From Candidatus Omnitrophota bacterium (GTDB lineage Bacteria > Omnitrophota > Gorgyraeia > Zapsychrales > JBAZNR01): DNA of 64,000 nucleotides. The stretch spans positions 7,461 to 71,460 of the forward strand of contig JBAZNR010000001.1 of assembly GCA_041649175.1 (NCBI GenBank), given 5' to 3'. The notes under the pieces are model-generated. The model was not told the DNA's origin. It did not search any database and was given only the letters and a program-made list of their open reading frames with translations. Shown in pieces: positions 1-64,000 of this stretch. The position numbers and the translations under genes are program-made. Each line of letters begins with the position of its first letter. Within the stretch, counting starts at the first letter, position 1.

Positions 1-469
1 CCGCGGCGATAACGGATGCCAAAGACACAAATCCGGTCGATAAAAATACAATGCCCCAAAGCAGAACCGATAATCCGAGAACCGGACGAATGGCAGTTAT
101 CTCAAAGGTGAGCCCAATTAAGACCCCCAAACTTGTGGCCATGCCCTTACCGCCTTTAAAATTTAAAAAAATAGTCCAGTTGTGCCCAACCACAACACAA
201 ATAGCCAAAAGGATCCGAGGCAAAACTCCTTCCAATCCAAAAGCATCTCCGATCAAAGTCACCGGGATAATTCCCTTGGCGACATCAATCAGCAAAACAA
301 TGCTCCCCGGAACTTTTCCCAAAACGCGAAAGGCATTTGTAGCCCCGACATTTCCGGAACCATGCTGGCGGATATCAATTCCCTTTAATCGCCCGGCTAT
401 ATAAGCGGTAGGAATAGACCCGATAAGATAACTAATAATTAAACTAAGCGCGATGTTGAGAAGAATCAT
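1..469 (-). CDS. plsY: Glycerol-3-phosphate acyltransferase PlsY, 5' partial at the window edge (its first ~26 nt overlap the pgsA 3' end)
   Basis: My own minus-strand translation: MILLNIALSLIISYLIGSIPTAYIAGRLKGIDIRQHGSGNVGATNAFRVLGK... This carries the PlsY GSGNxGATN motif and a polytopic membrane profile. Confidence 0.75.
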   Translation of the reverse strand, partial: MILLNIALSLIISYLIGSIPTAYIAGRLKGIDIRQHGSGNVGATNAFRVLGKVPGSIVLLIDVAKGIIPVTLIGDAFGLEGVLPRILLAICVVVGHNWTIFLNFKGGKGMATSLGVLIGLTFEITAIRPVLGLSVLLWGIVFLSTGFVSLASVIAA

Positions 470-1013
470 TGAGAACTTTCACTCCTTCTCTGATATATCC
501 GATGCCGGATATGACCGTTAAAATAACTGCCACGGACCAAATACTTATGGAAAACTCCCATTGCAATAAAATCCCTAAAATGCAAAGAACTTGTAAAAAT
601 GTCGTTGCCTTCCCCCACTTTGTCGGAACAATATTCAATTTTCCCTGGACAATATAAATGATCATTGACCCCAAAAGCAGAATAATATCTCGGCTAATGA
701 TGGTCACAACAACCCACAGCGGAAATTGTACGGCTCCGAAAAAACTTCGCATTTTAAAAAGACAAAGAAAGGCGCTGATCAAAAGTAGCTTATCAGCCAC
801 GGGGTCTAGGATCGCTCCGGCCAGTGTTTTTTGATGATGTGTCCGTGCAATATATCCGTCGATCACATCCGAAATAACAGCCAGCAAGAAAGCACCCAGA
901 GCCACATAGCGCAAATATTCGCGATCAGGCGAAAAGGAAAGTGTTGTTCCGATAAAAAAAGGAACGATCAGAATACGCCCCACCGTTACTTTATTAGCAA
1001 AGCTTAGAGCCAT
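444..1013 (-). CDS. pgsA: CDP-diacylglycerol--glycerol-3-phosphate 3-phosphatidyltransferase (CDP-alcohol phosphatidyltransferase family)
   Basis: 189-aa membrane protein with the CDP-OH transferase motif D-G-x2-AR-x8-G-x3-D-x3-D (DVIDGYIARTHHQKTLAGAILDPVADK). Adjacent to plsY. Confidence 0.8.
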   Translation of the reverse strand: MALSFANKVTVGRILIVPFFIGTTLSFSPDREYLRYVALGAFLLAVISDVIDGYIARTHHQKTLAGAILDPVADKLLLISAFLCLFKMRSFFGAVQFPLWVVVTIISRDIILLLGSMIIYIVQGKLNIVPTKWGKATTFLQVLCILGILLQWEFSISIWSVAVILTVISGIGYIREGVKVLNDSSQHRA

Positions 1014-1253
1014 TTAATCTTCAACTTCCAATAATTTTGTGTTGTCCTTGGGGCAATTTTCAACTCGAGAGCTAAAGTGCCTACCGCAAAGCGGGCAATA
1101 TTTTGATTTTATGTTTTGGCCGCTAATAGCTTCAGCCACAACTCCAACCGCGCTTTGTGCTTCTTCAGGAGCCGTACGCTTATCCGTGCTTTGGCAGCCC
1201 ATAACAAAAATCATCAAAAATGATACAACACCACAAATTATTTTGAAAGGCAT
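1014..1253 (-). CDS. Small putative lipoprotein with a C-terminal Cys-x2-Cys...Cys zinc-ribbon-like motif
   Basis: N-terminal signal peptide ending in the lipobox-like FVMGC. Contains CPLCGRHF...ENCP. Tightly packed between pgsA and lepB. Confidence 0.4.
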   Translation of the reverse strand: MPFKIICGVVSFLMIFVMGCQSTDKRTAPEEAQSAVGVVAEAISGQNIKSKYCPLCGRHFSSRVENCPKDNTKLLEVED

Positions 1254-1256
1254 AAT

Positions 1257-1826
1257 TTATTTAATAAAACGCATCCGCTGGATCGGCCAATAAATAAGAT
1301 CTGCTTTGCCGATCAAAAATCCTTCCGGAACAAATCCCCAATAACGGCTGTCTTTACTGGACGCGCTATTATCTCCCAAAACAAAATAAGAATCTTTCGG
1401 TACAATGATCTTTTGGCTTATGGCGCCAAAAGACCCGCGATTATAATAATAAATATTTTTGACCGGCGGTTCAGTGATCATTTGCCCGTTAATATAGATC
1501 CTTCCATCTTTGATCTCAACGGTTTCTCCGCCAAAAGCGATAAGGCGTTTAATAAAATCTCTTTTAGTATCTTCCGGATAAATGAAAACAACAACATCAC
1601 CGCGTTTTGGCTTACTAAAACCCGGTAAGCGTATTTTTGTAAACGGCACTTTAGGCCCGTAAGAGAGCTTATCCACCAAGATGCGGTCACCTTCTATCAA
1701 GGTCATGCGCATAGAACCCGTTGGTATCTTAAAAGCCTGAATAATGAACGTGCGAATAAAAAGCGCCAGAACAAGGGCGACTAGGATCGATTCTACCCAT
1801 TCACGCCAAACTGATTTTTTTTGCAT
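1257..1826 (-). CDS. lepB: Signal peptidase I
   Basis: N-terminal TM helix, catalytic Ser box (PTGSMRMTL), Lys box (KRLIA), and GDNSxxSxDSRYWG box E. Confidence 0.9.
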   Translation of the reverse strand: MQKKSVWREWVESILVALVLALFIRTFIIQAFKIPTGSMRMTLIEGDRILVDKLSYGPKVPFTKIRLPGFSKPKRGDVVVFIYPEDTKRDFIKRLIAFGGETVEIKDGRIYINGQMITEPPVKNIYYYNRGSFGAISQKIIVPKDSYFVLGDNSASSKDSRYWGFVPEGFLIGKADLIYWPIQRMRFIK

Positions 1827-1840
1827 AACTCTTCTTTCTT

Positions 1841-3631
1841 TTATAGTTTCAAAGCCGCTAAGAACGCTTCCTGGGGAATTTCCACTCTACCGACCTGCTT
1901 TAACTTCTTTTTTCCTTCTTTTTGTTTTTCCCAAAGCTTTCTTTTGCGCGTGATATCTCCGCCGTAGCATTTGGCCGTAACATTTTTTCCAACGGCACGC
2001 ACCTTGGCGCTGGAAATGATGCGCCCGTCGCAAGAAGCCTGCACTTTTACTTCAAAAAGCTGTTGAGGAATAAGTTCTTTGAGCTTTGACACCAGCGATA
2101 AGCCCTTTTCGTAGGCACGATCTTTGTGAACAAGGCAGGAAAAAGCATCACAAGGTTCGTCATTGATCAAAATATCTAGTTTCGAGATCTGTGCTGTCGT
2201 GTAGCCTTTAAATTCATAGTCAATGGAGCCATATCCTCTGGTCACCGATTTGATCAGGTCATTAAAATCAACAATAACCTCCGAAAGAGGCATATCGAAA
2301 ATCACTTTCATGCGGTCGGAAACATAAGTGCTATTTTGGTACACTCCGCGTTTTTTCTTGGCTAAATCCATAACGCCGTCCATGGAAGAAACAGGTGTTA
2401 GGATCGAAACCGTCAAAATAGGTTCTTCGATATGGGTAATTTCCGCAGGATTCGGCAATTGAGCCGGGCTTCTTAATTCCACAATTTCATTATTCTTTTT
2501 AACCACGCGATATTCCACGCTTGGCGTTGTCAAAATAAGATTAAGGTCGTATTCGCGCTGTAATCTTTCTTGAACGATTTCCATATGCAAAAGCCCTAAA
2601 AATCCGCCGCGAAATCCGTGGCCGAAAGACTCAGAGCTTTCTGATTCATAAACAAAACTTGGATCGTTCAGGCGAAGCTTTTCTACCGCTTCGCGTAAAT
2701 TCATAAAATCTTTGGAATTGACCGGATAAATGCCGCAAAACACCAACGGTTTAAGTTGACGATAACCTTCTAATGGTTTTTCCGTCGGATGATCTTTGGA
2801 AGTGATCGTGTCCCCCACTTTAACTTCGTGAGGGTCGTGGACATTGCACGTAATATAACCGACTTCTCCGCAGGAAAGTTCTTTGATCTTAACGGCTTCC
2901 GGTTTAAAAACACCGACTTCTTCAATGGTAAATTCTTTTCCCGTGTGCATCATCTTGATCGGCATGCCGTGCGAAAGTTTTCCGTTCATAACGCGGACAT
3001 AAATAATGATCCCTTTGTAGATATCAAACTTCATATCAAAGATAAATGCCTGCAACGGAGCGTCGTCATCGCCTTCGGGATGCGGAATAAATGTAACGAT
3101 CTTTTCTAAAAGATCCTCAATACCGATCCCCTCTTTAGCAGAAACTAAGACGATATCCTGTTCTTTGAATTTAAAAATATCCTGCAGTTCGCGCTTAACA
3201 TTATCAAGATCAATATTGGCAATATCGATTTTATTGATCACCGGTAATATCTCTAAATTATTTTGAACAGCCAAATGATAGTTCGCCACTGTTTGTGATT
3301 CCACGCCTTGAGTGACATCAACAACTAAAAGCGCCCCTTCACAGGCGCGAAGAGATTTTTCCACTTCATAGGTAAAATCAACATGTCCGGGCGTATCAAT
3401 AAGATTTAACAAATAATCTTTGCCGTCTTTGGCGCGATAATCGATCTTTACCGCCGAGGCCTTAATAGTAATGCCACGTTCACGTTCAATATCCATATCA
3501 TCTAAAAGCTGATTTTGGAATTTGCGTTCATCAATGGCGCCGGTCAACAACAAAAGCCGGTCGGCTAAGGTAGATTTCCCGTGGTCGATGTGGGCGATAA
3601 TGGAAAAGTTTCTGATCCGTGTTTTATCCAT
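1841..3631 (-). CDS. lepA: Elongation factor 4 (LepA)
   Basis: 596 aa. IRNFSIIAHIDHGKSTLADRLL G-domain, and a LepA-specific C-terminal domain. Classic lepA-lepB arrangement. Confidence 0.95.
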   Translation of the reverse strand: MDKTRIRNFSIIAHIDHGKSTLADRLLLLTGAIDERKFQNQLLDDMDIERERGITIKASAVKIDYRAKDGKDYLLNLIDTPGHVDFTYEVEKSLRACEGALLVVDVTQGVESQTVANYHLAVQNNLEILPVINKIDIANIDLDNVKRELQDIFKFKEQDIVLVSAKEGIGIEDLLEKIVTFIPHPEGDDDAPLQAFIFDMKFDIYKGIIIYVRVMNGKLSHGMPIKMMHTGKEFTIEEVGVFKPEAVKIKELSCGEVGYITCNVHDPHEVKVGDTITSKDHPTEKPLEGYRQLKPLVFCGIYPVNSKDFMNLREAVEKLRLNDPSFVYESESSESFGHGFRGGFLGLLHMEIVQERLQREYDLNLILTTPSVEYRVVKKNNEIVELRSPAQLPNPAEITHIEEPILTVSILTPVSSMDGVMDLAKKKRGVYQNSTYVSDRMKVIFDMPLSEVIVDFNDLIKSVTRGYGSIDYEFKGYTTAQISKLDILINDEPCDAFSCLVHKDRAYEKGLSLVSKLKELIPQQLFEVKVQASCDGRIISSAKVRAVGKNVTAKCYGGDITRKRKLWEKQKEGKKKLKQVGRVEIPQEAFLAALKL

Positions 3632-4328
3632 GGGACGGTTCTTTGATAAGCTTTAAGATCTTTTCAACGACTTCTTCAATTGATAAAAATGTTGAGTCAA
3701 TGACAATAGCGTCCTCGGCTTTCTTTAAAGGACCGACCAAGCGCGTCATATCTTTCGTATCACGCTCTTTTAAGTCGCCGGCTAATTGCTGTTCGTTTAT
3801 CTGTTTGCCTTTATCTTTTAATTCCTGAATACGCCGGCGGCTGCGCTCAGTAAAATCAGCATCCAAATAGAATTTCTTTGTCGCTTTTGGGAAAACCACC
3901 GTACCGGTATCGCGGCCTTCCACAACAATATTATGCTTTGCTCCCACCGCTTTTTGCCACTCAACCATAATGGCGCGCACTTTAGGCGCCCGGGCAATGT
4001 AAAACGTGCTATTGGTGACTTCTTGGCTACGAATAGCTTCGCTAACGTCTTCTTGATCAAGCAAGACCTTAAGATTCTTTCTTTCGTCTAGATCGATTTC
4101 AATGGATGTTTTTTTTGCGAGCGCGACTAAGGACATTTCGTCTTCTAAACCAATTTTCTGGCGCATCGCTTTAAGCGTTAACGCGCGATACATCGCTCCC
4201 GTATCAAGATAAAAAAAACCCAACCGCTTGGCAAGCTCTTTTGCAATTGTGCTTTTGCCTGCGCCCGCCGGACCATCGATGGTGATAACAACCGGCGATG
4301 AACTATTCTTAACTTCGTTCGATGGCAT
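3624..4328 (-). CDS. cmk: Cytidylate kinase
   Basis: ITIDGPAGAGKSTIAKELAKRLGFFYLDTGAMYRA P-loop/CMP-binding motifs. The ORF-track start at 4427 adds an implausible ~33-aa extension overlapping tyrA; start placed at the internal ATG at 4328. Confidence 0.85.
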   Translation of the reverse strand: MPSNEVKNSSSPVVITIDGPAGAGKSTIAKELAKRLGFFYLDTGAMYRALTLKAMRQKIGLEDEMSLVALAKKTSIEIDLDERKNLKVLLDQEDVSEAIRSQEVTNSTFYIARAPKVRAIMVEWQKAVGAKHNIVVEGRDTGTVVFPKATKKFYLDADFTERSRRRIQELKDKGKQINEQQLAGDLKERDTKDMTRLVGPLKKAEDAIVIDSTFLSIEEVVEKILKLIKEPSHG

Positions 4329-5172
4329 CTCTTTTTTCTTTTGATTTCTTGAACTGCTCGGTGAGATTCTGTTCATTGTCAGCCACGATCGACTTACGGA
4401 TCGCGGCGAGGATTTTGACAAATTCATCTAAAGATTTCAAGATATCCTTGGAGTTGGTAAAGCAAATATCGCGCCACATTTCTGGATCAGATGAAGCAAT
4501 GCGCGTTGTATCCCTAAGCCCTTGCGCCGCGTATTCCAGATACGAAGAAGGAATAGCCGCCATAAGCCCAAAGGCCAAAAGATGCGGCAAGTGACTGGTA
4601 AAAGAGAGAATCTTATCATGCTCTTCGGGCGAGATAATCTTTGTATTAGCTCCAAGCTTTTCCCAAAGTAATTTTACTTTTTCTAAAGCCGGTTTATTAG
4701 TTTTGTCCGTCGAAGCAATTAAACACCAAGAATTCTGAAATAGATCAAGCTTGCTAAATAGCGCCCCTTTTTTCTCCGATCCGGCAAGAGGATGACAGCC
4801 GACAAAAAAAGCATGAGACGGAATGTTTTTCTCGGCCGCTTCAACGATTTTCGTCTTACTGCTTCCCACATCGATAATAATGCAGCCTCTTTTTGCGGCC
4901 TTTCCGATTTCAGGCAGAAGTTGAATAATCGTCTTGACCGGTGTCGCCAGAATGATCAAATCCGCGTTTTCCACAGATTTTTTGATATCATGCGAGGCCT
5001 TATCAACCGTGCCATTTTTTAACGCGTGGACTAAGGATGCATGTTGGCGTGAAACGCCCACAACTTCTTGCGCTAAGCGATTTTTTCGCAAAGCCATGCC
5101 CATCGATCCGCCAATAAGCCCGATCCCGATGATCGCCACTTTTCTAAACATTGGATTTCTCTGTTCTGTCAT
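4309..5172 (-). CDS. tyrA: Prephenate dehydrogenase
   Basis: VAIIGIGLIGGSMGMAL Rossmann motif followed by a PDH C-terminal domain. Sits in an aromatic amino-acid operon context. Confidence 0.8.
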   Translation of the reverse strand: MTEQRNPMFRKVAIIGIGLIGGSMGMALRKNRLAQEVVGVSRQHASLVHALKNGTVDKASHDIKKSVENADLIILATPVKTIIQLLPEIGKAAKRGCIIIDVGSSKTKIVEAAEKNIPSHAFFVGCHPLAGSEKKGALFSKLDLFQNSWCLIASTDKTNKPALEKVKLLWEKLGANTKIISPEEHDKILSFTSHLPHLLAFGLMAAIPSSYLEYAAQGLRDTTRIASSDPEMWRDICFTNSKDILKSLDEFVKILAAIRKSIVADNEQNLTEQFKKSKEKRDAIERS

Positions 5173-5175
5173 AGA

Positions 5176-6192
5176 TTATAGCTCTCTTCCGACAGCAGCC
5201 GCGATCGCCTTAAGATCTTTGATCAAAGTCGCAAAATTCTCCGGTAAAAGCGATTGCGCCCCATCGGATAAAGCCTCTTCGGGATTTTCATGAACCTCGA
5301 TCATCAATCCATCGCATCCCGCCGCTACCGCCGCTTTTGAAGCGCTGGCAACCAAACCCCATTTTCCGGTGCTGTGGCTAGGATCAACAACAATAGGAAG
5401 ATGCGATAGCTGTTTAACGGCCGCAACAGCGTTAATATCTAAAGTATTTCTGGTGAACGTTTCAAAGGTGCGGATTCCCCGCTCGCAAAGAATAACATCG
5501 AAATTTCCGGCCGAAAGAATATATTCCGCCGACATAAGCCATTCTTTGATGGTCGCGCTCATGCCTCGTTTAAGCATGACCGGTTTTCGGATCGCGCCCA
5601 CTTCTTTAAGAAGAGAAAAATTCTGCATATTGCGCGCGCCGATCTGCAAGATATCCGCATATTTAGCGATCAACCCAACGTCACGCGGGTCCATAACCTC
5701 GGTGATCATTAAGATCCCGACTTTTTCGGCAGCTTCTTTTAAGTATTTCAATCCTTCTTCACCTAAGCCTTGAAAATCATACGGCGATGTGCGCGGTTTA
5801 AATGCCCCACCGCGTAAAACGGTAGCGCCGGCTTCTTTAACTTTCTTAGCAACGGAAAGGATTGATTCTTTGCTTTCGACCGAACACGGGCCGCCCATCA
5901 CCACAAGCTTTTTCCCGCCGATCTTAACGCCGCGGCCTAGATCAATAACAGAATTTTCTTTTTTGAATTCGCGGGAAACTAAACGGTACGGAGCCAAAAC
6001 AGGCATGACCATTTCCACGCCGCCAAATGCCTCCAAGGGCACCATACGCAGCGCGTCTTCCGGACCGATAAACCCGATCACGGTTCTTTCAACACCTCTG
6101 GAAAGATGAGCCTTTAATCCTAACTTCTCGGCTTTTTGAACAATATGCTGAATTTGCTCTTCTGTTGCATCTGAACGTAAAACAACAATCAT
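5176..6192 (-). CDS. aroF: 3-deoxy-7-phosphoheptulonate (DAHP) synthase, type I-beta, with an N-terminal ferredoxin-like/ACT regulatory domain
   Basis: 338 aa. The catalytic TIM-barrel region GGPCSVES...[19 protein letters not shown] is preceded by a ~70-aa N-terminal domain, as in Thermotoga-type DAHPS. Confidence 0.8.
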
Positions 6193-6245
6193 AAATCCTC
6201 CTTCAATGAGACCATCATATTAAAATAATAGTAAGGCCAAATTGA

Positions 6246-6284
6246 GCTCTGCGCTAATTTTGCTTTGCAAAATTAGCGCAGAGC
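6246..6284. promoter_or_regulatory. Perfect 18-bp inverted repeat (hairpin) in the hisC-aroF intergenic region
   Basis: gctctgcgctaattttgc ttt gcaaaattagcgcagagc. There is no U-tract immediately 3' on the transcribed (minus) strand, so this is not a canonical intrinsic terminator. Confidence 0.5.
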
Positions 6285-6306
6285 CTAATGCTAATATTAC
6301 TTGTTT

Positions 6307-7392
6307 TTATAAAACTTCCCTTAAGGCTGCAATGAATTTCTTATTTTCTGCTTCTGTTCCGATCGTAACACGTATAAAAGTCTCTAATCCCCAAAATCCC
6401 ATATCGCGGACAATGATCCCTTTTTTTAAAAGGCCCTGAAATACTTTAAAACCATCCCGTTTCACATCCACCAAAATAAAATTTGTCGAGCTCTCAACAA
6501 AAGACAATCCCAGCTTCTTTAACTGCGCATACAGATAACTTCTTTGTGTCCGAATAAGCTTCTTAATTTTTTTGTAATACGTCCTGTCTTTAAGGCACGC
6601 CAAGGCTGCCGCCTGAGCTAATGAATTAATATTGAACGGTTCCCGGATGCGATCCAGCAAGTCGATCACTGTTTGATCGGCAATGCCGTATCCGACACGC
6701 AAACCTGCTAATCCATATATTTTTGAAAACGTCCGCGTAATAATAATATTTTTGTACGTCTTAAGAAGCTTGATCGTGTCCGGATAATCCGCTTTTTGCA
6801 CGTATTCAAAATAAGCCTCATCAAAGAAAACTAAAATATCAGGACGGATACTTTTCAGAAAATCATCAACTTGGTTTTTTGTAACGTAAGTCCCCGCGGG
6901 ATTATCCGGATTGCCGATAAAGATGATCTTCGTTTTATCCGTAATAGCGCGTTTCATCCCTTCCAGATCATAACGAAAATCTTTTAAGGGAATAAATTTC
7001 ACCGTAGCCCCGCAGGCTTTGGTCGCGATCTCATAAATAAGAAAAGACGGCCGGGCAATGATCACCTCATCGCCTTCTCCGGCAAAAACACGAACCGCTA
7101 AAACAATAACCTCATCCGAACCATTGCCAAAGATAATTTGCGACGGTAGAACTTTTAGCTGTTTGGCTAGTTCTTGACGTAAATAAAAGCAATACCCATC
7201 AGGATAACGGTTGATCGTTTTAGCCGCCTGGTTGATCGCCTTTAATGCTTTTTGGGACGGCCCATAAGGATTTTCGTTGGACGCAAGTTTAATAACGCTG
7301 CGCAACCCTAAGTCCCTCTTGACTTCTTCGATGGGCTTTCCCGGTAAATACGGCTTAATGTCGAGAATATTCTTTCGAGCAACGTTTTTCAT
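6307..7392 (-). CDS. hisC: Histidinol-phosphate / aromatic amino-acid aminotransferase (class II PLP aminotransferase)
   Basis: IKLASNENPYGPS motif and aminotransferase class I/II fold. It is embedded between pheA and aroF, so it may act as an aromatic aminotransferase. Confidence 0.8.
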   Translation of the reverse strand: MKNVARKNILDIKPYLPGKPIEEVKRDLGLRSVIKLASNENPYGPSQKALKAINQAAKTINRYPDGYCFYLRQELAKQLKVLPSQIIFGNGSDEVIVLAVRVFAGEGDEVIIARPSFLIYEIATKACGATVKFIPLKDFRYDLEGMKRAITDKTKIIFIGNPDNPAGTYVTKNQVDDFLKSIRPDILVFFDEAYFEYVQKADYPDTIKLLKTYKNIIITRTFSKIYGLAGLRVGYGIADQTVIDLLDRIREPFNINSLAQAAALACLKDRTYYKKIKKLIRTQRSYLYAQLKKLGLSFVESSTNFILVDVKRDGFKVFQGLLKKGIIVRDMGFWGLETFIRVTIGTEAENKKFIAALREVL

Positions 7393-7395
7393 AAG

Positions 7396-8457
7396 CTATT
7401 CCGAAACAGGATACGAACCTAAGATTTTTAAATATTTACATTTATCTTCCAGCTGGGCCAAGGCCTTCGCCACTTTTTTGTCAAGCCGGTGGCCTTCCAG
7501 ATCAACGAAGAAATAATAATCCCATGCCTTTTTCTTGGACGGACGTGATTCTATTTTCGTTAAGTTGATCTTATTTTGACTGAACGGCGTTAACATCGCA
7601 TGCAAAGCGCCGACTTTATCTTTGATCGAAAAAACAATGGATGTCCGGTCGCAACCCGTTGGAGGGACATCTTGGGTCGAAATGACCAAGAACCGCGTAA
7701 TGTTATGCGCGATATCTTCGATATCTTTTTTAAGAATTCTTAAGTTGTAAACTTCCGCGGCCAAAACTGAGGCGATGCACGCGGCATTCTTTTTTGTCGC
7801 CACGATCTGAGCGGCCTTCGTCGTTGACGCAACTTCGATTTGCTCGGCCTTTGGTAAATTAACTAAAAGCCAAGAACGGCATTGGCCGAATACATACGGA
7901 TTAGAATAAACGGTTTTGATATTTTCTAATTTTGTATTCGATAAAAGATTATGGGAGATCTCTAAAAGAACTTGTGAGCAAATTCTTAGATCAGAATCCA
8001 CCAAAAGATCAAAGGTGTGCGTTACCGCCCCTTCAATGGAATTTTCGATAGGAACAACACCATAATCCCCGTGGCCGTTTTCAACCCGACGAAAGATCTC
8101 AGAAATATTATCGCAAGGCACATAGTTCACCTGCGACCCGAACTTCTTCATAGCCGCCAAGTTAGAAAAAGATGCCCGCGGGCCAAGATAAGCGATGTTC
8201 AAAGGTTTTTCTAAAGAAAGCGACGAGGACATAACTTCCCGATAGATCGCTTCAAGTGCGGCCGCCGGCATGGGCCCTTTGTTCAATGCCTTGATGCGGT
8301 CTAAAACGGCCTTTTCTCTATCAGGAGAATAGATCCCTTTTTTGTTTTTGATCTTTTCTTTTCCGATCGACAAACTAATCTTCGCGCGCGCATCTAAAAG
8401 CGAAACGATCTGCCCGTCAATAGAATCAATTTTCTTGCGTAGTTTGGCTAGGCTCAT
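7396..8457 (-). CDS. pheA: Bifunctional chorismate mutase / prephenate dehydratase (P-protein) with a C-terminal ACT domain
   Basis: CM region (LRKKIDSIDGQIVSLLDARAKIS), PDT region (IAYLGPRASFSNLAA...), ACT tail. The track ORF extends to 8583, but that extension overlaps scpB; start placed at the ATG at 8457. Confidence 0.85.
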   Translation of the reverse strand: MSLAKLRKKIDSIDGQIVSLLDARAKISLSIGKEKIKNKKGIYSPDREKAVLDRIKALNKGPMPAAALEAIYREVMSSSLSLEKPLNIAYLGPRASFSNLAAMKKFGSQVNYVPCDNISEIFRRVENGHGDYGVVPIENSIEGAVTHTFDLLVDSDLRICSQVLLEISHNLLSNTKLENIKTVYSNPYVFGQCRSWLLVNLPKAEQIEVASTTKAAQIVATKKNAACIASVLAAEVYNLRILKKDIEDIAHNITRFLVISTQDVPPTGCDRTSIVFSIKDKVGALHAMLTPFSQNKINLTKIESRPSKKKAWDYYFFVDLEGHRLDKKVAKALAQLEDKCKYLKILGSYPVSE

Positions 8458-9124
8458 GAGAATCCCCCGATGGCACTTCGTTTTTATCTTCTTCTTTTGG
8501 TATTGTTTGTGTTCCATCCTCAACCGGTTGGGTAATTTCACTGCGTTCCCCGGCTCGAATAACCTCTTGCTCCGGCTGTTCATCCACCGGCTGAAGCGAA
8601 GAAAAATCTTCCAGCTTCGGCAGATCAGCTAATGACTTTAATCCAAAATATTCTAGGAATTGTTTTGTGGTCCCGTAAATATACGGGCGCCCGGGAACTT
8701 CTTTGCGCCCGACGATCTTGATCAAATTTTTTTCTAAAAGATGCGCCACAACTCCGTCACAATTAACCCCGCGGATCAATTCAATATCCAGACGTGAGAT
8801 AGGCTGCTTATAAGCAACGATAGCCAATGTTTCCAAGGCCGGTTTAGAAAGTTTTTCTTTATGCGTGGAATGATAAAACTTCTTTATGTAAAGCGCGTAA
8901 TCGGGATTGGTCAACATCTGATACCCGCCGGCGATCTCCACAATGGACATCCCGCTTTTTCTTTCCGTATATTCTTGCTGCAAGCTAACGATCGCGCTGT
9001 GGATCGCCGCTCCGTCCACGCCCTCAACGATCTCTTTGATCTGATCTAAGGTAATAGGCTTTTCACTCACAAACAAAACAGCTTCGACAATATTTTTTAC
9101 ATAATTATTTTCTGATTGTTCCAT
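8426..9124 (-). CDS. scpB: Segregation and condensation protein B
   Basis: NIVEAVLFVSEKPITLDQIKEIV winged-helix ScpB signature, with an acidic C-terminal tail. Confidence 0.85.
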   Translation of the reverse strand: MEQSENNYVKNIVEAVLFVSEKPITLDQIKEIVEGVDGAAIHSAIVSLQQEYTERKSGMSIVEIAGGYQMLTNPDYALYIKKFYHSTHKEKLSKPALETLAIVAYKQPISRLDIELIRGVNCDGVVAHLLEKNLIKIVGRKEVPGRPYIYGTTKQFLEYFGLKSLADLPKLEDFSSLQPVDEQPEQEVIRAGERSEITQPVEDGTQTIPKEEDKNEVPSGDSHEPSQTTQEN

Positions 9125-9753
9125 TATCGTTTCACCTTTTGTTTGTAGATTTCGTTTAACAAATCTTCCGTCGTTGAAATATCTTTAGAGCGCTCAATGG
9201 CCTTTTTGATCATTTCGAGTGCTTCCGGACGTTTATACTGTAGTTGCAGCAATACCGACAATGCTTCTTCTTGCCAATCTGGGACTGCAACCCCCGGAAC
9301 AACGCCAATTGCCTTATCCTGAATTAAACCAAAGCGCCCCACTTTTCCTTGAAGCTTGGCAATGATCTCTTTGGCTTTCTGCATACCGATGCCGGGCAAT
9401 GTTTTTAAGAAATTAATATCGCCGTTATCGATTGCGGTCGCAATTTGCGAGATGGGCTTATTTAAAGCCCGCACCGCCGCGCGCGGGCCGATACCGGATA
9501 CGGTAATAAACTGTTCAAAGAAATCTTTTTCCACTTCATTCATAAATCCCACTAAAACGGGAAATCCCCGAGAAGGATCTATTTGAAAATAATGATACGT
9601 CACCAAATCAATATTGCCATCTTTATCGATGCTTTCCTCAATGCGTGGCGAAAGCGCCACAGGAATTGCTACTTCATAATACAGCCCTTGAACATCAACG
9701 ACTAGCGTATTCCCTTTTTTTTCGATGAATTTACCGCGCAACCGAGCGATCAT
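9124..9753 (-). CDS. ruvA: Holliday junction branch-migration protein RuvA
   Basis: MIARLRGKFIEKKGNTLVVDVQGLYYEVAIP and HhH motifs (GIGPRAA, LPGIGMQKA). Confidence 0.9.
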   Translation of the reverse strand: MIARLRGKFIEKKGNTLVVDVQGLYYEVAIPVALSPRIEESIDKDGNIDLVTYHYFQIDPSRGFPVLVGFMNEVEKDFFEQFITVSGIGPRAAVRALNKPISQIATAIDNGDINFLKTLPGIGMQKAKEIIAKLQGKVGRFGLIQDKAIGVVPGVAVPDWQEEALSVLLQLQYKRPEALEMIKKAIERSKDISTTEDLLNEIYKQKVKR

Positions 9754-10232
9754 ATTTTTAACCTAAGGGACTGAACATATCCTAACGCGAGCGCCAAAGC
9801 ATCACTGGCATCCGGCGTTAGTTTTTTCGTATCAATGTTAAGGATGTGGGCAACCATGTTTTGTGTTTGTATTTTTGATGCCGCTCCGCTTCCCACCACG
9901 GCTTTTCGGATACGCTTAACACTATGCTCAACAAGTTTGACATCACGCTGTGCGCACAACAGGCAAATAACGCCGCGCACATGGCCTAGGATACAGGCGA
10001 TGGTCGCATGATGATAATGCGTGTAAAGTTTTTCCAGGACCATAACATCCGGCTTATATTCGGCAAGGATTTCATTGAGGGTTTTATAGACAATGCCAAG
10101 CCTATTTTGAATTAAATCTTTTTCTTTCGTTTCGATCGTTCCGGCTTCTAAAACCTTAAGTTTATTTCCATTAAAATCAATAAGGCCGTAACCGGTCGTC
10201 TTTAACCCTGGATCAATGCCGAGGATCTTCAT
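9750..10232 (-). CDS. ruvC: Holliday junction resolvase RuvC
   Basis: MKILGIDPGLKTTGYGLIDF RNase-H-fold start. 4-nt overlap with ruvA. Confidence 0.9.
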   Translation of the reverse strand: MKILGIDPGLKTTGYGLIDFNGNKLKVLEAGTIETKEKDLIQNRLGIVYKTLNEILAEYKPDVMVLEKLYTHYHHATIACILGHVRGVICLLCAQRDVKLVEHSVKRIRKAVVGSGAASKIQTQNMVAHILNIDTKKLTPDASDALALALGYVQSLRLKI

Positions 10233-10241
10233 TGAGCTCTT

Positions 10242-10988
10242 TTAGGAAATACTTTCCATCACATCATCGGGAATATCAAAATTCGCATAAACCGACTGAA
10301 CATCTTCGTGCTCTTCAAGCATTTCCATCAAACTTAAAACTTGTTTGGCGTCATCGCCTAAGACTTTAACCGTTGAACTAGGGATCATCGTAGTCTCGGC
10401 TGTTTGTGTCGGAATATTGTGCTTTTGCAAAGCGGCTTTAACAGCTTCAAGGACTGTGGAATCACAATAAATTTCATAAGCATCACTTTCGGTTCTTAAA
10501 TCATCCGCTCCGGCATCCAGAACAATTCCCATCAGATCGTCTTCTTTAGCTTTTGTTTTTTCGACCGTAATAAATCCTTTTTTAGAAAACATCCACGCCG
10601 TGCTTCCGGCGCCGGCTAGGCTTCCGTTTTTCTTAGCTAAAATGTTGCGAACTTCGGCAGTCGTGCGATTCTTGTTATCTGTTAATGTTTCAACCATGAT
10701 CGCAACTCCGCCGGGCGCGTAACCTTCAAAAATAGCCGTTTCATAAACAACGCCAGGTAATTCGCCGGTCCCTTTTTTAATAGCATTTTCGATATTGGTC
10801 GCGGGCATATTAATTCCTTTTGCCCTCTGCATTGCTGCGCGCAGACGAACATTGGTTTCTGTATTGCCGCCGCCATCTTTAGCTGCTGCTGTAATTTCGC
10901 GAATGATCTTACTGAACGCAGCACCAACCTTAGCGTCGGTTGCCGCTTTTTTGTGCTTAATTTTTGCCCACTTCGAATGACCTGACAT
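10242..10988 (-). CDS. yebC: YebC/PmpR-family DNA-binding transcriptional regulator
   Basis: MSGHSKWAKIKHKKAATDAKVG... canonical YebC N-terminus, 248 aa. Confidence 0.9.
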   Translation of the reverse strand: MSGHSKWAKIKHKKAATDAKVGAAFSKIIREITAAAKDGGGNTETNVRLRAAMQRAKGINMPATNIENAIKKGTGELPGVVYETAIFEGYAPGGVAIMVETLTDNKNRTTAEVRNILAKKNGSLAGAGSTAWMFSKKGFITVEKTKAKEDDLMGIVLDAGADDLRTESDAYEIYCDSTVLEAVKAALQKHNIPTQTAETTMIPSSTVKVLGDDAKQVLSLMEMLEEHEDVQSVYANFDIPDDVMESIS

Positions 10989-11039
10989 TGTAATTCCCCC
11001 TTATAATTTTCCTGTTTTTACGTACTCGTTTTACATTTA

Positions 11040-11468
11040 AAAGAACAGGCCAGTAAGCCGAGTTCTGTTCCTCTCGATTTTTTCATAGGCGAGATCGACG
11101 GTTATTCGACTAACTCTAAAGATTGCTCTCTAGACTCTTGCAGCCTACCCGGAAATTCTAACGAAGCGGATAAACTTCGTTTCGGCGATAAAGCCGAATC
11201 TTTCCCTATTTGGCCTTGCTCCATACAGAGATTGCTCGTTTCACTCTTCCTGATGATGCTTTGGCAAAAAATCCTTTCGGATTTTTTGCCAATAGGAAGT
11301 ATCGTCACTGTGGCTCTGATCCTTGGTTCGCTTACGCTTTGATTTGAAATTGCAACGCAATTTCAAATCAGTGAACCAGTCCCGCATTATCGGGATGTAT
11401 TATCCTTTGGAGCTCGGACTTTCCTCCCCAATGTTAAACATCGGGGCAACCATCTTGGCCTGTTCTTT
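11040..11468 (-). ncRNA. rnpB: RNase P RNA (bacterial type A)
   Basis: Minus strand contains GGAGGAAAGUCCGAGCUCC (P4 5' strand), GCAAGGCCAAAUAGGGAAAG, and ACAGAACUCGGCUUACUGG (P4 3' strand). Closed by a P1 helix: GAACAGGCCA at 11465..11456 pairs with UGGCCUGUUC at 11052..11043. Confidence 0.85.
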
Positions 11469-11852
11469 TTTTATGGCCGCAGACGCCAATTTATCTGCGT
11501 CGCAATTTTTTTCCCTGGGCACATGCCGGATATCAATTGATTTAAATCCTTCGGACAAATGCGTAACGAGAATATTCAAAAACTTTAAATTCGGATTCTT
11601 TATCTTATATTCGCCTTTAACCTGACGACAAAGCAATTCGCTATCTGTATTGATCTTGACCGTGTCAGCGCGTAGTATCAATGCTTCCTGGAGGGCATAA
11701 ATTAATGCCGCATATTCGGCAATGTTATTGGTCGCGTAACCAATCGGTTGGGAAATATTTTTAATGACCTCGCCGTTTTGCATCACAACGATCCCGACCG
11801 CTGCCGGCCCGGGATTTCCTTGACAACCACCATCGATATAAAACTCTAGCAT
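11400..11852 (-). CDS. rnhA: Ribonuclease HI
   Basis: 150 aa. DGGCQGNPGPAAVGIV ... NNIAEYAALIYAL ... DSELL ... NCDADKLA RNase H catalytic signature. The last ~22 codons run into the 5' region of rnpB. Confidence 0.8.
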   Translation of the reverse strand: MLEFYIDGGCQGNPGPAAVGIVVMQNGEVIKNISQPIGYATNNIAEYAALIYALQEALILRADTVKINTDSELLCRQVKGEYKIKNPNLKFLNILVTHLSEGFKSIDIRHVPREKNCDADKLASAAIKKEQAKMVAPMFNIGEESPSSKG

Positions 11853-11858
11853 TGTTTT

Positions 11859-12584
11859 TTAAAGATCGTCTTCCAGGTAAAGCACGCGAGCACACATCTC
11901 ACAAAAAACCAGCCGGTCGTGCATCTTGATCTCATTGATCACCTGCGCCGGGACATTCATGAAACACCCGCCGCAAGATCCGTTTCTAACCGGAACAAGC
12001 GCTAAACCTTCCTTATTTTCTAAAACTCTCTCATAGCGAGAGAGATTGGTCTTTTCAATGTCAGGGATGATTTGATTGCGCTTGGCTTCTAAGGCCTTGG
12101 TCTTTTCCTGCAGATCCTGAATAAGAGCATCAACTTCTTTTTTTTGAGAAAGATATTTCTTTTCTTCTTCAGCAAGAAACCCTTTTTCCTTTTCGATCAA
12201 AGCGCTAACTTGATCACTTTCATCATACGATAAAAGGATTTTCTCTTCGATGATCGATTTATCGGCTTTTAAACTTTCGATCTCTGTTAATTTCGCGTGA
12301 TATTCCTTATTGGTTTTAAGAAGCGAAAGTTGCGCGTTATGCTTAAGGATATCTCCTTCTTTACTCTGCAGTTCAAGCTCTTTAGATTTACGGTCAACTT
12401 GAACGGTTTTTAGCTTATCTTCCAGATTCTTTAAACTTGTTTTTTTGTCCTCAAATTGCTTTTTGAGATCTTCAATATAAAGCGGTTTTTCCCTTAACTC
12501 TTTTTTGTGATGAAATATTTCCGCGTCAATCGTCTGCAGCTCAACTAACCTTTTCAATTGATCTCTGATGGAAGTAACGGCCAC
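11859..12584 (-). CDS. Coiled-coil protein with a C-terminal C4 zinc ribbon (COG1579/DUF164-like)
   Basis: Long heptad-rich region, then CGGCFMNVP...CEMCARVLY. Immediately upstream of rnhA. Confidence 0.7.
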   Translation of the reverse strand: MAVTSIRDQLKRLVELQTIDAEIFHHKKELREKPLYIEDLKKQFEDKKTSLKNLEDKLKTVQVDRKSKELELQSKEGDILKHNAQLSLLKTNKEYHAKLTEIESLKADKSIIEEKILLSYDESDQVSALIEKEKGFLAEEEKKYLSQKKEVDALIQDLQEKTKALEAKRNQIIPDIEKTNLSRYERVLENKEGLALVPVRNGSCGGCFMNVPAQVINEIKMHDRLVFCEMCARVLYLEDDL

Positions 12585-12645
12585 GATAGTCCTTTTAGAT
12601 TACCTAAGTTATTATTACAAAACGATTTAACTTCTGTCAAAAAAC

Positions 12646-12722
12646 TGGTGGGCACAGAAGGACTCGAACCTTCGACCTCTGCCATGTGAGGGCAGCACTC
12701 TAACCAGCTGAGCTATGTGCCC
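12646..12722 (-). tRNA. tRNA-Val (anticodon CAC), CCA encoded
   Basis: Minus strand: GGGCACATAGCTCAGCTGGTTAGAGTGCTGCCCTCACATGGCAGAGGTCGAAGGTTCGAGTCCTTCTGTGCCCACCA. Cloverleaf with 7-bp acceptor stem and TPsiC loop GGTTCGAGTCC. Confidence 0.9.
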
Positions 12723-12777
12723 AAAACCTTCCGTCCCACAACTAAAATTCAAATGATTTGACCCTGCTCACATTCGC

Positions 12778-12851
12778 TGGGCCCACCAGGACTCGAACCT
12801 GGGACCAATTGATTATGAGTCAACTGCTCTAACCGCCTGAGCTATGGGCCC
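12778..12851 (-). tRNA. tRNA-Met (anticodon CAU; elongator Met or tRNA-Ile2 precursor), CCA not encoded
   Basis: Minus strand: GGGCCCATAGCTCAGGCGGTTAGAGCAGTTGACTCATAATCAATTGGTCCCAGGTTCGAGTCCTGGTGGGCCCA. Anticodon loop CUCAUAA. The anticodon stem lacks the three G-C pairs of initiator tRNA. Confidence 0.85.
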
Positions 12852-12943
12852 GGAAAATTATATTTTCCAGTTAAATGAAGAGGTATTTTACTATCAAAAG
12901 CCTTTTTCCGCAAGAAAAAATATTGGCCCAATTAATTTAAAAT

Positions 12944-12971
12944 TGGTAAAAAATCCATATTTTTGTATAAT
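12944..12971 (+). promoter_or_regulatory. Sigma70-like promoter upstream of the carbamoyltransferase gene
   Basis: TTGGTA (12944-12949), 16-17-nt spacer, TGTATAAT extended -10 (TATAAT 12966-12971). About 75 nt upstream of the ATG at 13046. Confidence 0.4.
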
Positions 12972-13045
12972 AGATAGTCCTTTGGCAAGCTTTTGGACAA
13001 TGCTAAAAGATGCCACTAAAACCAGTAAAAATCAAATAAAAAGTA

Positions 13046-14869
13046 TTGGCTATGAACATCTTAGGAATTTCTGCTTTTTATCATGATAGCGCCGCTTGCC
13101 TTGTCCAAAATGGCAAGATCATCTCTGCCGCCCAAGAAGAACGCTTTACCCGGAAAAAACATGACCACTCTTTTCCTGTCAACGCCATCCGTTTCTGTTT
13201 AGAACACAGCCGCCTCAATTCAAAAGACATCGACCTGGTCGCTTTTTATGATAAACCTTTCATAAAATTTGAACGTATCCTTCAAACTTATCTAGCTTAT
13301 GCGCCGCTAGGTATTAATTCCTTCCTTAAATCCATGCCTTTGTGGATCAAGCAAAAGATCTGGATGAAAGAGCTGATCAGCCGGGAACTTTCTTTTGGCG
13401 GAAAGATCATCTTCCCCGAACATCATCAATCCCACGCGGCTTCGGCATTTTTTCCTTCTCCGTTTAAAAAAGCTGCCTTTTTGACCATTGACGGTGTGGG
13501 TGAATGGGCGACAACCAGTTACGGCGTCGGAGAGGACAATCAGCTTCAGATCTTAGAAGAGATCCATTTCCCGCATTCGCTAGGACTTTTGTATTCGGCA
13601 TTTACCTATTATCTTGGTTTTAAGGTTAATTCCGGCGAATATAAAGTGATGGGGCTGGCTCCTTACGGAAAACCGATTTACAAAGACTTGATCTTGTCTC
13701 ACTTGATCGATCTTAAAGCTGACGGCTCTTTCAAGATGGATATGAGTTATTTTAATTATTGTGTCGGTTTAACGATGACCAGCGGACGGTTTCACAAGCT
13801 CTTTGGAGGCCCGCCCCGAAAACCGGAATCCCCTCTTCAGCAACATCATATGGATATCGCCCGTTCTCTACAGGAAGTTACCGAAGAGATTATGCTGCGC
13901 ATGGCACATCATGTTCACAAAAAAACAGGGCAGAAAAATCTTTGCCTGGCAGGCGGCGTTGCCTTAAACTGCGTTGCCAACGGCCGCATCTTAAATGAAG
14001 GGCCTTTTGAAAACATTTGGATACAACCTGCTGCCGGTGATGCCGGAGGAGCTTTGGGCGCGGCTTTGATCGGTTGGCATCAATATTTTGGGAATCCGCG
14101 AACCGCAAACGGACAGAAGGATTCACAGCAAGGTTCTTATCTGGGGCCGTCGTTTAGCGAAAATGAAATTGAATCCTATCTCAAAGAAAGCAATATTTCT
14201 TATACGCGGTTAAGCGATGGACAGATCCCGGAGAAAATCGCCGATCTTCTCAACAGTCAAAAAGTCATTGGATGGTTTTCCGGGCGCATGGAATTTGGGC
14301 CGCGCGCTTTAGGCGCTCGTTCCATTATCGGTGACGCCCGATCAGTTCAAATGCAAGAAACAATGAATTTAAAAATAAAATTCCGGGAAAGCTTTCGCCC
14401 CTTTGCTCCGTCCGTATTAAAAGAGAAGGCAACAGACTACTTTGATCTTAAATCAGAAAGCGATTATATGCTTTTGGTCGCTTCGGTAACCGAAAAACAG
14501 CGCCTGAACGTTTCCGAGAGCGATAAAAGCCTTTTTGGCATTCATCAGCTTCGCGTTGCTCGGTCCACTATTCCGGCTGTAACCCACGTTGATTATTCGG
14601 CCCGCGTTCAAACCGTCGATCAACACAACCATCCGCTTTTTTATCGGATGATCAAGAAGTTCGATGAGAAATGCAATTGCCCTGTCATCGTCAATACATC
14701 ATTTAACGTTCGGGGAGAGCCTATAGTTTGTACGCCAAAAGACGCCTATCTTTGTTTTATGCGCACCAATATGGATTATCTTCTTTTGGGAAATTTCCTT
14801 TTAGAAAAAGAAAAACAGATCCCGCTCAATAAAGATATCGACTGGCTGCGGGAATTTGAATTGGATTAA
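13046..14869 (+). CDS. Carbamoyltransferase, NodU/CmcH/TobZ family
   Basis: 607 aa. N-terminal MAMNILGISAFYHDSAACLVQNGKIISAAQEERFTRKKHDH (Kae1/YgjD-like carbamoyltransferase N domain), and a C-terminal carbamoyl-phosphate/ATP-binding domain. Confidence 0.85.
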   Translation: MAMNILGISAFYHDSAACLVQNGKIISAAQEERFTRKKHDHSFPVNAIRFCLEHSRLNSKDIDLVAFYDKPFIKFERILQTYLAYAPLGINSFLKSMPLWIKQKIWMKELISRELSFGGKIIFPEHHQSHAASAFFPSPFKKAAFLTIDGVGEWATTSYGVGEDNQLQILEEIHFPHSLGLLYSAFTYYLGFKVNSGEYKVMGLAPYGKPIYKDLILSHLIDLKADGSFKMDMSYFNYCVGLTMTSGRFHKLFGGPPRKPESPLQQHHMDIARSLQEVTEEIMLRMAHHVHKKTGQKNLCLAGGVALNCVANGRILNEGPFENIWIQPAAGDAGGALGAALIGWHQYFGNPRTANGQKDSQQGSYLGPSFSENEIESYLKESNISYTRLSDGQIPEKIADLLNSQKVIGWFSGRMEFGPRALGARSIIGDARSVQMQETMNLKIKFRESFRPFAPSVLKEKATDYFDLKSESDYMLLVASVTEKQRLNVSESDKSLFGIHQLRVARSTIPAVTHVDYSARVQTVDQHNHPLFYRMIKKFDEKCNCPVIVNTSFNVRGEPIVCTPKDAYLCFMRTNMDYLLLGNFLLEKEKQIPLNKDIDWLREFELD

Positions 14870-14872
14870 ATT

Positions 14873-15289
14873 ATGAGTTACGAAACAAAGAATATTGAAA
14901 CCGAAAAGAATGAGTGGCGCCGCTTTGGCATTTCTTTTGGTGTAGGGATGCTTATTCTTGGCGGATTACTTTTTCTTAAGGGAACGCATTATTATTTATA
15001 CCTTTGGCCCATTAGTGTTGCGGCTTTTTCTGCTGCAATTTTTTGTCCGCAAGCATTAAAGCCAGTTCACAAAGTATTTTCTTTCGTCGGAACTTTCTTA
15101 GGATGGCTTCTAACCGCCGTCATCCTGATTTTTATCTTTTATATCGTCATGACACCGATTGGGATTATTTTAAGGATTTTGGGGAAAGACACCCTACAGA
15201 TAAAGCTTAAAAACCCAAACGCACAAAGCTACTGGATCACAAAAAACACTTCCCCGGTAGAAGAAACCTCTTACGAAAAACAATACTAG
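14873..15289 (+). CDS. Small integral membrane protein, the usual partner of NodU-type carbamoyltransferases (SxtJ-like?)
   Basis: 138 aa, 3 predicted TM helices, separated from the carbamoyltransferase by a 3-nt gap. The family name is tentative. Confidence 0.5.
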   Translation: MSYETKNIETEKNEWRRFGISFGVGMLILGGLLFLKGTHYYLYLWPISVAAFSAAIFCPQALKPVHKVFSFVGTFLGWLLTAVILIFIFYIVMTPIGIILRILGKDTLQIKLKNPNAQSYWITKNTSPVEETSYEKQY

Positions 15290-15302
15290 TTTCTAGAAAA
15301 AT

Positions 15303-15352
15303 AAAGGCGCCCCCACTGTTTTGCAAAGCAAAACAGTGGGGGCGCCTTTTCC
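15303..15352. terminator. Bidirectional rho-independent terminator between convergent genes
   Basis: AAAGGCGCCCCCACTGTTTTGC aaagc AAAACAGTGGGGGCGCCTTTT. About 20-bp GC-rich stem flanked by A/T runs on both sides. Confidence 0.7.
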
Positions 15353-15371
15353 CTGCAAACCTATTTTCTCT

Positions 15372-16958
15372 TTACAGCATTCCTTCCCCTTCACGAACCG
15401 CCATATCCAAAAAGCTTTTTAATCGGCGTGAGCGGGTGGGGTGCCTTAACTTTCTTAAAGCCTTTGATTCAATTTGCCGTACACGTTCACGGGTCACGTT
15501 AAATTCACTGCCAACCTCTTCCAAGGTTCGGCTTGAACCGTCATGGATTCCGAAACGAAGCTCCAATATTTTTCGTTCCCGTTCGGCTAGAGTATTTAAG
15601 ACGCCGCCAATTTCATCTTTAAGCATCGAATGAAGTGTCGCATTGGCTGGAGAAACAGCTTTTTTATCTTCAATGAAATCGCCAAAATGCGTATCCCCCT
15701 CATCACCAATAGGTGTTTGCAGAGAGATCGGAACTTGAGAAATCTTTAAGATCTCTTTCACCTTGCCGATAGGAATTCGCATTTGCTTGGCAATTTCTTG
15801 AGCCATCGGTTCACGGCCGTATTCTTGAACAAAGAGCCGAGAGACACGAATGATCTTATTGATCGTTTCCGTCATGTGTACAGGAATGCGGATCGTTCTT
15901 GCCTGATCAGCGATAGAACGCGTAATAGCCTGCCTGATCCACCAGGTGGCATAGGTTGAAAATTTATAACCTCTTTGATATTCGAACTTTTCAACCGCCC
16001 GGATAAGCCCCATGTTCCCTTCCTGAATAAGATCAAGAAAAGAAAGCCCGCGGTTAATATACTTTTTGGCAATACTGACAACCAAGCGTAAGTTCGCTTC
16101 AACCAAAAGTTTTTTGGCCTTATTAAATTTTGATTGACGGATCTTAATGATCCGCAGCTGGTCTTTGACATGATTAACGGGCTCATCTAATTCTTTTAAT
16201 AACTGACGCTTTTCTTCCTTCAATTTAGTCAGTTGAGCCGCTTTTTTTTGCGCCTTCATCATCCGTTCAACCCGGTCAATGTTGAATAAAATATCCGTCA
16301 GCTTGACAACGATATCTTCATTGATCGAAGAAGTTAGTTTAAACTTAGCGATAATTCTCGCCGAGCTTTCCGAACCGATCCGAGAATGGCGCGCCTCATG
16401 AATAAGCCTGGTGAGATCCTTAATAAGCTTAGGCCGGCGTTCTAGTTCATCTTTGATAACGTCCTCGACGTTAATTTCCCCTTTTAGAACCTCATTGATG
16501 ATCGTAATAGCTTCTTTGCGGGCAAAGGTTATTTTAAATAATGATTCCGCAAAACGGTTTTCAGCTTCTTCAATTCTTTTCGCTAAATTGATTTCGTTTT
16601 CACGAGACAGAAGAGGAATGGAACCCATTTGCTTTAAATACATCTTAACGGGATCATCCAACGGAATAAATTTCTCCGAATAGACATTAACGTTTTCTTC
16701 TTTGGCTTGCTCTTCTCGAAGGCGCAAGATCTCTTGTTCACGCGCATCGTCCCCGGAGCTTTCTTCCGGCGCGTTTTCGGATTCCACCACTTTGATCTCT
16801 TTGTCTTCCAAGATGTCAAAAACTTCATCAATATCGCTGGAAGAACCGACATCGTCGGAAAGGACTTCATTGACTTCGTCGTAAGTCAAGAATCCCTTGC
16901 TTTTCCCAAGCGTTATCAGTTTTTCTACATCTTGTTTCAATTCCTTATTTTTCATCAT
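15372..16958 (-). CDS. rpoD: RNA polymerase primary sigma factor (sigma-70)
   Basis: Regions 1.2-4 are present: [54 protein letters not shown], and the region 4.2 HTH. Confidence 0.95.
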
Positions 16959-18728
16959 TTACCTCTTGATCAACTGGTTAAACTGATGTTTAAGTTCATC
17001 TAATTTGTTGCTATCGCCGGACATTTCGGCGTCTTTGATCTGCCCTAAAAGATCCTGGCGTTTTGATTTCGCCTGATCTGATTTGATACGATTGACAAAA
17101 TCATGGAACATTTTTTCTTTATCGCCAGTTAACGCCTCATCGGACGCCGTTAATTGGGCGATCATCGTAGCAACAGCCCCCTCGCCAATCGTATTGATAA
17201 GATTTGCCGCTGTTGCCTCTTGTCCTTGGTCAACTAAAAATAAGATCTTTCCGATGATCTGCCGGATATCTTTATCGTGAAAATCGTCCGCTTGAACACG
17301 ATCTTTCAAAAGCGGAATAAGGCTTTCATCTGATAATAATAACTTCAATAGGTTTCGTTCGACAATACGCGCCTTGATAAACGGCGCTACCAGCGGCGCG
17401 ATCTTTTCTTCTCTTGAATTCAATTGCGGAACTTTTTGTAATTCCGTCAGCAAAGCCTGCTCGGGGATCGCCAAAAGGCTTGATAACTGTTTAATATAGC
17501 CAAACTTCATAACGGCATTTTTAAACTTGGCGATCGTTGGAAGCATTTCTTTGGCAATGGATGCTTTGCCTTCAACCGTTTTATGGCTATACTTGCCCAT
17601 TAACGTTTTTAATTTATATTCAATGAGCGGTTGAGCTTGGGCAATACGCTCATTAAATTCTTCTACGCCAAATTTACGAATAAATGAATCGGGGTCTTCT
17701 CCCGCCGCTAAGATCGCCACCTTCACATTTATTCCTTCCTCGATCAATAGATCAAGGCTTCGGATCATAGCAGATTCTCCTGCTTTGTCCGCATCAAAGA
17801 GCATCACAATATTTTCCGTATAACGGCGGATCAGGCGAATTTGCTCGACAGTCAGCGCCGTTCCTAAAGAAGCGACGATATTATCAACACCGGCCTGGAA
17901 CGGAATAATAAAATCCATATAGCCTTCAACAACGATCGCGAAATCTTTAACACGAACGGCATCTTTGGTCAAATGAAAACCATAGAGATGATTGCCTTTT
18001 GTGTAGATTGGTGTTTCCGGCGAATTAATGTATTTGGCGGCAACTCCCTCTTGCATCGTACGAGCGCCAAAGGCGACACAGCGCGACCTACTATCAAAGA
18101 TCGGAAAAATAATTCGATTTCTAAACCGGTCAAAAAATCCATCACGATTTTCCCTAGGAACGACCAACCCCGCTTTTTCCATTACATTGATCGTAATGTT
18201 TTTTGACCGTAAATGATTGATCAGTTTGTCCCAGCTCTCCGGAGCAAAACCTAGCTGAAATTTCTTAACAATATCTAAATTGATCCCGCGCCCCTTAAGA
18301 TATTTGACAGCCGTGACAACCGATTCATTTTCGGCTAAGGCAAGCGTTGTATGAAAGAAATCAGCCGCTAATTCATTGGCTTGATAAATAAGCTGATTAA
18401 GGCTAGCGACTTTAGGGTCGCTTCTTTCATCGGTCGGTATTTGAATGCCAACTTTTTCGGCTAAAAACCGGACCGCTTCCGGAAATTCCAGACGCTCTTG
18501 CTTGGCAATAAAACTAATAACGTTGCCGCCTTCCCCGCATCCAAAACAATGAAATATTTGCTTATCCGGATTAACAACGAACGAAGGAGTTTTTTCGTGA
18601 TGGAACGGACAATTGGCCTTAAAATTGCGTCCCGCGCGTTTTAAAGGCACGTATCCGGCAACAATTTCCACGATATGGCAACGGTCTAAAACCTGACTAA
18701 TGATCTCTTCGGGAATAAGCCCCATCAA
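16959..18728 (-). CDS. dnaG: DNA primase
   Basis: Zinc-binding CPFHHEKTPSFVVNPDKQIFHCFGCGEGGNVISF, a TOPRIM domain, and a C-terminal DnaB-interaction domain. Directly upstream of rpoD. Confidence 0.95.
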   Translation of the reverse strand: MMGLIPEEIISQVLDRCHIVEIVAGYVPLKRAGRNFKANCPFHHEKTPSFVVNPDKQIFHCFGCGEGGNVISFIAKQERLEFPEAVRFLAEKVGIQIPTDERSDPKVASLNQLIYQANELAADFFHTTLALAENESVVTAVKYLKGRGINLDIVKKFQLGFAPESWDKLINHLRSKNITINVMEKAGLVVPRENRDGFFDRFRNRIIFPIFDSRSRCVAFGARTMQEGVAAKYINSPETPIYTKGNHLYGFHLTKDAVRVKDFAIVVEGYMDFIIPFQAGVDNIVASLGTALTVEQIRLIRRYTENIVMLFDADKAGESAMIRSLDLLIEEGINVKVAILAAGEDPDSFIRKFGVEEFNERIAQAQPLIEYKLKTLMGKYSHKTVEGKASIAKEMLPTIAKFKNAVMKFGYIKQLSSLLAIPEQALLTELQKVPQLNSREEKIAPLVAPFIKARIVERNLLKLLLSDESLIPLLKDRVQADDFHDKDIRQIIGKILFLVDQGQEATAANLINTIGEGAVATMIAQLTASDEALTGDKEKMFHDFVNRIKSDQAKSKRQDLLGQIKDAEMSGDSNKLDELKHQFNQLIKR

Positions 18729-19678
18729 TGCCTCACTCGTTTAAAACCTGAACATGAAATAAATTCAAAATCATCTTTTCGCTCTAACTGATCTAGCAAT
18801 AAATTAATGCCTAAATTATCGCTGGCAATATGCCCGGCAATGATGACATTGATATGTTCTGATTTAATTCGATTGTAATGATCTTCCGATAAATGCATTC
18901 CAACGTAAGTTTTCACGCCAAGCTGAGACATGCGCGCAAAAACTTCTTTGGACCCTTCTGTTCCACCGGTCATATCCACCAAAACTTTTCCTGGTTTATC
19001 AGCCGGTTTCCCGATCAAAATGGTCGGCCCCGCTTTATTGATAACCGCATCTTGATATTCAGGTTCTTTCAACAAAAGGCTGATAATATCACGTAACGAT
19101 CTTGGCTTTGCGGAATCAATTTTCTTCTGCAAATACTGATTCACAAAATTATCGGACGGCGTATGGCAGCATAAAAATGGAATATTAAGCAACCGCGCCG
19201 CATCGACCGCGCGTGTATGATTTCCGCCGTGAAGCCGGCGCGCCACTTCATCCATCCTGGAATCCATAAGCATTTTTGCGATATTCTTTTCCACGCCCAA
19301 ATGATGTAAGATATCCGCTTGCAAACCCATCACATCATAAAGGCCGGCTAACGCGATTCCTTCGGGATGATGGCCGAAAATAAGATCGATCTTCTTTCCC
19401 TTTTGGGACAACCGATCCGCCAAAAGAATTTCGCCAACTTCAATATCAATGCCGACTAAGATCCGCTTAACTTCTAACGAACGGTCACCGAAAAGAACGC
19501 GCGTATCCGAATAAGGATTTGTTAAGCTATCTTTATCAAAGAGCTTTTTTTCTAAACGACTTAAAGACCGGTATTGTTTCTTTGTCTCAGCGAGCTTTGC
19601 GGCAATTTCGCTTTTACGGCGCAAGTCTTTCGCTATGCCTTGCCTGACAAAGAAACCATAGATTTCGCCTAATGTCAA
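18725..19678 (-). CDS. Nif3-family dinuclear metal center protein (YqfO/YbgI-like) with a central insertion
   Basis: GIDIEVGEILLADRLSQKGKKIDLIFGHHPEGIALAGL ... YVGMHLSEDHYNRIKSEHINVIIAGHIASDNLGI. His/Glu metal ligands typical of NIF3. 4-nt overlap with dnaG. Confidence 0.8.
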   Translation of the reverse strand: MTLGEIYGFFVRQGIAKDLRRKSEIAAKLAETKKQYRSLSRLEKKLFDKDSLTNPYSDTRVLFGDRSLEVKRILVGIDIEVGEILLADRLSQKGKKIDLIFGHHPEGIALAGLYDVMGLQADILHHLGVEKNIAKMLMDSRMDEVARRLHGGNHTRAVDAARLLNIPFLCCHTPSDNFVNQYLQKKIDSAKPRSLRDIISLLLKEPEYQDAVINKAGPTILIGKPADKPGKVLVDMTGGTEGSKEVFARMSQLGVKTYVGMHLSEDHYNRIKSEHINVIIAGHIASDNLGINLLLDQLERKDDFEFISCSGFKRVRH

Positions 19679-19703
19679 CTATCAAACCTCAATGAATAAA
19701 ATA

Positions 19704-20288
19704 TTATTTCTTATCGTTTTCTAAAACCGCGCTATCCCGAAGATCTAAAGCAGCTCCATTGATTTCTTCGTCGGGAAAGAATTTTTTGACCAAACCGTTG
19801 AAAGAAACTTCATAAATCTTCGGTGACAATGAAAGCAGGCGTTCTCCGGTTAAAGATTTATCAATGTTCTTTTTGAAGTATTCGACTCCGGTCACGGTTA
19901 AGAATAAAAGTGTCAGGCTGCACAATAAAAGCGCGCGAACAACAGACAAAACAAGCCCGCCCCAACGATCAAGAACGGAATGCGCTTCGATATGAAGCAG
20001 CATTAAGAAACCATCGCGCAAAAATTTGAAAACAACCATAACAATGACCCATAAAGATCCAAACGCGATGAACTCTGCCACGCTTAAGGATAAGTGTATT
20101 TTTTCGTTTAGAAAATCGGCAAGCTTTGTATAATAGTGAAGTGAAATGAAAATGGAGGAGACAACAGCTAATAATTTAAATAACTCGGTGACAAACCCGT
20201 TCTTGATCCCGATGTAAATAATCCTTACGGCAATAAGCCCCACCAAAATGTCGATCCAATTGAGGCTTTTTATGATTTCAGTAGGCAT
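19704..20288 (-). CDS. cvpA: CvpA-family membrane protein (colicin V production protein homologue)
   Basis: 194 aa. N-terminal NWIDILVGLIAVRIIYIGIKNGFVTELFKL and 4 TM helices. Confidence 0.8.
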   Translation of the reverse strand: MPTEIIKSLNWIDILVGLIAVRIIYIGIKNGFVTELFKLLAVVSSIFISLHYYTKLADFLNEKIHLSLSVAEFIAFGSLWVIVMVVFKFLRDGFLMLLHIEAHSVLDRWGGLVLSVVRALLLCSLTLLFLTVTGVEYFKKNIDKSLTGERLLSLSPKIYEVSFNGLVKKFFPDEEINGAALDLRDSAVLENDKK

Positions 20289-20457
20289 TTTTTCGGAATT
20301 TTATTTAAATTTTTATTTTGAAACGCTAAAGTATAACACACGCCCCTAGCAGTGTCAAGGAAACGCTTCCTCGGAAAACTGGGAATACATTAATCATAAC
20401 ATATTGAAAATAATAATGTTACAATCTACGTAAAACACGACAAAAGCAAAGCTAATC

Positions 20458-21714
20458 TTGACAACACCCCCAAGAAGTGCTATCTTTCCTTTCATGAACT
20501 CTGAGGCTCTTAAAAGCGAAGAAAACAACGAAGAAAACAATATTCAGGGCTTACAAGAAGATTTGATGAGTGCGCGTAAAGAATTATCTATTCTTTATGA
20601 TGTCAGCAATGCCATGCGCACGACCCTCGAACTCAATCACATCCTCTATATCATCCTTACCGGCGTCACCTCTCATGCGGGGCTTGGATTTAACCGCGCC
20701 ATTCTTTTTCTTGCCAATAAAAAAGAACGTATCCTGGAAGGAAAAATGGTGATCGGCCCCGAATCGGGAGAAGACGCCAACAAAATATGGAAATCCATTG
20801 AGGCAGAAAACAAAGACATGGATGACCTTATTTCCGTCTACCAAAGCTCAAAACAAGCCATTGAGTCGCGGTTTAACCAAGAGATCAAAAAGTTGAAGAT
20901 CCCGCTAAATATGGAAACCGGCGGCTTATTGGCATCCGCATATTTTCAAGGAAAACCGCTTAATATTCACAGCAATGAAATATCAAAATATGCCAGCGAT
21001 CCTTTATTAAGTGTTTTTAAAACAAACGAGCTGGTCATTATGCCTCTTAAGGCAAAAGATAAAGTCAATGGGATTATCATCGCCGACAATCTTTTTACTC
21101 GAAAACCCATCACCGAAAATGATCTTAAAATATTCATGATGCTCGCTAACCAAGCCGGGCTTGCCATTGAAAATTCTCAACTCTACGAGCTCGTTGTTCA
21201 CAAAAGTCATACCGATTCTTTAACGAGTTTATGGAATCACGGTTTTTTTCAAGATACACTCGTCCTGGAGATCGAAAAGGCACGGCAAAACAATGCTCAT
21301 GTCGGCATTGTCATTATTGATGTGGATAATTTTAAGAAATTAAATGACACTTGGGGGCATCAAAACGGAGATGTTGTTTTGACTGAACTCGCGAAGATCT
21401 TAAAGGATTCTTCCAGGGAAAATGATTATATGTGCCGATACGGCGGCGAGGAATTTTCCATTATCCTGACTCAAACAAACCGCGAACAAGCTTATTTTAT
21501 TGCCGAACGTCTGCGGGAAAGGATCGCTCAATACAACTTCCCAAAATTTTCTTCCGAGAATTTCTTAAAGTTAACGGTCAGCGTCGGTGTTGCCGCCTTC
21601 CCAGAAGACGCGCACACCAAAGAAGATTTAGTGATGAAGGCTGACCGCGCGATGTACACGGCCAAATTCATCGGTAAGAATAAAACCTGCGTTCCTGAAC
21701 CAGAAAATCCTTAA
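20458..21714 (+). CDS. GAF-domain diguanylate cyclase (GGDEF)
   Basis: Central GAF-like region; C-terminal GGDEF domain with an intact active site RYGGEEFSIIL and an upstream DxD (IIDVDNFKKLND). The track start at 20458 is a TTG; an in-frame ATG at 20494 (MNSEALK) may be the real start. Confidence 0.85.
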   Translation: MTTPPRSAIFPFMNSEALKSEENNEENNIQGLQEDLMSARKELSILYDVSNAMRTTLELNHILYIILTGVTSHAGLGFNRAILFLANKKERILEGKMVIGPESGEDANKIWKSIEAENKDMDDLISVYQSSKQAIESRFNQEIKKLKIPLNMETGGLLASAYFQGKPLNIHSNEISKYASDPLLSVFKTNELVIMPLKAKDKVNGIIIADNLFTRKPITENDLKIFMMLANQAGLAIENSQLYELVVHKSHTDSLTSLWNHGFFQDTLVLEIEKARQNNAHVGIVIIDVDNFKKLNDTWGHQNGDVVLTELAKILKDSSRENDYMCRYGGEEFSIILTQTNREQAYFIAERLRERIAQYNFPKFSSENFLKLTVSVGVAAFPEDAHTKEDLVMKADRAMYTAKFIGKNKTCVPEPENP

Positions 21715-24700
21715 GCGACCGCGACAGGGTCTTCCTGCCTTGCTTCTTTCTGTTCATCATCCGCAAATTTAACCGAAACGATCTTTGAGATCCCTGTTTC
21801 TTGCATGGTAATGCCATACATAACATTGGCATTAACAATGGTCTTTTTATTATGCGTAATGACGATAAACTGCGATATTTTGGCAAAATCTTTGAGGAGA
21901 TAACCAAATCGGCCGACATTCGATTCGTCCAAGGCCGCGTCAATTTCGTCTAAAATACAGAACGGACTAGGCCGGACCTTAAACACGCCAAAGATAAGCG
22001 CGATGGCCGCTAAGGTTTTCTCTCCGCCGGATAAAAGGCTGATACCCTGCAATTTTTTCCCGGGAGGCCTGGCGATGATTTCAATACCGGATTCCAAAAC
22101 GTTTTCCGGGTCAACCAAAACAAGCTGAGCTTCCCCGCCGCCAAATAACATTCTAAAATAGATCCTGAATTCCTCACTAACTTTTGTAAATGTGTCTAAG
22201 AATAACTGGCGCGTTGTGCGGTTGATCTTTCCGATCGTATCTTGCAGTGATTCTTTGGCTGTTAATAGATCACTTTGCTGCTTTGTTAAGAATTCGAAAC
22301 GTTGGCGCAGTTCATCAAATTCTTCAATAGCGACCAAATTAACAGTCCCATAAGAATCACATTTTTGTTTTAAGCGCTCTATTTCACTGGCCAAGGCATC
22401 CGGTGTTAAAACCGGTTGTTCTGCGGCTGGTTCCGTGCTTTGCGCGTCTGCCAGTAACGAGGCATCAACCGGCGGCAGTTCGTCGAAATTGATTTTATAC
22501 GCTTGGAGAAGCCTGTCTTTAATGCTTTTTTCTTTATAGGAGATCTCTTGCTCTTTCATCTGATGACCATGGCGGACATCATGGATTTCTTCAACATCTT
22601 TTTGCACTTTATCAATGCCCTGACGAATTGTACCAACCTGCACTAACACTTTCGCCTTTTGCTCTTCAGATTCGCTCAGTGCTTTTTTAAGCGATTCACC
22701 TTTCAGATTTAACTGCGTGATCTCTTCTTTGAGTGTTTCGATCCCTTGAGCAAACTCGGCTTTCTTTACTTTTTGCGATTCTTTTTCTTCTTCTAACTTT
22801 TTAATTTCTCCCAGGCCGCTTTCCAATTCCTCTTCAAACATGGTTAAGTTTTCTTGCTCGCTTTTCTCTTTATCTTGGGCTGATTCGATTTCTGTTTCCA
22901 GCTGAGCAATAGCAACGGTCGTATCTTCTTTTTCTTGAGACTTAACCGCGATAGCATCTTGTCGTTCTTTGATTTGATTTTGATAGGATTGAATTCCTTG
23001 TTCGATCGTTTCTAACTGTAAAGCTAACTCGTCTTCTTTGGTCTTCAAGGAAGCAACTGTGCTCCTGACTTCCCGGATCTCTTCCGTCACCAAGTCTAAT
23101 TCTCCGACAAGCTTGCTTTCTTCTTGAAGGATATTGTTCTTTTGCGCGTCATAACTTGAGAAAACTTTTTCTAGATCATGAATAGCCGAAACCAACTGAG
23201 CTATTGCCTCTTCTTGAGCTTTGATCTCAGATAAAAGTAAACCTTTAGCTTGATTTTTTTCCTCGATCTCTCGGGAAAGCTCATCAATACGCGCGGTGAT
23301 CTTTTCCGGATCCAGCTCGATAAATTTCATCTCGCAGATTACTTCCCAAAGCTGGTTGGTATTGATCTGAGTAAAATGATTCTTCAAATCGCCTGTTTTC
23401 TGAGGATCGACCAACCGGGCCTGTTTAACTTTCCCGATAATACCTTTAAGATTTTCTAAAGGAACGGCGTTCGTTAAAAGCGTTCCCTCAACCACGGGAT
23501 CAGGCATATCTTGATACTGAACGCGTAACTCTTCAATAAATTGCCTTTGGGAAATTAAAGAGAGTTTCTTTTTCTCCAGATTGTTAACTAACTCTTCTAT
23601 TTCGGTAAATCTCCCCTTGGTCGCATCCAAGTCTCTATTTCTATTTTGGCGCTCTTCTTCTAAATTCTTGATCTTGCCGGTACACTCTTCGATCTGGCTG
23701 AGAATATTCCTTAATTTGCTATCGATCTCTTCTTTCTCAGAAATAACTTTGGCATTTTCGAGCTCTAAGCGGCGTTTACGCGCTAAAGCATTCTGAAATT
23801 CCTTCATCACCTCGGTGACCTGGTTTTTAACCGCGACTTGCTGAACATTCAAATTAAGGATCTCTTCTTCGGCTTTACGGATGGAATCTTTGGCTTCCCG
23901 GATCGCTTCCGCCACCAGATGCAAAGAGTCTTTTTTCTCGCCTAAGGTTTTCATATTTTCGATCAAGGAAGTTTTGAGAAAAGAAAGGGCGTTTTTTAGC
24001 GCTTCGATTTTCTCCTGCTGCATACGGCAACGCGCCGACAATTGCTCTCTTTGCTGTTCAAAGCGGGCTTCATTAGAAAGAATATTGGCAATACGCTCCT
24101 CATTAAAACCGATCTGCTTATTATTCATCGCGACTTGATTTTCCAGCTTCAGATCATCGGCATAGATTTGATCGATCGCTTGTTCGAACTTCGCGATCAA
24201 GGCTTCCTGTTCGCTTAGACTGCTATTTAATTTTTCTAGTTCAGCATTTAATTGGTTTTCTTGGTCTTGAAGCCCGCTCACCAAACGATTGATCTCTTCT
24301 TTTTCTGAATTGAACTGGCTGATCTGATAGGTAGCGAACTTAACTTCAAATATCTTAAGTTTTTCTAACTCATCTTTGTAGCGGCGAGCTTTATTGGCCT
24401 GACGCTCCAAAGAGCCTATCTGGCGCTTAACTTCAACAATGATGTCATTAATGCGCAATAAATTATCATCCGTGTCTTTTAGCTTGTTTAAAGCTTCACG
24501 TTTTTTGGACTTATACTTTGTAATGCCGGCCGCTTCATCAATGATAATTCTTCTGTCTTCCGGACGAGCACTGACGATCAGGTCAACTTTTCCCTGCTGG
24601 ATCAATGAATAAGCTTCCGCGCCAATACCGGTTCCCATAAATAATTCCAAAATGTCCTTAAGGCGAACTACAGATTTATTAAGAAGGTACTCGCTTTCTC

Positions 24701-25022
24701 CGGAACGAAACAAACGCCGCGTGACCGTTACTTCATCGTATTCGGTTGGTAACATCCGCGATTCATTAGAAAATGTCAAGCTCACTTCGGCAAACCCAAG
24801 CCCTGATTTTTTGTCGGTTCCGTTAAAAATAACATCATCCATCGATGCCCCGCGCAGCTCTTTAACGCTTTGTTCACCTAAAACCCAGCGGATAGAATCG
24901 AAGATATTGCTCTTTCCGCAGCCATTAGGCCCGACGATCGCCGTAATACCGGGTTCAAAATTAAGAATCGTTTTATCGGCAAAAGACTTGAATCCGAAGA
25001 TTTCGAGCCGTTTAAAATACAT
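21711..25022 (-). CDS. smc: Chromosome partition protein Smc
   Basis: 1103 aa. Walker A FEPGITAIVGPNGCGKSN, long coiled coils and hinge, and a C-terminal signature/Walker B (LSGGEKTLAAIALIFG...ILDEIDAALD). Confidence 0.95.
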   Translation of the reverse strand: MYFKRLEIFGFKSFADKTILNFEPGITAIVGPNGCGKSNIFDSIRWVLGEQSVKELRGASMDDVIFNGTDKKSGLGFAEVSLTFSNESRMLPTEYDEVTVTRRLFRSGESEYLLNKSVVRLKDILELFMGTGIGAEAYSLIQQGKVDLIVSARPEDRRIIIDEAAGITKYKSKKREALNKLKDTDDNLLRINDIIVEVKRQIGSLERQANKARRYKDELEKLKIFEVKFATYQISQFNSEKEEINRLVSGLQDQENQLNAELEKLNSSLSEQEALIAKFEQAIDQIYADDLKLENQVAMNNKQIGFNEERIANILSNEARFEQQREQLSARCRMQQEKIEALKNALSFLKTSLIENMKTLGEKKDSLHLVAEAIREAKDSIRKAEEEILNLNVQQVAVKNQVTEVMKEFQNALARKRRLELENAKVISEKEEIDSKLRNILSQIEECTGKIKNLEEERQNRNRDLDATKGRFTEIEELVNNLEKKKLSLISQRQFIEELRVQYQDMPDPVVEGTLLTNAVPLENLKGIIGKVKQARLVDPQKTGDLKNHFTQINTNQLWEVICEMKFIELDPEKITARIDELSREIEEKNQAKGLLLSEIKAQEEAIAQLVSAIHDLEKVFSSYDAQKNNILQEESKLVGELDLVTEEIREVRSTVASLKTKEDELALQLETIEQGIQSYQNQIKERQDAIAVKSQEKEDTTVAIAQLETEIESAQDKEKSEQENLTMFEEELESGLGEIKKLEEEKESQKVKKAEFAQGIETLKEEITQLNLKGESLKKALSESEEQKAKVLVQVGTIRQGIDKVQKDVEEIHDVRHGHQMKEQEISYKEKSIKDRLLQAYKINFDELPPVDASLLADAQSTEPAAEQPVLTPDALASEIERLKQKCDSYGTVNLVAIEEFDELRQRFEFLTKQQSDLLTAKESLQDTIGKINRTTRQLFLDTFTKVSEEFRIYFRMLFGGGEAQLVLVDPENVLESGIEIIARPPGKKLQGISLLSGGEKTLAAIALIFGVFKVRPSPFCILDEIDAALDESNVGRFGYLLKDFAKISQFIVITHNKKTIVNANVMYGITMQETGISKIVSVKFADDEQKEARQEDPVAVA

Positions 25023-25064
25023 GAGAATTCCTCCCGTTGGTTAATTTTTAAATTTATAAGATCT

Positions 25065-25328
25065 TTACTTCTTACTTACAAGTAATTCTTTCACAATAGA
25101 AACTGTTTTGTTCAAGCTTGTAAATTTTGGCAACATATCTTCGGGGATCACAACGCGATATTTTTTTTCGATCGCCGCTAAGATCTCTAGCGCCATCATT
25201 GAATCCATCCCTAGGTCTTTCACGAAACTTGCATCGCCGTCGATCGAGGCGGGTTCCGTCTCTAAAACTTCCGCGACTAATTCTCGCATATCTTTTTCGA
25301 CATTAACCTTTGCCCCTGCATCTGCCAT
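25065..25328 (-). CDS. Acyl carrier protein-like protein (non-canonical ACP)
   Basis: About 88 aa. Phosphopantetheine-attachment motif DLGMDSMMALEI. RBS AGGAGA 7 nt upstream of the ATG at 25328. The track ORF start at 25373 would overlap the upstream HTH gene. Confidence 0.75.
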   Translation of the reverse strand: MADAGAKVNVEKDMRELVAEVLETEPASIDGDASFVKDLGMDSMMALEILAAIEKKYRVVIPEDMLPKFTSLNKTVSIVKELLVSKK

Positions 25329-25341
25329 ACAATATTCTCCT

Positions 25342-25515
25342 TTAGTTTTGTTCGCTCTCCAACCAAGCGTCAATACGGTCTTTTTTAAACCGCCACTGAC
25401 CGACCGTTTTTATCGCCGGTATCTTGCCTTTTTTGAGCCACTCATAGATAGTCCTCTTCTTGACTCGAAGATAAGCAGCGACTTCCTCAATTGTCATTAA
25501 GCTTTCGTAGATCAT
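25342..25515 (-). CDS. Small excisionase-family (MerR-superfamily) helix-turn-helix DNA-binding protein
   Basis: My own translation: M(IYESLM)TIEEVAAYLRVKKRTIYEWLKKGKIPAIKTVGQWRFKKDRIDAWLESEQN. Matches the LTIEEVAxYLxVSxxTIYxWxxxGxIPxxKxGxxWRF excisionase/AlpA-type HTH consensus. Alternative start at 25497. Not in the ORF track (<60 aa). Confidence 0.6.
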   Translation of the reverse strand: MIYESLMTIEEVAAYLRVKKRTIYEWLKKGKIPAIKTVGQWRFKKDRIDAWLESEQN

Positions 25516-25556
25516 TTTTCCGTTTTCAAAAATTGTTAAAAATCACTGTAAAGTAA

Positions 25557-25602
25557 TTTACAATTTATTACATTCCTTTACATATGTCAATATTTTTTAC
25601 AT
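25557..25602. repeat. Helically phased TTACA (TGTAA on minus) direct repeats overlapping a predicted promoter for the HTH gene
   Basis: TTACA occurs at 25558, 25568 and 25578 (10-bp phase) and at 25597. Minus-strand -35 TTGACA (25590-25585) and -10 TAAATT (25567-25562), 17-nt spacer. Lies in a 270-bp AT-rich intergenic region. Confidence 0.4.
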
Positions 25603-25768
25603 TTTTTTTCACTATTTATCGGTAAAGATGATAACACGACATAATCGAACATTAAAATACTGTTTAATGTGATTTTATACTTTTTGTTACCGACGAGAAA
25701 TAAGAGGAACGGGAGGAAAATAGCAGATAATTCGGAAGAATAATGCTAAAGAAGAAATACTAAAAAAA

Positions 25769-26953
25769 TTATTCGAACTGCGGATCCGCGTCAACATCAG
25801 CAGAATAATCAACATCTTTGAAGCCGAACCCAAAAAGTTTTAGAAAATCTTGCCGATAGCCTTCGATGTCAGAAATCTTTTCGACATTTCCTGTGCTGAC
25901 AACGCTCCAAAGCTTGGCTACTTCGGCTTGAACATCATCACGCATTTCTAGATCATCAACACGAATGCGTCCTTGGTCATCGACAGGAACAGAAGTTCCG
26001 TTGTAAAGCCTTTGTGAAAAAAGCCGGTACATTTGTTCAATGCACCCTTCATGAATATTTTTCTCTTTCATGATCCGATTCAATAAAATAAAATACAAAG
26101 GAATGAACGGAATAGCTGAGCTGGATTGAGTTACTAATGCCTTATTAACAGAAATAAAAGCTCTTCCGTTGTTTTTCTTGAGGCGCTCATCGAGTTTTTT
26201 GGCAGTTGCCTCTAGATGATCTTTCGCCGCGCCGATCGTTCCGTTACGATAAACGGGGCGCGTAACATCCGGCCCTATATAAGAGTACGCGACACTCATG
26301 GCGCCATTAGCAAGAACGCCTCCCGCATCAAGGGCATCGATCCACATTTCCCAATCTTCCCCGCCCATCACAGAAACGGTTTGGCGCACTTCGTCTTCTG
26401 TCGCAGATTCAAGGCTCACATCAATAATCTCTCCTGTTTCAAAATCAATAGATTTATTGGTGTATCTAGGGCCTACTGGTTTTAAAGCAGACTTAGCCGT
26501 TAATCCTGTCTTAGGATGTGTCCGTCGGGGCGAAGCGAGGCTGTAAATAACAAGATCCACAGTCCCAAGATTTTTTTTGATAGCATCAACAGCTTGTTGT
26601 TTGATCTCGTCAGAGAAAGCATCTCCGTTAATGCTTTTCGAATACAATCCTTGAGCCTTAGAAAACTTATCAAAAGCGATCGAATTATACCAACCAGCTG
26701 TGGCCGTACGCTTATTTTCGGCCGGACGCTCATAAAAAACACCGACGCTTGCCGCTTGACAGCCAAAGGCCGCAACAATTCGTGATGCCAAGCCAAAACC
26801 CGTGGAAGCCCCGACCACCAAAACTTTTTTGGGCCCGTTTTTGATGGGAAGATTTTTCTTAACATAATCAATTTGCTCTTGAACATGCCGAGCGCAACCT
26901 TGAGGGTGAGCTGTCGTGCAAATAAATCCGCGAATTTTAGGCTGGATGATCAT
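25769..26953 (-). CDS. fabV: trans-2-enoyl-ACP/CoA reductase (NADH), FabV/TER family
   Basis: 394 aa. N-terminal MIIQPKIRGFICTTAHPQGCARHVQEQIDYV and GASTGFGLASRI dinucleotide motif, typical of FabV. Confidence 0.9.
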   Translation of the reverse strand: MIIQPKIRGFICTTAHPQGCARHVQEQIDYVKKNLPIKNGPKKVLVVGASTGFGLASRIVAAFGCQAASVGVFYERPAENKRTATAGWYNSIAFDKFSKAQGLYSKSINGDAFSDEIKQQAVDAIKKNLGTVDLVIYSLASPRRTHPKTGLTAKSALKPVGPRYTNKSIDFETGEIIDVSLESATEDEVRQTVSVMGGEDWEMWIDALDAGGVLANGAMSVAYSYIGPDVTRPVYRNGTIGAAKDHLEATAKKLDERLKKNNGRAFISVNKALVTQSSSAIPFIPLYFILLNRIMKEKNIHEGCIEQMYRLFSQRLYNGTSVPVDDQGRIRVDDLEMRDDVQAEVAKLWSVVSTGNVEKISDIEGYRQDFLKLFGFGFKDVDYSADVDADPQFE

Positions 26954-27031
26954 TTTGATAATGCTCTCTCGTGTTTTTTGTGCTTTCCATTTTTTCTTAA
27001 AAAATGGAAAGCACTATTTGTTATTTAAGAC

Positions 27032-28240
27032 CTACAAAGACGTTTTTTTAGCAACCATGACAATGCCGGAAGTCGTCACGTCAAAGCGCTTCTTATCTAA
27101 TTCCAGGTCAAAACCGACCTCGGCGTATGGCGGAATTGTTACTTCTTTATCAATAATAGCATTTTTTATTTTTGCATTCTTTCCGACGACAACACTTTCC
27201 ATTAAGATCGATTCGGAGACAACAGCCCCCTCTTCAATTCTCACATTCGATGATAAAACTGACTTGGTAACTTTAGCGCCGATAATAACGCATCCGCCGC
27301 CAACTAAAGAGTCCAGGACAACGCCCTGATTTGTCTCCGAATCTCCGTTAACGATCTTGATCGGAGGATACTGTTCATGAAATGTGCGCACCGGCCAGGA
27401 CTTATCATAAAGCGTAATGGCAGAGTCGGGCTTGACCAGATCCATATTGGCTTGATAATAAGCATCGCGGGTCCCGATATCACGCCAATATTTCGACTTA
27501 TTATTTTCATCAACAAAATTATACGCGTAAACTTTGCGTTTTTTACTGATCATCTGCGGGATAATATCTTTTCCGAAATCATGGCCGGAGTTAAGCTTCG
27601 CGTCAATACCAAGTTCTTCAAACAAAACTTCTTTGTTGAATAAATAAATCCCCATCGAGGCTACGATCTTCGATGGGTCCCCCGGGATTGTTTTAGGCTC
27701 TCGTGGTTTCTCTTGAAACCCGCAAACCCGCCATTTTTTATCAACTTCAACAACGCCAAACCCAACTGCCGTTTCTCTGGGAGCTTCAACGCAAGCAACC
27801 GTCATATCCGCATCCATGGATTGATGCTGTTCGATCATTTTCCGATAATCCATCTTGTAAATATGATCACCCGCAAGAATCAACACCAGCTTGGGGTCAC
27901 AATCCTGGATGGCGTAAATATTCTGATAGATCGCGTCGGCTGTTCCTTTATACCAATCATCGCCGATACGCTGTTGAGGCGGAATAACATCAATAAATTC
28001 TCCCAGCTGAGTGGAAACAATATCCCACCCCGAAAGAATGTGTTTTTGCAAAGAAAAAGACTTATACTGGATCAAAACAAAAATACGGCGCAACCCGGAG
28101 TTGATACAATTGCTAAGGGTAAAATCAACGATGCGGTAAATACCGCCGAACGGAACCGCCGGCTTAGCACGGTCACGCGTTAAAGGATGAAGCCTTTCGC
28201 CTTTACCGCCAGCCAAAATAAATGTTAAAACTTCACGCAT
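27032..28240 (-). CDS. glgC: Glucose-1-phosphate adenylyltransferase
   Basis: ILAGGKGERLHPLTRDRAKPAVPFGGIYRIVDFTLSNCINSG nucleotidyltransferase region plus a C-terminal left-handed beta-helix. Confidence 0.9.
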   Translation of the reverse strand: MREVLTFILAGGKGERLHPLTRDRAKPAVPFGGIYRIVDFTLSNCINSGLRRIFVLIQYKSFSLQKHILSGWDIVSTQLGEFIDVIPPQQRIGDDWYKGTADAIYQNIYAIQDCDPKLVLILAGDHIYKMDYRKMIEQHQSMDADMTVACVEAPRETAVGFGVVEVDKKWRVCGFQEKPREPKTIPGDPSKIVASMGIYLFNKEVLFEELGIDAKLNSGHDFGKDIIPQMISKKRKVYAYNFVDENNKSKYWRDIGTRDAYYQANMDLVKPDSAITLYDKSWPVRTFHEQYPPIKIVNGDSETNQGVVLDSLVGGGCVIIGAKVTKSVLSSNVRIEEGAVVSESILMESVVVGKNAKIKNAIIDKEVTIPPYAEVGFDLELDKKRFDVTTSGIVMVAKKTSL

Positions 28241-28370
28241 ATGAATAAATCCTCGTAGCTTTTAGAAATCCAACAATGAGAACATATTATACGTCTTCAT
28301 TTCCTAATTTTCAATAGTTGAAAAATCACCAAAAAATAAGCGCCATCTGTATGCTATCAAAACTTAAAGA

Positions 28371-30680
28371 CTAATCCAATAATTTTAAGTTTTTCTTAAG
28401 CTCTTGGCTGGCAGGATCGATCTTTAGGCCTTTTTGGAACTCTTCCTTGGCTTCCTTGATTCTTCCTTCTTTGTGATACTTTATCCCGCGCTCATTGTGT
28501 ACTCTAACCAAATCTTTCTTTGTTAAAAGCAATAACTCTTTGACCTCGGGAGGAAAATCTGAGTCTTTGCCTTCCAAAATAATATCGGCGATCTCAACAA
28601 GCTCGGAAAAACTCTTCGGAGAAAGATGATAACCACGCATTAAAGCCTCAAGCGCCCTATTATACTGCTTTGTTTTTGCAAGCACCCGCGCTAACATAAA
28701 AAATGCTTTTGAGTTTTTTGGATTTCTTTTCGTGAGCAGATCATACTGCTTAACGGCATTCCCCGGGTCATTGAGCTTCTCATAAGCTAATCCTAAATTT
28801 ATGCGTGTCTCATAATCCCCTTGGGCAAACATGGCCGCAATGCGAAAATTCTCAAAGGCCTTTTTATTGTCATCTTTCTTGCCATAAATCTTTCCCATCA
28901 ACTTATAAGGCTCAATGTAAGCCGGAGAAACCTTAAGCGTTTCTTCAATTTCTTTAAAAGCGGCTTTATCAAACCCCAGAGACTCTAATGTGAACGCACG
29001 ATTAAGATGCTGGTAAGGAACAACCGCGCGCGACCCTAAACGCAAAAGATCCATTTCTTTCGTTTTCCACCGGTTAAGATCAATGCGGAATTTATTAATA
29101 ACGGATTTATTTTCGGAGGTATTTTTAAGAAAAATAACCGCGTCATAATCAAAATAGACCAAGGCCCAGTCGGGATTTTTATAAAAGAACGATAATGTCT
29201 TCTCGTTGATCGGTTCATGCGTAGAATTTAAAAGCGCCCCTGTTAAATTGTAACGGCCCACCGCCTGTTTTAGCAGAGCCTCATCACCCTCTTTCCACAT
29301 TTTCTGATAATCCTTAAAGAATGCCGCGCCATAAACTTCCGTTCTTCCGTCTATAAAAACCTTTATATTTGGAAAACACCTTCCGATCAAATATGCCCCG
29401 GAATTAAAATCATTAAAGAAATTTCCCTTGATCTTATTGGCGATAAGAAAATCCGCCGCCTTATCCGGATAATTTCTTTGGGTGATCCCTCCAAATTCAC
29501 TTTTAAGCTCATATTTTTCAAAATCAAAATACGTACGCGCCGAAAGAGACAACCCATAGCTAACCATCCACAATATAAGAACGATCTTGGCTAAGCTGCT
29601 CGTTAAATGTTGAAATTTCGGATGCGTAAATCTCAAAGGAATAACACTAGAAAGCGAAATACTAGAAAAATTAGTCATGCAAACTAAGTAAGCGACAAAA
29701 GAGAAAAAGACCAGATTTCGCACAGCTACTAAAGAAACTAAAAGAAAGATCAGCCAAATAATAAAATCACCGATATCAATTTTCCTTCTGTTGAAGATAA
29801 AGCTGAACAAGGAAAGAATGATCAAAAGCTTATAATAGCCGTAATGTCCCAGCGAGAAAACATTCTCAAAAGTGATCGGAGGTTTTAACTCCTGAATATA
29901 TTTAAAGAATATTTTAGAGTCTCCTCCTAAATTACTTAGAACACCGATCGGATACCAAGCGCCTTTAAAAGTCAAAGGATTAACAAATGATGCCAGGATC
30001 ACAAGCCCAAAAATCCATTGCAGCCGTTTATATTCATCGTTGGTCAAGCGGCCAGTCGTATTCCACTCCCAAGGCAATTTAACATAGCGTTTTAGCATTT
30101 CCGCGCCTAGGCCTACCAAAACGATAAACGGCCCAAAAAAGAAGAATCCGTGAAAATTGGTCCATAAAAGCTGAACGAAAAATAGCAGGTAAACCGACCA
30201 GCGTTTATCAATATGCAGCGCGAGAACATAAATATACAAAGCAAAGAAAAGCAGGCTAAAAATATCAGGGCGTATGGTAAAACGCATTTGATAGATCAGC
30301 ATGCTCAGTAATAAAAGAAAAACGATACCGCTTTGTCTTTCCTTGCTGTAGCCTAAGAAAAGCAAGATCAAAAAGGTCAAGACAACCACAACCACCTGCA
30401 TGGAAATAAGGCCTTCCGCTCCCCAGGAGTTGAAAAATAAATACGCAATGACTTGAAATAACCACTCGTGATTAACCCACGGTTTCCCGGCGATAGAACA
30501 AGACAGGACATCCACATCCGGCACATATTGATGGTGGACAATAAATTCCCCCATCTTTAAATGGAGCCAAAGGTCAAAATCCTTTATTTCAAGATTAGCG
30601 GCAAAAACCACTAATCCAAGAAAAGCGCCAATAGCCGCCAACCCTAAAACATAGCTCAGTTTCTTGAACACTGATTCCAT
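28371..30680 (-). CDS. Large polytopic membrane protein with C-terminal TPR repeats (possible GT-C/PMT-like or polymerase-type membrane domain)
   Basis: 769 aa. About 11-12 predicted TM helices in the first ~400 aa. C-terminal ~250 aa with at least 4 TPR-like repeats (KAFENFRIAAMFAQGDYETRINLGLAYEKLNDPGNAVKQY...). Confidence 0.6.
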   Translation of the reverse strand: MESVFKKLSYVLGLAAIGAFLGLVVFAANLEIKDFDLWLHLKMGEFIVHHQYVPDVDVLSCSIAGKPWVNHEWLFQVIAYLFFNSWGAEGLISMQVVVVVLTFLILLFLGYSKERQSGIVFLLLLSMLIYQMRFTIRPDIFSLLFFALYIYVLALHIDKRWSVYLLFFVQLLWTNFHGFFFFGPFIVLVGLGAEMLKRYVKLPWEWNTTGRLTNDEYKRLQWIFGLVILASFVNPLTFKGAWYPIGVLSNLGGDSKIFFKYIQELKPPITFENVFSLGHYGYYKLLIILSLFSFIFNRRKIDIGDFIIWLIFLLVSLVAVRNLVFFSFVAYLVCMTNFSSISLSSVIPLRFTHPKFQHLTSSLAKIVLILWMVSYGLSLSARTYFDFEKYELKSEFGGITQRNYPDKAADFLIANKIKGNFFNDFNSGAYLIGRCFPNIKVFIDGRTEVYGAAFFKDYQKMWKEGDEALLKQAVGRYNLTGALLNSTHEPINEKTLSFFYKNPDWALVYFDYDAVIFLKNTSENKSVINKFRIDLNRWKTKEMDLLRLGSRAVVPYQHLNRAFTLESLGFDKAAFKEIEETLKVSPAYIEPYKLMGKIYGKKDDNKKAFENFRIAAMFAQGDYETRINLGLAYEKLNDPGNAVKQYDLLTKRNPKNSKAFFMLARVLAKTKQYNRALEALMRGYHLSPKSFSELVEIADIILEGKDSDFPPEVKELLLLTKKDLVRVHNERGIKYHKEGRIKEAKEEFQKGLKIDPASQELKKNLKLLD

Positions 30681-31564
30681 TAACAGCCTCCCTTAGGAAC
30701 ATCACGGACAAAATGCCCTTTTGTTTTCTCGATCAAATCTCCCTGATGAAAAATAGCGCCTTCTGATCTATCATCTGATGTTTTATATTCGGTCGCTGCC
30801 AATAATAATTTCTTCGTATACGGATGAAGCGGATTGTTAAACAGCTCTTGTGCTAACGCCAATTCAACAATAGTTCCCCTGTGCATCACGGCAATATGCG
30901 TGCCTATTTTTCTGGCAACGCGCAAATTATGAGAAATAAAAATATAGGTCGTATTAAATTTCTTCTGTAGTTCAAGAAGTAAATTGATGATCTGATTTTG
31001 CACTAAGATATCCAGCGATGAAACAGCTTCGTCTAAGATCAATAGCTTCGGATTATTAATTAACCCGCGCGCGATAGCGATCCTTTGCCTTTCACCGCCG
31101 CTAAACTCATGTGGAAAGCGGTTAAGAATATCCGCAGGCAACGCGACTTGTGTAAGAAGATCCCTGATCCTGCCTTCTTTCTCGCTTTTTTTCATTCTAT
31201 CAAAGATCATCGCCTCGCCGATAATATTTTTTACGATAAATCTTGGGTCAAGGCTGCTAAAGGGGTCTTGAAAAACCATTTGGATATTTTTACGTAAAGA
31301 ACGTATTTGTCCTGAAGAAAGACCTGTTATGTCCGTCCCGTCAAATATAACTTGTCCGCTATCGACAGGTAATAATTTTAAAATAACACGCCCAAGGGTT
31401 GTTTTTCCACAGCCGGATTCGCCCACCAGGCTTAAATTTTCTCCGCTTTTGATGGATAAGCTTACGCCGTCAACAGCCCGGACAACATTTTTCATCCTAT
31501 GGCGCTCGGGAAAATATTTCTTTATATTTTTTAGCTCTAATAACATTTCAGCCTTTTGAAGCAT
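30680..31564 (-). CDS. Oligopeptide/dipeptide ABC transporter ATP-binding protein (OppF/DppF-like)
   Basis: Walker A GESGCGKTT, signature LSGGERQRIAIA, Walker B LLILDEAVSSLD, and a C-terminal oligopeptide-transporter extension. Confidence 0.85.
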   Translation of the reverse strand: MLQKAEMLLELKNIKKYFPERHRMKNVVRAVDGVSLSIKSGENLSLVGESGCGKTTLGRVILKLLPVDSGQVIFDGTDITGLSSGQIRSLRKNIQMVFQDPFSSLDPRFIVKNIIGEAMIFDRMKKSEKEGRIRDLLTQVALPADILNRFPHEFSGGERQRIAIARGLINNPKLLILDEAVSSLDILVQNQIINLLLELQKKFNTTYIFISHNLRVARKIGTHIAVMHRGTIVELALAQELFNNPLHPYTKKLLLAATEYKTSDDRSEGAIFHQGDLIEKTKGHFVRDVPKGGC

Positions 31565-32333
31565 TGATCAATTCGCACGTTAGAGGATGTTTCGCCGAAG
31601 AAAGAATATCTTTAGCGCAACCCTCTTCGACGATCCTTCCGTCATACAAAACTCCCACACGGTCACAAAAATGCTCCACCATCCCTAAGTCATGCGTAAT
31701 AAGCAAAATAGATGTTTTAAATTCATTTTTAAGATCTCTGAACAACTCAATGATATGCGCTTGCAAAGTGACATCTAAGCTGCTGGTCGGCTCATCAGCA
31801 ATAATAAGTTTTGGGCTGCCCGCGATCGCCTGCGCGATCATAGCTCTCTGGCGCAAACCTCCGCTTAACTGATGCGGATAACTACGCGCGATCCTTTGCG
31901 GCTCGGTAATTCCCACCCGGTTTAGAAGCTGATGAACTTTTTCTCTTCTTTGCCGGCCGGGCATCGGTTCATGAAAACGTAAAACTTCTTCGATCTGAAA
32001 TCCGATGGTAAAAACCGGATTAAACGCGTTTAAAGGATCTTGAAATACAACGCCGATTTCTTTGCCGCGTATTTTTCGCATTTCCCGTAAAGAAGCCGCT
32101 AAAAGATCTTTTCCGTTAAAGATAATGCGTCCGCTGTCAATACGCATGGCCGGCGATAACAATTGTAAAATAGATAACCCGGCTGTCGTTTTTCCGCTGC
32201 CGGATCCCCCGACAAGAGCAACTGTTTCAAAGTTTTTAATTTCAAAATTAAAATCCTTTAACAGTTCTCGATCATTATCTTTTTCTTGAATAGAAATTGA
32301 TAAGTTTTCTATTTTTAATAACGGTTCACTCAT
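31548..32333 (-). CDS. Oligopeptide/dipeptide ABC transporter ATP-binding protein (OppD/DppD-like)
   Basis: Walker A GGSGSGKTT, signature LSGGLRQRAMIA, Walker B LIIADEPTSSLD. Confidence 0.85.
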   Translation of the reverse strand: MSEPLLKIENLSISIQEKDNDRELLKDFNFEIKNFETVALVGGSGSGKTTAGLSILQLLSPAMRIDSGRIIFNGKDLLAASLREMRKIRGKEIGVVFQDPLNAFNPVFTIGFQIEEVLRFHEPMPGRQRREKVHQLLNRVGITEPQRIARSYPHQLSGGLRQRAMIAQAIAGSPKLIIADEPTSSLDVTLQAHIIELFRDLKNEFKTSILLITHDLGMVEHFCDRVGVLYDGRIVEEGCAKDILSSAKHPLTCELINASKG

Positions 32334-33440
32334 TTATGACCTTACCTCTGATTTCAACAGCGGATCAAGGCAATCGCGCAAACAATCGCCGATCACGTTA
32401 AAGCACATGACCGTCACAAAAATAAGCGCTCCGGGAATAAGAACCCAAGGAGCAAATTTCACCGCCGCAATGTTCATCGCGTCAGAAAGCAAATTCCCCC
32501 AGCTGGCAAAAGGGTCTTGAATCCCTAAACCTAAAAGGCTTAGCGCTGATTCCCCTAAAATATATCCCGGAATAGAAAGCATAACCGCCACAATGGAATA
32601 AGAAAGCGTGTGCGGTAAAATATGACGAACAATGATAGCAAGATCTGACAGCCCCATCGCCTTCGCGGCCAAAACATATTCGCGCTCTTTAAGCGAGATG
32701 CTCATACCCCGAATAACCCTGGCCAAACTTGCCCAGCCGATAAAAGAAAATATGACAATAATCAGCAAATAGATTTGCACCGAACTTAAATTAGCCGGAA
32801 AAGCAGCGCGCAGCGCCAACATCAGATAAAATCCGGGAACCATCATGAACATTTCGCATACACGCATCAAGATATTATCAATTCTTCCGCCGTAATATCC
32901 GGCTGTCGCCCCGACGAGAAGCCCAACAAAAAACGAGATCGTAACGCCGATAAGCCCGATAGATAAAGAGATCCTGGCCCCAAAAAGAATTCTTGAAAAA
33001 AGATCTCTTCCGCGCGAGTCAGCTCCCCAAAGATGAATTCGCCCAGGAGCATCCACTCCAAAAAGATGACGATCGGCCGGAAATAACCCTAATAATTTAT
33101 ACGCGTCGCCTTTGACAAAGAATTTAAGAGGATATTTCTGGTTGGAATCTGTTTTATAAACTCTTTTGTGAAATTCATCAAACGTCATATAAACACCTAA
33201 CACATACGGATGAATTGATTTTTTCTCGTGGCGGGCATCTATCAGTTTGATTTCCATCGGTGGACAATACGAATAGTTGCGGTCTTCATTACTAAATGAA
33301 TACGGCGAAAGAAAATCGGCAAAGATCGCTGATAGATAAAAGATCACCAAGATCCAAAAACAAACAACAGCTAGCCGATTTTCTTTAAAATGGCCTAAGG
33401 CTATTTGAAATTGGCTTAAGCTTTTTCTTGGTTTAGTCAT
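32334..33440 (-). CDS. ABC transporter permease (OppC/DppC-like)
   Basis: Six TM helices. BPD-transport motif region ...AKAMGLSDLAIIVRHILPH... with the N-terminal extension typical of OppC. Confidence 0.85.
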   Translation of the reverse strand: MTKPRKSLSQFQIALGHFKENRLAVVCFWILVIFYLSAIFADFLSPYSFSNEDRNYSYCPPMEIKLIDARHEKKSIHPYVLGVYMTFDEFHKRVYKTDSNQKYPLKFFVKGDAYKLLGLFPADRHLFGVDAPGRIHLWGADSRGRDLFSRILFGARISLSIGLIGVTISFFVGLLVGATAGYYGGRIDNILMRVCEMFMMVPGFYLMLALRAAFPANLSSVQIYLLIIVIFSFIGWASLARVIRGMSISLKEREYVLAAKAMGLSDLAIIVRHILPHTLSYSIVAVMLSIPGYILGESALSLLGLGIQDPFASWGNLLSDAMNIAAVKFAPWVLIPGALIFVTVMCFNVIGDCLRDCLDPLLKSEVRS

Positions 33441-34398
33441 AGCGAACCCTCGGATCTGACCAGGCGAGCAGAATATCTGATAATAAATTCCCTAAAAGAA
33501 GCAAAACAGCGCCCATCATCATGCTGGCCATGACCAAATAAAGGTCTTTGGCGCGCACCGCTGTTAACATCACCGCCCCTAATCCCGGCCAGCTGCAAAT
33601 AATTTCAATTAAAGCCGCTCCGCTCAACAGGTCGAAAAGATGATATCCAAAGATCGTGATCAAAGGATTAACGGCATTGCGTAAAGCGTGAACATAAACC
33701 ACGCGATGTTCGGGCAATCCTTTAGCTCGGGCTGTTAACACATATTGCTGACGCAAACACTCCAACATATTACCGCGCATAATTCTTTGTAAGCTCGCGA
33801 TGGACGCAAGCGAGATAACGATCGTCGGAATGACAAGATGTGCCAACAGGTCAATGATTTTCCCGCCGTCAGAAAGGTCATCAAAATTGGCGCTACGCAT
33901 TCCTCCTAAGGGTAATCCTCCCCATTGGCTGGCCAGAAATAAAAGCAACATTGCCAAAAAGAAACTTGGCATGGAAAGCCCGGCAAAAGAAAAGACAGAC
34001 AATATCTTGTCCGTCAACCGATTGCGATGAACTGCCGCCCAGATCCCTAAGGGAATTGCGATCGTCCAAGTGACGATCAAACTTGCCAAGGACAAAATAA
34101 ATGTATTGAATAATCGTCCCGAAATAACGCTGGAAACCGGGCAATTATAAAAGAATGAATACCCAAAATCTAGCTTGATGAGGTTTTTTAACCAGTAGAA
34201 GTATTGCTGTAATAAAGGCTTGTCTAAATGATAAAGCGCTTCATAGCGAGCGATCGTCTCGGGAGAAACTTGAGGATTAAGTTTAAGAGAATCAAAGAAA
34301 TTTCCCGGCGTAACCTGAATGAGAACAAAGGTTAAAAAAGAGATCCCTAGAAGAAGCGGGATGGAAATTAAAATTCGTCTGAAAATATACTTAAGCAT
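33433..34398 (-). CDS. ABC transporter permease (OppB/DppB-like)
   Basis: 321 aa. MLKYIFRRILISIPLLLGISFLTFVLI and the EAA-like loop TARAKGLPEHRVVYVHALRNA. Confidence 0.85.
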   Translation of the reverse strand: MLKYIFRRILISIPLLLGISFLTFVLIQVTPGNFFDSLKLNPQVSPETIARYEALYHLDKPLLQQYFYWLKNLIKLDFGYSFFYNCPVSSVISGRLFNTFILSLASLIVTWTIAIPLGIWAAVHRNRLTDKILSVFSFAGLSMPSFFLAMLLLFLASQWGGLPLGGMRSANFDDLSDGGKIIDLLAHLVIPTIVISLASIASLQRIMRGNMLECLRQQYVLTARAKGLPEHRVVYVHALRNAVNPLITIFGYHLFDLLSGAALIEIICSWPGLGAVMLTAVRAKDLYLVMASMMMGAVLLLLGNLLSDILLAWSDPRVRYD

Positions 34399-34399
34399 C

Positions 34400-36211
34400 T
34401 TATCGGTATTCTTCCTTAATAAAAATTTCTTCTAGGTTGTGAAACGCCCCACCGAAACTAGTGGGATGCAAATTCTCAAATTTATTACGGACCGCAAAGA
34501 TATTAGCGCCAAAAACCGTATAAATAGCCGGTAATTCCCTGGAAACAATAAGCTGCCACTCGTCGTAAAGCACTTTACGTTTTGGCTCATCTAATTCTTG
34601 GACCGCTTGATTGAAAATATCATCAACTCTTTTTTCCCACGCTGATTGGGGTTGTTCTTGACGCGGATACCAAACGTGCAACTGTCCGTCGGATGCCCAA
34701 ACATTTTTTCCAAAATGAGGTTCAATGCCCCCAGTAAGCCCGATCATCACCGCGTCCCAGTCATAAGTGGAAACAAGCCGGCTGACAAGATCATTAAACT
34801 CAATGGATACAAGATTAACCTTCATCCCTAAATTTTCCAGATCATGGCGGATCATGGCCGCCATTTGAACACGATCGGTCGACCCGGAATTTGTGTACAA
34901 ATTAAATTCAACCCGGTAGCCGTTTTTGTCTTCCACGATCCCATCCCCATTCCTATCCGTAAATCCGGACTTTTCTAATATCTCTCTGGCTTTAGCAAGA
35001 TCATAATCATAACCAATCACCTTAGGATTATAAAAAAATTCCGCGCTGGGGCTTTCAGCAGAATCCTGCGGATAGCCTAAGCCATTCATCACGATATCAA
35101 TAATTCTTTTTTTATCGATCGCATGCGCCACAGCGCGACGAAATTCACGATTAGCGAACCAAGATAGCTTCTTGGGATCAACAAACATTTTTTTTGTTTT
35201 TGGATTTATGCCGTCATTTTGATTGAAAACAATAAAATTGCTCCCAAAATCAGGCCCGCTGTCATAAATAGTAAAATTTTTCTTTTTTTCTTCAGGCTTA
35301 AGCAAGGGATAATCGGCTCCGCGCAGTGAACAATAATCTACTTCTCCGTCTAAGAATTTCAAAAGAAGCGTGTCTTGGCTTTGAACGATCATATAAATGA
35401 TCTTTTCAATGAAAGGCAACTGCTCCCCTTCTAAAGATTTCCTCCAATAAAGATGATTTTTCTTCAAGATAATACGCTGTCCGGGAAGATATTCGGTTAA
35501 TTGATACGGGCCCGTGCCGACAATATCCTTTAGATCGCTATCAATGCCTAAGGCAAAGTTAAATTTATTCTCTTGAACGATTCTCTCTAACCGATGTTTG
35601 GGAAGGATTTCTTGGGACATGCCCCGCAAAAAAGGCGCAAATTTAAAAGGAAGCGTGAATTTGACCGTTAGGTCGTCAATTTTCTCAACTTTAAAAATCT
35701 TCCCGTCAATGGTAAAAGCGTCCCGGGCGGAGGTGGGAATTTTTTCATTATAGATAAGATCATTAAAGGTAAAAACAACGTCATCGGCGCTAAACGAAAC
35801 ACCGTCAGACCAAACAACGCCGGAGCGTAAATGAAATGTCCATAATAATCCGTCCGGGCTGATATCCCAGCTTTGCGCCAAATGAGGCTCAACCTTTAAT
35901 GTTACGCCATTGGTTCTGGTCAATCCTTCAAAAATATGGCTAGTAATAGCTGTTGTGGATGTTTCTTGCGCAACGATAGGATTAAACGAACGCGGGTCGG
36001 ACGTTGTGGCTAAAACCAACTGTCCGCCATACTTAGAAGGATTTTTTTCTTGTGAAAAGACAAAAGAAGGAAATGATAAAAAGAAAACAAGAATGAGAAG
36101 GAATGCGAAGCTCTTGCGTGCGCTACAAAAGCAAAATGAACATTGCTTAAGGATTTTTGGGGGCCTCGGGACTTGCCGGTTGTGGGGCCTGTTGATTTTC
36201 CGCATTAGCAT
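34400..36211 (-). CDS. Peptide ABC transporter substrate-binding protein (SBP family 5)
   Basis: Signal peptide ...FAFLLILVFFLSFPSFVFSQ, then a family-5 SBP fold. Start is uncertain: the longest ORF (to 36301) overlaps the secG 3' end; ATG at 36211 or 36205 proposed. Confidence 0.8.
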   Translation of the reverse strand: MLMRKINRPHNRQVPRPPKILKQCSFCFCSARKSFAFLLILVFFLSFPSFVFSQEKNPSKYGGQLVLATTSDPRSFNPIVAQETSTTAITSHIFEGLTRTNGVTLKVEPHLAQSWDISPDGLLWTFHLRSGVVWSDGVSFSADDVVFTFNDLIYNEKIPTSARDAFTIDGKIFKVEKIDDLTVKFTLPFKFAPFLRGMSQEILPKHRLERIVQENKFNFALGIDSDLKDIVGTGPYQLTEYLPGQRIILKKNHLYWRKSLEGEQLPFIEKIIYMIVQSQDTLLLKFLDGEVDYCSLRGADYPLLKPEEKKKNFTIYDSGPDFGSNFIVFNQNDGINPKTKKMFVDPKKLSWFANREFRRAVAHAIDKKRIIDIVMNGLGYPQDSAESPSAEFFYNPKVIGYDYDLAKAREILEKSGFTDRNGDGIVEDKNGYRVEFNLYTNSGSTDRVQMAAMIRHDLENLGMKVNLVSIEFNDLVSRLVSTYDWDAVMIGLTGGIEPHFGKNVWASDGQLHVWYPRQEQPQSAWEKRVDDIFNQAVQELDEPKRKVLYDEWQLIVSRELPAIYTVFGANIFAVRNKFENLHPTSFGGAFHNLEEIFIKEEYR

Positions 36212-36548
36212 TCTCTTGTGGTTTTTGAGTATCGCTGACGGAATTTGAGTTTGGCCCTGAAGCCGCCGCCGGAACGGCCGTGGCAGGGCTTGAAGAAACA
36301 ACAGAATTCTGAACTAAGGATTTATTTTTTTGTGAGGCAAGGAATGTCAAGCTTAAAGACGTTACAAGAAAAATGCTCGCCAAGATGGCGGTAGCTTTAA
36401 CCATAACAATGTTTGTTTTTGTTCCAAAAACAGATTCGGCCGCCGAGAAAGTATCCGTGAGCCCTCCGCCTTTGCCGGCTTGCATTAGAATCACTAACAC
36501 TAAAAGCATGCACACCAACACATGCACTCCTAAGATTAATCCAAACAT
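36147..36548 (-). CDS. secG: Preprotein translocase subunit SecG with a C-terminal low-complexity extension
   Basis: MFGLILGVHVLVCMLLVLVILMQAGKGGGL...IFLVTSLSLTF canonical SecG. Then a ~45-aa Pro/Ala/Gln/Asn-rich tail. Confidence 0.85.
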   Translation of the reverse strand: MFGLILGVHVLVCMLLVLVILMQAGKGGGLTDTFSAAESVFGTKTNIVMVKATAILASIFLVTSLSLTFLASQKNKSLVQNSVVSSSPATAVPAAASGPNSNSVSDTQKPQENANAENQQAPQPASPEAPKNP

Positions 36549-36566
36549 AACAGATCCTTCCTTTTT

Positions 36567-37334
36567 CTATTTATGAATGCCGCGAGAATTCTTAACAATA
36601 TTGGCAAATGAGGCTTCCGTTAAACTTGCCCCGCCGACTAAAGCTCCGTCGATATCTTTTTGGGAAATAAGTTCGGCCGTATTTTCCGGCTTGACACTTC
36701 CGCCGTACTGGATACGAACTTCGCTGGCAACTTTTTCGTCAAACATTTTTACTAGCAAGCTGCGAATAAACTGATGAACTTCCTGGGCTTGTGCCGGTGT
36801 CGCGGTTTTTCCCGTTCCAATAGCCCAAACCGGTTCATACGCCACAACCATTTTTGTCATTTCTTCTTTTGTAAAACCGGACAAGCCTTCTTCGCATTGA
36901 GCCTTGATAACATTAAAAGCTTGATTAGACTCACGCTCTTTTAAATTCTCACCGACACAAACGATTGGAGTAAGCCCGTGTTTTAAAACAGCCTTGATCT
37001 TCTTTTTAACATTTTCATTGGTTTCATGAAAGAATTGGCGGCGCTCGGAGTGCCCAATGATCACATATTGCACGCTAAGATCTTTGAGCATGGGCGCAGA
37101 CACTTCTCCTGTAAAAGCCCCCGAATCTTCCCAGTAAACATTTTGAGCGCCTAAAGCAATGTTGGATTCATTGAGGGCCTCTTGAGATTCTAAAAGCGCG
37201 GTAAACGGCGGGCAGACCACGATATCCACGTCGCTCACATCATAGAGTTGCCGCTTCAAGCCGTTGATAAGCTCAATGGCTTCCCGTGAGGTTTTATTCA
37301 TTTTCCAATTTCCGGCAATAATAATTTTTCTCAT
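36567..37334 (-). CDS. tpiA: Triosephosphate isomerase
   Basis: MRKIIIAGNWKMNKT...IGHSERR...AYEPVWAIGTG catalytic motifs. Confidence 0.95.
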   Translation of the reverse strand: MRKIIIAGNWKMNKTSREAIELINGLKRQLYDVSDVDIVVCPPFTALLESQEALNESNIALGAQNVYWEDSGAFTGEVSAPMLKDLSVQYVIIGHSERRQFFHETNENVKKKIKAVLKHGLTPIVCVGENLKERESNQAFNVIKAQCEEGLSGFTKEEMTKMVVAYEPVWAIGTGKTATPAQAQEVHQFIRSLLVKMFDEKVASEVRIQYGGSVKPENTAELISQKDIDGALVGGASLTEASFANIVKNSRGIHK

Positions 37335-37361
37335 TTTTTTATCTCTAATAGATTGGTTTAA

Positions 37362-38543
37362 TTACTTTTTGTCGTTCAGGGCGGCAATTCCGGGAAGTTC
37401 TTTACCTTCCAGAAATTCAAGCGACGCGCCACCACCGGTTGAAATATGCGTCATTTTATCTTCCAATTTAAATTTGCTGATGGCAGCAGCCGTATCGCCT
37501 CCGCCAATGATAGAAATAGTTCCTTTAAGATCCGCAATGTATTGCGCCACATCTCGCGTGCCTTTAGCAAAGGCATCGGTTTCAAAAATCCCTAAGGGGC
37601 CGTTCCAAACAATTGTTTTTGCTGTTGAGAGGATCTTTTTAAAGGCATTGCATGACTCGGGGCCCACATCCACCGCCAGCCAACCGTCAGGGATATCTTT
37701 CACAGTTTTTGTCGCCATTGATTCAATGCTTTGCGTAATAACATGGTCGCTCGGTAAGGCGATCGTAACATTTTTTGCTTTGGCTTTCTTTAAAATGTCC
37801 GAGGCCATGTCAACTTTATCTTTTTCTAGTTTTGAATTTCCGATCGCTATTCCCTGTGCTTTAAGGAATGTATATGCCATTCCTCCGCCGATAATGATCG
37901 CATCGGCTTTGGGTAAAAGGTTTTCGATGAGCGCGATCTTATCAGAAACCTTAGCTCCACCTAAAATAACAACAAATGGTTTTTTCGGGTTGGTTGTTGC
38001 TGAACCTAAATAATCAATTTCTTTCCCTAAAAGAAATCCGGCGGCTGAAGGCAAGTATTTGGTTATCCCTGCCGTGGAGGCGTGCGCGCGGTGCGCGGTC
38101 CCAAAAGCATCATTGATGTAAACGTCCGCCAAATTCGCAAGTTCTTTAGCAAATGCGGCATCATTTTTTTCTTCTTCTTTATGAAAACGTAAGTTCTCTA
38201 ATAAAATTATTTGCTCTGAGGATGAGTCTATTTCTTGCTTAACGGCAGTCCCAATACATTCATCGAGCTTAAGAACTTTTTTTGATAATAGCTGTTCGAG
38301 TTTGGCAACCACCGGCGTCAAACGGTATTTATCCACGACCTGCCCGTCCGGACGCCCCAAATGGCTCATAAGAATTATCTTCGCCGCGCCATTATCTAAG
38401 GCATATTTGATGGTGGGCAAGGACGCGACGATACGAGTATCGTCGGTAACTTTGAAGTCTTTATCCAAAGGAACATTGTAATCAACGCGGATAATAACCT
38501 TTTTTCCTCGAATGTTAATGTCTTTAATGGTCATTTTATTCAT
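37362..38543 (-). CDS. pgk: Phosphoglycerate kinase
   Basis: 393 aa. RVDYNVPL, ILMSHLGRP and GGGAS...GG motifs. Confidence 0.95.
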   Translation of the reverse strand: MNKMTIKDINIRGKKVIIRVDYNVPLDKDFKVTDDTRIVASLPTIKYALDNGAAKIILMSHLGRPDGQVVDKYRLTPVVAKLEQLLSKKVLKLDECIGTAVKQEIDSSSEQIILLENLRFHKEEEKNDAAFAKELANLADVYINDAFGTAHRAHASTAGITKYLPSAAGFLLGKEIDYLGSATTNPKKPFVVILGGAKVSDKIALIENLLPKADAIIIGGGMAYTFLKAQGIAIGNSKLEKDKVDMASDILKKAKAKNVTIALPSDHVITQSIESMATKTVKDIPDGWLAVDVGPESCNAFKKILSTAKTIVWNGPLGIFETDAFAKGTRDVAQYIADLKGTISIIGGGDTAAAISKFKLEDKMTHISTGGGASLEFLEGKELPGIAALNDKK

Positions 38544-38608
38544 CTGCAGGCCCTCTTTCGCTCGTAACTTCCAAATTGCTTATTTTGTAAAGATCTAAAA
38601 TTCTTTCT

Positions 38609-38636
38609 ATTATATCTAAAGCGATTTTTTTGTCAA
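38609..38636 (-). promoter_or_regulatory. Sigma70-like promoter for the pgk-tpiA-secG operon
   Basis: Minus strand: TTGACA (38636-38631), 16-nt spacer, TATAAT (38614-38609). About 65 nt upstream of the pgk ATG. Confidence 0.45.
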
Positions 38637-38673
38637 TGAGAAGCAGCCCGGCGCATGCACCAAAACCAGCATC

Positions 38674-40071
38674 TTAGTGCGCTGTTTCAGAAGAAATGTT
38701 GAATTGGATTTTCTGCGCGGCCACACAAACACCCATCATGATCCACATAAGATTTCCCAATTGCACCGAATAAAAATTTGTGTCAACAAAACTATGCGCC
38801 AAAAATCCGATCAGGCCCGATAAAGAACCCAAAAGTACGGCAAGTAAAAATTTATCAGACATAAAACGGATGCCCTTAAATGAATTCCAAATGAGGGCAT
38901 AAATGATCCATAAAAACGCAAAGAGGCCAAAGAATCCCATTTCCGCAGTCAATTGTAAATAACAATTGTGAGGATACCCACCCAGGCGACGATCATGGGA
39001 TACGCGAGTATACGTATTTAAGCCTGTTCCAAATGGAAAATCTTTGATGATCTTAAACGAGTTTTTCCAAAATTCCACACGCCCGCTGCCAAAAACCGGA
39101 ACATTCTCGCCAAGCTCAACCTGCTTTGTTCCGTTATCCTCTGCCTTTTTCTTGATCACCTTTAACTCCTGCTGAATTTTCACATTTTCAGAAACGAAAG
39201 ACACGTTCCTCTTCAATTCTAATTGCGGAAAAAAGAAAAGCAGAAATATAATAATAGTCGGAATGGATGCCTTTAGTGTCTTGGGCCATAAGACACCCAA
39301 GAAAATAAAAGCTGTAAAAAATCCCAACCAAGCTCCTCGGGAAAAAGTTCCTCCCAGTGATAAAAAACAAACGATAAGCAGAATTGAGAAAAAGATCTTC
39401 TCAACATACGGAGAACACAGCGTCTTTTTCTTGTCTTGTGTTAAACAAGGATTAAATCCGCCGACAAAAACAAAATTAAACATTAAAGAGAAAGCAATGA
39501 TCAAATAAGCACCAAAATCATTAGCTGTCCTAAACGACGCTGTCAGCCGATCTCCGGGAAACGGATTATGACGAACAAAATCAAAGCCGATAAACTGCTG
39601 CAGATAACCGCTTACCGCCGTTACTAAGGCCGAAAAAATAAAAACACCCATAAAAACCTTAAGACGCTTAAGGCTGGTCATTACTTCAATGAAAATAAAA
39701 CAAAGAAAGGTCCATTCTAACAGTTTAAAGAAGAAGCCTTGAAAACTTAACAAGTGATACTGGCTCAAAATGACCGATGTGAAGCCAGCAAGAATAAAAA
39801 CAGAGACCGGTCTTCTTAGATAGCTAGGGACGGGTAAAAACGTGCGGATAAAAAGCTTTGTTTTCTCGAGAAAAGAATTTCTGGAGCCTCTCAAGGAGGC
39901 GTTTTTTGATTCAAAATAAAAAATAACACCCCTCTTAATAAAAAAACAAAGCTGAATAGCCCCCGCAAAGATCTCTTGCAAGGCAATCGAGATAGGCAGA
40001 AAAAAGATCAAGGCACAAAAAGAAAAAGCCATCACTTGGTCAATACGATTTATTATTTTTTGATCATTCAT
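38674..40071 (-). CDS. O-antigen ligase / Wzy_C-family polytopic membrane protein
   Basis: 465 aa, about 12 TM helices. Wzy_C signature region GGTFSRGAWLGFF ... HNCYLQLTAEMGFFGL. Confidence 0.7.
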   Translation of the reverse strand: MNDQKIINRIDQVMAFSFCALIFFLPISIALQEIFAGAIQLCFFIKRGVIFYFESKNASLRGSRNSFLEKTKLFIRTFLPVPSYLRRPVSVFILAGFTSVILSQYHLLSFQGFFFKLLEWTFLCFIFIEVMTSLKRLKVFMGVFIFSALVTAVSGYLQQFIGFDFVRHNPFPGDRLTASFRTANDFGAYLIIAFSLMFNFVFVGGFNPCLTQDKKKTLCSPYVEKIFFSILLIVCFLSLGGTFSRGAWLGFFTAFIFLGVLWPKTLKASIPTIIIFLLFFFPQLELKRNVSFVSENVKIQQELKVIKKKAEDNGTKQVELGENVPVFGSGRVEFWKNSFKIIKDFPFGTGLNTYTRVSHDRRLGGYPHNCYLQLTAEMGFFGLFAFLWIIYALIWNSFKGIRFMSDKFLLAVLLGSLSGLIGFLAHSFVDTNFYSVQLGNLMWIMMGVCVAAQKIQFNISSETAH

Positions 40072-40087
40072 AACAAAATGAGTGTCC

Positions 40088-42054
<1,967 letters not shown>

Positions 42055-42088
42055 TCCAATCCTCTCTTTTCTTCGATTCTTTTTGTTC

Positions 42089-43408
42089 CTATTTTATAGC
42101 AGGAATATTTTGAAGGCGCAATAGTTTATCAATGGAAATTAATAACCCGATCATATACCAAAATAAAACTGAAAGCTTTAAGGAATAGAAATTGGTGTCA
42201 AAGAAACTATGGGACAAAAATCCCGCAACACCGGAAATTAACCCCAAATTTAACATAGCTAAATTTTTCTCTGTTTTCTTCATATACGACTTGATCGTCT
42301 CCAATGTCTTTTGAAAACTTTGCAGCATCAGCCAGAGAAAACTTCCCAAGCCGAAAATCCCGATTTCAAATGCTATTTGAATATAGCAATTATGCGCATA
42401 AGAAGGATAATACAGCGGCAAACCGCTGGGGTTAACAAAACATTTTTCAAATAACATCATGTATGTGTTTAGCCCATAACCAAAGATAGGTTTTTGCGCG
42501 ATCATTCTCGCGCTATAGAGCCAGACATCAAAGCGCCATGCAACGGAACCTTGCTGGCTTGCCGCGATGCGAAAAGTTTCTTTGACCTGAGAAGATGCAA
42601 AGATGGGAAATAATATGGCAGATACGAACAAAACCGTAAGCGATAATAGCGCCGCCTTTGGATTAATAAAAAACAAAAAGAACGCCCCTGCCAAGCAAAC
42701 AGAGAGCCATGCCCCGCGAGATAATGTAGCGATCAAACACCAAATTGCCGAAACAAAGATGACGAAGAAAATAACTTTCCACGCCCTTTTTACCGAAACA
42801 AACAAAAGTGATAGTGCAACCGGAAAAACAAACGTTAAATACCCTCCTAGGCTGTTGTACGTGTTAAAGCTAGCCGTAGCCCCACTCCCTTTAATGATCG
42901 TCTGCCCTAAAAAGATGTCCTTTTGAGTGAAATGAAACTGCACAATAGCGTCTAAATTAACGGCGAATGCCGAGAAAAGAAAAACCCCAACAGCCGTCAT
43001 GATGTGTTTTTTTGTTGCAATAAATTCAAGGACAAGAAAATAAACAATGAACCATTCTAAGGTTTTTGTGGTAAACCCGCGCAACGCATGCAACGGATAT
43101 GCCGATAAGACAACGGAGATCAAACACGCCGCAAGAAAAACTAAGATAGGAAGGTCAAGAAAACTCGCCGCCGGCCTAAAACTTTTTAAAAATAAACTAA
43201 TTTTTCCTTTTAATACGAGATTCTTAAAAGATCGCGCATCAAAAAGGATGATCCGTTTAGCGATCCACAACAATAAAGAAATAATGACGCATGCCTCTAC
43301 AACAGCAGAGCCATACGGAAGCCAGAAAATAAGAAGGGAGAGGAAAACCCGAGCAACTGCATTGATCCGCTCTACTAAAACCCCATTATGTGCGCTCAAG
43401 CTGTCCAA
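42089..43408 (-). CDS. O-antigen ligase / Wzy_C-family polytopic membrane protein (second copy)
   Basis: [16 protein letters not shown] ... [17 protein letters not shown] Wzy_C signature. The track ORF start at 43534 overlaps the upstream gene by 121 nt; an in-frame TTG at ~43408, right after that gene's stop, is proposed. Confidence 0.65.
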
Positions 43409-43412
43409 GTCC

Positions 43413-44876
43413 TTAATAAGCTCCTTGGCCTTTGAGAATGGCAGGAATAGTTTGCAGGAGGATGTTGATATCAAGCCAAAATGACCAGTTATTGATATAC
43501 CAAATATCCCATTTAACCAGCCGAGAGAAAGCAATGTCGCTTCTTCCTCGAATTTGCCAAAGACCTGTCATCCCGGGGCGGACTTCAAGGCGTTTAAGCT
43601 GTTTAAAATCCTCTTTTTCAACCTGGTCGATAGGAAGAGGCCTGGGCCCCACTAAACTCATCTCGCCTTTGAGCACATTAAGTAATTGAGGTAATTCATC
43701 CAGGCTATATTTTCTCAAGAAACTGCCTACCTTTGTGATCCTTGGATCTTTTTTCATCTTAAAGATCGGTCCATCCACTTCGTTTTTGCACTTTATTTGA
43801 TTCATGATTAAATCCGCTTCCTTAACCATGCTTCTGAACTTATACATATAGAACATTTCCCCTTTTTTCCCGTATCGCCTTGAAGAGTAAAAAATAGGGC
43901 CGGGGCTGTCTAATTTGATCATAATGCCGATTAAAAGGAAAACCGGAAGCAGAATGATCAATGTGATTAATCCAACCGCAAAATCAAATAATCTCTTCCC
44001 TGTTTGCTTGCGAGCATTAAACTCATTTTCATATTCTAGAACCGGGATAAATCCAATGTTATACCGAGAAAAATCTCCGGAGGTCAGCTCAAACCCTTGA
44101 GGAATAACGCGTACCGCGACTCCCAAATCTCTTGCGTCCTCTAATAACTTCAAGAAAACACTGCTGTCGTGATGAACAGTAATAAAAACTTTATCAATGA
44201 ATCTCTTCTTGGCGATATCGGAAAAATCAGAGATCTTGCCAATGATCCGCATGTGCTTGTCGGCGGGATCATCTTTCTTAAAATCATCCAGAAAACCGAC
44301 GATCTTTATTCCCAGCCCCGGCCTGCTGGTAATTTCCTGAGCTAAGGCAACACCGACTTTTCCGGCGCCAACAATGATTGCATTAAAATTGTTATATCCT
44401 TGCGCCACCAAATATTCGACGAAAAGCCTTTTGATCACACGCCACAAAAAGAAAGATAAAATAATAAGCGCGATGCTGATCAAGAAAATGCTTCTCGGAA
44501 ATTCTTGAATTTTAAGAATATACTGGAGGCTAACGACTCCCAACGAAGACAAAAAGACCGACTTGGTGATCATCCAAAGCTCAATGCCTTCCATCAATTC
44601 TCTTCTTGTTTGATACAAGCCGAATAGGTTGTTAAAAATAACAACAAAGAAGATCCACGACAAAAAAAGGATCTGAAAAGGATTGGATTGAGAAGAAAAC
44701 AAACGCTGAAACTCTACAGGGAAAGTCAATGTTTCCTGCCGAAATAAGCACGCGGCAAAAATACACAGGCTGGCAATATAAACATCTATCAATATGTAAA
44801 TAAAAAGGATGGGTGGATTTTTAGATTTGGATCTCATGGCATTTCTCTGTTTGTTCAGGCCTAAATTAAAAAACAT
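43413..44876 (-). CDS. Undecaprenyl-phosphate sugar phosphotransferase (bacterial sugar transferase, WbaP/WcaJ/EpsB-like initiating enzyme)
   Basis: N-terminal TM segments plus a Rossmann-like region. C-terminal catalytic domain RLFDFAVGLITLIILLPVFLLIGIMIKLDSPGPIFYSSRRYGKKGEMFYMYKFRSM...DELPQLLNVLKGEMSLVGPRP. Confidence 0.85.
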   Translation of the reverse strand: MFFNLGLNKQRNAMRSKSKNPPILFIYILIDVYIASLCIFAACLFRQETLTFPVEFQRLFSSQSNPFQILFLSWIFFVVIFNNLFGLYQTRRELMEGIELWMITKSVFLSSLGVVSLQYILKIQEFPRSIFLISIALIILSFFLWRVIKRLFVEYLVAQGYNNFNAIIVGAGKVGVALAQEITSRPGLGIKIVGFLDDFKKDDPADKHMRIIGKISDFSDIAKKRFIDKVFITVHHDSSVFLKLLEDARDLGVAVRVIPQGFELTSGDFSRYNIGFIPVLEYENEFNARKQTGKRLFDFAVGLITLIILLPVFLLIGIMIKLDSPGPIFYSSRRYGKKGEMFYMYKFRSMVKEADLIMNQIKCKNEVDGPIFKMKKDPRITKVGSFLRKYSLDELPQLLNVLKGEMSLVGPRPLPIDQVEKEDFKQLKRLEVRPGMTGLWQIRGRSDIAFSRLVKWDIWYINNWSFWLDINILLQTIPAILKGQGAY

Positions 44877-45099
44877 CAGAGAAGAGTTCGGCCTCTGAAT
44901 TATCTAAGATATTACCAAAGAATGTGCTATTGTCAAGACATACGAAACCCTGGATTCATTGCTATTATTTTCACTAAAAAGATGCCTTTTTTATACATGC
45001 TGTACACTAAAAAACCTATGTTGATCAAAACGAAAACTTATCCTTTACTCATTGAAATAAATAACACTTACATCAACATGTTTTCGCTTCTTAGCGTAA

Positions 45100-45128
45100 T
45101 TGACACTGGCAAAGACTAATGATATAGT
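45100..45128 (+). promoter_or_regulatory. Sigma70-like promoter for the radical-SAM/Gfo-Idh-MocA fusion gene
   Basis: TTGACA (45100-45105), 17-nt spacer, TATAGT (45123-45128). About 95 nt upstream of the ATG at 45224, in a 347-bp divergent intergenic region. Confidence 0.5.
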
Positions 45129-45223
45129 ACACCCTTGATCAGTTGTCCCTTTTTGCTTTCCTGTTTATTCTCGTGTTTTAGAAAAAGTAAGTTTTTACTA
45201 CAGAGTCCTGAAATAAAGCTGCT

Positions 45224-47089
45224 ATGTTGAAACTTAAAGATCTCCTTTCATCTGTTGACAAGAATCGTTTGCGAAAAATCCGCAGTACGCTCTACCAAAG
45301 CCTTTTTTATAGGACAGCCTACCAGGCTTCTCACCTCAAAACCCCTCTTTTTAAACATGTCTTGATCCAAACGAACAACCGCTGTACACGAAAGTGTTCT
45401 TTTTGCTGGTACGGAATGAAGGATGTCAAAATCGTTGATGAGGAAATGCCGGAATGGCTATTTCATAAGATCATCAATGACCTTGTGGCCATTGATTATT
45501 CAGGAAGAATAAGCCTTTTTGAAATGAACGAGCCCTTAACGGATCACCGTGTCTTTGAGTGGGCAAAATATGTCAAGCAGAAACTGCCTAAAGCATGGCA
45601 GTTGATCGCCTCCAACGGCGATCTTCTCACGGAAGATAAAGCTATTGCCCTTCTTGAGAATGGTGTTGATTTTCTTAATATTAGCTCATATTCCGATAAC
45701 AGCTACTTGAGAATGAAGTCGTTAATTCGTTCTCTCCCGAAGAAATTCTCAGATCGCATGATCAATACCAGGTCTAAACCAGAAACTATGTCTGATAATC
45801 GGGGAGGAAATTTGCCCCACATTCAAGCCGTTTTTATCCCTCTTAAAGAACCGTGTAGCCGCGTTAATCATGTCCTCTATATTAAGCCAAGTGGAAATGT
45901 CGTTTCTTGTTTTGGCGATTATTTCAATGTCAATTCCATGGGCAACACAAAAGAAGAAAGCCTAACCGCAATTTGGTTCGGGAAGAAATTTGAAACACTA
46001 CGGAAAAATCTAAACCGCGGTAATAGAAATATCTCTTCGTTATGCCAAAGCTGCAATGTCGGCGCCGGAACTAATTTCGTTACACGCGCAAAACAAAACC
46101 GATGGCTGCAGGAAAGCAAAATTAAAACCGGAATTATCGTCGGAGCAAGCCAATCCGCTCATCTTTTCTTTCCGTCTTTTAGAAAGTATTGTAAAATTAA
46201 TTCTGTCATATCAAAAAATCATCTACACGACCCATTTTTCCGCAGCCGAAAAGTTCCCATGACAGAAAATCTCAAAGAGGCCTTATCGGATCCAACCGTT
46301 GATTTCGTGTTTGTTGCCAATGAAAGCGGTAATCATTACGAGGCCGCAAAACAAGCCCTGCTCGCTAACAAACATGTGTTGATCGAAAAGCCTACGACTA
46401 CCCAGGTAAGCCAGGTTGACGAATTAATTGAATTGGCGCGTTCGCGTAATTTAGTTTGCGCCGGAATATCACAATGGCGTTTCCTTAATTTGGCAAGCCT
46501 GACTAAGCAATGGATCAAAGAAGGACGGTTTGGCAGTCTTCTTTTTATAAACGCTAAATTACTTTGGCAGCGAGATAAAGATTATTACATTAGGCAACGC
46601 GGTACCTGGAGCTCGGATGGAGGCGGAGTTTTGATCAAACAAGCTATTCATTGTTTGGATCTGATGTTTGATCTTGGCGGAGTTCCGGTTTCGTGGAGCG
46701 GATATTGTTCAAACCAATCCATGGGGCTAGAGACTGAGGACACCTCTTTGGTGTCTTTACGATTTCAACAAGGCTTTGGGTCTTTGATCGCGACAACGTG
46801 CCACTTTGAGGAAGAAAAACCGCAGATCGAGATCATCGGAACGAAAGGAAGGATGGCTTTTAATATTTGCGACCAAATTACCCGTTGGGAATTGCCGTTT
46901 TCAAAACCAGTTTTTGTCCCGAGAAGCAATATCTTTGACCGGCAAATAAAAAACTTTTTGGAATCGATCGATGAGCCTTCAAAACTTGTCGTAACAGCCC
47001 CTCAAGGAAGAGAAATTCTTGCCGTTATTGAAGATATTTACAAAAAATCATTTCTTAGGGCTGACACCCAAAACGAGATCCTTAAGTAA
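45224..47089 (+). CDS. Fusion protein: N-terminal radical SAM domain with a Cys-rich SPASM/twitch-like extension, and a C-terminal Gfo/Idh/MocA-family NAD(P)-dependent oxidoreductase
   Basis: 621 aa uninterrupted ORF. CTRKCSFCWY (CX3CX2C) at residues ~54-63. Auxiliary Cys motifs: PCSRVNHV...SGNVVSCFGD...SSLCQSCNVG. Residues ~300-621 carry a Rossmann start KTGIIVGASQSAHLF, the Gfo/Idh/MocA hallmark HVLIEKP, and a C-terminal alpha/beta domain. Confidence 0.8.
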   Translation: MLKLKDLLSSVDKNRLRKIRSTLYQSLFYRTAYQASHLKTPLFKHVLIQTNNRCTRKCSFCWYGMKDVKIVDEEMPEWLFHKIINDLVAIDYSGRISLFEMNEPLTDHRVFEWAKYVKQKLPKAWQLIASNGDLLTEDKAIALLENGVDFLNISSYSDNSYLRMKSLIRSLPKKFSDRMINTRSKPETMSDNRGGNLPHIQAVFIPLKEPCSRVNHVLYIKPSGNVVSCFGDYFNVNSMGNTKEESLTAIWFGKKFETLRKNLNRGNRNISSLCQSCNVGAGTNFVTRAKQNRWLQESKIKTGIIVGASQSAHLFFPSFRKYCKINSVISKNHLHDPFFRSRKVPMTENLKEALSDPTVDFVFVANESGNHYEAAKQALLANKHVLIEKPTTTQVSQVDELIELARSRNLVCAGISQWRFLNLASLTKQWIKEGRFGSLLFINAKLLWQRDKDYYIRQRGTWSSDGGGVLIKQAIHCLDLMFDLGGVPVSWSGYCSNQSMGLETEDTSLVSLRFQQGFGSLIATTCHFEEEKPQIEIIGTKGRMAFNICDQITRWELPFSKPVFVPRSNIFDRQIKNFLESIDEPSKLVVTAPQGREILAVIEDIYKKSFLRADTQNEILK

Positions 47090-47812
47090 ATAAAAAATAA
47101 ATTTTGAATTTCCTATCAAGTACCGCCGCCATAATCTTCCCGGCTCGCAGCACAATCTAAATATCCATTCCAGCCCTGAATTTTGCATCCAAATCGGCGC
47201 TTGAGATTTTGTTCCGGCGATAAAATCAAAAGCGGCCCCCACGCCAACCATCACTGGAACATTCAATCTTAAACGATGCTCGGACATCCAAATATCTTGC
47301 TTGGGAGATCCTAATCCGACCCACAGAATATCAGGACTACAACGATTAATTTCTTCAACAATCGCCTTGTCTTCTTCAAAAGATAAATTCCGGAACGGAG
47401 GCGAATACTTCCCGGCAATATTTATTTTCGGAAATTTCTGACGCAAATTCTTCTCTAAAAGATCACAAGTTTCCTGGGATCCGCCATAAAAATAATGAGC
47501 GCAGTTTCGCTCTTGGCTTAAACGACAGGTTTCCAGCATAAGATCCGGCCCATACGTTCGTTTTATCGTTTTATGCCCTTTTAAACGTCCCAGCCAAACA
47601 AGCGGCATTCCATCCGGCGTTACCATAGCAGCGCCATTAATGATAGAACGATATTGCTCGTCTTCCTGACAGCGCACAACGGTAGAAACCGGAGCAATAC
47701 ATACGTAGGTTTTATTTTTTTGCTCGATCCAGCGAAAGATATGAGCGCACGCTGCCGGAATATCCACAGAGCTTATCTTAACGCCTAAAATATCAACGTA
47801 TTCCTGAGCCAT
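47048..47812 (-). CDS. WecB/TagA/CpsF-family glycosyltransferase
   Basis: 254 aa. MAQEYVDILGVKISSVDIPAACAHIFRWIEQKNKTYVCIAPVSTVV...VTPDGMPLVW, typical of WecG/TagA. Its 3' end overlaps the 3' end of the convergent fusion gene by 42 nt. Confidence 0.85.
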   Translation of the reverse strand: MAQEYVDILGVKISSVDIPAACAHIFRWIEQKNKTYVCIAPVSTVVRCQEDEQYRSIINGAAMVTPDGMPLVWLGRLKGHKTIKRTYGPDLMLETCRLSQERNCAHYFYGGSQETCDLLEKNLRQKFPKINIAGKYSPPFRNLSFEEDKAIVEEINRCSPDILWVGLGSPKQDIWMSEHRLRLNVPVMVGVGAAFDFIAGTKSQAPIWMQNSGLEWIFRLCCEPGRLWRRYLIGNSKFIFYLLKDLVLGVSPKK

Positions 47813-47818
47813 AAAAAA

Positions 47819-49039
47819 TTAGCTGCCTCGCTTAACAGGCCTTTTATCCTGGGAGTAATCGAAAAAAGCCTGAATGATATAATCTAAGTCTTTTTGAGTA
47901 AAATATTCATGACAGCCAATATAAAACGCATGGCGATTTAAGAATTTTGCCACCGGAAACCTGTCTTCTAGCCCGGGGCCAAACAATCGTTCATAGACCG
48001 GTTGATTGACAAGCGGAAATAATTCACGTGTTTCTATTCCACGCTGTTCAAGAAAATTGATCAGCTCTGTTTTGGGTTCGTCTTTGACCACCAAGCCGTA
48101 CAGCATGAACATATTATCCCGGTCTAAAAAAGTAGACGGCAGCTGTAACTTGCTTTCAAGCTTTTTTAACCGACGAGTTAAATACAAAGCATTTTTTCTT
48201 CGCCCGCGGATGATCTTATTTCTTTCTTTCATTTGCGCAACACCTAAAGCCGCCTCTAATTCCGTACATCGATAAGAATAACCAATGTCCACAAATCGAA
48301 ACCTTTTCGCGATCACTTTTCTTAAGCGGTCAGGGCTGGAAACTTTGTCATCATCAATAGTCAAGTAAATCGGATCTCTGCCATGATTCATGAGAGAACG
48401 CATCGTAATAGAAAGCTGGCGATCGTTGGTCGTGGCAAATCCTCCCACGCCCGTAACCAGAAAATGCGCCGTATACGTCGAGAAACATCCGATATCGCCG
48501 ATAGAGCCGACCTTCTTCCCTTTATAATGCGCGAACATTGTTTCGCAAGAATCTTCGATGACTTTCAATCTGTATTGCTTGGCAATTTTCATAATGGGAG
48601 CCATGTCCGCCGGAAGCCCCAGCAAGTGGACAGGAATAATACATCGCGTTTTCGGCGTGATCGCTTTTTGAATAAGTTTTGGATCAATATTAAAAGTTTG
48701 AGGATCAACATCCACGAAAACAGGCTTCATGCGGCAGGCGATAACGATGTTCGCCGTCGCGACAAAAGTAATTGCCGGAACAATGACCTCATCACCGTCT
48801 TTCCAGCCAAACGTACTTTTGAGCGCGTGAAGCGCGATTTGCAAGGCACTCGTTCCGCTGTTTGTGAAAATGCTATATTTTACATCATGCGCCCGGGCGA
48901 ACATTCTTTCAAGGCTGCGATGAAACGGCCCATAAGAAAGCCGGCTGCTTTGTAAAACTTGATTAACCAGCTTGATCGCTTGAGCGCTAACCTTCAGTTC
49001 TCCCACGCCTAATTGCTTCTTTTTAATAACTTTAGCCAT
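47819..49039 (-). CDS. DegT/DnrJ/EryC1/StrS-family PLP/PMP enzyme with His at the Schiff-base Lys position: putative nucleotide-sugar 4-keto-6-deoxyhexose 3-dehydratase (ColD/E1-like)
   Basis: Type-I aminotransferase fold (SGTSALQIALHAL; DSCETMFAHYKG). The active-site stretch GDIGCFSTYTAHFLVTGVGG aligns with the canonical GDxxxFSFHxxKNxTxGEGG, with H in place of K. Confidence 0.8.
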   Translation of the reverse strand: MAKVIKKKQLGVGELKVSAQAIKLVNQVLQSSRLSYGPFHRSLERMFARAHDVKYSIFTNSGTSALQIALHALKSTFGWKDGDEVIVPAITFVATANIVIACRMKPVFVDVDPQTFNIDPKLIQKAITPKTRCIIPVHLLGLPADMAPIMKIAKQYRLKVIEDSCETMFAHYKGKKVGSIGDIGCFSTYTAHFLVTGVGGFATTNDRQLSITMRSLMNHGRDPIYLTIDDDKVSSPDRLRKVIAKRFRFVDIGYSYRCTELEAALGVAQMKERNKIIRGRRKNALYLTRRLKKLESKLQLPSTFLDRDNMFMLYGLVVKDEPKTELINFLEQRGIETRELFPLVNQPVYERLFGPGLEDRFPVAKFLNRHAFYIGCHEYFTQKDLDYIIQAFFDYSQDKRPVKRGS

Positions 49040-50015
49040 GATTCCCCTTTTGTTTTTTCTTGAAATATTGTTGCCACCAATTTAGCACATCATCCAGCGT
49101 TTGGTCTAAGCTAATTTCCGGTTTCCAGCCCGTGCGCCTTTTTAATTTTCGGTTATCCCCGCAAAAATCAGGGATATCAAGTTTGCGCATTTTTTGAGGA
49201 TCCTTCAAAACAGATATTTTAGCATTTGTCTTAGAAAGAAGTCGTTTTAAAATATCCTCGATGGCAACTGATCGGCCGCTACAAACGTTGAAAGCTTCTC
49301 CCATATTAGCCTTTTTCATAATGCAATAATAAGCCCCGACAACATCTCTGATGTCACTAAAATCACGTTTTGCCTTGAGATTCCCGACGTAAATTATTGG
49401 TTTTCTCAGTCCAAGCTCAATTTGAGCGATCTGGCTGGCAAAATCAGAAACAACAAATGCGTTCGATTGCCAAGGGCCGGAAAAATGGAACGTACGCGTC
49501 GTATTGATCCGTAGCTGATAATTTTTTCGATAACGTTCCACAAGTTTTTCTTGTATCATTTTGCTAATTCCATACGGGCTAACCGGGGCAAGGCTTTGGC
49601 TTTCGCGGATAGGCAAATCTTTTGGGCTCACCTTCCCATATTCTTCCGCTGATCCGGTTAAAAGAATTTTTGACCGAGGAGAGGTCTTAATAACGGCTTC
49701 AAGGAATTTGGACACTCCCAAAACATTGGTTTCATAAATCGAAGGCGCCATCTCAAAAGAACGCGCGACAGTAACAACAGAACAAAGAAAGTATATCTCG
49801 TCCGCAGAGACCTTAGAGAGAACTTCTTTGATCCGAGAATAATCATTGATATCACACTGAAAAAGTAAACATCCCTTCAAGGTATTTTTCTTAAAAGCAT
49901 CAAGCTTTTTATTATAAGTGCCTACAATTTCATTTTTCTCAACAGTTTTAAGATAATTCCAAAGATGCGATCCGGAAAACCCGTCAACACCAAAAATTAA
50001 TATCCGTTTTTTCAT
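49032..50015 (-). CDS. NAD-dependent epimerase/dehydratase (extended SDR), probable nucleotide-sugar reductase/epimerase
   Basis: ILIFGVDGFSGSHLWNYL Rossmann motif, catalytic SPYGISKMIQEK (YxxxK). ATG at 50015 forms an ATGA overlap with the upstream GT4 gene; the track ORF extends further. Confidence 0.8.
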   Translation of the reverse strand: MKKRILIFGVDGFSGSHLWNYLKTVEKNEIVGTYNKKLDAFKKNTLKGCLLFQCDINDYSRIKEVLSKVSADEIYFLCSVVTVARSFEMAPSIYETNVLGVSKFLEAVIKTSPRSKILLTGSAEEYGKVSPKDLPIRESQSLAPVSPYGISKMIQEKLVERYRKNYQLRINTTRTFHFSGPWQSNAFVVSDFASQIAQIELGLRKPIIYVGNLKAKRDFSDIRDVVGAYYCIMKKANMGEAFNVCSGRSVAIEDILKRLLSKTNAKISVLKDPQKMRKLDIPDFCGDNRKLKRRTGWKPEISLDQTLDDVLNWWQQYFKKKQKGNHG

Positions 50016-51181
50016 TTTACGTACTTTTCGAAAATGTCGAGCATTTCTTCTGAGTAAAATCGCCAACTTATATTGTCCTCAACAAACTTTCTTGCATTCT
50101 CGGCTATTTTCTCGCTTAATTCTTTATGAAGAATAAGTTCTTCAACGGCACGTGCAAGCTCACCGGGAGAATCCGGCCGAACAATCATTGCATTTTCTTG
50201 ATCTTTGAGCACTTCGCTAGCACCACAGCCATAAGTAAGGACAACAGGGATCCCACACGCCATTGCCTCAAACACCGATAAGCCCCAGGTTTGAGGGCTG
50301 TTAGGAAATAAATACGCGTCGGAATTCTCATAGAATTTTAAAAGCTCTGGGGCAGACACGGAACCATTGAACTTAAATCTTTCCTGAAGATTTAATTGGT
50401 CGATCAGCTTGAATATTTTTCTTGTATATTTTAAGTTTTGTTTCAAATCCCCGATATGCTCAATAAAAATATTATGCCCGCGGTCAAGGAGGATCTTTAA
50501 GGCTCGAACACCGTCTTCCACTTTCCGATGAGGATATAGGACGCTTGTCATCAATATCGTAACAACATCTTTATGCGTTCTTTTCGAAAATTTAAACCAC
50601 TCCGCGTTAAGCCCGCTACGAACAATTTTTGACTCTCGATTGAAATTCTTTTTTACACCTTTCTGGTTAATACTGTCCAATACGACAATCTCTTCAAACC
50701 GCTGAATAAAACGGCGATATTCCGGCCTTATATAATACCCGATCGTTTTGGGGATGCTTTTCAAATTCCATTTAAAAAGAGGAAGATCGTTCATCATCCA
50801 AACAACAGGCTTGTCGTATTTTCTCTGCCATAAGCCCGCTGTCACATAAACACCATAATCATGCGGGTTAAGAACGTCCAGATCGGTATCAACAATATCC
50901 AACAATTGCCTGTGTTTTTTGCCGGTAAAAAATATGAAATATTTGTACAGATATTCCAGGTCCGTTGCCGGACAATCAGCCTTGTCGGCATTTTTGTGCA
51001 GCTTGACACAACGAATGTCCAGCCCTTCACATAACCCGGGGTAACTTCTTTCCTTATCGAAAATATAAGTGTAGATAATAACCTTATGGCCGTCACGCAA
51101 TAAATTACGCGCTAATTCCAAAGCTTGACGTTGCGTACCGCCTTTAATATCCAGCTGCCAGATTAAAATACCGATTTTCAT
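50012..51181 (-). CDS. Glycosyltransferase family 1 (GT4, GT-B fold)
   Basis: 389 aa. C-terminal EX7E-type region FPNSPQTWGLSVFEAMACGIPVV. Confidence 0.85.
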   Translation of the reverse strand: MKIGILIWQLDIKGGTQRQALELARNLLRDGHKVIIYTYIFDKERSYPGLCEGLDIRCVKLHKNADKADCPATDLEYLYKYFIFFTGKKHRQLLDIVDTDLDVLNPHDYGVYVTAGLWQRKYDKPVVWMMNDLPLFKWNLKSIPKTIGYYIRPEYRRFIQRFEEIVVLDSINQKGVKKNFNRESKIVRSGLNAEWFKFSKRTHKDVVTILMTSVLYPHRKVEDGVRALKILLDRGHNIFIEHIGDLKQNLKYTRKIFKLIDQLNLQERFKFNGSVSAPELLKFYENSDAYLFPNSPQTWGLSVFEAMACGIPVVLTYGCGASEVLKDQENAMIVRPDSPGELARAVEELILHKELSEKIAENARKFVEDNISWRFYSEEMLDIFEKYVK

Positions 51182-51241
51182 AATACTTTTTCTGCGGGAA
51201 TGTGTAGCCCAAAATGTTTTTAATTTTTAGGGACTCTGTTT

Positions 51242-52150
51242 TTACTTCTTATTCATAAAATATAAAATCCGATCGTAAACTTTACAGAAAATATTGTGGT
51301 TTTTCCGAAAATAATCAACGAGAGCCAGAAACATTTCTTCCGATTCTTCGATCATTTCCGGAAAATTCTCGACAGGAAGATCCCGCAACGTAGTATTGTA
51401 TCTTTTATTTTTGTAAGTATTAGTGCCGCTATTATCGAATCCAATATTTTTCACCAATGCCTGCGCAGGATAAAGCGTTAACCCGCCTTCCAAGAAAATA
51501 CTGGCATAAAACCGGATAGCCCACGAATCAATTTCGCCGCGTGTTTGCCGCGAAAGCATCCGATAATAGTTAAAGGATCCCTGACAATTGAATTCATGCC
51601 GCATTTTTTGATTGGATAATCTTTCAAGTAATTGACCTGCATCTGACTGAAATAATTTCCACGCCCGCTTCCAGGTGCCCCACCCCCAGCTGCTAAAAAG
51701 CCGCATAAACCCTGAATCGGTATTAATTTTCTTGATCGGATACAAATATCCCGTAACACTCATAACTTTTTGCTCGGAAGCGTATTTTTCTAATGCTGCA
51801 TTCATATAGCTTAAGAAATGAGGCGAAACAACGATATCATCTTCTAAAATAATAACTTGTTCGGATTTTTGAAAAAGGTGGCTTACCCCCTCGATGACTT
51901 GCCTGGCACATCCTTTATGTTCAGTATTTTCCTGAACAAATAAATTTTTACACCACGGCCGGCTATAGATAATCGATTTTACGCGTTCAATATTCTCACG
52001 ATCATCTTTTCCCTTCGGGCCATCGATAAAAACATAAAGATCGCTTTCCTTAAACTCTTTATTTTCTGCTAAAGATTCCAGGGATTTTTGTGTATGTTCA
52101 GGCCGATTGTAAGCAAAAAAAGCTATTGGGGAGATATTCATACGAAACAC
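51242..52150 (-). CDS. Putative GT-A-fold glycosyltransferase, uncharacterized family
   Basis: 302 aa. IAFFAYNRPEHTQKSLESL ... LYVFIDGPKG ... ILEDD pattern resembling the nucleotide-sugar-binding N-terminus of GT-A enzymes. Weak assignment. Confidence 0.45.
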   Translation of the reverse strand: MFRMNISPIAFFAYNRPEHTQKSLESLAENKEFKESDLYVFIDGPKGKDDRENIERVKSIIYSRPWCKNLFVQENTEHKGCARQVIEGVSHLFQKSEQVIILEDDIVVSPHFLSYMNAALEKYASEQKVMSVTGYLYPIKKINTDSGFMRLFSSWGWGTWKRAWKLFQSDAGQLLERLSNQKMRHEFNCQGSFNYYRMLSRQTRGEIDSWAIRFYASIFLEGGLTLYPAQALVKNIGFDNSGTNTYKNKRYNTTLRDLPVENFPEMIEESEEMFLALVDYFRKNHNIFCKVYDRILYFMNKK

Positions 52151-52195
52151 TTATAAAACATCGGTTTAAGAAATAGCGGCATCTGCCCCTTAATA

Positions 52196-53539
52196 TCAGG
52201 TTTTGCGATCTGGGGGATTTGTGCCAATACCCATGATCAAATGAGGTGTTTTCCTTAATAGCCCCATAAAATTAAGCGAACGTATCTGCAAAAAGAAGAC
52301 TTCTCTTGTTTTCTTGAACAAAAGATTTGACAGGACTCCGACGACAAGTTGAGAAATAACAGCGGCAATAGCCGCGCCATTTATATCAAATCTGGGAATA
52401 AGAATGATGTTAAGCACAATATTAGTGGCGGAAGCAATGATCGTATATGTCATTGTATAGACTTGCAAACTTTCATTAATAGCCCATTTGGTCCTAGCTA
52501 CACTCCAAAAAACAAATACCAGCGCCCAGATATGGATGGCCAAAACTTGAGCCGCAGGCAGATATGCCGGGCCATAAAATATATTGATGACTGGCCACGC
52601 AATGATCGTCACTAAAGTTGAAATCCCCAAAGCCAGCCAGAAAAGCAGCGAAAATAGCGCTTTTAGCCTATTTTGATATAACTCTTTATTCATTAACTTA
52701 GCGTTTACGATAGCGGGAAATAAAGAACTCGTTAAAGCGATCGGGACAAAATAGAAGGCCTCGCTGATCCTAACTGCCGCAGAATAATATCCAACGGAAG
52801 TAACGCTAAGCATTTGCTTGATCATGATCTGGTCAATGCGCATAAAAATTGAGATCGCCAATCCTGAAATGATCAGTGGCCACCCTTCCTTAAGCAATCT
52901 TTTGGCAACATCCCAGCGAAATCGCCAAACGAATATTTTCTGGCCATTTAAGGCATAAAAGACGAGTAATCCAATAGCGTTGATGAACATCTCAATAATG
53001 ACAACATAGATGAAATAAACAAGCGGCTTTCCTAAATAAACGAATGAAAGACAAAGAAATGACGTTACCGATAGGGAAATAAGTTGCGCGTAAACTGTAA
53101 ATTTGGAAAGAACCCGAGATTGAAAGTAGTAATCAATAACATCTAAAGACTGGAAGAAAAGACGTAGCGACATTGCAATGATCACGCCTTTAAAATCCGG
53201 CTCGATAAATCCTGTATGCACAACGATAAAAATAAGGATAACAGCCGCAAAACTACCAATGAGTTTTAGAAAGAATGCGGCTCCTAAGATCTGGGTCTTT
53301 TCTTTGCCATGCCTGATCAGATCTCTAACCACAATTGATTCCAGCCCAAGATCAGATAGGATGTTAAAAAGAAAGACAAAGCTTAAGGCATAACTAAAAA
53401 CACCGAATTGTTCCGGGCCTAAATATCGGATAACTTGAGCCCAGATCAAGAATGTGATCAGGCCGCGACAGATCTTCTCAAAGAATAAATAGCCCGTATT
53501 GTGAAGATATTTTCTGAACCCGCTGCTTTTCATTAACAT
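52196..53539 (-). CDS. Oligosaccharide flippase (Wzx; MOP/polysaccharide biosynthesis protein superfamily)
   Basis: 447 aa, about 12-14 TM helices. N-terminal LFFEKICRGLITFLIWAQVIRYLGPEQFGVFSYA typical of the Wzx/RfbX family. Confidence 0.8.
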   Translation of the reverse strand: MLMKSSGFRKYLHNTGYLFFEKICRGLITFLIWAQVIRYLGPEQFGVFSYALSFVFLFNILSDLGLESIVVRDLIRHGKEKTQILGAAFFLKLIGSFAAVILIFIVVHTGFIEPDFKGVIIAMSLRLFFQSLDVIDYYFQSRVLSKFTVYAQLISLSVTSFLCLSFVYLGKPLVYFIYVVIIEMFINAIGLLVFYALNGQKIFVWRFRWDVAKRLLKEGWPLIISGLAISIFMRIDQIMIKQMLSVTSVGYYSAAVRISEAFYFVPIALTSSLFPAIVNAKLMNKELYQNRLKALFSLLFWLALGISTLVTIIAWPVINIFYGPAYLPAAQVLAIHIWALVFVFWSVARTKWAINESLQVYTMTYTIIASATNIVLNIILIPRFDINGAAIAAVISQLVVGVLSNLLFKKTREVFFLQIRSLNFMGLLRKTPHLIMGIGTNPPDRKT

Positions 53540-53586
53540 AACGTTACCTTAATTGATCGTACACAATGACCCTTGGAAAAATACAT

Positions 53587-54591
53587 TTATGCCGAGTACC
53601 AGGAACACTTTTTACAAACTTCTGGCTGGTTACCGGTCATAAAGCTTTTCTTGATATCCACAACGACCTGAGAATTATACAATTGCGAGAGGCTTTTCTC
53701 CTTAACATTCCCAAGATAAAGCTCATCACGTTCACCTTTCGTATCGATACGGCAACCACATAATCGAACATCACCATTTGGTTGCAACTGCAAAACAGAC
53801 GTACGCGAGCAAGGAAGGAGCTTTACAAAATCCGAGCTTTTTATTTTCATTCCCGGAAGTAGATCTTCCTGCTTTATGGCCCCTGTCCAAGCATCAAAAT
53901 GGACCATATTGATCACTTCAACGTTTCTGCCGATATGCGGTTTGATGTACTGAATATAATCATTCAGCACTTCGCATTCACCAAGCGGCCTATCTGCCCT
54001 GAATTCAAGAAGTATCTTTTGGATCGTCAACGCCGAGTTTCTATCCTGCTGCAACTTTTGGAACTCTTTTAATATTTCATGAGTATTGGATAGTACTTGC
54101 TTATAGGCATTGGTTCGAAAGATCTTTTTGTACGCCTCTTCTGTAAGAGGCGCTAAGGAAATATGCAAGCGAGTCAAACCACTGCAAAGAATTTCAGTAA
54201 AACCAAATTTATGAAAAAGGCTTGCATTAGAATACGCGTGAATTGAATCAAATCCAAGCTGATGAAGATAGCGGATCTTTTCCAGCGCCTTAGGGTCAAC
54301 AAATAGCTCCCCTAAAAGTGGCGTCAGGCCAATTCTCTTCCCGTTTAAATCCCTGTAATCCTTCGCAGCTTTACGGAACAGCTCATCATCCATGACCGCT
54401 TTAGGCCGCCGGTCATACTGATAAGAGCAGAAAATACAGTTAGCATTGCAAATACTAGTGGTATCCATGTAGAGAGATTTCGCCACAGCCTTGCCAAAAG
54501 GACGAAGCAAGAAAAACACAATATTCTCTTTTGTATTGCCGGCAATACCAAGTAAGAAATTCAGCATGGCAGCACGAAAATAGTTAAGCAA
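53587..54591 (-). CDS. Radical SAM protein with C-terminal Cys-rich SPASM/twitch-like domain (paralogue of the N-domain of 45224..47089)
   Basis: 334 aa. CNANCIFCSY (CX3CX2C). C-terminal PCSRTSVLQLQPNGDVRLCGC...EVCKKCSWY aligns with PCSRVNHVLYIKPSGNVVSCFGD...SLCQSCNVG of the fusion protein. Confidence 0.8.
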   Translation of the reverse strand: MLNYFRAAMLNFLLGIAGNTKENIVFFLLRPFGKAVAKSLYMDTTSICNANCIFCSYQYDRRPKAVMDDELFRKAAKDYRDLNGKRIGLTPLLGELFVDPKALEKIRYLHQLGFDSIHAYSNASLFHKFGFTEILCSGLTRLHISLAPLTEEAYKKIFRTNAYKQVLSNTHEILKEFQKLQQDRNSALTIQKILLEFRADRPLGECEVLNDYIQYIKPHIGRNVEVINMVHFDAWTGAIKQEDLLPGMKIKSSDFVKLLPCSRTSVLQLQPNGDVRLCGCRIDTKGERDELYLGNVKEKSLSQLYNSQVVVDIKKSFMTGNQPEVCKKCSWYSA

Positions 54592-55543
54592 TTTTAATAC
54601 CTCTCTGAGAGCGGCTTTCGCCTGCGGTTTTCTGAATAATATACGCAGGCCGCGCTTTTACTTCTTCGTAGACCATCGCTAAATAACTTCCCAAAATACC
54701 GATCGTTATTAATTGGATACCTCCTAAGAAAAGCACAGAGATCAAAATAGAAGTCCAGCCCGGAACGGTAAAATCGGTAAAAAGCTTTACGTAAACCGCA
54801 TAGACGATGTAGCAAAGGCTCAAGAAAGTCGCGATAAGCCCTAAAAAACCAGCTAGATAAAGCGGCCGGGAAGAAAAACTCAAAATACCTGTTAAGGCAA
54901 GAGAAATCGATTTTCCCAACGAATACTTTGTTTTGCCGGAAATACGTGACGGCGCCGTGTAAGCAATACAAGTGGATTTATATCCAACCCAACTAACAAG
55001 ACCGCGAAAAAATCGGCATCGCTCTTTCATCGCTTTAAGAGATTCAGCGACTTCTCTGCTGATAATGCGAAAATCTAAAACACCTTCTTCGACAGCAACC
55101 TGGCAAACCCTGTTAAAAACAAAAGCAAAGGTTTTAGACGACAGATTCTTTAGTGGTCCATACTCTTTATTGTGCTCGCGTTTGGTGTAAACAATGTCAA
55201 ACCCTTCCTTCCATTTCGCGACAAGCTGCGGGATAAGTTCCGGGGGATGCTGCAGGTCTCCGTCCATCATGATCACAGCATCGCCGCTCGCATGATCCAG
55301 GCCGGCTGTTAAAGCACTTTGCTGTCCAAAATTTCTTGAGAATTTGATACCCTTGATCTTAGAATCTTGGCGAACCAAATCTTCAACGATAGCCCAGGTC
55401 TTATCTCGGCTTCCATCATCAATAAGAATAACTTCATGATCTTTTAGTTCGGGAGAATTTAAAACACCTTTTAACCTTTGATACAAAACAGGCAGACTCT
55501 CTTCTTCGTTGTGAAGCGGAATAACAATAGAAAGAACTGCCAT
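54584..55543 (-). CDS. GT2 polyprenyl-phosphate sugar synthase (GtrB/ArnC/DPM1-like) with C-terminal TM helices
   Basis: LSIVIPLHNEEESL ... ILIDDGSRDKT ... MMDGDLQHPP (DXD). Two C-terminal TM helices. Confidence 0.85.
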   Translation of the reverse strand: MAVLSIVIPLHNEEESLPVLYQRLKGVLNSPELKDHEVILIDDGSRDKTWAIVEDLVRQDSKIKGIKFSRNFGQQSALTAGLDHASGDAVIMMDGDLQHPPELIPQLVAKWKEGFDIVYTKREHNKEYGPLKNLSSKTFAFVFNRVCQVAVEEGVLDFRIISREVAESLKAMKERCRFFRGLVSWVGYKSTCIAYTAPSRISGKTKYSLGKSISLALTGILSFSSRPLYLAGFLGLIATFLSLCYIVYAVYVKLFTDFTVPGWTSILISVLFLGGIQLITIGILGSYLAMVYEEVKARPAYIIQKTAGESRSQRGIKIA

Positions 55544-55559
55544 GTTTACCTCCCTGCCT

Positions 55560-57077
55560 TTAACGGCTTGTTAAATAACTTTTGATCTTTTGCAATGTAT
55601 TAAGCGGCAACGTTAACCGGAATTCTTCTTTTTGCCCTTTCTTCTCTTTAAGCACCCAGATCTGCCAAGTGCCATTTTGATAGGCCAATTGATCACGATA
55701 AATATTTTCCAAAACAACGGCATCAGCTTCATCATTGATAACTAAAAAACTATTTTCTCGAAATGACACATTCTTTTCGTTAATGGCAGAAGCATATGTT
55801 ATGGGAACAGAGGAAAAATTTTGCAAAGCCCCCGCTGTCTCCTGATAATGCGGCGGATAAAAAAACTTACCCGGATTTTCTTTATTAAGGGCAACAATTG
55901 CTTCAACTACTTTGCGCTTATCAGCCATTTTTGAAATCCGCGGAATAATGATCTCGAGCAACACCAGAAAGACAATCACGATAATTGCTGCTTGCGCTAA
56001 ATAAATAAGGGGTTTTTGCTTCGGCATCCATGCCGCTATCAAAAAATAAATGGATACCATGATAAACGGCGCCAGAGGCGCCAGGAGATAATTGGGAAAA
56101 CCCCACGGCAAAAGTAAGAGTATGTAGATGATCATCCACAGAGGACAAATCAAAAAAAGCGGATCAAGAAATTGACGCCGCTTACCCCACCAAAAGTAAG
56201 CAGCTGTCAAAATACTTAGCCCCGCAATACCAATGGCGACTTTCATCATTCCCGGAATAGTTTTTAACATCCCTAAAAGTACTCCGATATTTAAATTGGA
56301 TTTGTAGTGCGCCGTGTATCCGCCTAAAATGGTTTTGATAAAGATCACATAAGAAAACCCGGCAATCACGCTGACCAATAAAAGGATCTTTGAGATCTTG
56401 ATATTCTTTTTGAAGATCAACAAATCCAAAGCGGCATAACCCGCATAGGAAAAGAGGAACACAACGCCTGTTTCCTTGCCGAGAATACTTAAAAACGCCA
56501 ACGATAAAGCGCCCCATAAATATCCAAAAGAATTATTCCGATAGCTTTTGACCAAAAACCATAAAGAAAGCGTTCCGAATATAAAAATAAATTTTTCCTG
56601 CAAAGAAATGTACATAAAGGTATTCCAAAACGGCAAAAAAGCAAAAAAACTTAACGGATAAACATACTTTTTAAATTCCGCCGTCATGCCTCCTTCGGGG
56701 AGAAGTTGGTGAATGATCTTTCCCCAGATCAAAAGAACCCAAGCTCCGGTGGCAAAAATAAGAAAATACAAGAAAAGCGGATATGGGATCTGATAAGCTA
56801 AAACGATCCAAAGATAAAGAAGTGGGCGAAATCTGCCAAAGACCTGCAGGTCTTCGTTGATCAGGTCAGGAAAAGACATTTTCCCCTGCCAAAACAAAGT
56901 TGCCCGTTCACGAGACTGCCAATCATCCATAAATCCCCAACCCGGGCTTAAAATAAAATATGCTCCCGCGACCGTCAGAATAAAAATAATGTAGACAGCT
57001 TGCTCCCAGGAAATGCGCCGCAAAAACAATCGCAGATTCGACAAAGCCCCTTGAATATACTTCTCGAAAGATGCCAT
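55560..57077 (-). CDS. Polytopic membrane protein, putative GT-C-fold glycosyltransferase (ArnT/PMT-like partner of the GtrB-like synthase)
   Basis: 505 aa. About 11 TM helices with an early Asp-containing loop (GWGFMDDWQS). C-terminal ~130-aa soluble domain. Assigned from context and topology only. Confidence 0.4.
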   Translation of the reverse strand: MASFEKYIQGALSNLRLFLRRISWEQAVYIIFILTVAGAYFILSPGWGFMDDWQSRERATLFWQGKMSFPDLINEDLQVFGRFRPLLYLWIVLAYQIPYPLFLYFLIFATGAWVLLIWGKIIHQLLPEGGMTAEFKKYVYPLSFFAFLPFWNTFMYISLQEKFIFIFGTLSLWFLVKSYRNNSFGYLWGALSLAFLSILGKETGVVFLFSYAGYAALDLLIFKKNIKISKILLLVSVIAGFSYVIFIKTILGGYTAHYKSNLNIGVLLGMLKTIPGMMKVAIGIAGLSILTAAYFWWGKRRQFLDPLFLICPLWMIIYILLLLPWGFPNYLLAPLAPFIMVSIYFLIAAWMPKQKPLIYLAQAAIIVIVFLVLLEIIIPRISKMADKRKVVEAIVALNKENPGKFFYPPHYQETAGALQNFSSVPITYASAINEKNVSFRENSFLVINDEADAVVLENIYRDQLAYQNGTWQIWVLKEKKGQKEEFRLTLPLNTLQKIKSYLTSR

Positions 57078-57081
57078 ATTC

Positions 57082-58269
57082 TTACCTTTTCTTATAATTT
57101 TCGATCGCCATTTGATAAATATTATTCAAGTATTCAAAATTCTTCTGAGCCGTATATTTTTCTTCATATTCAAGACGGGCATTTCTTCCCATCTCCAGTA
57201 TTGCCACATCATTGTTTTGCTGAAACCACCTGGCCTTTTGGACTAAATCTTTAGCATCGCCAGTGTTAAAAATTACTCCCGTGAAAGTTTCTTTAATGTA
57301 TTCTTTAATCCCTTCGCGAGAACTAGCCAAAACCGGAACTCCGACCGCATAGGCTTCCACAATAGCCCTGGGGAAATTGTCATAACCAACCGAAGGGACA
57401 ACAACGAATTTTGCTCTATTAAGATACTTGGCGCACTCTTCGTCAGAACAATAACCGAGGATTTCCACATGGTTCATATTTTTCTCTTTTATCATCTTTT
57501 TTATTTCACTTAACAGAGGACCAACGCCAATGATCTTCAGCGGTAAATCCGAGAGAGAAGCCCAGGCATCCAACAATACGCGGATCCCCTTCTCTTCACT
57601 GATCCGTCCGATATAAAGCGCGTAATTACCGCAAACATTGCGCGCCTTGGGGTCAGGATCAATAAAATGCGGTTTAACGATTATTTTCTCAGGAGCAATT
57701 CCGGATTCAATGAATTTCCGTCGGCTAAATTCTGTGGCCGTAATATAGCCATCAATTAAATTGATCCACGTTTTTTTCTTCCAATGATTATTCAACATCT
57801 TAACAATAACAGCTGTCAACAAAGATGAATTACGGTAGCAACCATGAAGAACACTTCGCCATCGGGAATAATACATGCATTCCGAGCAGAATTTTCCTTT
57901 TCTTAAAAAAACCGCGTTGGCGCAAAGCCAGCGAAAATTGTATAAACTCTGAACAACGGCAACCCCTTCGTCACGGCAGGCAAAATAAACCGAAGGGGTG
58001 ACCATAAAAAATGCATTGTAAACGTGAACAACATCCGGACAGAATTTCTGGATAATAGCGCGAACTTCACTGTAGGTTTTATCAGACCATGACAAATTTA
58101 AAAAAGATTTTATTCTTTCTAAGGGCGACAAGTTCTTGATCTCTTTATTGCTTCGCTCGTAAAAATAAACTTCATGTCCATAGCGGCTCACAAGCGAATA
58201 CTCAGCCTTGGCAACAGCGTCTTCTCCGCCATATTGCTGATAATGATTATGGATCATGAGTATTTTCAT
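57082..58269 (-). CDS. Glycosyltransferase family 1 (GT4)
   Basis: MKILMIHNHYQQYGGEDAV N-terminus. C-terminal FVVPSVGYDNFPRAIVEAYAVGVPVLAS (EX7E-like). Confidence 0.85.
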   Translation of the reverse strand: MKILMIHNHYQQYGGEDAVAKAEYSLVSRYGHEVYFYERSNKEIKNLSPLERIKSFLNLSWSDKTYSEVRAIIQKFCPDVVHVYNAFFMVTPSVYFACRDEGVAVVQSLYNFRWLCANAVFLRKGKFCSECMYYSRWRSVLHGCYRNSSLLTAVIVKMLNNHWKKKTWINLIDGYITATEFSRRKFIESGIAPEKIIVKPHFIDPDPKARNVCGNYALYIGRISEEKGIRVLLDAWASLSDLPLKIIGVGPLLSEIKKMIKEKNMNHVEILGYCSDEECAKYLNRAKFVVVPSVGYDNFPRAIVEAYAVGVPVLASSREGIKEYIKETFTGVIFNTGDAKDLVQKARWFQQNNDVAILEMGRNARLEYEEKYTAQKNFEYLNNIYQMAIENYKKR

Positions 58270-58293
58270 AATGGCTTAAAGATCTGCGATATT

Positions 58294-59010
58294 TTATCCG
58301 CGGAAAAAATGTTTCTTTTTCTTCTCAAAGATTTCCTGCGCAGGCTTAAGATCGGCAAGGCGGCCAAGGTCAAACCAAATATCTTTACTTTCATAACAAA
58401 AAACTTTTTCTTTGGCTATTTTCATGCGCCACATCAGATCGGGCATGCCAATGCACTCGCCTTTTTTAATGTAATCTTTACAGCGTTCGTTAAGAATATT
58501 AACTCCCAAGCTAAAACAGGATTCTGTTTTTGGTTTTTCATTATAGCTGGTTAATTGCAAACCTTTATCTAAGGAAATAACTCCGAAATCAGCCCGAGTA
58601 ATAAAACGCTTAAAAACAATGGTGGCGATGCCTAATTTGCTCTTGTGAAAGTTGAGGATATTTTTGAAATTCATATCGGTCAATGTATCGCCGTTTATGA
58701 CTAGAAAATCATTTTTCATGCCTTTAATGAGCTTTAAAGCACCCGCTGTCCCCAGCGGTTTATTTTCATGCACATAGCGAATACTGACCCCCCAGCGCTT
58801 TCCGTTGCCAAAATAAGTTTTAATGAGCTCAGCATGATAACCCGTTGAAATAATAATATCCGTCATGCCAAAGAACTTTAGCTGACGGATAATGATCTCG
58901 CAAATAGGAAAGTCTCCGATCGGAATAAGCGGTTTGGGTAAAATAGTCGTGTAGGGTTTAAGCCTTGAGCCTTGTCCGCCAGCCAAGATAACAGCTTGAA
59001 GTTTAGACAT
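58294..59010 (-). CDS. Sugar-1-phosphate nucleotidyltransferase (short NTP_transferase family, HddC/RfbF-like)
   Basis: AVILAGGQGSRLKPYTTILPKPLIPIG ... LGTAGAL ... INGDTL. 238 aa. The nucleotide specificity is not decidable from sequence alone. Confidence 0.8.
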   Translation of the reverse strand: MSKLQAVILAGGQGSRLKPYTTILPKPLIPIGDFPICEIIIRQLKFFGMTDIIISTGYHAELIKTYFGNGKRWGVSIRYVHENKPLGTAGALKLIKGMKNDFLVINGDTLTDMNFKNILNFHKSKLGIATIVFKRFITRADFGVISLDKGLQLTSYNEKPKTESCFSLGVNILNERCKDYIKKGECIGMPDLMWRMKIAKEKVFCYESKDIWFDLGRLADLKPAQEIFEKKKKHFFRG

Positions 59011-59995
59011 TATAAATCTCCGCTTTATACTTTGAGAGGTTCGCTTTGATCCACTGGCATGTCTTTTTTAAGCCCTCTTCTAGCGAAACTTTTGGGGCCC
59101 AGCCGCAAAGCTGGGAGAAGCAACTCGCATTACACCAAAGCCTTTCCACTTCACTGGTGTGGGGGCGAAGCCTCTCTTTCTGCGTCGTAATTGTTATTTT
59201 TTTGCCCATGATCGCAGAAATGAGGCGGACCAATTCTAGAATAGATATTTCACTGTTTGTTCCAATGTTGAATACTTTTCCATCGACATTTTGAGTCTGC
59301 GCAAGTTTCATATAGCCGTCAACGACATTAGAGACATAATTAAAATCCCGCGTCGTTTTGAGATTTCCTAATTGGATAGATCTTTTCCCGGAATAAATTT
59401 GAGTGATGATCGTTGGAATAACGGCTCTGGCTGATTGACGAGAGCCGAATGTATTAAACGGCCGCAAAATAGTGACGGGGAGTTTAAAGGAATGATAAAA
59501 CGATAACGCAAGATGATCCGCCGCTGCCTTGGTCGCCGCGTAAGGAGATTGTGGATTTAAGGGGTGATTTTCATCCATGGGAACATATTGAGCCGTTCCA
59601 AATACTTCGCTGGTTGATGTATGGATAATTCTTTCAACTCCGGTTTTGCGTGCGGCCTGCAGGACATTTAGAATACCTTTAATATTTGTATCCACATAAC
59701 TATCGGGAGAATGAAAACTAAAAGGAATTCCGATCAAGGCCGCCAGGTTAAAAACAATATCAACGCCTTTCATGGCTTCCAGGACACCATTAGGGTCTCG
59801 AACATCACCGGAAAAGACTTCAATCTTCTTCAGCTGATCTTTTGAAAGGCTGTCCAGCCAACCCCACGTATTAAAAGAGTTGTAATAAGTAAAAGCCCTT
59901 AAATGTGCCCCGCTTTTAATAAGCCGCTCGACTAAGTGGCTCCCAATAAAGCCATCTGCCCCTGTGACCAAAATTTTCTTTTTTTTCCAATTCAT
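59003..59995 (-). CDS. NAD-dependent epimerase/dehydratase (extended SDR), probable nucleotide-sugar 4,6-dehydratase/epimerase paired with the nucleotidyltransferase
   Basis: ILVTGADGFIGSHLVERL; catalytic STSEVFG ... SPYAATKAAADHL (S, YxxxK). 8-nt overlap with the nucleotidyltransferase gene. Confidence 0.85.
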   Translation of the reverse strand: MNWKKKKILVTGADGFIGSHLVERLIKSGAHLRAFTYYNSFNTWGWLDSLSKDQLKKIEVFSGDVRDPNGVLEAMKGVDIVFNLAALIGIPFSFHSPDSYVDTNIKGILNVLQAARKTGVERIIHTSTSEVFGTAQYVPMDENHPLNPQSPYAATKAAADHLALSFYHSFKLPVTILRPFNTFGSRQSARAVIPTIITQIYSGKRSIQLGNLKTTRDFNYVSNVVDGYMKLAQTQNVDGKVFNIGTNSEISILELVRLISAIMGKKITITTQKERLRPHTSEVERLWCNASCFSQLCGWAPKVSLEEGLKKTCQWIKANLSKYKAEIYNV

Positions 59996-60005
59996 TTTTT
60001 AGCCC

Positions 60006-61535
60006 TCAGTGTTGAACAACAAGCTTTTTCTTTTGACTATCGTAATACGCCAACATTATCCCAAACAAAGACCAGAATGGAATGGCAAAATACGGCATTT
60101 CAAAAATAACCAAGAAATTTGCCGCCACAAGCCACTCAAAAATAATTGTCGAAAGCATAATACCGACCATAGACCCCGTTTTAAGAAAATAGAAAAATGT
60201 CCGTAAGAAAATAAAAAGCATTCCAATGATAAAAACAATACCCACGACGCCGCCGCGATAGATCAAATTTAAATATGAATTATGCGGTTCGATCCAGCCG
60301 TCCCTTGACCATTCGCCGCTGGCAATATTCGCCATCTCAAGACTGCGCGAGCGAAAAGGCTTGCCAAAATCAACACCTAAAATAGGCTTTTGTTTATACA
60401 ATTCCCCGATAAGATCCCTCCAGATCAGCAACCTAAAAACAGTATTTGTGCAGCTTGCCAAATAAGGATTTTCCGGAGGTGTATACTCTTTCATTGGCGT
60501 ATAAAGAATTTTATTCTGATCTTGAGAAGCGCTCTCTCCTTTAGGAGCAATGCTCCCCCCGGAATCAACATGATCCTTAGGGGTCAGGATATACCTAGGA
60601 GCGGTTGCTTTCGCTTTATGAACTTCTTTGAGTTCCTTCTTATTCAAAAAATTTGGGAGTTCAGTTTCCGGTGTAAATATCTTAACTTTCTCAATTTCCA
60701 TCATCTTGTAGCTATCGCCTTTTTCCTCGAGAACCGCATTGTAGTTTTGAAGGATCTTGAAAGTATCTTCCCAATAGATCAAAGTTTTTAATGTCGTTTT
60801 ATTGGCAAATTTGAAAATTCCCAGAGAAACCAAAACAATGGCAAGGCAGGATGCAACTAGCTTGACTTTTCTCGATAGCTTCATGATCTTGAGGGTAGCG
60901 ATCATGAGAAATGCAATGCCGATCACGTTAGCAACCAGCATCATCCGTGAAGTGAAAAATAAGTTATGGTACGGGCATAGAACAAAAAGAAGGATGAGCA
61001 ATGCCCATTTAACTCTACGGTTAGAAAATTTGCTTACCAAAATGAATGCCAGCAGAAAAAGGGCAAACGTCCAATAGATGTCGTACATTTTTGAGAAGAA
61101 AACGAATACGCCAAAAATGAGGAAAATGATGCCAAGACGCATTCGGTCATGAAAAAGTTCTTCGCGGTAAAATGCGTACGCTAAGATGGCGCAAGTCGGA
61201 TAGTAAAATAGCGCGGCGTGACGAAAAGCTAAAGGACCCCAATGATAATATCCATACGCAGCTTTAAAAAGAAAGAAAAAGACGTAGACAATTATTGAGA
61301 TATTCCAAATATTTGGGTGAAATTGGTTCCAAGATTTAGAATATTTTATAGCGAACAAAAGATACGAGATCGCGAGCCCTATTTCCCCGATAAAAATGGG
61401 AAAACTGAGAAAAGGAAGCGCCAGATGAAGCTCGGCAAACATCCGCTTTAAGATAATATATCCCAGCGAGAAAATCCCCAGGATACACAAACCCGCAAAA
61501 TCGATTGCATGATCTTTTTTACATAAGTTATTCAT
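60006..61535 (-). CDS. Wzy_C/O-antigen-ligase-family membrane protein (third copy; candidate Wzy polymerase) with a large ~150-aa hydrophilic insertion
   Basis: About 10 TM helices, a hydrophilic insert (residues ~250-400), then EPHNSYLNLIYRGGVVG (Wzy_C H-N-x-Y-L motif) and two C-terminal TM helices. Confidence 0.6.
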   Translation of the reverse strand: MNNLCKKDHAIDFAGLCILGIFSLGYIILKRMFAELHLALPFLSFPIFIGEIGLAISYLLFAIKYSKSWNQFHPNIWNISIIVYVFFFLFKAAYGYYHWGPLAFRHAALFYYPTCAILAYAFYREELFHDRMRLGIIFLIFGVFVFFSKMYDIYWTFALFLLAFILVSKFSNRRVKWALLILLFVLCPYHNLFFTSRMMLVANVIGIAFLMIATLKIMKLSRKVKLVASCLAIVLVSLGIFKFANKTTLKTLIYWEDTFKILQNYNAVLEEKGDSYKMMEIEKVKIFTPETELPNFLNKKELKEVHKAKATAPRYILTPKDHVDSGGSIAPKGESASQDQNKILYTPMKEYTPPENPYLASCTNTVFRLLIWRDLIGELYKQKPILGVDFGKPFRSRSLEMANIASGEWSRDGWIEPHNSYLNLIYRGGVVGIVFIIGMLFIFLRTFFYFLKTGSMVGIMLSTIIFEWLVAANFLVIFEMPYFAIPFWSLFGIMLAYYDSQKKKLVVQH

Positions 61536-61605
61536 GTGGCAACCTTTAAGAGTTTTTACCGGTCAAAATCTAACTAGGCACTATACCTTTAAGCTAGACT
61601 GACCG

Positions 61606-62406
61606 TCAAGAAAAATAATAGCCCTTAATCCACTTCAAAAAATACCTTTTTAGCCGCGCTAAAACCATCAGAATATAACGTAAACTGAGGCAAATGTTAG
61701 GGTTTAGTTCTTTAAGAAAGACATCATGGCTTAAAAGAGCTGTGGAAAATTCTTTCATTTGTTTCGCCGTAGCCGTAGAACTTTTGCTTTCTTCATGCCA
61801 GCGAAATTCAGCAAAAAATCCCTTAATATGGGCAAATCGATAACCCTTCAAAGCCAGCCTAAGAAAAAACTCATAATCCATTGCATAGTGATACGATTCG
61901 TCCAAAAAATTTCCTTGCTCAAAAATACTTTTTCTGAAAAACGTTGTTGTGCTCGGGATACATAAAACGTGCAAATATTTTAGCATAAATAGATCAAAAT
62001 CTAATTCACGTTTTAGCCGAATAACCTTACCTGCCCCGTCAATCAAGCGATAATCACCATAAACAATATCAATATCTTTGTTTTGGCTAAAAAATTCCGA
62101 AACCTTGGAGAAACATCCCGGTAAATAACGGTCATCAGCATTAAGCCAGCCAATAATATCGCCCGTAGCGGCCTTAAATCCCTTGTTAAGCGCGTGGCTT
62201 TGTCCACGATCGGATTCCGAAACCCACTTGAGATGAGGAAAAGTTCTTAAAAGATCCGTCGTTCCATCCGTCGAGCAGTTATCAAAAATAAGATGTTCGA
62301 TGTTAGAATAGTTTTGATCTCTGACGCTTTCAATGGCCTCAGCAATAAACTGTTTTTGATTGTACGAGGGCGTTACTATTGAGATCTTAAAATCAGATTT
62401 TGTCAT
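61606..62406 (-). CDS. Glycosyltransferase family 2
   Basis: ISIVTPSYNQKQFIAEAIESVRDQNY ... IFDNCSTDGT ... NADD motifs of GT2. Confidence 0.85.
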   Translation of the reverse strand: MTKSDFKISIVTPSYNQKQFIAEAIESVRDQNYSNIEHLIFDNCSTDGTTDLLRTFPHLKWVSESDRGQSHALNKGFKAATGDIIGWLNADDRYLPGCFSKVSEFFSQNKDIDIVYGDYRLIDGAGKVIRLKRELDFDLFMLKYLHVLCIPSTTTFFRKSIFEQGNFLDESYHYAMDYEFFLRLALKGYRFAHIKGFFAEFRWHEESKSSTATAKQMKEFSTALLSHDVFLKELNPNICLSLRYILMVLARLKRYFLKWIKGYYFS

Positions 62407-62420
62407 TATTCTGTGGCCTT

Positions 62421-63794
62421 CTAATTTCGTTTTCGCAGCGCATCAATGATTCCATCGGCAACAATTTTGTATCCCCGCTCGTTAAAATGAGCTCCTTTTT
62501 TCGGATAGATCTCTAACGGGTTCTTTATTTTACGAAATGATTCAGATAAATCAATAGCAGGAATCGACAAGTCCCTAACAATGGCCATGACTGCATCGTG
62601 ATCCGAAAGATAACTCATAAATGGAACAGGAAGATACACGAAAATAAAGTCCCCGCCCCAAGAAGTTGTCTTGTCGCGCTCTATTGTCAAAGCCTGTCGC
62701 AAGGCCTTATAATCCTCTCTTAGAATTTGCCCTTTCTGTTTCCAATTCTTTAGCTCAGCAATGCCCTCAACCAATCTTTCCTGTGTTTTTCTAAGAAGCA
62801 GCAGCTGAAGCCATCTTTGATAGATCATATGATCTGACTGGCGTGCGTCCTTGACAAAACTGTTTATCCCTTCATACGCCTTGTCTATTTCAGACTGGGC
62901 AAAATAAAGGTTCTGTGTAAACGTCGGGTCTAAATATGAGCGCAGTAATTCCTCTTGCTCCACGCGCCTCAGGGTATTCTCGGTATAAACCCATAAAACA
63001 ATTTTTGGCTTTAAAACCTCAACATATTCTCGAAATATGGCTAACCGCATAAGCGGGCCGGCGCCCCCCATTCCAAAATTAATTGTTTTTTGATCGTATG
63101 TATTTCTTATCTGCGATGGAAAATCTTTTCCGGGGTCAACACAATATCCATGCGTAAACGAATCGCCCAAAATCGCGATATTAACATCTCCGGGGTGATA
63201 TAACCCTTTCGGATTATTAAACCCATGTTCGTCGCTCTCATAAATACTCCATGGCCCTCTTTCTTTGCACAAAATTGTTGTTCGCTGCGAAACACCGCTT
63301 AAAGGAATCCTTTCCTTTTTATCAACACGAAAAGGAAATATGTTCGCATTTTTTGTCCGCGCGGACTCAGTATAAATAAGCGTGGCAGTAGGGACAAAAA
63401 GAACCGCGCGCTTGCCTTCTTGCGTTAAATCATGAAGCACTTGCAAGTCGGAGCGAAAATCAACATTGTCCCGGGTAGATATTCTATCCCAAGGCCATTG
63501 AAGAAATTCAAAAATATAGAGGGTCAATAAAACAGACGCGATCACTAAAGAACTATTGATTTTAAAGTTCTTAAAGCGAGGTGTTCTTTGGATAATTAAC
63601 AATCCCGCTATTAGCACGGGAATGATAAAAACGATCTTTCGTGATAGAGGCTTGATGACCGGATAACGGATAGCAAGATACAAAAAGACAACGCTTAACA
63701 GCAGAATGAACAAAAGAATAACAGCATCCGCAAATCTTTCTGCGGCCTTCGGAAAGTGTCCTTGACTATCTCTCATAATGTTTTTCTCAACCAT
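62421..63794 (-). CDS. Membrane-anchored SGNH/GDSL-hydrolase-family protein (putative polysaccharide O-acetyl-transferase/esterase, AlgX/AlgJ-like)
   Basis: Three N-terminal TM helices. Block I NIAILGDSFTHG, Gly block FGMGGAG, and a C-terminal Asp/His-containing region. Embedded in the glycan operon. Confidence 0.6.
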   Translation of the reverse strand: MVEKNIMRDSQGHFPKAAERFADAVILLFILLLSVVFLYLAIRYPVIKPLSRKIVFIIPVLIAGLLIIQRTPRFKNFKINSSLVIASVLLTLYIFEFLQWPWDRISTRDNVDFRSDLQVLHDLTQEGKRAVLFVPTATLIYTESARTKNANIFPFRVDKKERIPLSGVSQRTTILCKERGPWSIYESDEHGFNNPKGLYHPGDVNIAILGDSFTHGYCVDPGKDFPSQIRNTYDQKTINFGMGGAGPLMRLAIFREYVEVLKPKIVLWVYTENTLRRVEQEELLRSYLDPTFTQNLYFAQSEIDKAYEGINSFVKDARQSDHMIYQRWLQLLLLRKTQERLVEGIAELKNWKQKGQILREDYKALRQALTIERDKTTSWGGDFIFVYLPVPFMSYLSDHDAVMAIVRDLSIPAIDLSESFRKIKNPLEIYPKKGAHFNERGYKIVADGIIDALRKRN

Positions 63795-64000
63795 TCTCTA
63801 ACTTAAGCCTCAAGGTCAAACTCTTCTGAAGCTTAAGCTCTTCATCTATAAGTAAGCGGATCAACTGAGCAAAATCAATTTTCGGCTGCCAACCAAGCTT
63901 GGCTTTTGCTTTTTTAGGATTTCCATAAATAACCTTAATATCCGCCGGACGGAACAGTTTCTTATCAATCACAACATATCTTTTCCAATCAAGCCCAAGG
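63787..64000 (-). CDS. gmd: GDP-mannose 4,6-dehydratase paralogue, C-terminal fragment (the gene continues beyond the window end)
   Basis: Minus-strand translation: LGLDWKRYVVIDKKLFRPADIKVIYGNPKKAKAKLGWQPKIDFAQLIRLLIDEEL. This aligns with the C-terminus of the Gmd at 41035..42054: [53 protein letters not shown]. Confidence 0.7.
   Translation of the reverse strand, partial: LGLDWKRYVVIDKKLFRPADIKVIYGNPKKAKAKLGWQPKIDFAQLIRLLIDEELKLQKSLTLRLKLENG

Follow-up and report, generated by a model that had tools for sequence, protein, structure and literature searches.

The gene and its surroundings

The window, i.e. the whole stretch of 64,000 nucleotides analysed here, comes from an uncultured Omnitrophota bacterium and contains a gene island of the O-antigen/EPS type, with a phosphoglycosyl transferase (PGT), Wzx, Wzy, glycosyltransferases, Gmd/Fcl and LegB-like genes. 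The gene studied is the only credible one on the plus strand between about 25.8 and 63.8 kb, as the initial annotation had it, the other plus-strand ORFs lying inside minus-strand genes. The same annotation described a single 621-residue product joining a radical SAM domain to a Gfo/Idh/MocA oxidoreductase, which is confirmed by the ORF itself, by Pfam and by 11 further fused protein clusters. The features are as follows.

45100..45128, plus strand: sigma-70-like promoter match (11/12), TTGACA-17-TATAGT, TG-extended, ~95 nt before the ATG
45224..47089, plus strand: whole fused gene, 621 aa plus stop, ATG start, uninterrupted ORF
45224..45346, plus strand: N-terminal helical extension, residues 1-41, missing from BtrN (Y..H..T.LF in the alignment)
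45347..45838, plus strand: radical SAM core, residues ~42-205, from the BtrN profile match and Foldseek
45383..45406, plus strand: CX3CX2C (C54, C58, C61), SAM-binding [4Fe-4S] cluster motif, from the alignment
45416..45418, plus strand: Met65, start codon of the public NCBI annotation (557-aa product)
45839..46063, plus strand: twitch domain, residues ~206-280, with C211/C229/C274/C277, from Cys spacing and Pfam
46064..46129, plus strand: linker between the two halves, residues 281-302 (helix predicted at 288-298)
46130..46483, plus strand: Rossmann domain, residues ~303-420 (Pfam PF01408, 62.3 bits, residues 306-412)
46142-46159, plus strand: GxSxxA loop, G307-A312 (G-A-S-Q-S-A), from the motif table
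46385-46393, plus strand: EKP, residues 388-390, within HVLIEKP (384-390), from the motif table
46484..47059, plus strand: C-terminal alpha/beta domain for substrate and oligomerisation, residues ~421-612 (PF22725, PF02894)
46637-46651, plus strand: Lys472 to His476, within the DGGGVLIKQAIHCLD stretch of the C-terminal domain, from the motif table
47048..47812, minus strand: WecG/TagA/CpsF-family glycosyltransferase, convergent, with a 42-nt overlap with the 3' end of the fused gene
47819-49039: DegT aminotransferase, two genes from the fused gene

The convergence onto a WecB/TagA transferase noted earlier was thus seen again, and the gene's own sigma70-like promoter was found as a putative element, a match by sigma-70 consensus scoring alone, with a consensus that may not be that of the host phylum. 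Sigma-70-like sites were not enriched overall in the region (8 vs 5.6 +/- 2.7 in shuffles). The supposed stand-alone paralogue of the radical SAM half at 53587..54591 turned out to be related only distantly, at the superfamily level: overall identity is 21%, BLASTP aligns 75 aa of the twitch region, and its product scores 49 bits on the BtrN-family HMM vs more than 216 for true members. DOI synthase and other aminoglycoside genes were not found in the window.

The full-length AF2 model of the fused protein had a pLDDT of 83.5 and a pTM of 0.81. In it residues 2-36 form helices with moderate confidence, and the extension of residues 1-41 is partially conserved across the fused clade. The linker is poorly conserved in sequence, yet the frame is intact in every fused homologue of the alignment.

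The Met65 start of the public annotation is an error. The NCBI product (P0001, 557 aa) is 100% identical to query residues 65-621, so that the CX3CX2C motif is lost from it, and the JGI gene call for P0011 has the same start error. Among the Pfam models, SPASM/twitch and both GFO_IDH_MocA domains were matched, and Radical_SAM (PF04055, residues 50-160) reached 29.2 bits, marginally below its cut-off of 29.5. The late start and this marginal miss explain why the public label is that of a plain oxidoreductase, which radical SAM surveys miss; since the fused proteins are filed in this way, the annotation problem is a practical one.

The two halves

Given the PF04055 score, membership of the radical SAM superfamily rests on the BtrN profile match and on the fold. 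A profile of the N halves searched against the PDB found BtrN (4M7T, E = 8.4e-42, BtrN residues 3-239), the next matches being noise, and BtrN is the sole close relative among solved structures. The homology spans residues ~42-280, equal to the full length of BtrN, with 27% identity over 237 aa. Moreover, the N half as modelled by AF2 (pLDDT 90.1) has the partial TIM-barrel core of the superfamily and fits 4M7T at a TM of 0.88 and an rmsd of 2.3 Å (Foldseek E 1.4e-22), the runner-up fold being 15 orders of magnitude weaker in E-value. The three cysteines of the CX3CX2C motif are kept in each of the 11 fused sequences that reach this far and do not vary among 48 family members. C211, C229, C274 and C277 are also invariant, and their C-X17-C-X44-C-X2-C arrangement equals that of BtrN C169/C187/C232/C235, so that all seven cluster cysteines have the same spacing in both proteins. 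Arg193, in the DNRGG stretch (residues 191-195) of the core, aligns with BtrN Arg152, and this NRGG arginine is conserved in the alignment of the BtrN-like family.

The SPASM subclass is defined by a seven-Cys motif, CX9-15GX4C ... CX2CX5CX3C ... C, and two auxiliary clusters. Residues 211-278 scored 42 bits with the Pfam SPASM model (PF13186 region), which matches twitch domains too. As there are only four conserved cysteines after the core, with no CX2CX5CX3C, one auxiliary cluster is predicted, and a full SPASM domain was rejected; of the earlier "SPASM/twitch-like" label, the twitch part stands and the SPASM part does not. A second earlier label, "BtrN/DesII-like", holds on its BtrN side and can be sharpened by the profile and Foldseek matches: by sequence and model the N half is clearly a full-length BtrN homologue, predicted to be a twitch radical SAM alcohol dehydrogenase. 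Epimerases of the HygY type use an extra Cys as the hydrogen-atom donor for the substrate radical (Besandre et al. 2021, cited in PMC10991966). Here the seven cluster ligands are the only cysteines conserved in the radical SAM half of the family alignment, which leaves no spare Cys as hydrogen donor, and a direct epimerase of the HygY/NeoN type was rejected, the required additional conserved Cys not being found in this half.

The Gfo/Idh/MocA identity of the C half was confirmed by Pfam, phmmer and Foldseek: it is complete (residues ~303-612) and WlbA-like. The GFO_IDH_MocA C-terminal models (residues 428-609; PF22725 66.7 bits, PF02894 52.8) score above their cut-offs, as does PF01408. The nearest structures are those of WlbA (3Q2K/3Q2I; phmmer E = 4e-21, Foldseek E = 1e-21), with a Foldseek TM to targets of about 0.8 (WlbA about 0.82), and the best structural relatives, WlbA, AFR, GnnA, GenD2 and KanD2, are sugar C3 dehydrogenases/reductases. 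A WlbA/WbpB orthologue was rejected, since identity is 21-23%, the coupling to an aminotransferase is not conserved, and all cut-offs were missed in the NCBIfam equivalog search of the C half (e.g. archaeal UDP-GlcNAc 3-dehydrogenase, 53 bits vs 450).

In the EKP motif of the family, the Lys is catalytic and the Glu touches the nicotinamide. K389 and P390 are invariant in the 12 fused proteins, with E388 replaced by D in two of them, and none of the 12 varies in His476 or in the GGG loop. The catalytic block of the family is D/N-x3-H (or Y); its His is kept here as His476, and its first position is occupied by Lys472 in 12/12 fused proteins, as opposed to Asn in 107/107 of the nearest stand-alone relatives. 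That this Lys sits where the family motif has Asn/Asp is a possible counterpoint to the reaction proposed below. The dinucleotide fingerprint, GxGxxG/A, appears as the variant GxSxxA, which together with Lys472 is a private mark of the fused clade. After strand beta-2 of the Rossmann domain comes Ser330-Lys331, a position with Ser/Thr and no acidic residue in the fused clade. GxSxxA and a non-acidic beta-2 end are marks of NADP(H) binding (PMC11612644), and the C half is accordingly marked as a predicted NADP(H) binder, which would fit a biosynthetic reductase. From its motifs the half looks catalytically intact.

Recurrence of the fusion and of split pairs

The fused architecture is found in 12 protein clusters in all, 11 besides the query, with 41-63% identity and from independent assemblies; one homologue comes from the genome of an isolate, Chryseosolibacter histidini, which is in culture. 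The N halves of the fused proteins group in a single clade, except for two stand-alone sequences, and N and C halves co-diverge (Pearson r = 0.90). The fusion is thus confirmed as a real, rare and uncharacterised two-part enzyme.

The two families also meet as separate genes. Of the stand-alone BtrN-like genes, 11 are informative: seven abut or overlap a Gfo/Idh/MocA gene, and four do not. These split pairs occur in both gene orders, in Nitrospirae, Proteobacteria and one Woesearchaeote. Versions with overlapping stop and start codons exist, and in these phyla other than that of the window the pairs are translationally coupled. The split Gfo partners share 17-24% identity with the fused C half and have neither GxSxxA nor Lys472; judged by this divergence, they may differ functionally from it. 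Further combinations are a second, distinct fusion of a twitch radical SAM domain with Gfo (P0333), and fusions of BtrN-like domains with PMT_2 (P0369) and with GT2 (P0329). One member of the fused clade (P0121) is found in a glycan cluster without the Gfo half.

Among 85 neighbours at 15 fusion or pair loci, the prevailing types are glycosyltransferases, methyltransferases, B12-radical SAM enzymes and GT-C/PMT_2 proteins, and PMT_2/YfhO GT-C genes adjoin the module at L001, L014 and L025. DegT aminotransferases number two, at 2/15 loci; aminotransferases of DegT or other type occur at L001, L009, L020 and L025, and none was found within 10 kb of the fused genes at L002, L004, L007, L008 and L011. 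The fused homologues at L004 and L011 lie outside glycan clusters. The aminotransferase is not a conserved partner.

A pairing that recurs, fused or coupled in either order, is the pattern usual for a dedicated two-step reaction, and it points to an undescribed one of sugar tailoring. The general reading of the initial annotation, a coupled redox modification of a sugar-like substrate, gains support from the coupled gene pairs of other phyla. Its statement that this is not a described enzyme was borne out, as a literature search found no published description of the fusion or of the gene pairing.

The proposed reaction and its relation to known systems

We propose, with a probability of about 0.4, a bifunctional sugar or cyclitol tailoring enzyme serving a glycan pathway, in which two redox catalysts act in turn on one carbinol centre, with net epimerisation. 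The cluster held by C54/C58/C61 would generate the 5'-deoxyadenosyl radical from SAM, and this radical would take the hydrogen from a secondary-alcohol carbon. The ketyl radical formed would pass one electron to the Cys4 auxiliary cluster and a proton to a base, for which Arg193 is a candidate, giving the ketone in a step that would be oxygen-independent and irreversible. The WlbA-like half, with its predicted NADP(H), would then reduce the ketone by hydride transfer to its opposite face. Overall, a hydroxyl whose carbon has no activating neighbour would be epimerised in one direction only, in an anaerobic parallel to the two-enzyme oxidation/reduction epimerases ElaA/ElaC and DprE1/DprE2. We infer the substrate, a shared target carbon for both halves, the sense in which the Gfo reaction runs and the net epimerisation.

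The NADP-type loop, the BtrN-like Cys4 cluster and the lack of a conserved aminotransferase neighbour lead us to lean to oxidation followed by reduction, rather than to the double oxidation or the deoxygenation that the initial annotation also offered. BtrN performs a two-electron oxidation of alcohol to ketone, with its low-potential Cys4 auxiliary cluster as the proposed electron acceptor (PMC9012708, PMC10337720). Against epimerisation, the closest characterised Gfo relatives, WlbA, GnnA, GenD2 and KanD2, are oxidants feeding aminotransferases. Moreover, the NADP preference is predicted from motifs only, and GxSxxA, natural in the NADP-dependent AFR, also occurs in GFOD1, which binds no cofactor (PMC11612644). 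At one SAM and one NADPH per turn the reaction would also be costly, and simpler epimerases exist.

A rather unlikely alternative is that each half makes a ketone, at two positions or on successive intermediates, for transamination by the DegT enzyme to an amino or diamino sugar. This would copy BtrN/BtrS and WlbA/WlbC (WbpB/WbpE), the fusion joining non-consecutive steps, as in ArnA. Indeed, in 2-deoxystreptamine the second amine derives from the ketone made by BtrN (PMC9012708), the best structural relatives of the C half precede aminotransferases, as in GenD2/GenS2 (PMC5461906), and the DegT gene of the window and the aminotransferases of four loci are in agreement with it. However, DegT is among the nearest neighbours at two loci only and five fused loci are without any aminotransferase within 10 kb; in addition, the NADP-type loop is atypical for the NAD+-dependent oxidants of the family, and every fused protein has Lys where WlbA-like enzymes have Asn.

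Less probable still is a deoxygenation in which the ketyl radical eliminates the neighbouring hydroxyl and the Gfo half reduces the resulting deoxy-ketone, replacing OH by H to give a deoxy sugar. The precedent is AprD4/AprD3, a radical SAM enzyme and an NADPH reductase for the C3' deoxygenation of paromamine (PMC5461906). The tight partnership of the two families and the NADP-type marks would agree with such a scheme. Nevertheless, AprD4 has an atypical CX3CX3C and a single cluster and is not known to carry a Cys4 auxiliary cluster; the motif here is CX3CX2C. All four Cys ligands of the auxiliary cluster are conserved just as in BtrN, a dehydrogenase in which this cluster is proposed to take the ketyl electron (PMC9012708), which favours oxidation over elimination and reduction.

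It is very improbable that the Gfo half contributes no second chemical step and acts as a scaffold or oligomerisation unit, as a nucleotide-sugar binding module or as a ping-pong redox unit with bound NADP. GFOR, AAOR and WlbA-type enzymes retain their cofactor through ping-pong cycles and GFOD1 is a GxSxxA pseudoenzyme of the Gfo fold (PMC11612644); WlbA was crystallised with NADH, and P0121 lost or never had this half and is still in a glycan cluster. The fixed EKP (apart from E388), His476, GGG loop and Lys472 in the 12 fused proteins argue, on the other hand, for selection on the active site, and EKP is missing in GFOD1. Finally, although a one-base error could fuse a split pair with overlapping stop and start codons, a frameshift or chimera joining two ordinary neighbours is ruled out for practical purposes, because 11 other clusters, including the Chryseosolibacter histidini isolate, have this ORF uninterrupted and with a comparable linker, the N halves form nearly one clade, the halves co-diverge and the private motifs of the fused C half are missing from split partners.

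The oxidation and re-reduction proposed for the fused protein could be extended, in a speculation we hold to be somewhat unlikely, to the whole module: fused or paired, it would be a widespread, undescribed anaerobic epimerase acting on nucleotide- or polyprenyl-phosphate-linked sugars. A lipid-linked substrate is hinted at by the PMT_2/YfhO neighbours and by the fusions to PMT_2 and GT2. If so, the radical SAM dehydrogenase would make an uphill ketone irreversibly and an NADPH-dependent partner would set the new stereocentre, an O2- and flavin-independent counterpart of DprE1/DprE2 or ElaA/ElaC. The rare sugars made in this way would feed the assembly of glycans by GT-C and Wzy-dependent routes in Omnitrophota, Bacteroidota, Nitrospirota, Proteobacteria and DPANN archaea.

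To our knowledge, BtrN-type chemistry has been described solely for the biosynthesis of the antibiotic butirosin; the BtrN-like enzymes seen here are a large environmental family embedded in cell-surface glycan pathways, and give it a second, predicted setting. If an unactivated sugar carbon is epimerised or deoxygenated irreversibly and without O2, rare sugars would have a further source and biocatalysis a novel type of enzyme, and the homologue in cultured Chryseosolibacter histidini makes the question experimentally approachable.

Several known systems resemble parts of the fused protein. SpeY (7WZX) and HygY, from aminoglycoside pathways, are twitch radical SAM enzymes (dehydrogenase/epimerase) acting on sugar hydroxyl carbons, and SpeY is among the Foldseek matches, but with E = 1.5e-6 and a TM of 0.45 vs 1.4e-22 and 0.88 for BtrN; the N-half profile search of the PDB gave no sequence-level match to it. 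AprD4/AprD3 from apramycin, compared by description, likewise have a radical SAM enzyme and its own NADPH-dependent reductase working on one sugar ring (PMC5461906), although as separate proteins and for a dehydration, where a dehydrogenation is proposed here. WlbA/WbpB, the UDP-GlcNAcA 3-dehydrogenase, shares with the C half the EKP, the GGGxLxxQxxHxxD block and the catalytic His, and differs in the Asn of this block (Lys472 in the fused protein) and in its GxGKxx loop, as opposed to the NADP-type GxSxxA.

The likeness to BtrN, the 2-deoxy-scyllo-inosamine dehydrogenase of butirosin (4M7T/4M7S), comprises full-length homology, the CX3CX2C motif, the one-cluster twitch domain, the NRGG arginine and several other conserved pocket residues, and by analogy the enzyme would be expected to turn a secondary alcohol of a six-membered polyol ring into a ketone. 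In contrast, the fused protein has a ~40-aa N-terminal extension and a covalent Gfo/Idh/MocA domain, and its gene lies in a glycan-assembly island, without 2-deoxy-scyllo-inosose synthase or aminoglycoside genes in the window, so that its substrate must differ. A BtrN orthologue (DOIA dehydrogenase, EC 1.1.99.38) was rejected: the homology is present, but the context of the 2-deoxystreptamine pathway, with DOI synthase, a BtrS-type aminotransferase and aminoglycoside genes, was not found in the window. The fused protein is predicted to work like BtrN, yet is not classed as BtrN.

In reaction logic the nearest systems are two-enzyme epimerases that oxidise and then re-reduce, as in DprE1/DprE2 and BtrE/BtrF. 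In the C8 epimerisation of CMP-legionaminic acid by ElaA/ElaC, a hydroxyl is likewise oxidised to a ketone and a second enzyme redelivers hydride from the other face; the comparison with ElaC, DprE1 and DprE2 is one of reaction logic. ElaA, a Gfo/Idh/MocA enzyme bound to NADP+, and the SDR ElaC have been proposed to epimerise an activated sugar by oxidation and re-reduction (PMC13656337). The oxidant in these systems is a nicotinamide or flavin enzyme, whereas in the protein described here a radical SAM enzyme would be the oxidant and a Gfo/Idh/MocA domain the reductant, and the two parts are fused.

The fused gene, its product and its descent

The gene at 45224..47089 (+) is a single unbroken ORF of 621 codons plus stop, as the initial annotation had proposed, and both motifs named there, C54-X3-C58-X2-C61 and H384-VLIEKP-390, were found. 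Pfam matches to both Gfo/Idh/MocA domains likewise confirm the identity assigned to the C-terminal half.

Pfam domains of the fused protein (45224..47089, +)
Residues 50-160: Radical_SAM, 29.2 bits, 0.3 below the cut-off of 29.5
Residues 211-278: SPASM/twitch, 42 bits
Residues 306-412: GFO_IDH_MocA Rossmann domain, 62 bits
Residues 428-609: GFO_IDH_MocA C-terminal domains, 53-67 bits

The radical SAM half is missing from the public annotation of this protein. The NCBI record of the exact sequence, 'MAG: Gfo/Idh/MocA family oxidoreductase', has 557 aa and starts at the conserved Met65 (window 45416-45418), which removes the CX3CX2C motif. The JGI call for the homologue P0011 has the same error, as the ORF at its locus L002 (6177-6290) extends upstream and reads ...QCTLKCSFC.... 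The protein sequence preceding Met65 is conserved in ten homologues, so that the long form, from Met1, is the true product. As the Met65 start eliminates the motif, the products carry only the name 'Gfo/Idh/MocA family oxidoreductase', and a systematic start-codon error thus hides the radical SAM half of these proteins.

The same fusion is present in eleven further protein clusters, at 41-63% identity, one of which is encoded by the isolate genome of the cultured Cytophagales bacterium Chryseosolibacter histidini PWU4. The identities of the two halves also co-vary pairwise across the fused proteins (Pearson 0.90). Independent homologues and co-diverging halves together rule out the frameshift or chimera against which the fusion had to be checked, and leave an assembly artefact a negligible probability. 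Only four full-length fusions of this type were found among 1.84 billion representatives at 50% identity, so this is a rare architecture that nonetheless recurs. A rough neighbour-joining tree of 128 BtrN-like sequences places the fused N-terminal halves in one clade of 14 leaves. Just two members of this clade are stand-alone: P0121, whose gene at locus L009 genuinely stands alone, and P0122, from a 1.3-kb contig. A single clade with co-varying halves is consistent with one ancient fusion, after which the halves diverged together. The pTM of 0.81 of the full-length AF2 model is a weak hint that the two halves may pack rigidly against each other.

The two halves of the protein

The N-terminal half is a homologue of BtrN. 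A profile of ten N-terminal halves matched BtrN (4M7T/4M7S) among PDB sequences at E = 8.4e-42, over nearly the whole 250-aa enzyme, all other PDB sequences being at noise level. The AF2 model of this half (48 sequences, pLDDT 90.1) can be overlaid on 4M7T at a TM-score of 0.88, an rmsd of 2.3 Å and 27% identity, and the next structures, CteB, anSME and SpeY, have an E-value weaker by 15 orders of magnitude. The arginine of the NRGG motif is conserved, R193 aligning with BtrN R152, the proposed catalytic base of that enzyme. Beyond the core, exactly four cysteines are conserved (C211, C229, C274 and C277), and their spacing, C-X17-C-X44-C-X2-C, is that of BtrN C169/C187/C232/C235 as counted in the profile alignment. 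The auxiliary domain is thus a one-cluster twitch; the SPASM option of the initial annotation, with two auxiliary clusters, is ruled out since only four cysteines are conserved. Apart from the seven cluster ligands, no conserved cysteine was found in the radical SAM half in the family alignment. A direct epimerase of the HygY type reportedly needs a cysteine as hydrogen donor, so that such an activity is unlikely for this half. BtrN itself has an auxiliary cluster of very low potential, ligated by four cysteines, to which the second electron is proposed to pass (PMC9012708; PMC10337720).

The C-terminal half is WlbA-like, with AFR, GnnA, GenD2, KanD2 and glucuronide 3-dehydrogenase as further structural relatives, all of which work on carbinol or carbonyl centres of sugar rings. 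The GGG loop, His476, Asp479 and the Lys and Pro of EKP do not vary across the fused proteins, and the Glu of EKP is Asp in 2 of 12. Two marks separate the fused clade from its 107 nearest stand-alone homologues: its active-site block is GGGVL-x-K472-Q-x-x-H, whereas WlbA and all 107 have Asn; and its dinucleotide loop is G-A-S-x-S-A (GxSxxA), as opposed to GxGKxx, with Ser/Thr330 and not an acidic residue at the end of strand beta-2. Stand-alone Gfo fragments of the K472 type were also found (P0241 and P0244), which are either split genes or truncated calls. In this superfamily NAD enzymes are marked by GxGxxG and the NADP enzymes GFOR and AAOR by GxGxxA, GxSxxA is the natural loop of the NADP-dependent reductase AFR, and an acidic residue following beta-2 confers selectivity for NAD (PMC11612644). 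By these rules, the GxSxxA loop and the non-acidic end of beta-2 predict that the C-terminal half uses NADP(H), with the caveat that GFOD1, which has GxSxxA and no EKP, binds no cofactor (PMC11612644).

Gene partnerships and genomic setting

Species-representative genomes and metagenome contigs were scanned for BtrN-like loci with a 15-sequence subset, the 48-sequence alignment being too diverse, and all loci were then subjected to a local HMM scan. At seven distinct loci a Gfo/Idh/MocA gene abuts or overlaps a stand-alone BtrN-like gene.

Loci with neighbouring BtrN-like and Gfo/Idh/MocA genes
L013 (Proteobacteria MAG): Gfo gene first, 8-nt overlap with the BtrN-like gene
L015 (Nitrospirae MAG): Gfo gene first, 8-nt overlap with the BtrN-like gene
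L014 (Woesearchaeota): radical SAM gene first, Gfo gene adjoining
L020, L022, L023 and L025: radical SAM gene first, Gfo gene adjoining

No Gfo partner was seen beside the BtrN-like gene at four loci with enough flank (L009, L010, L029 and L031). Gfo/Idh/MocA genes make up a small fraction of any genome, estimated at well under 1% of genes. Adjacency at this rate, in both gene orders and together with the fusion, is classic Rosetta-stone evidence that the two families share a task. The split Gfo partners share no more than 17-24% identity with the fused C-terminal half; they keep EKP and the His, but at position 472 they have S, Q, N or M, and their loop reads GTGxxA. The partnership is therefore a family-level one, within which the fused clade is a specialised branch. 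P0333 (701 aa), a second and unrelated-looking fusion, joins a longer twitch radical SAM half to a Gfo/Idh/MocA domain, and BtrN-like domains are fused to a PMT_2 GT-C glycosyltransferase in P0369 (696 aa) and to a GT2 in P0329 (1018 aa). Many BtrN-like proteins of 380-510 aa have unannotated N-terminal extensions of 130-250 aa.

Among 85 neighbours at 15 loci, the commonest family was Radical_SAM (8, five of them with a B12-binding domain), followed by GT1/GT4 (5), class I methyltransferases (5), GT2 (4) and SDR epimerase/dehydratases (3); ABC exporters, PMT_2 and DegT were found only twice each. With DegT at 2 of the 15 loci, an aminotransferase is ruled out as an obligate partner, and no single conserved accessory gene adjoins the fusion in the fused loci compared. 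LPG_synthase_TM and PMT_2 genes lie near the module at L001, and at L025 (37-12864) the split pair is accompanied by the same two families, YfhO, another rSAM-SPASM gene and a second BtrN-like gene. The pair at L022 (361-10836) is near a cytidylyltransferase of the CMP-sugar type (CTP_transf_3), two B12-radical SAM genes, a methyltransferase and HisH/HisF-like genes. At L015 the module separates the two halves of an ABC-2 exporter, and at L010 (4561-8828) a split transketolase and an SDR come before a stand-alone BtrN-like gene. The fused genes of L004 and L011 are outside glycan clusters; the latter, the homologue in the Bacteroidota isolate C. histidini (NZ_JAHESF010000013.1, 9929-11758; full-length, 46% identity), neighbours an ankyrin-repeat protein, a SASA/GH2-like esterase and a GluRS-like gene. 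The module therefore looks self-contained, usually used in glycan tailoring and independent of an aminotransferase.

The island surrounding the fused gene is a Wzx/Wzy-type glycan locus, with a phosphoglycosyl transferase, a Wzx flippase, three Wzy_C-like proteins, GT2 and GT4 glycosyltransferases, Gmd and Fcl.

Features of the island
38674-40071, 42089-43534 and 60006-61535 (-): Wzy_C (O-antigen ligase/polymerase-like) membrane proteins
43413-44876: phosphoglycosyl transferase
47048..47812: WecG/TagA
47819-50066 (-): further SDR, and DegT aminotransferase whose best matches, RfbH, PseC and LegC, are all sub-threshold
53587-54591 (-): second twitch-type radical SAM protein, 334 aa, with CX3CX2C and four C-terminal Cys
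55560-57077 (-): 505-aa ORF between GT2 and GT4 genes, with no Pfam or NCBIfam match
58294-59995 (-): NTP-transferase and adjoining LegB-type NAD-dependent 4,6-dehydratase; LegB 475.5 bits, right at the model cut-off

From ~25.8 to 63.8 kb every credible neighbour lies on the minus strand, so the fused gene is indeed the only plus-strand gene of the island, and it converges, as described, on the WecG/TagA gene, ending 42 nt inside it. Of the strong sigma70-like promoter claimed for it, an 11/12 match with a TG extension stands (45100-45128), which is a consensus match in a region not enriched in such matches. The supposed paralogue at 53587..54591 proved to be only a distant relative: its product is 21% identical to the fused protein and scores 49 bits on the BtrN-like family HMM, against >216 for members, which rules out recent paralogy, and it has no relative among PDB sequences. 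The NTP-transferase, LegB-type, SDR and DegT genes together suggest a branch from GDP-HexNAc to a 4-amino-4,6-dideoxy sugar; no NeuB-like nonulosonate synthase was seen in the island. GC content is flat across the island, at 0.38-0.44, ruling out a signature of horizontal transfer. The longest ORF of the Wzy_C gene at 42089-43534 overlaps the phosphoglycosyl transferase gene by 122 nt, and its TTG start has therefore probably been called too far upstream.

Proposed chemistry and comparison with known systems

It is probable that the fused protein carries out two successive redox steps on one glycan precursor. The best-supported reading, to which we give a probability of about 0.4, is a net epimerisation. 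The radical SAM half would oxidise a secondary alcohol of a sugar or cyclitol to the ketone, as BtrN does, and the NADP(H)-type Gfo half would re-reduce it from the other face, the outcome being an irreversible, oxygen-independent epimerisation at an unactivated carbon. Epimerisation by oxidation and re-reduction has precedents in DprE1/DprE2 and BtrE/BtrF. In the two-enzyme system ElaA/ElaC, which is proposed to act in this way on an activated sugar, one component is a Gfo/Idh/MocA protein (PMC13656337).

Two oxidations feeding the nearby DegT, to yield an amino or diamino sugar, would match the activity of the nearest characterised Gfo relatives; however, no aminotransferase is conserved and the loop is of the NADP type, which makes this route rather unlikely. 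AprD4, the model for another alternative, has a CX3CX3C motif. Deoxygenation by dehydration and then reduction, as in AprD4/AprD3 (PMC5461906), is less likely still, since the Cys4 auxiliary cluster is identical to that of BtrN. That the Gfo half is non-catalytic, or that it works by a ping-pong mechanism, we consider improbable.

In full-text searches, with most subscription journals outside their coverage, neither the fusion nor the gene pair was described, nor were BtrN-like enzymes reported from glycan loci; an earlier description may exist. The fused protein gives a solid and testable lead towards new sugar chemistry, and a cultured host is available, in which the C. histidini homologue offers a convenient experimental entry point. 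It appears to work like BtrN and a WlbA-like oxidoreductase joined together, and is a member of neither functional family: unlike BtrN, it is encoded outside the context of a 2-deoxystreptamine pathway; it scores far below the threshold of every NCBIfam equivalog; and, compared with WlbA, its active site is altered at Lys472.
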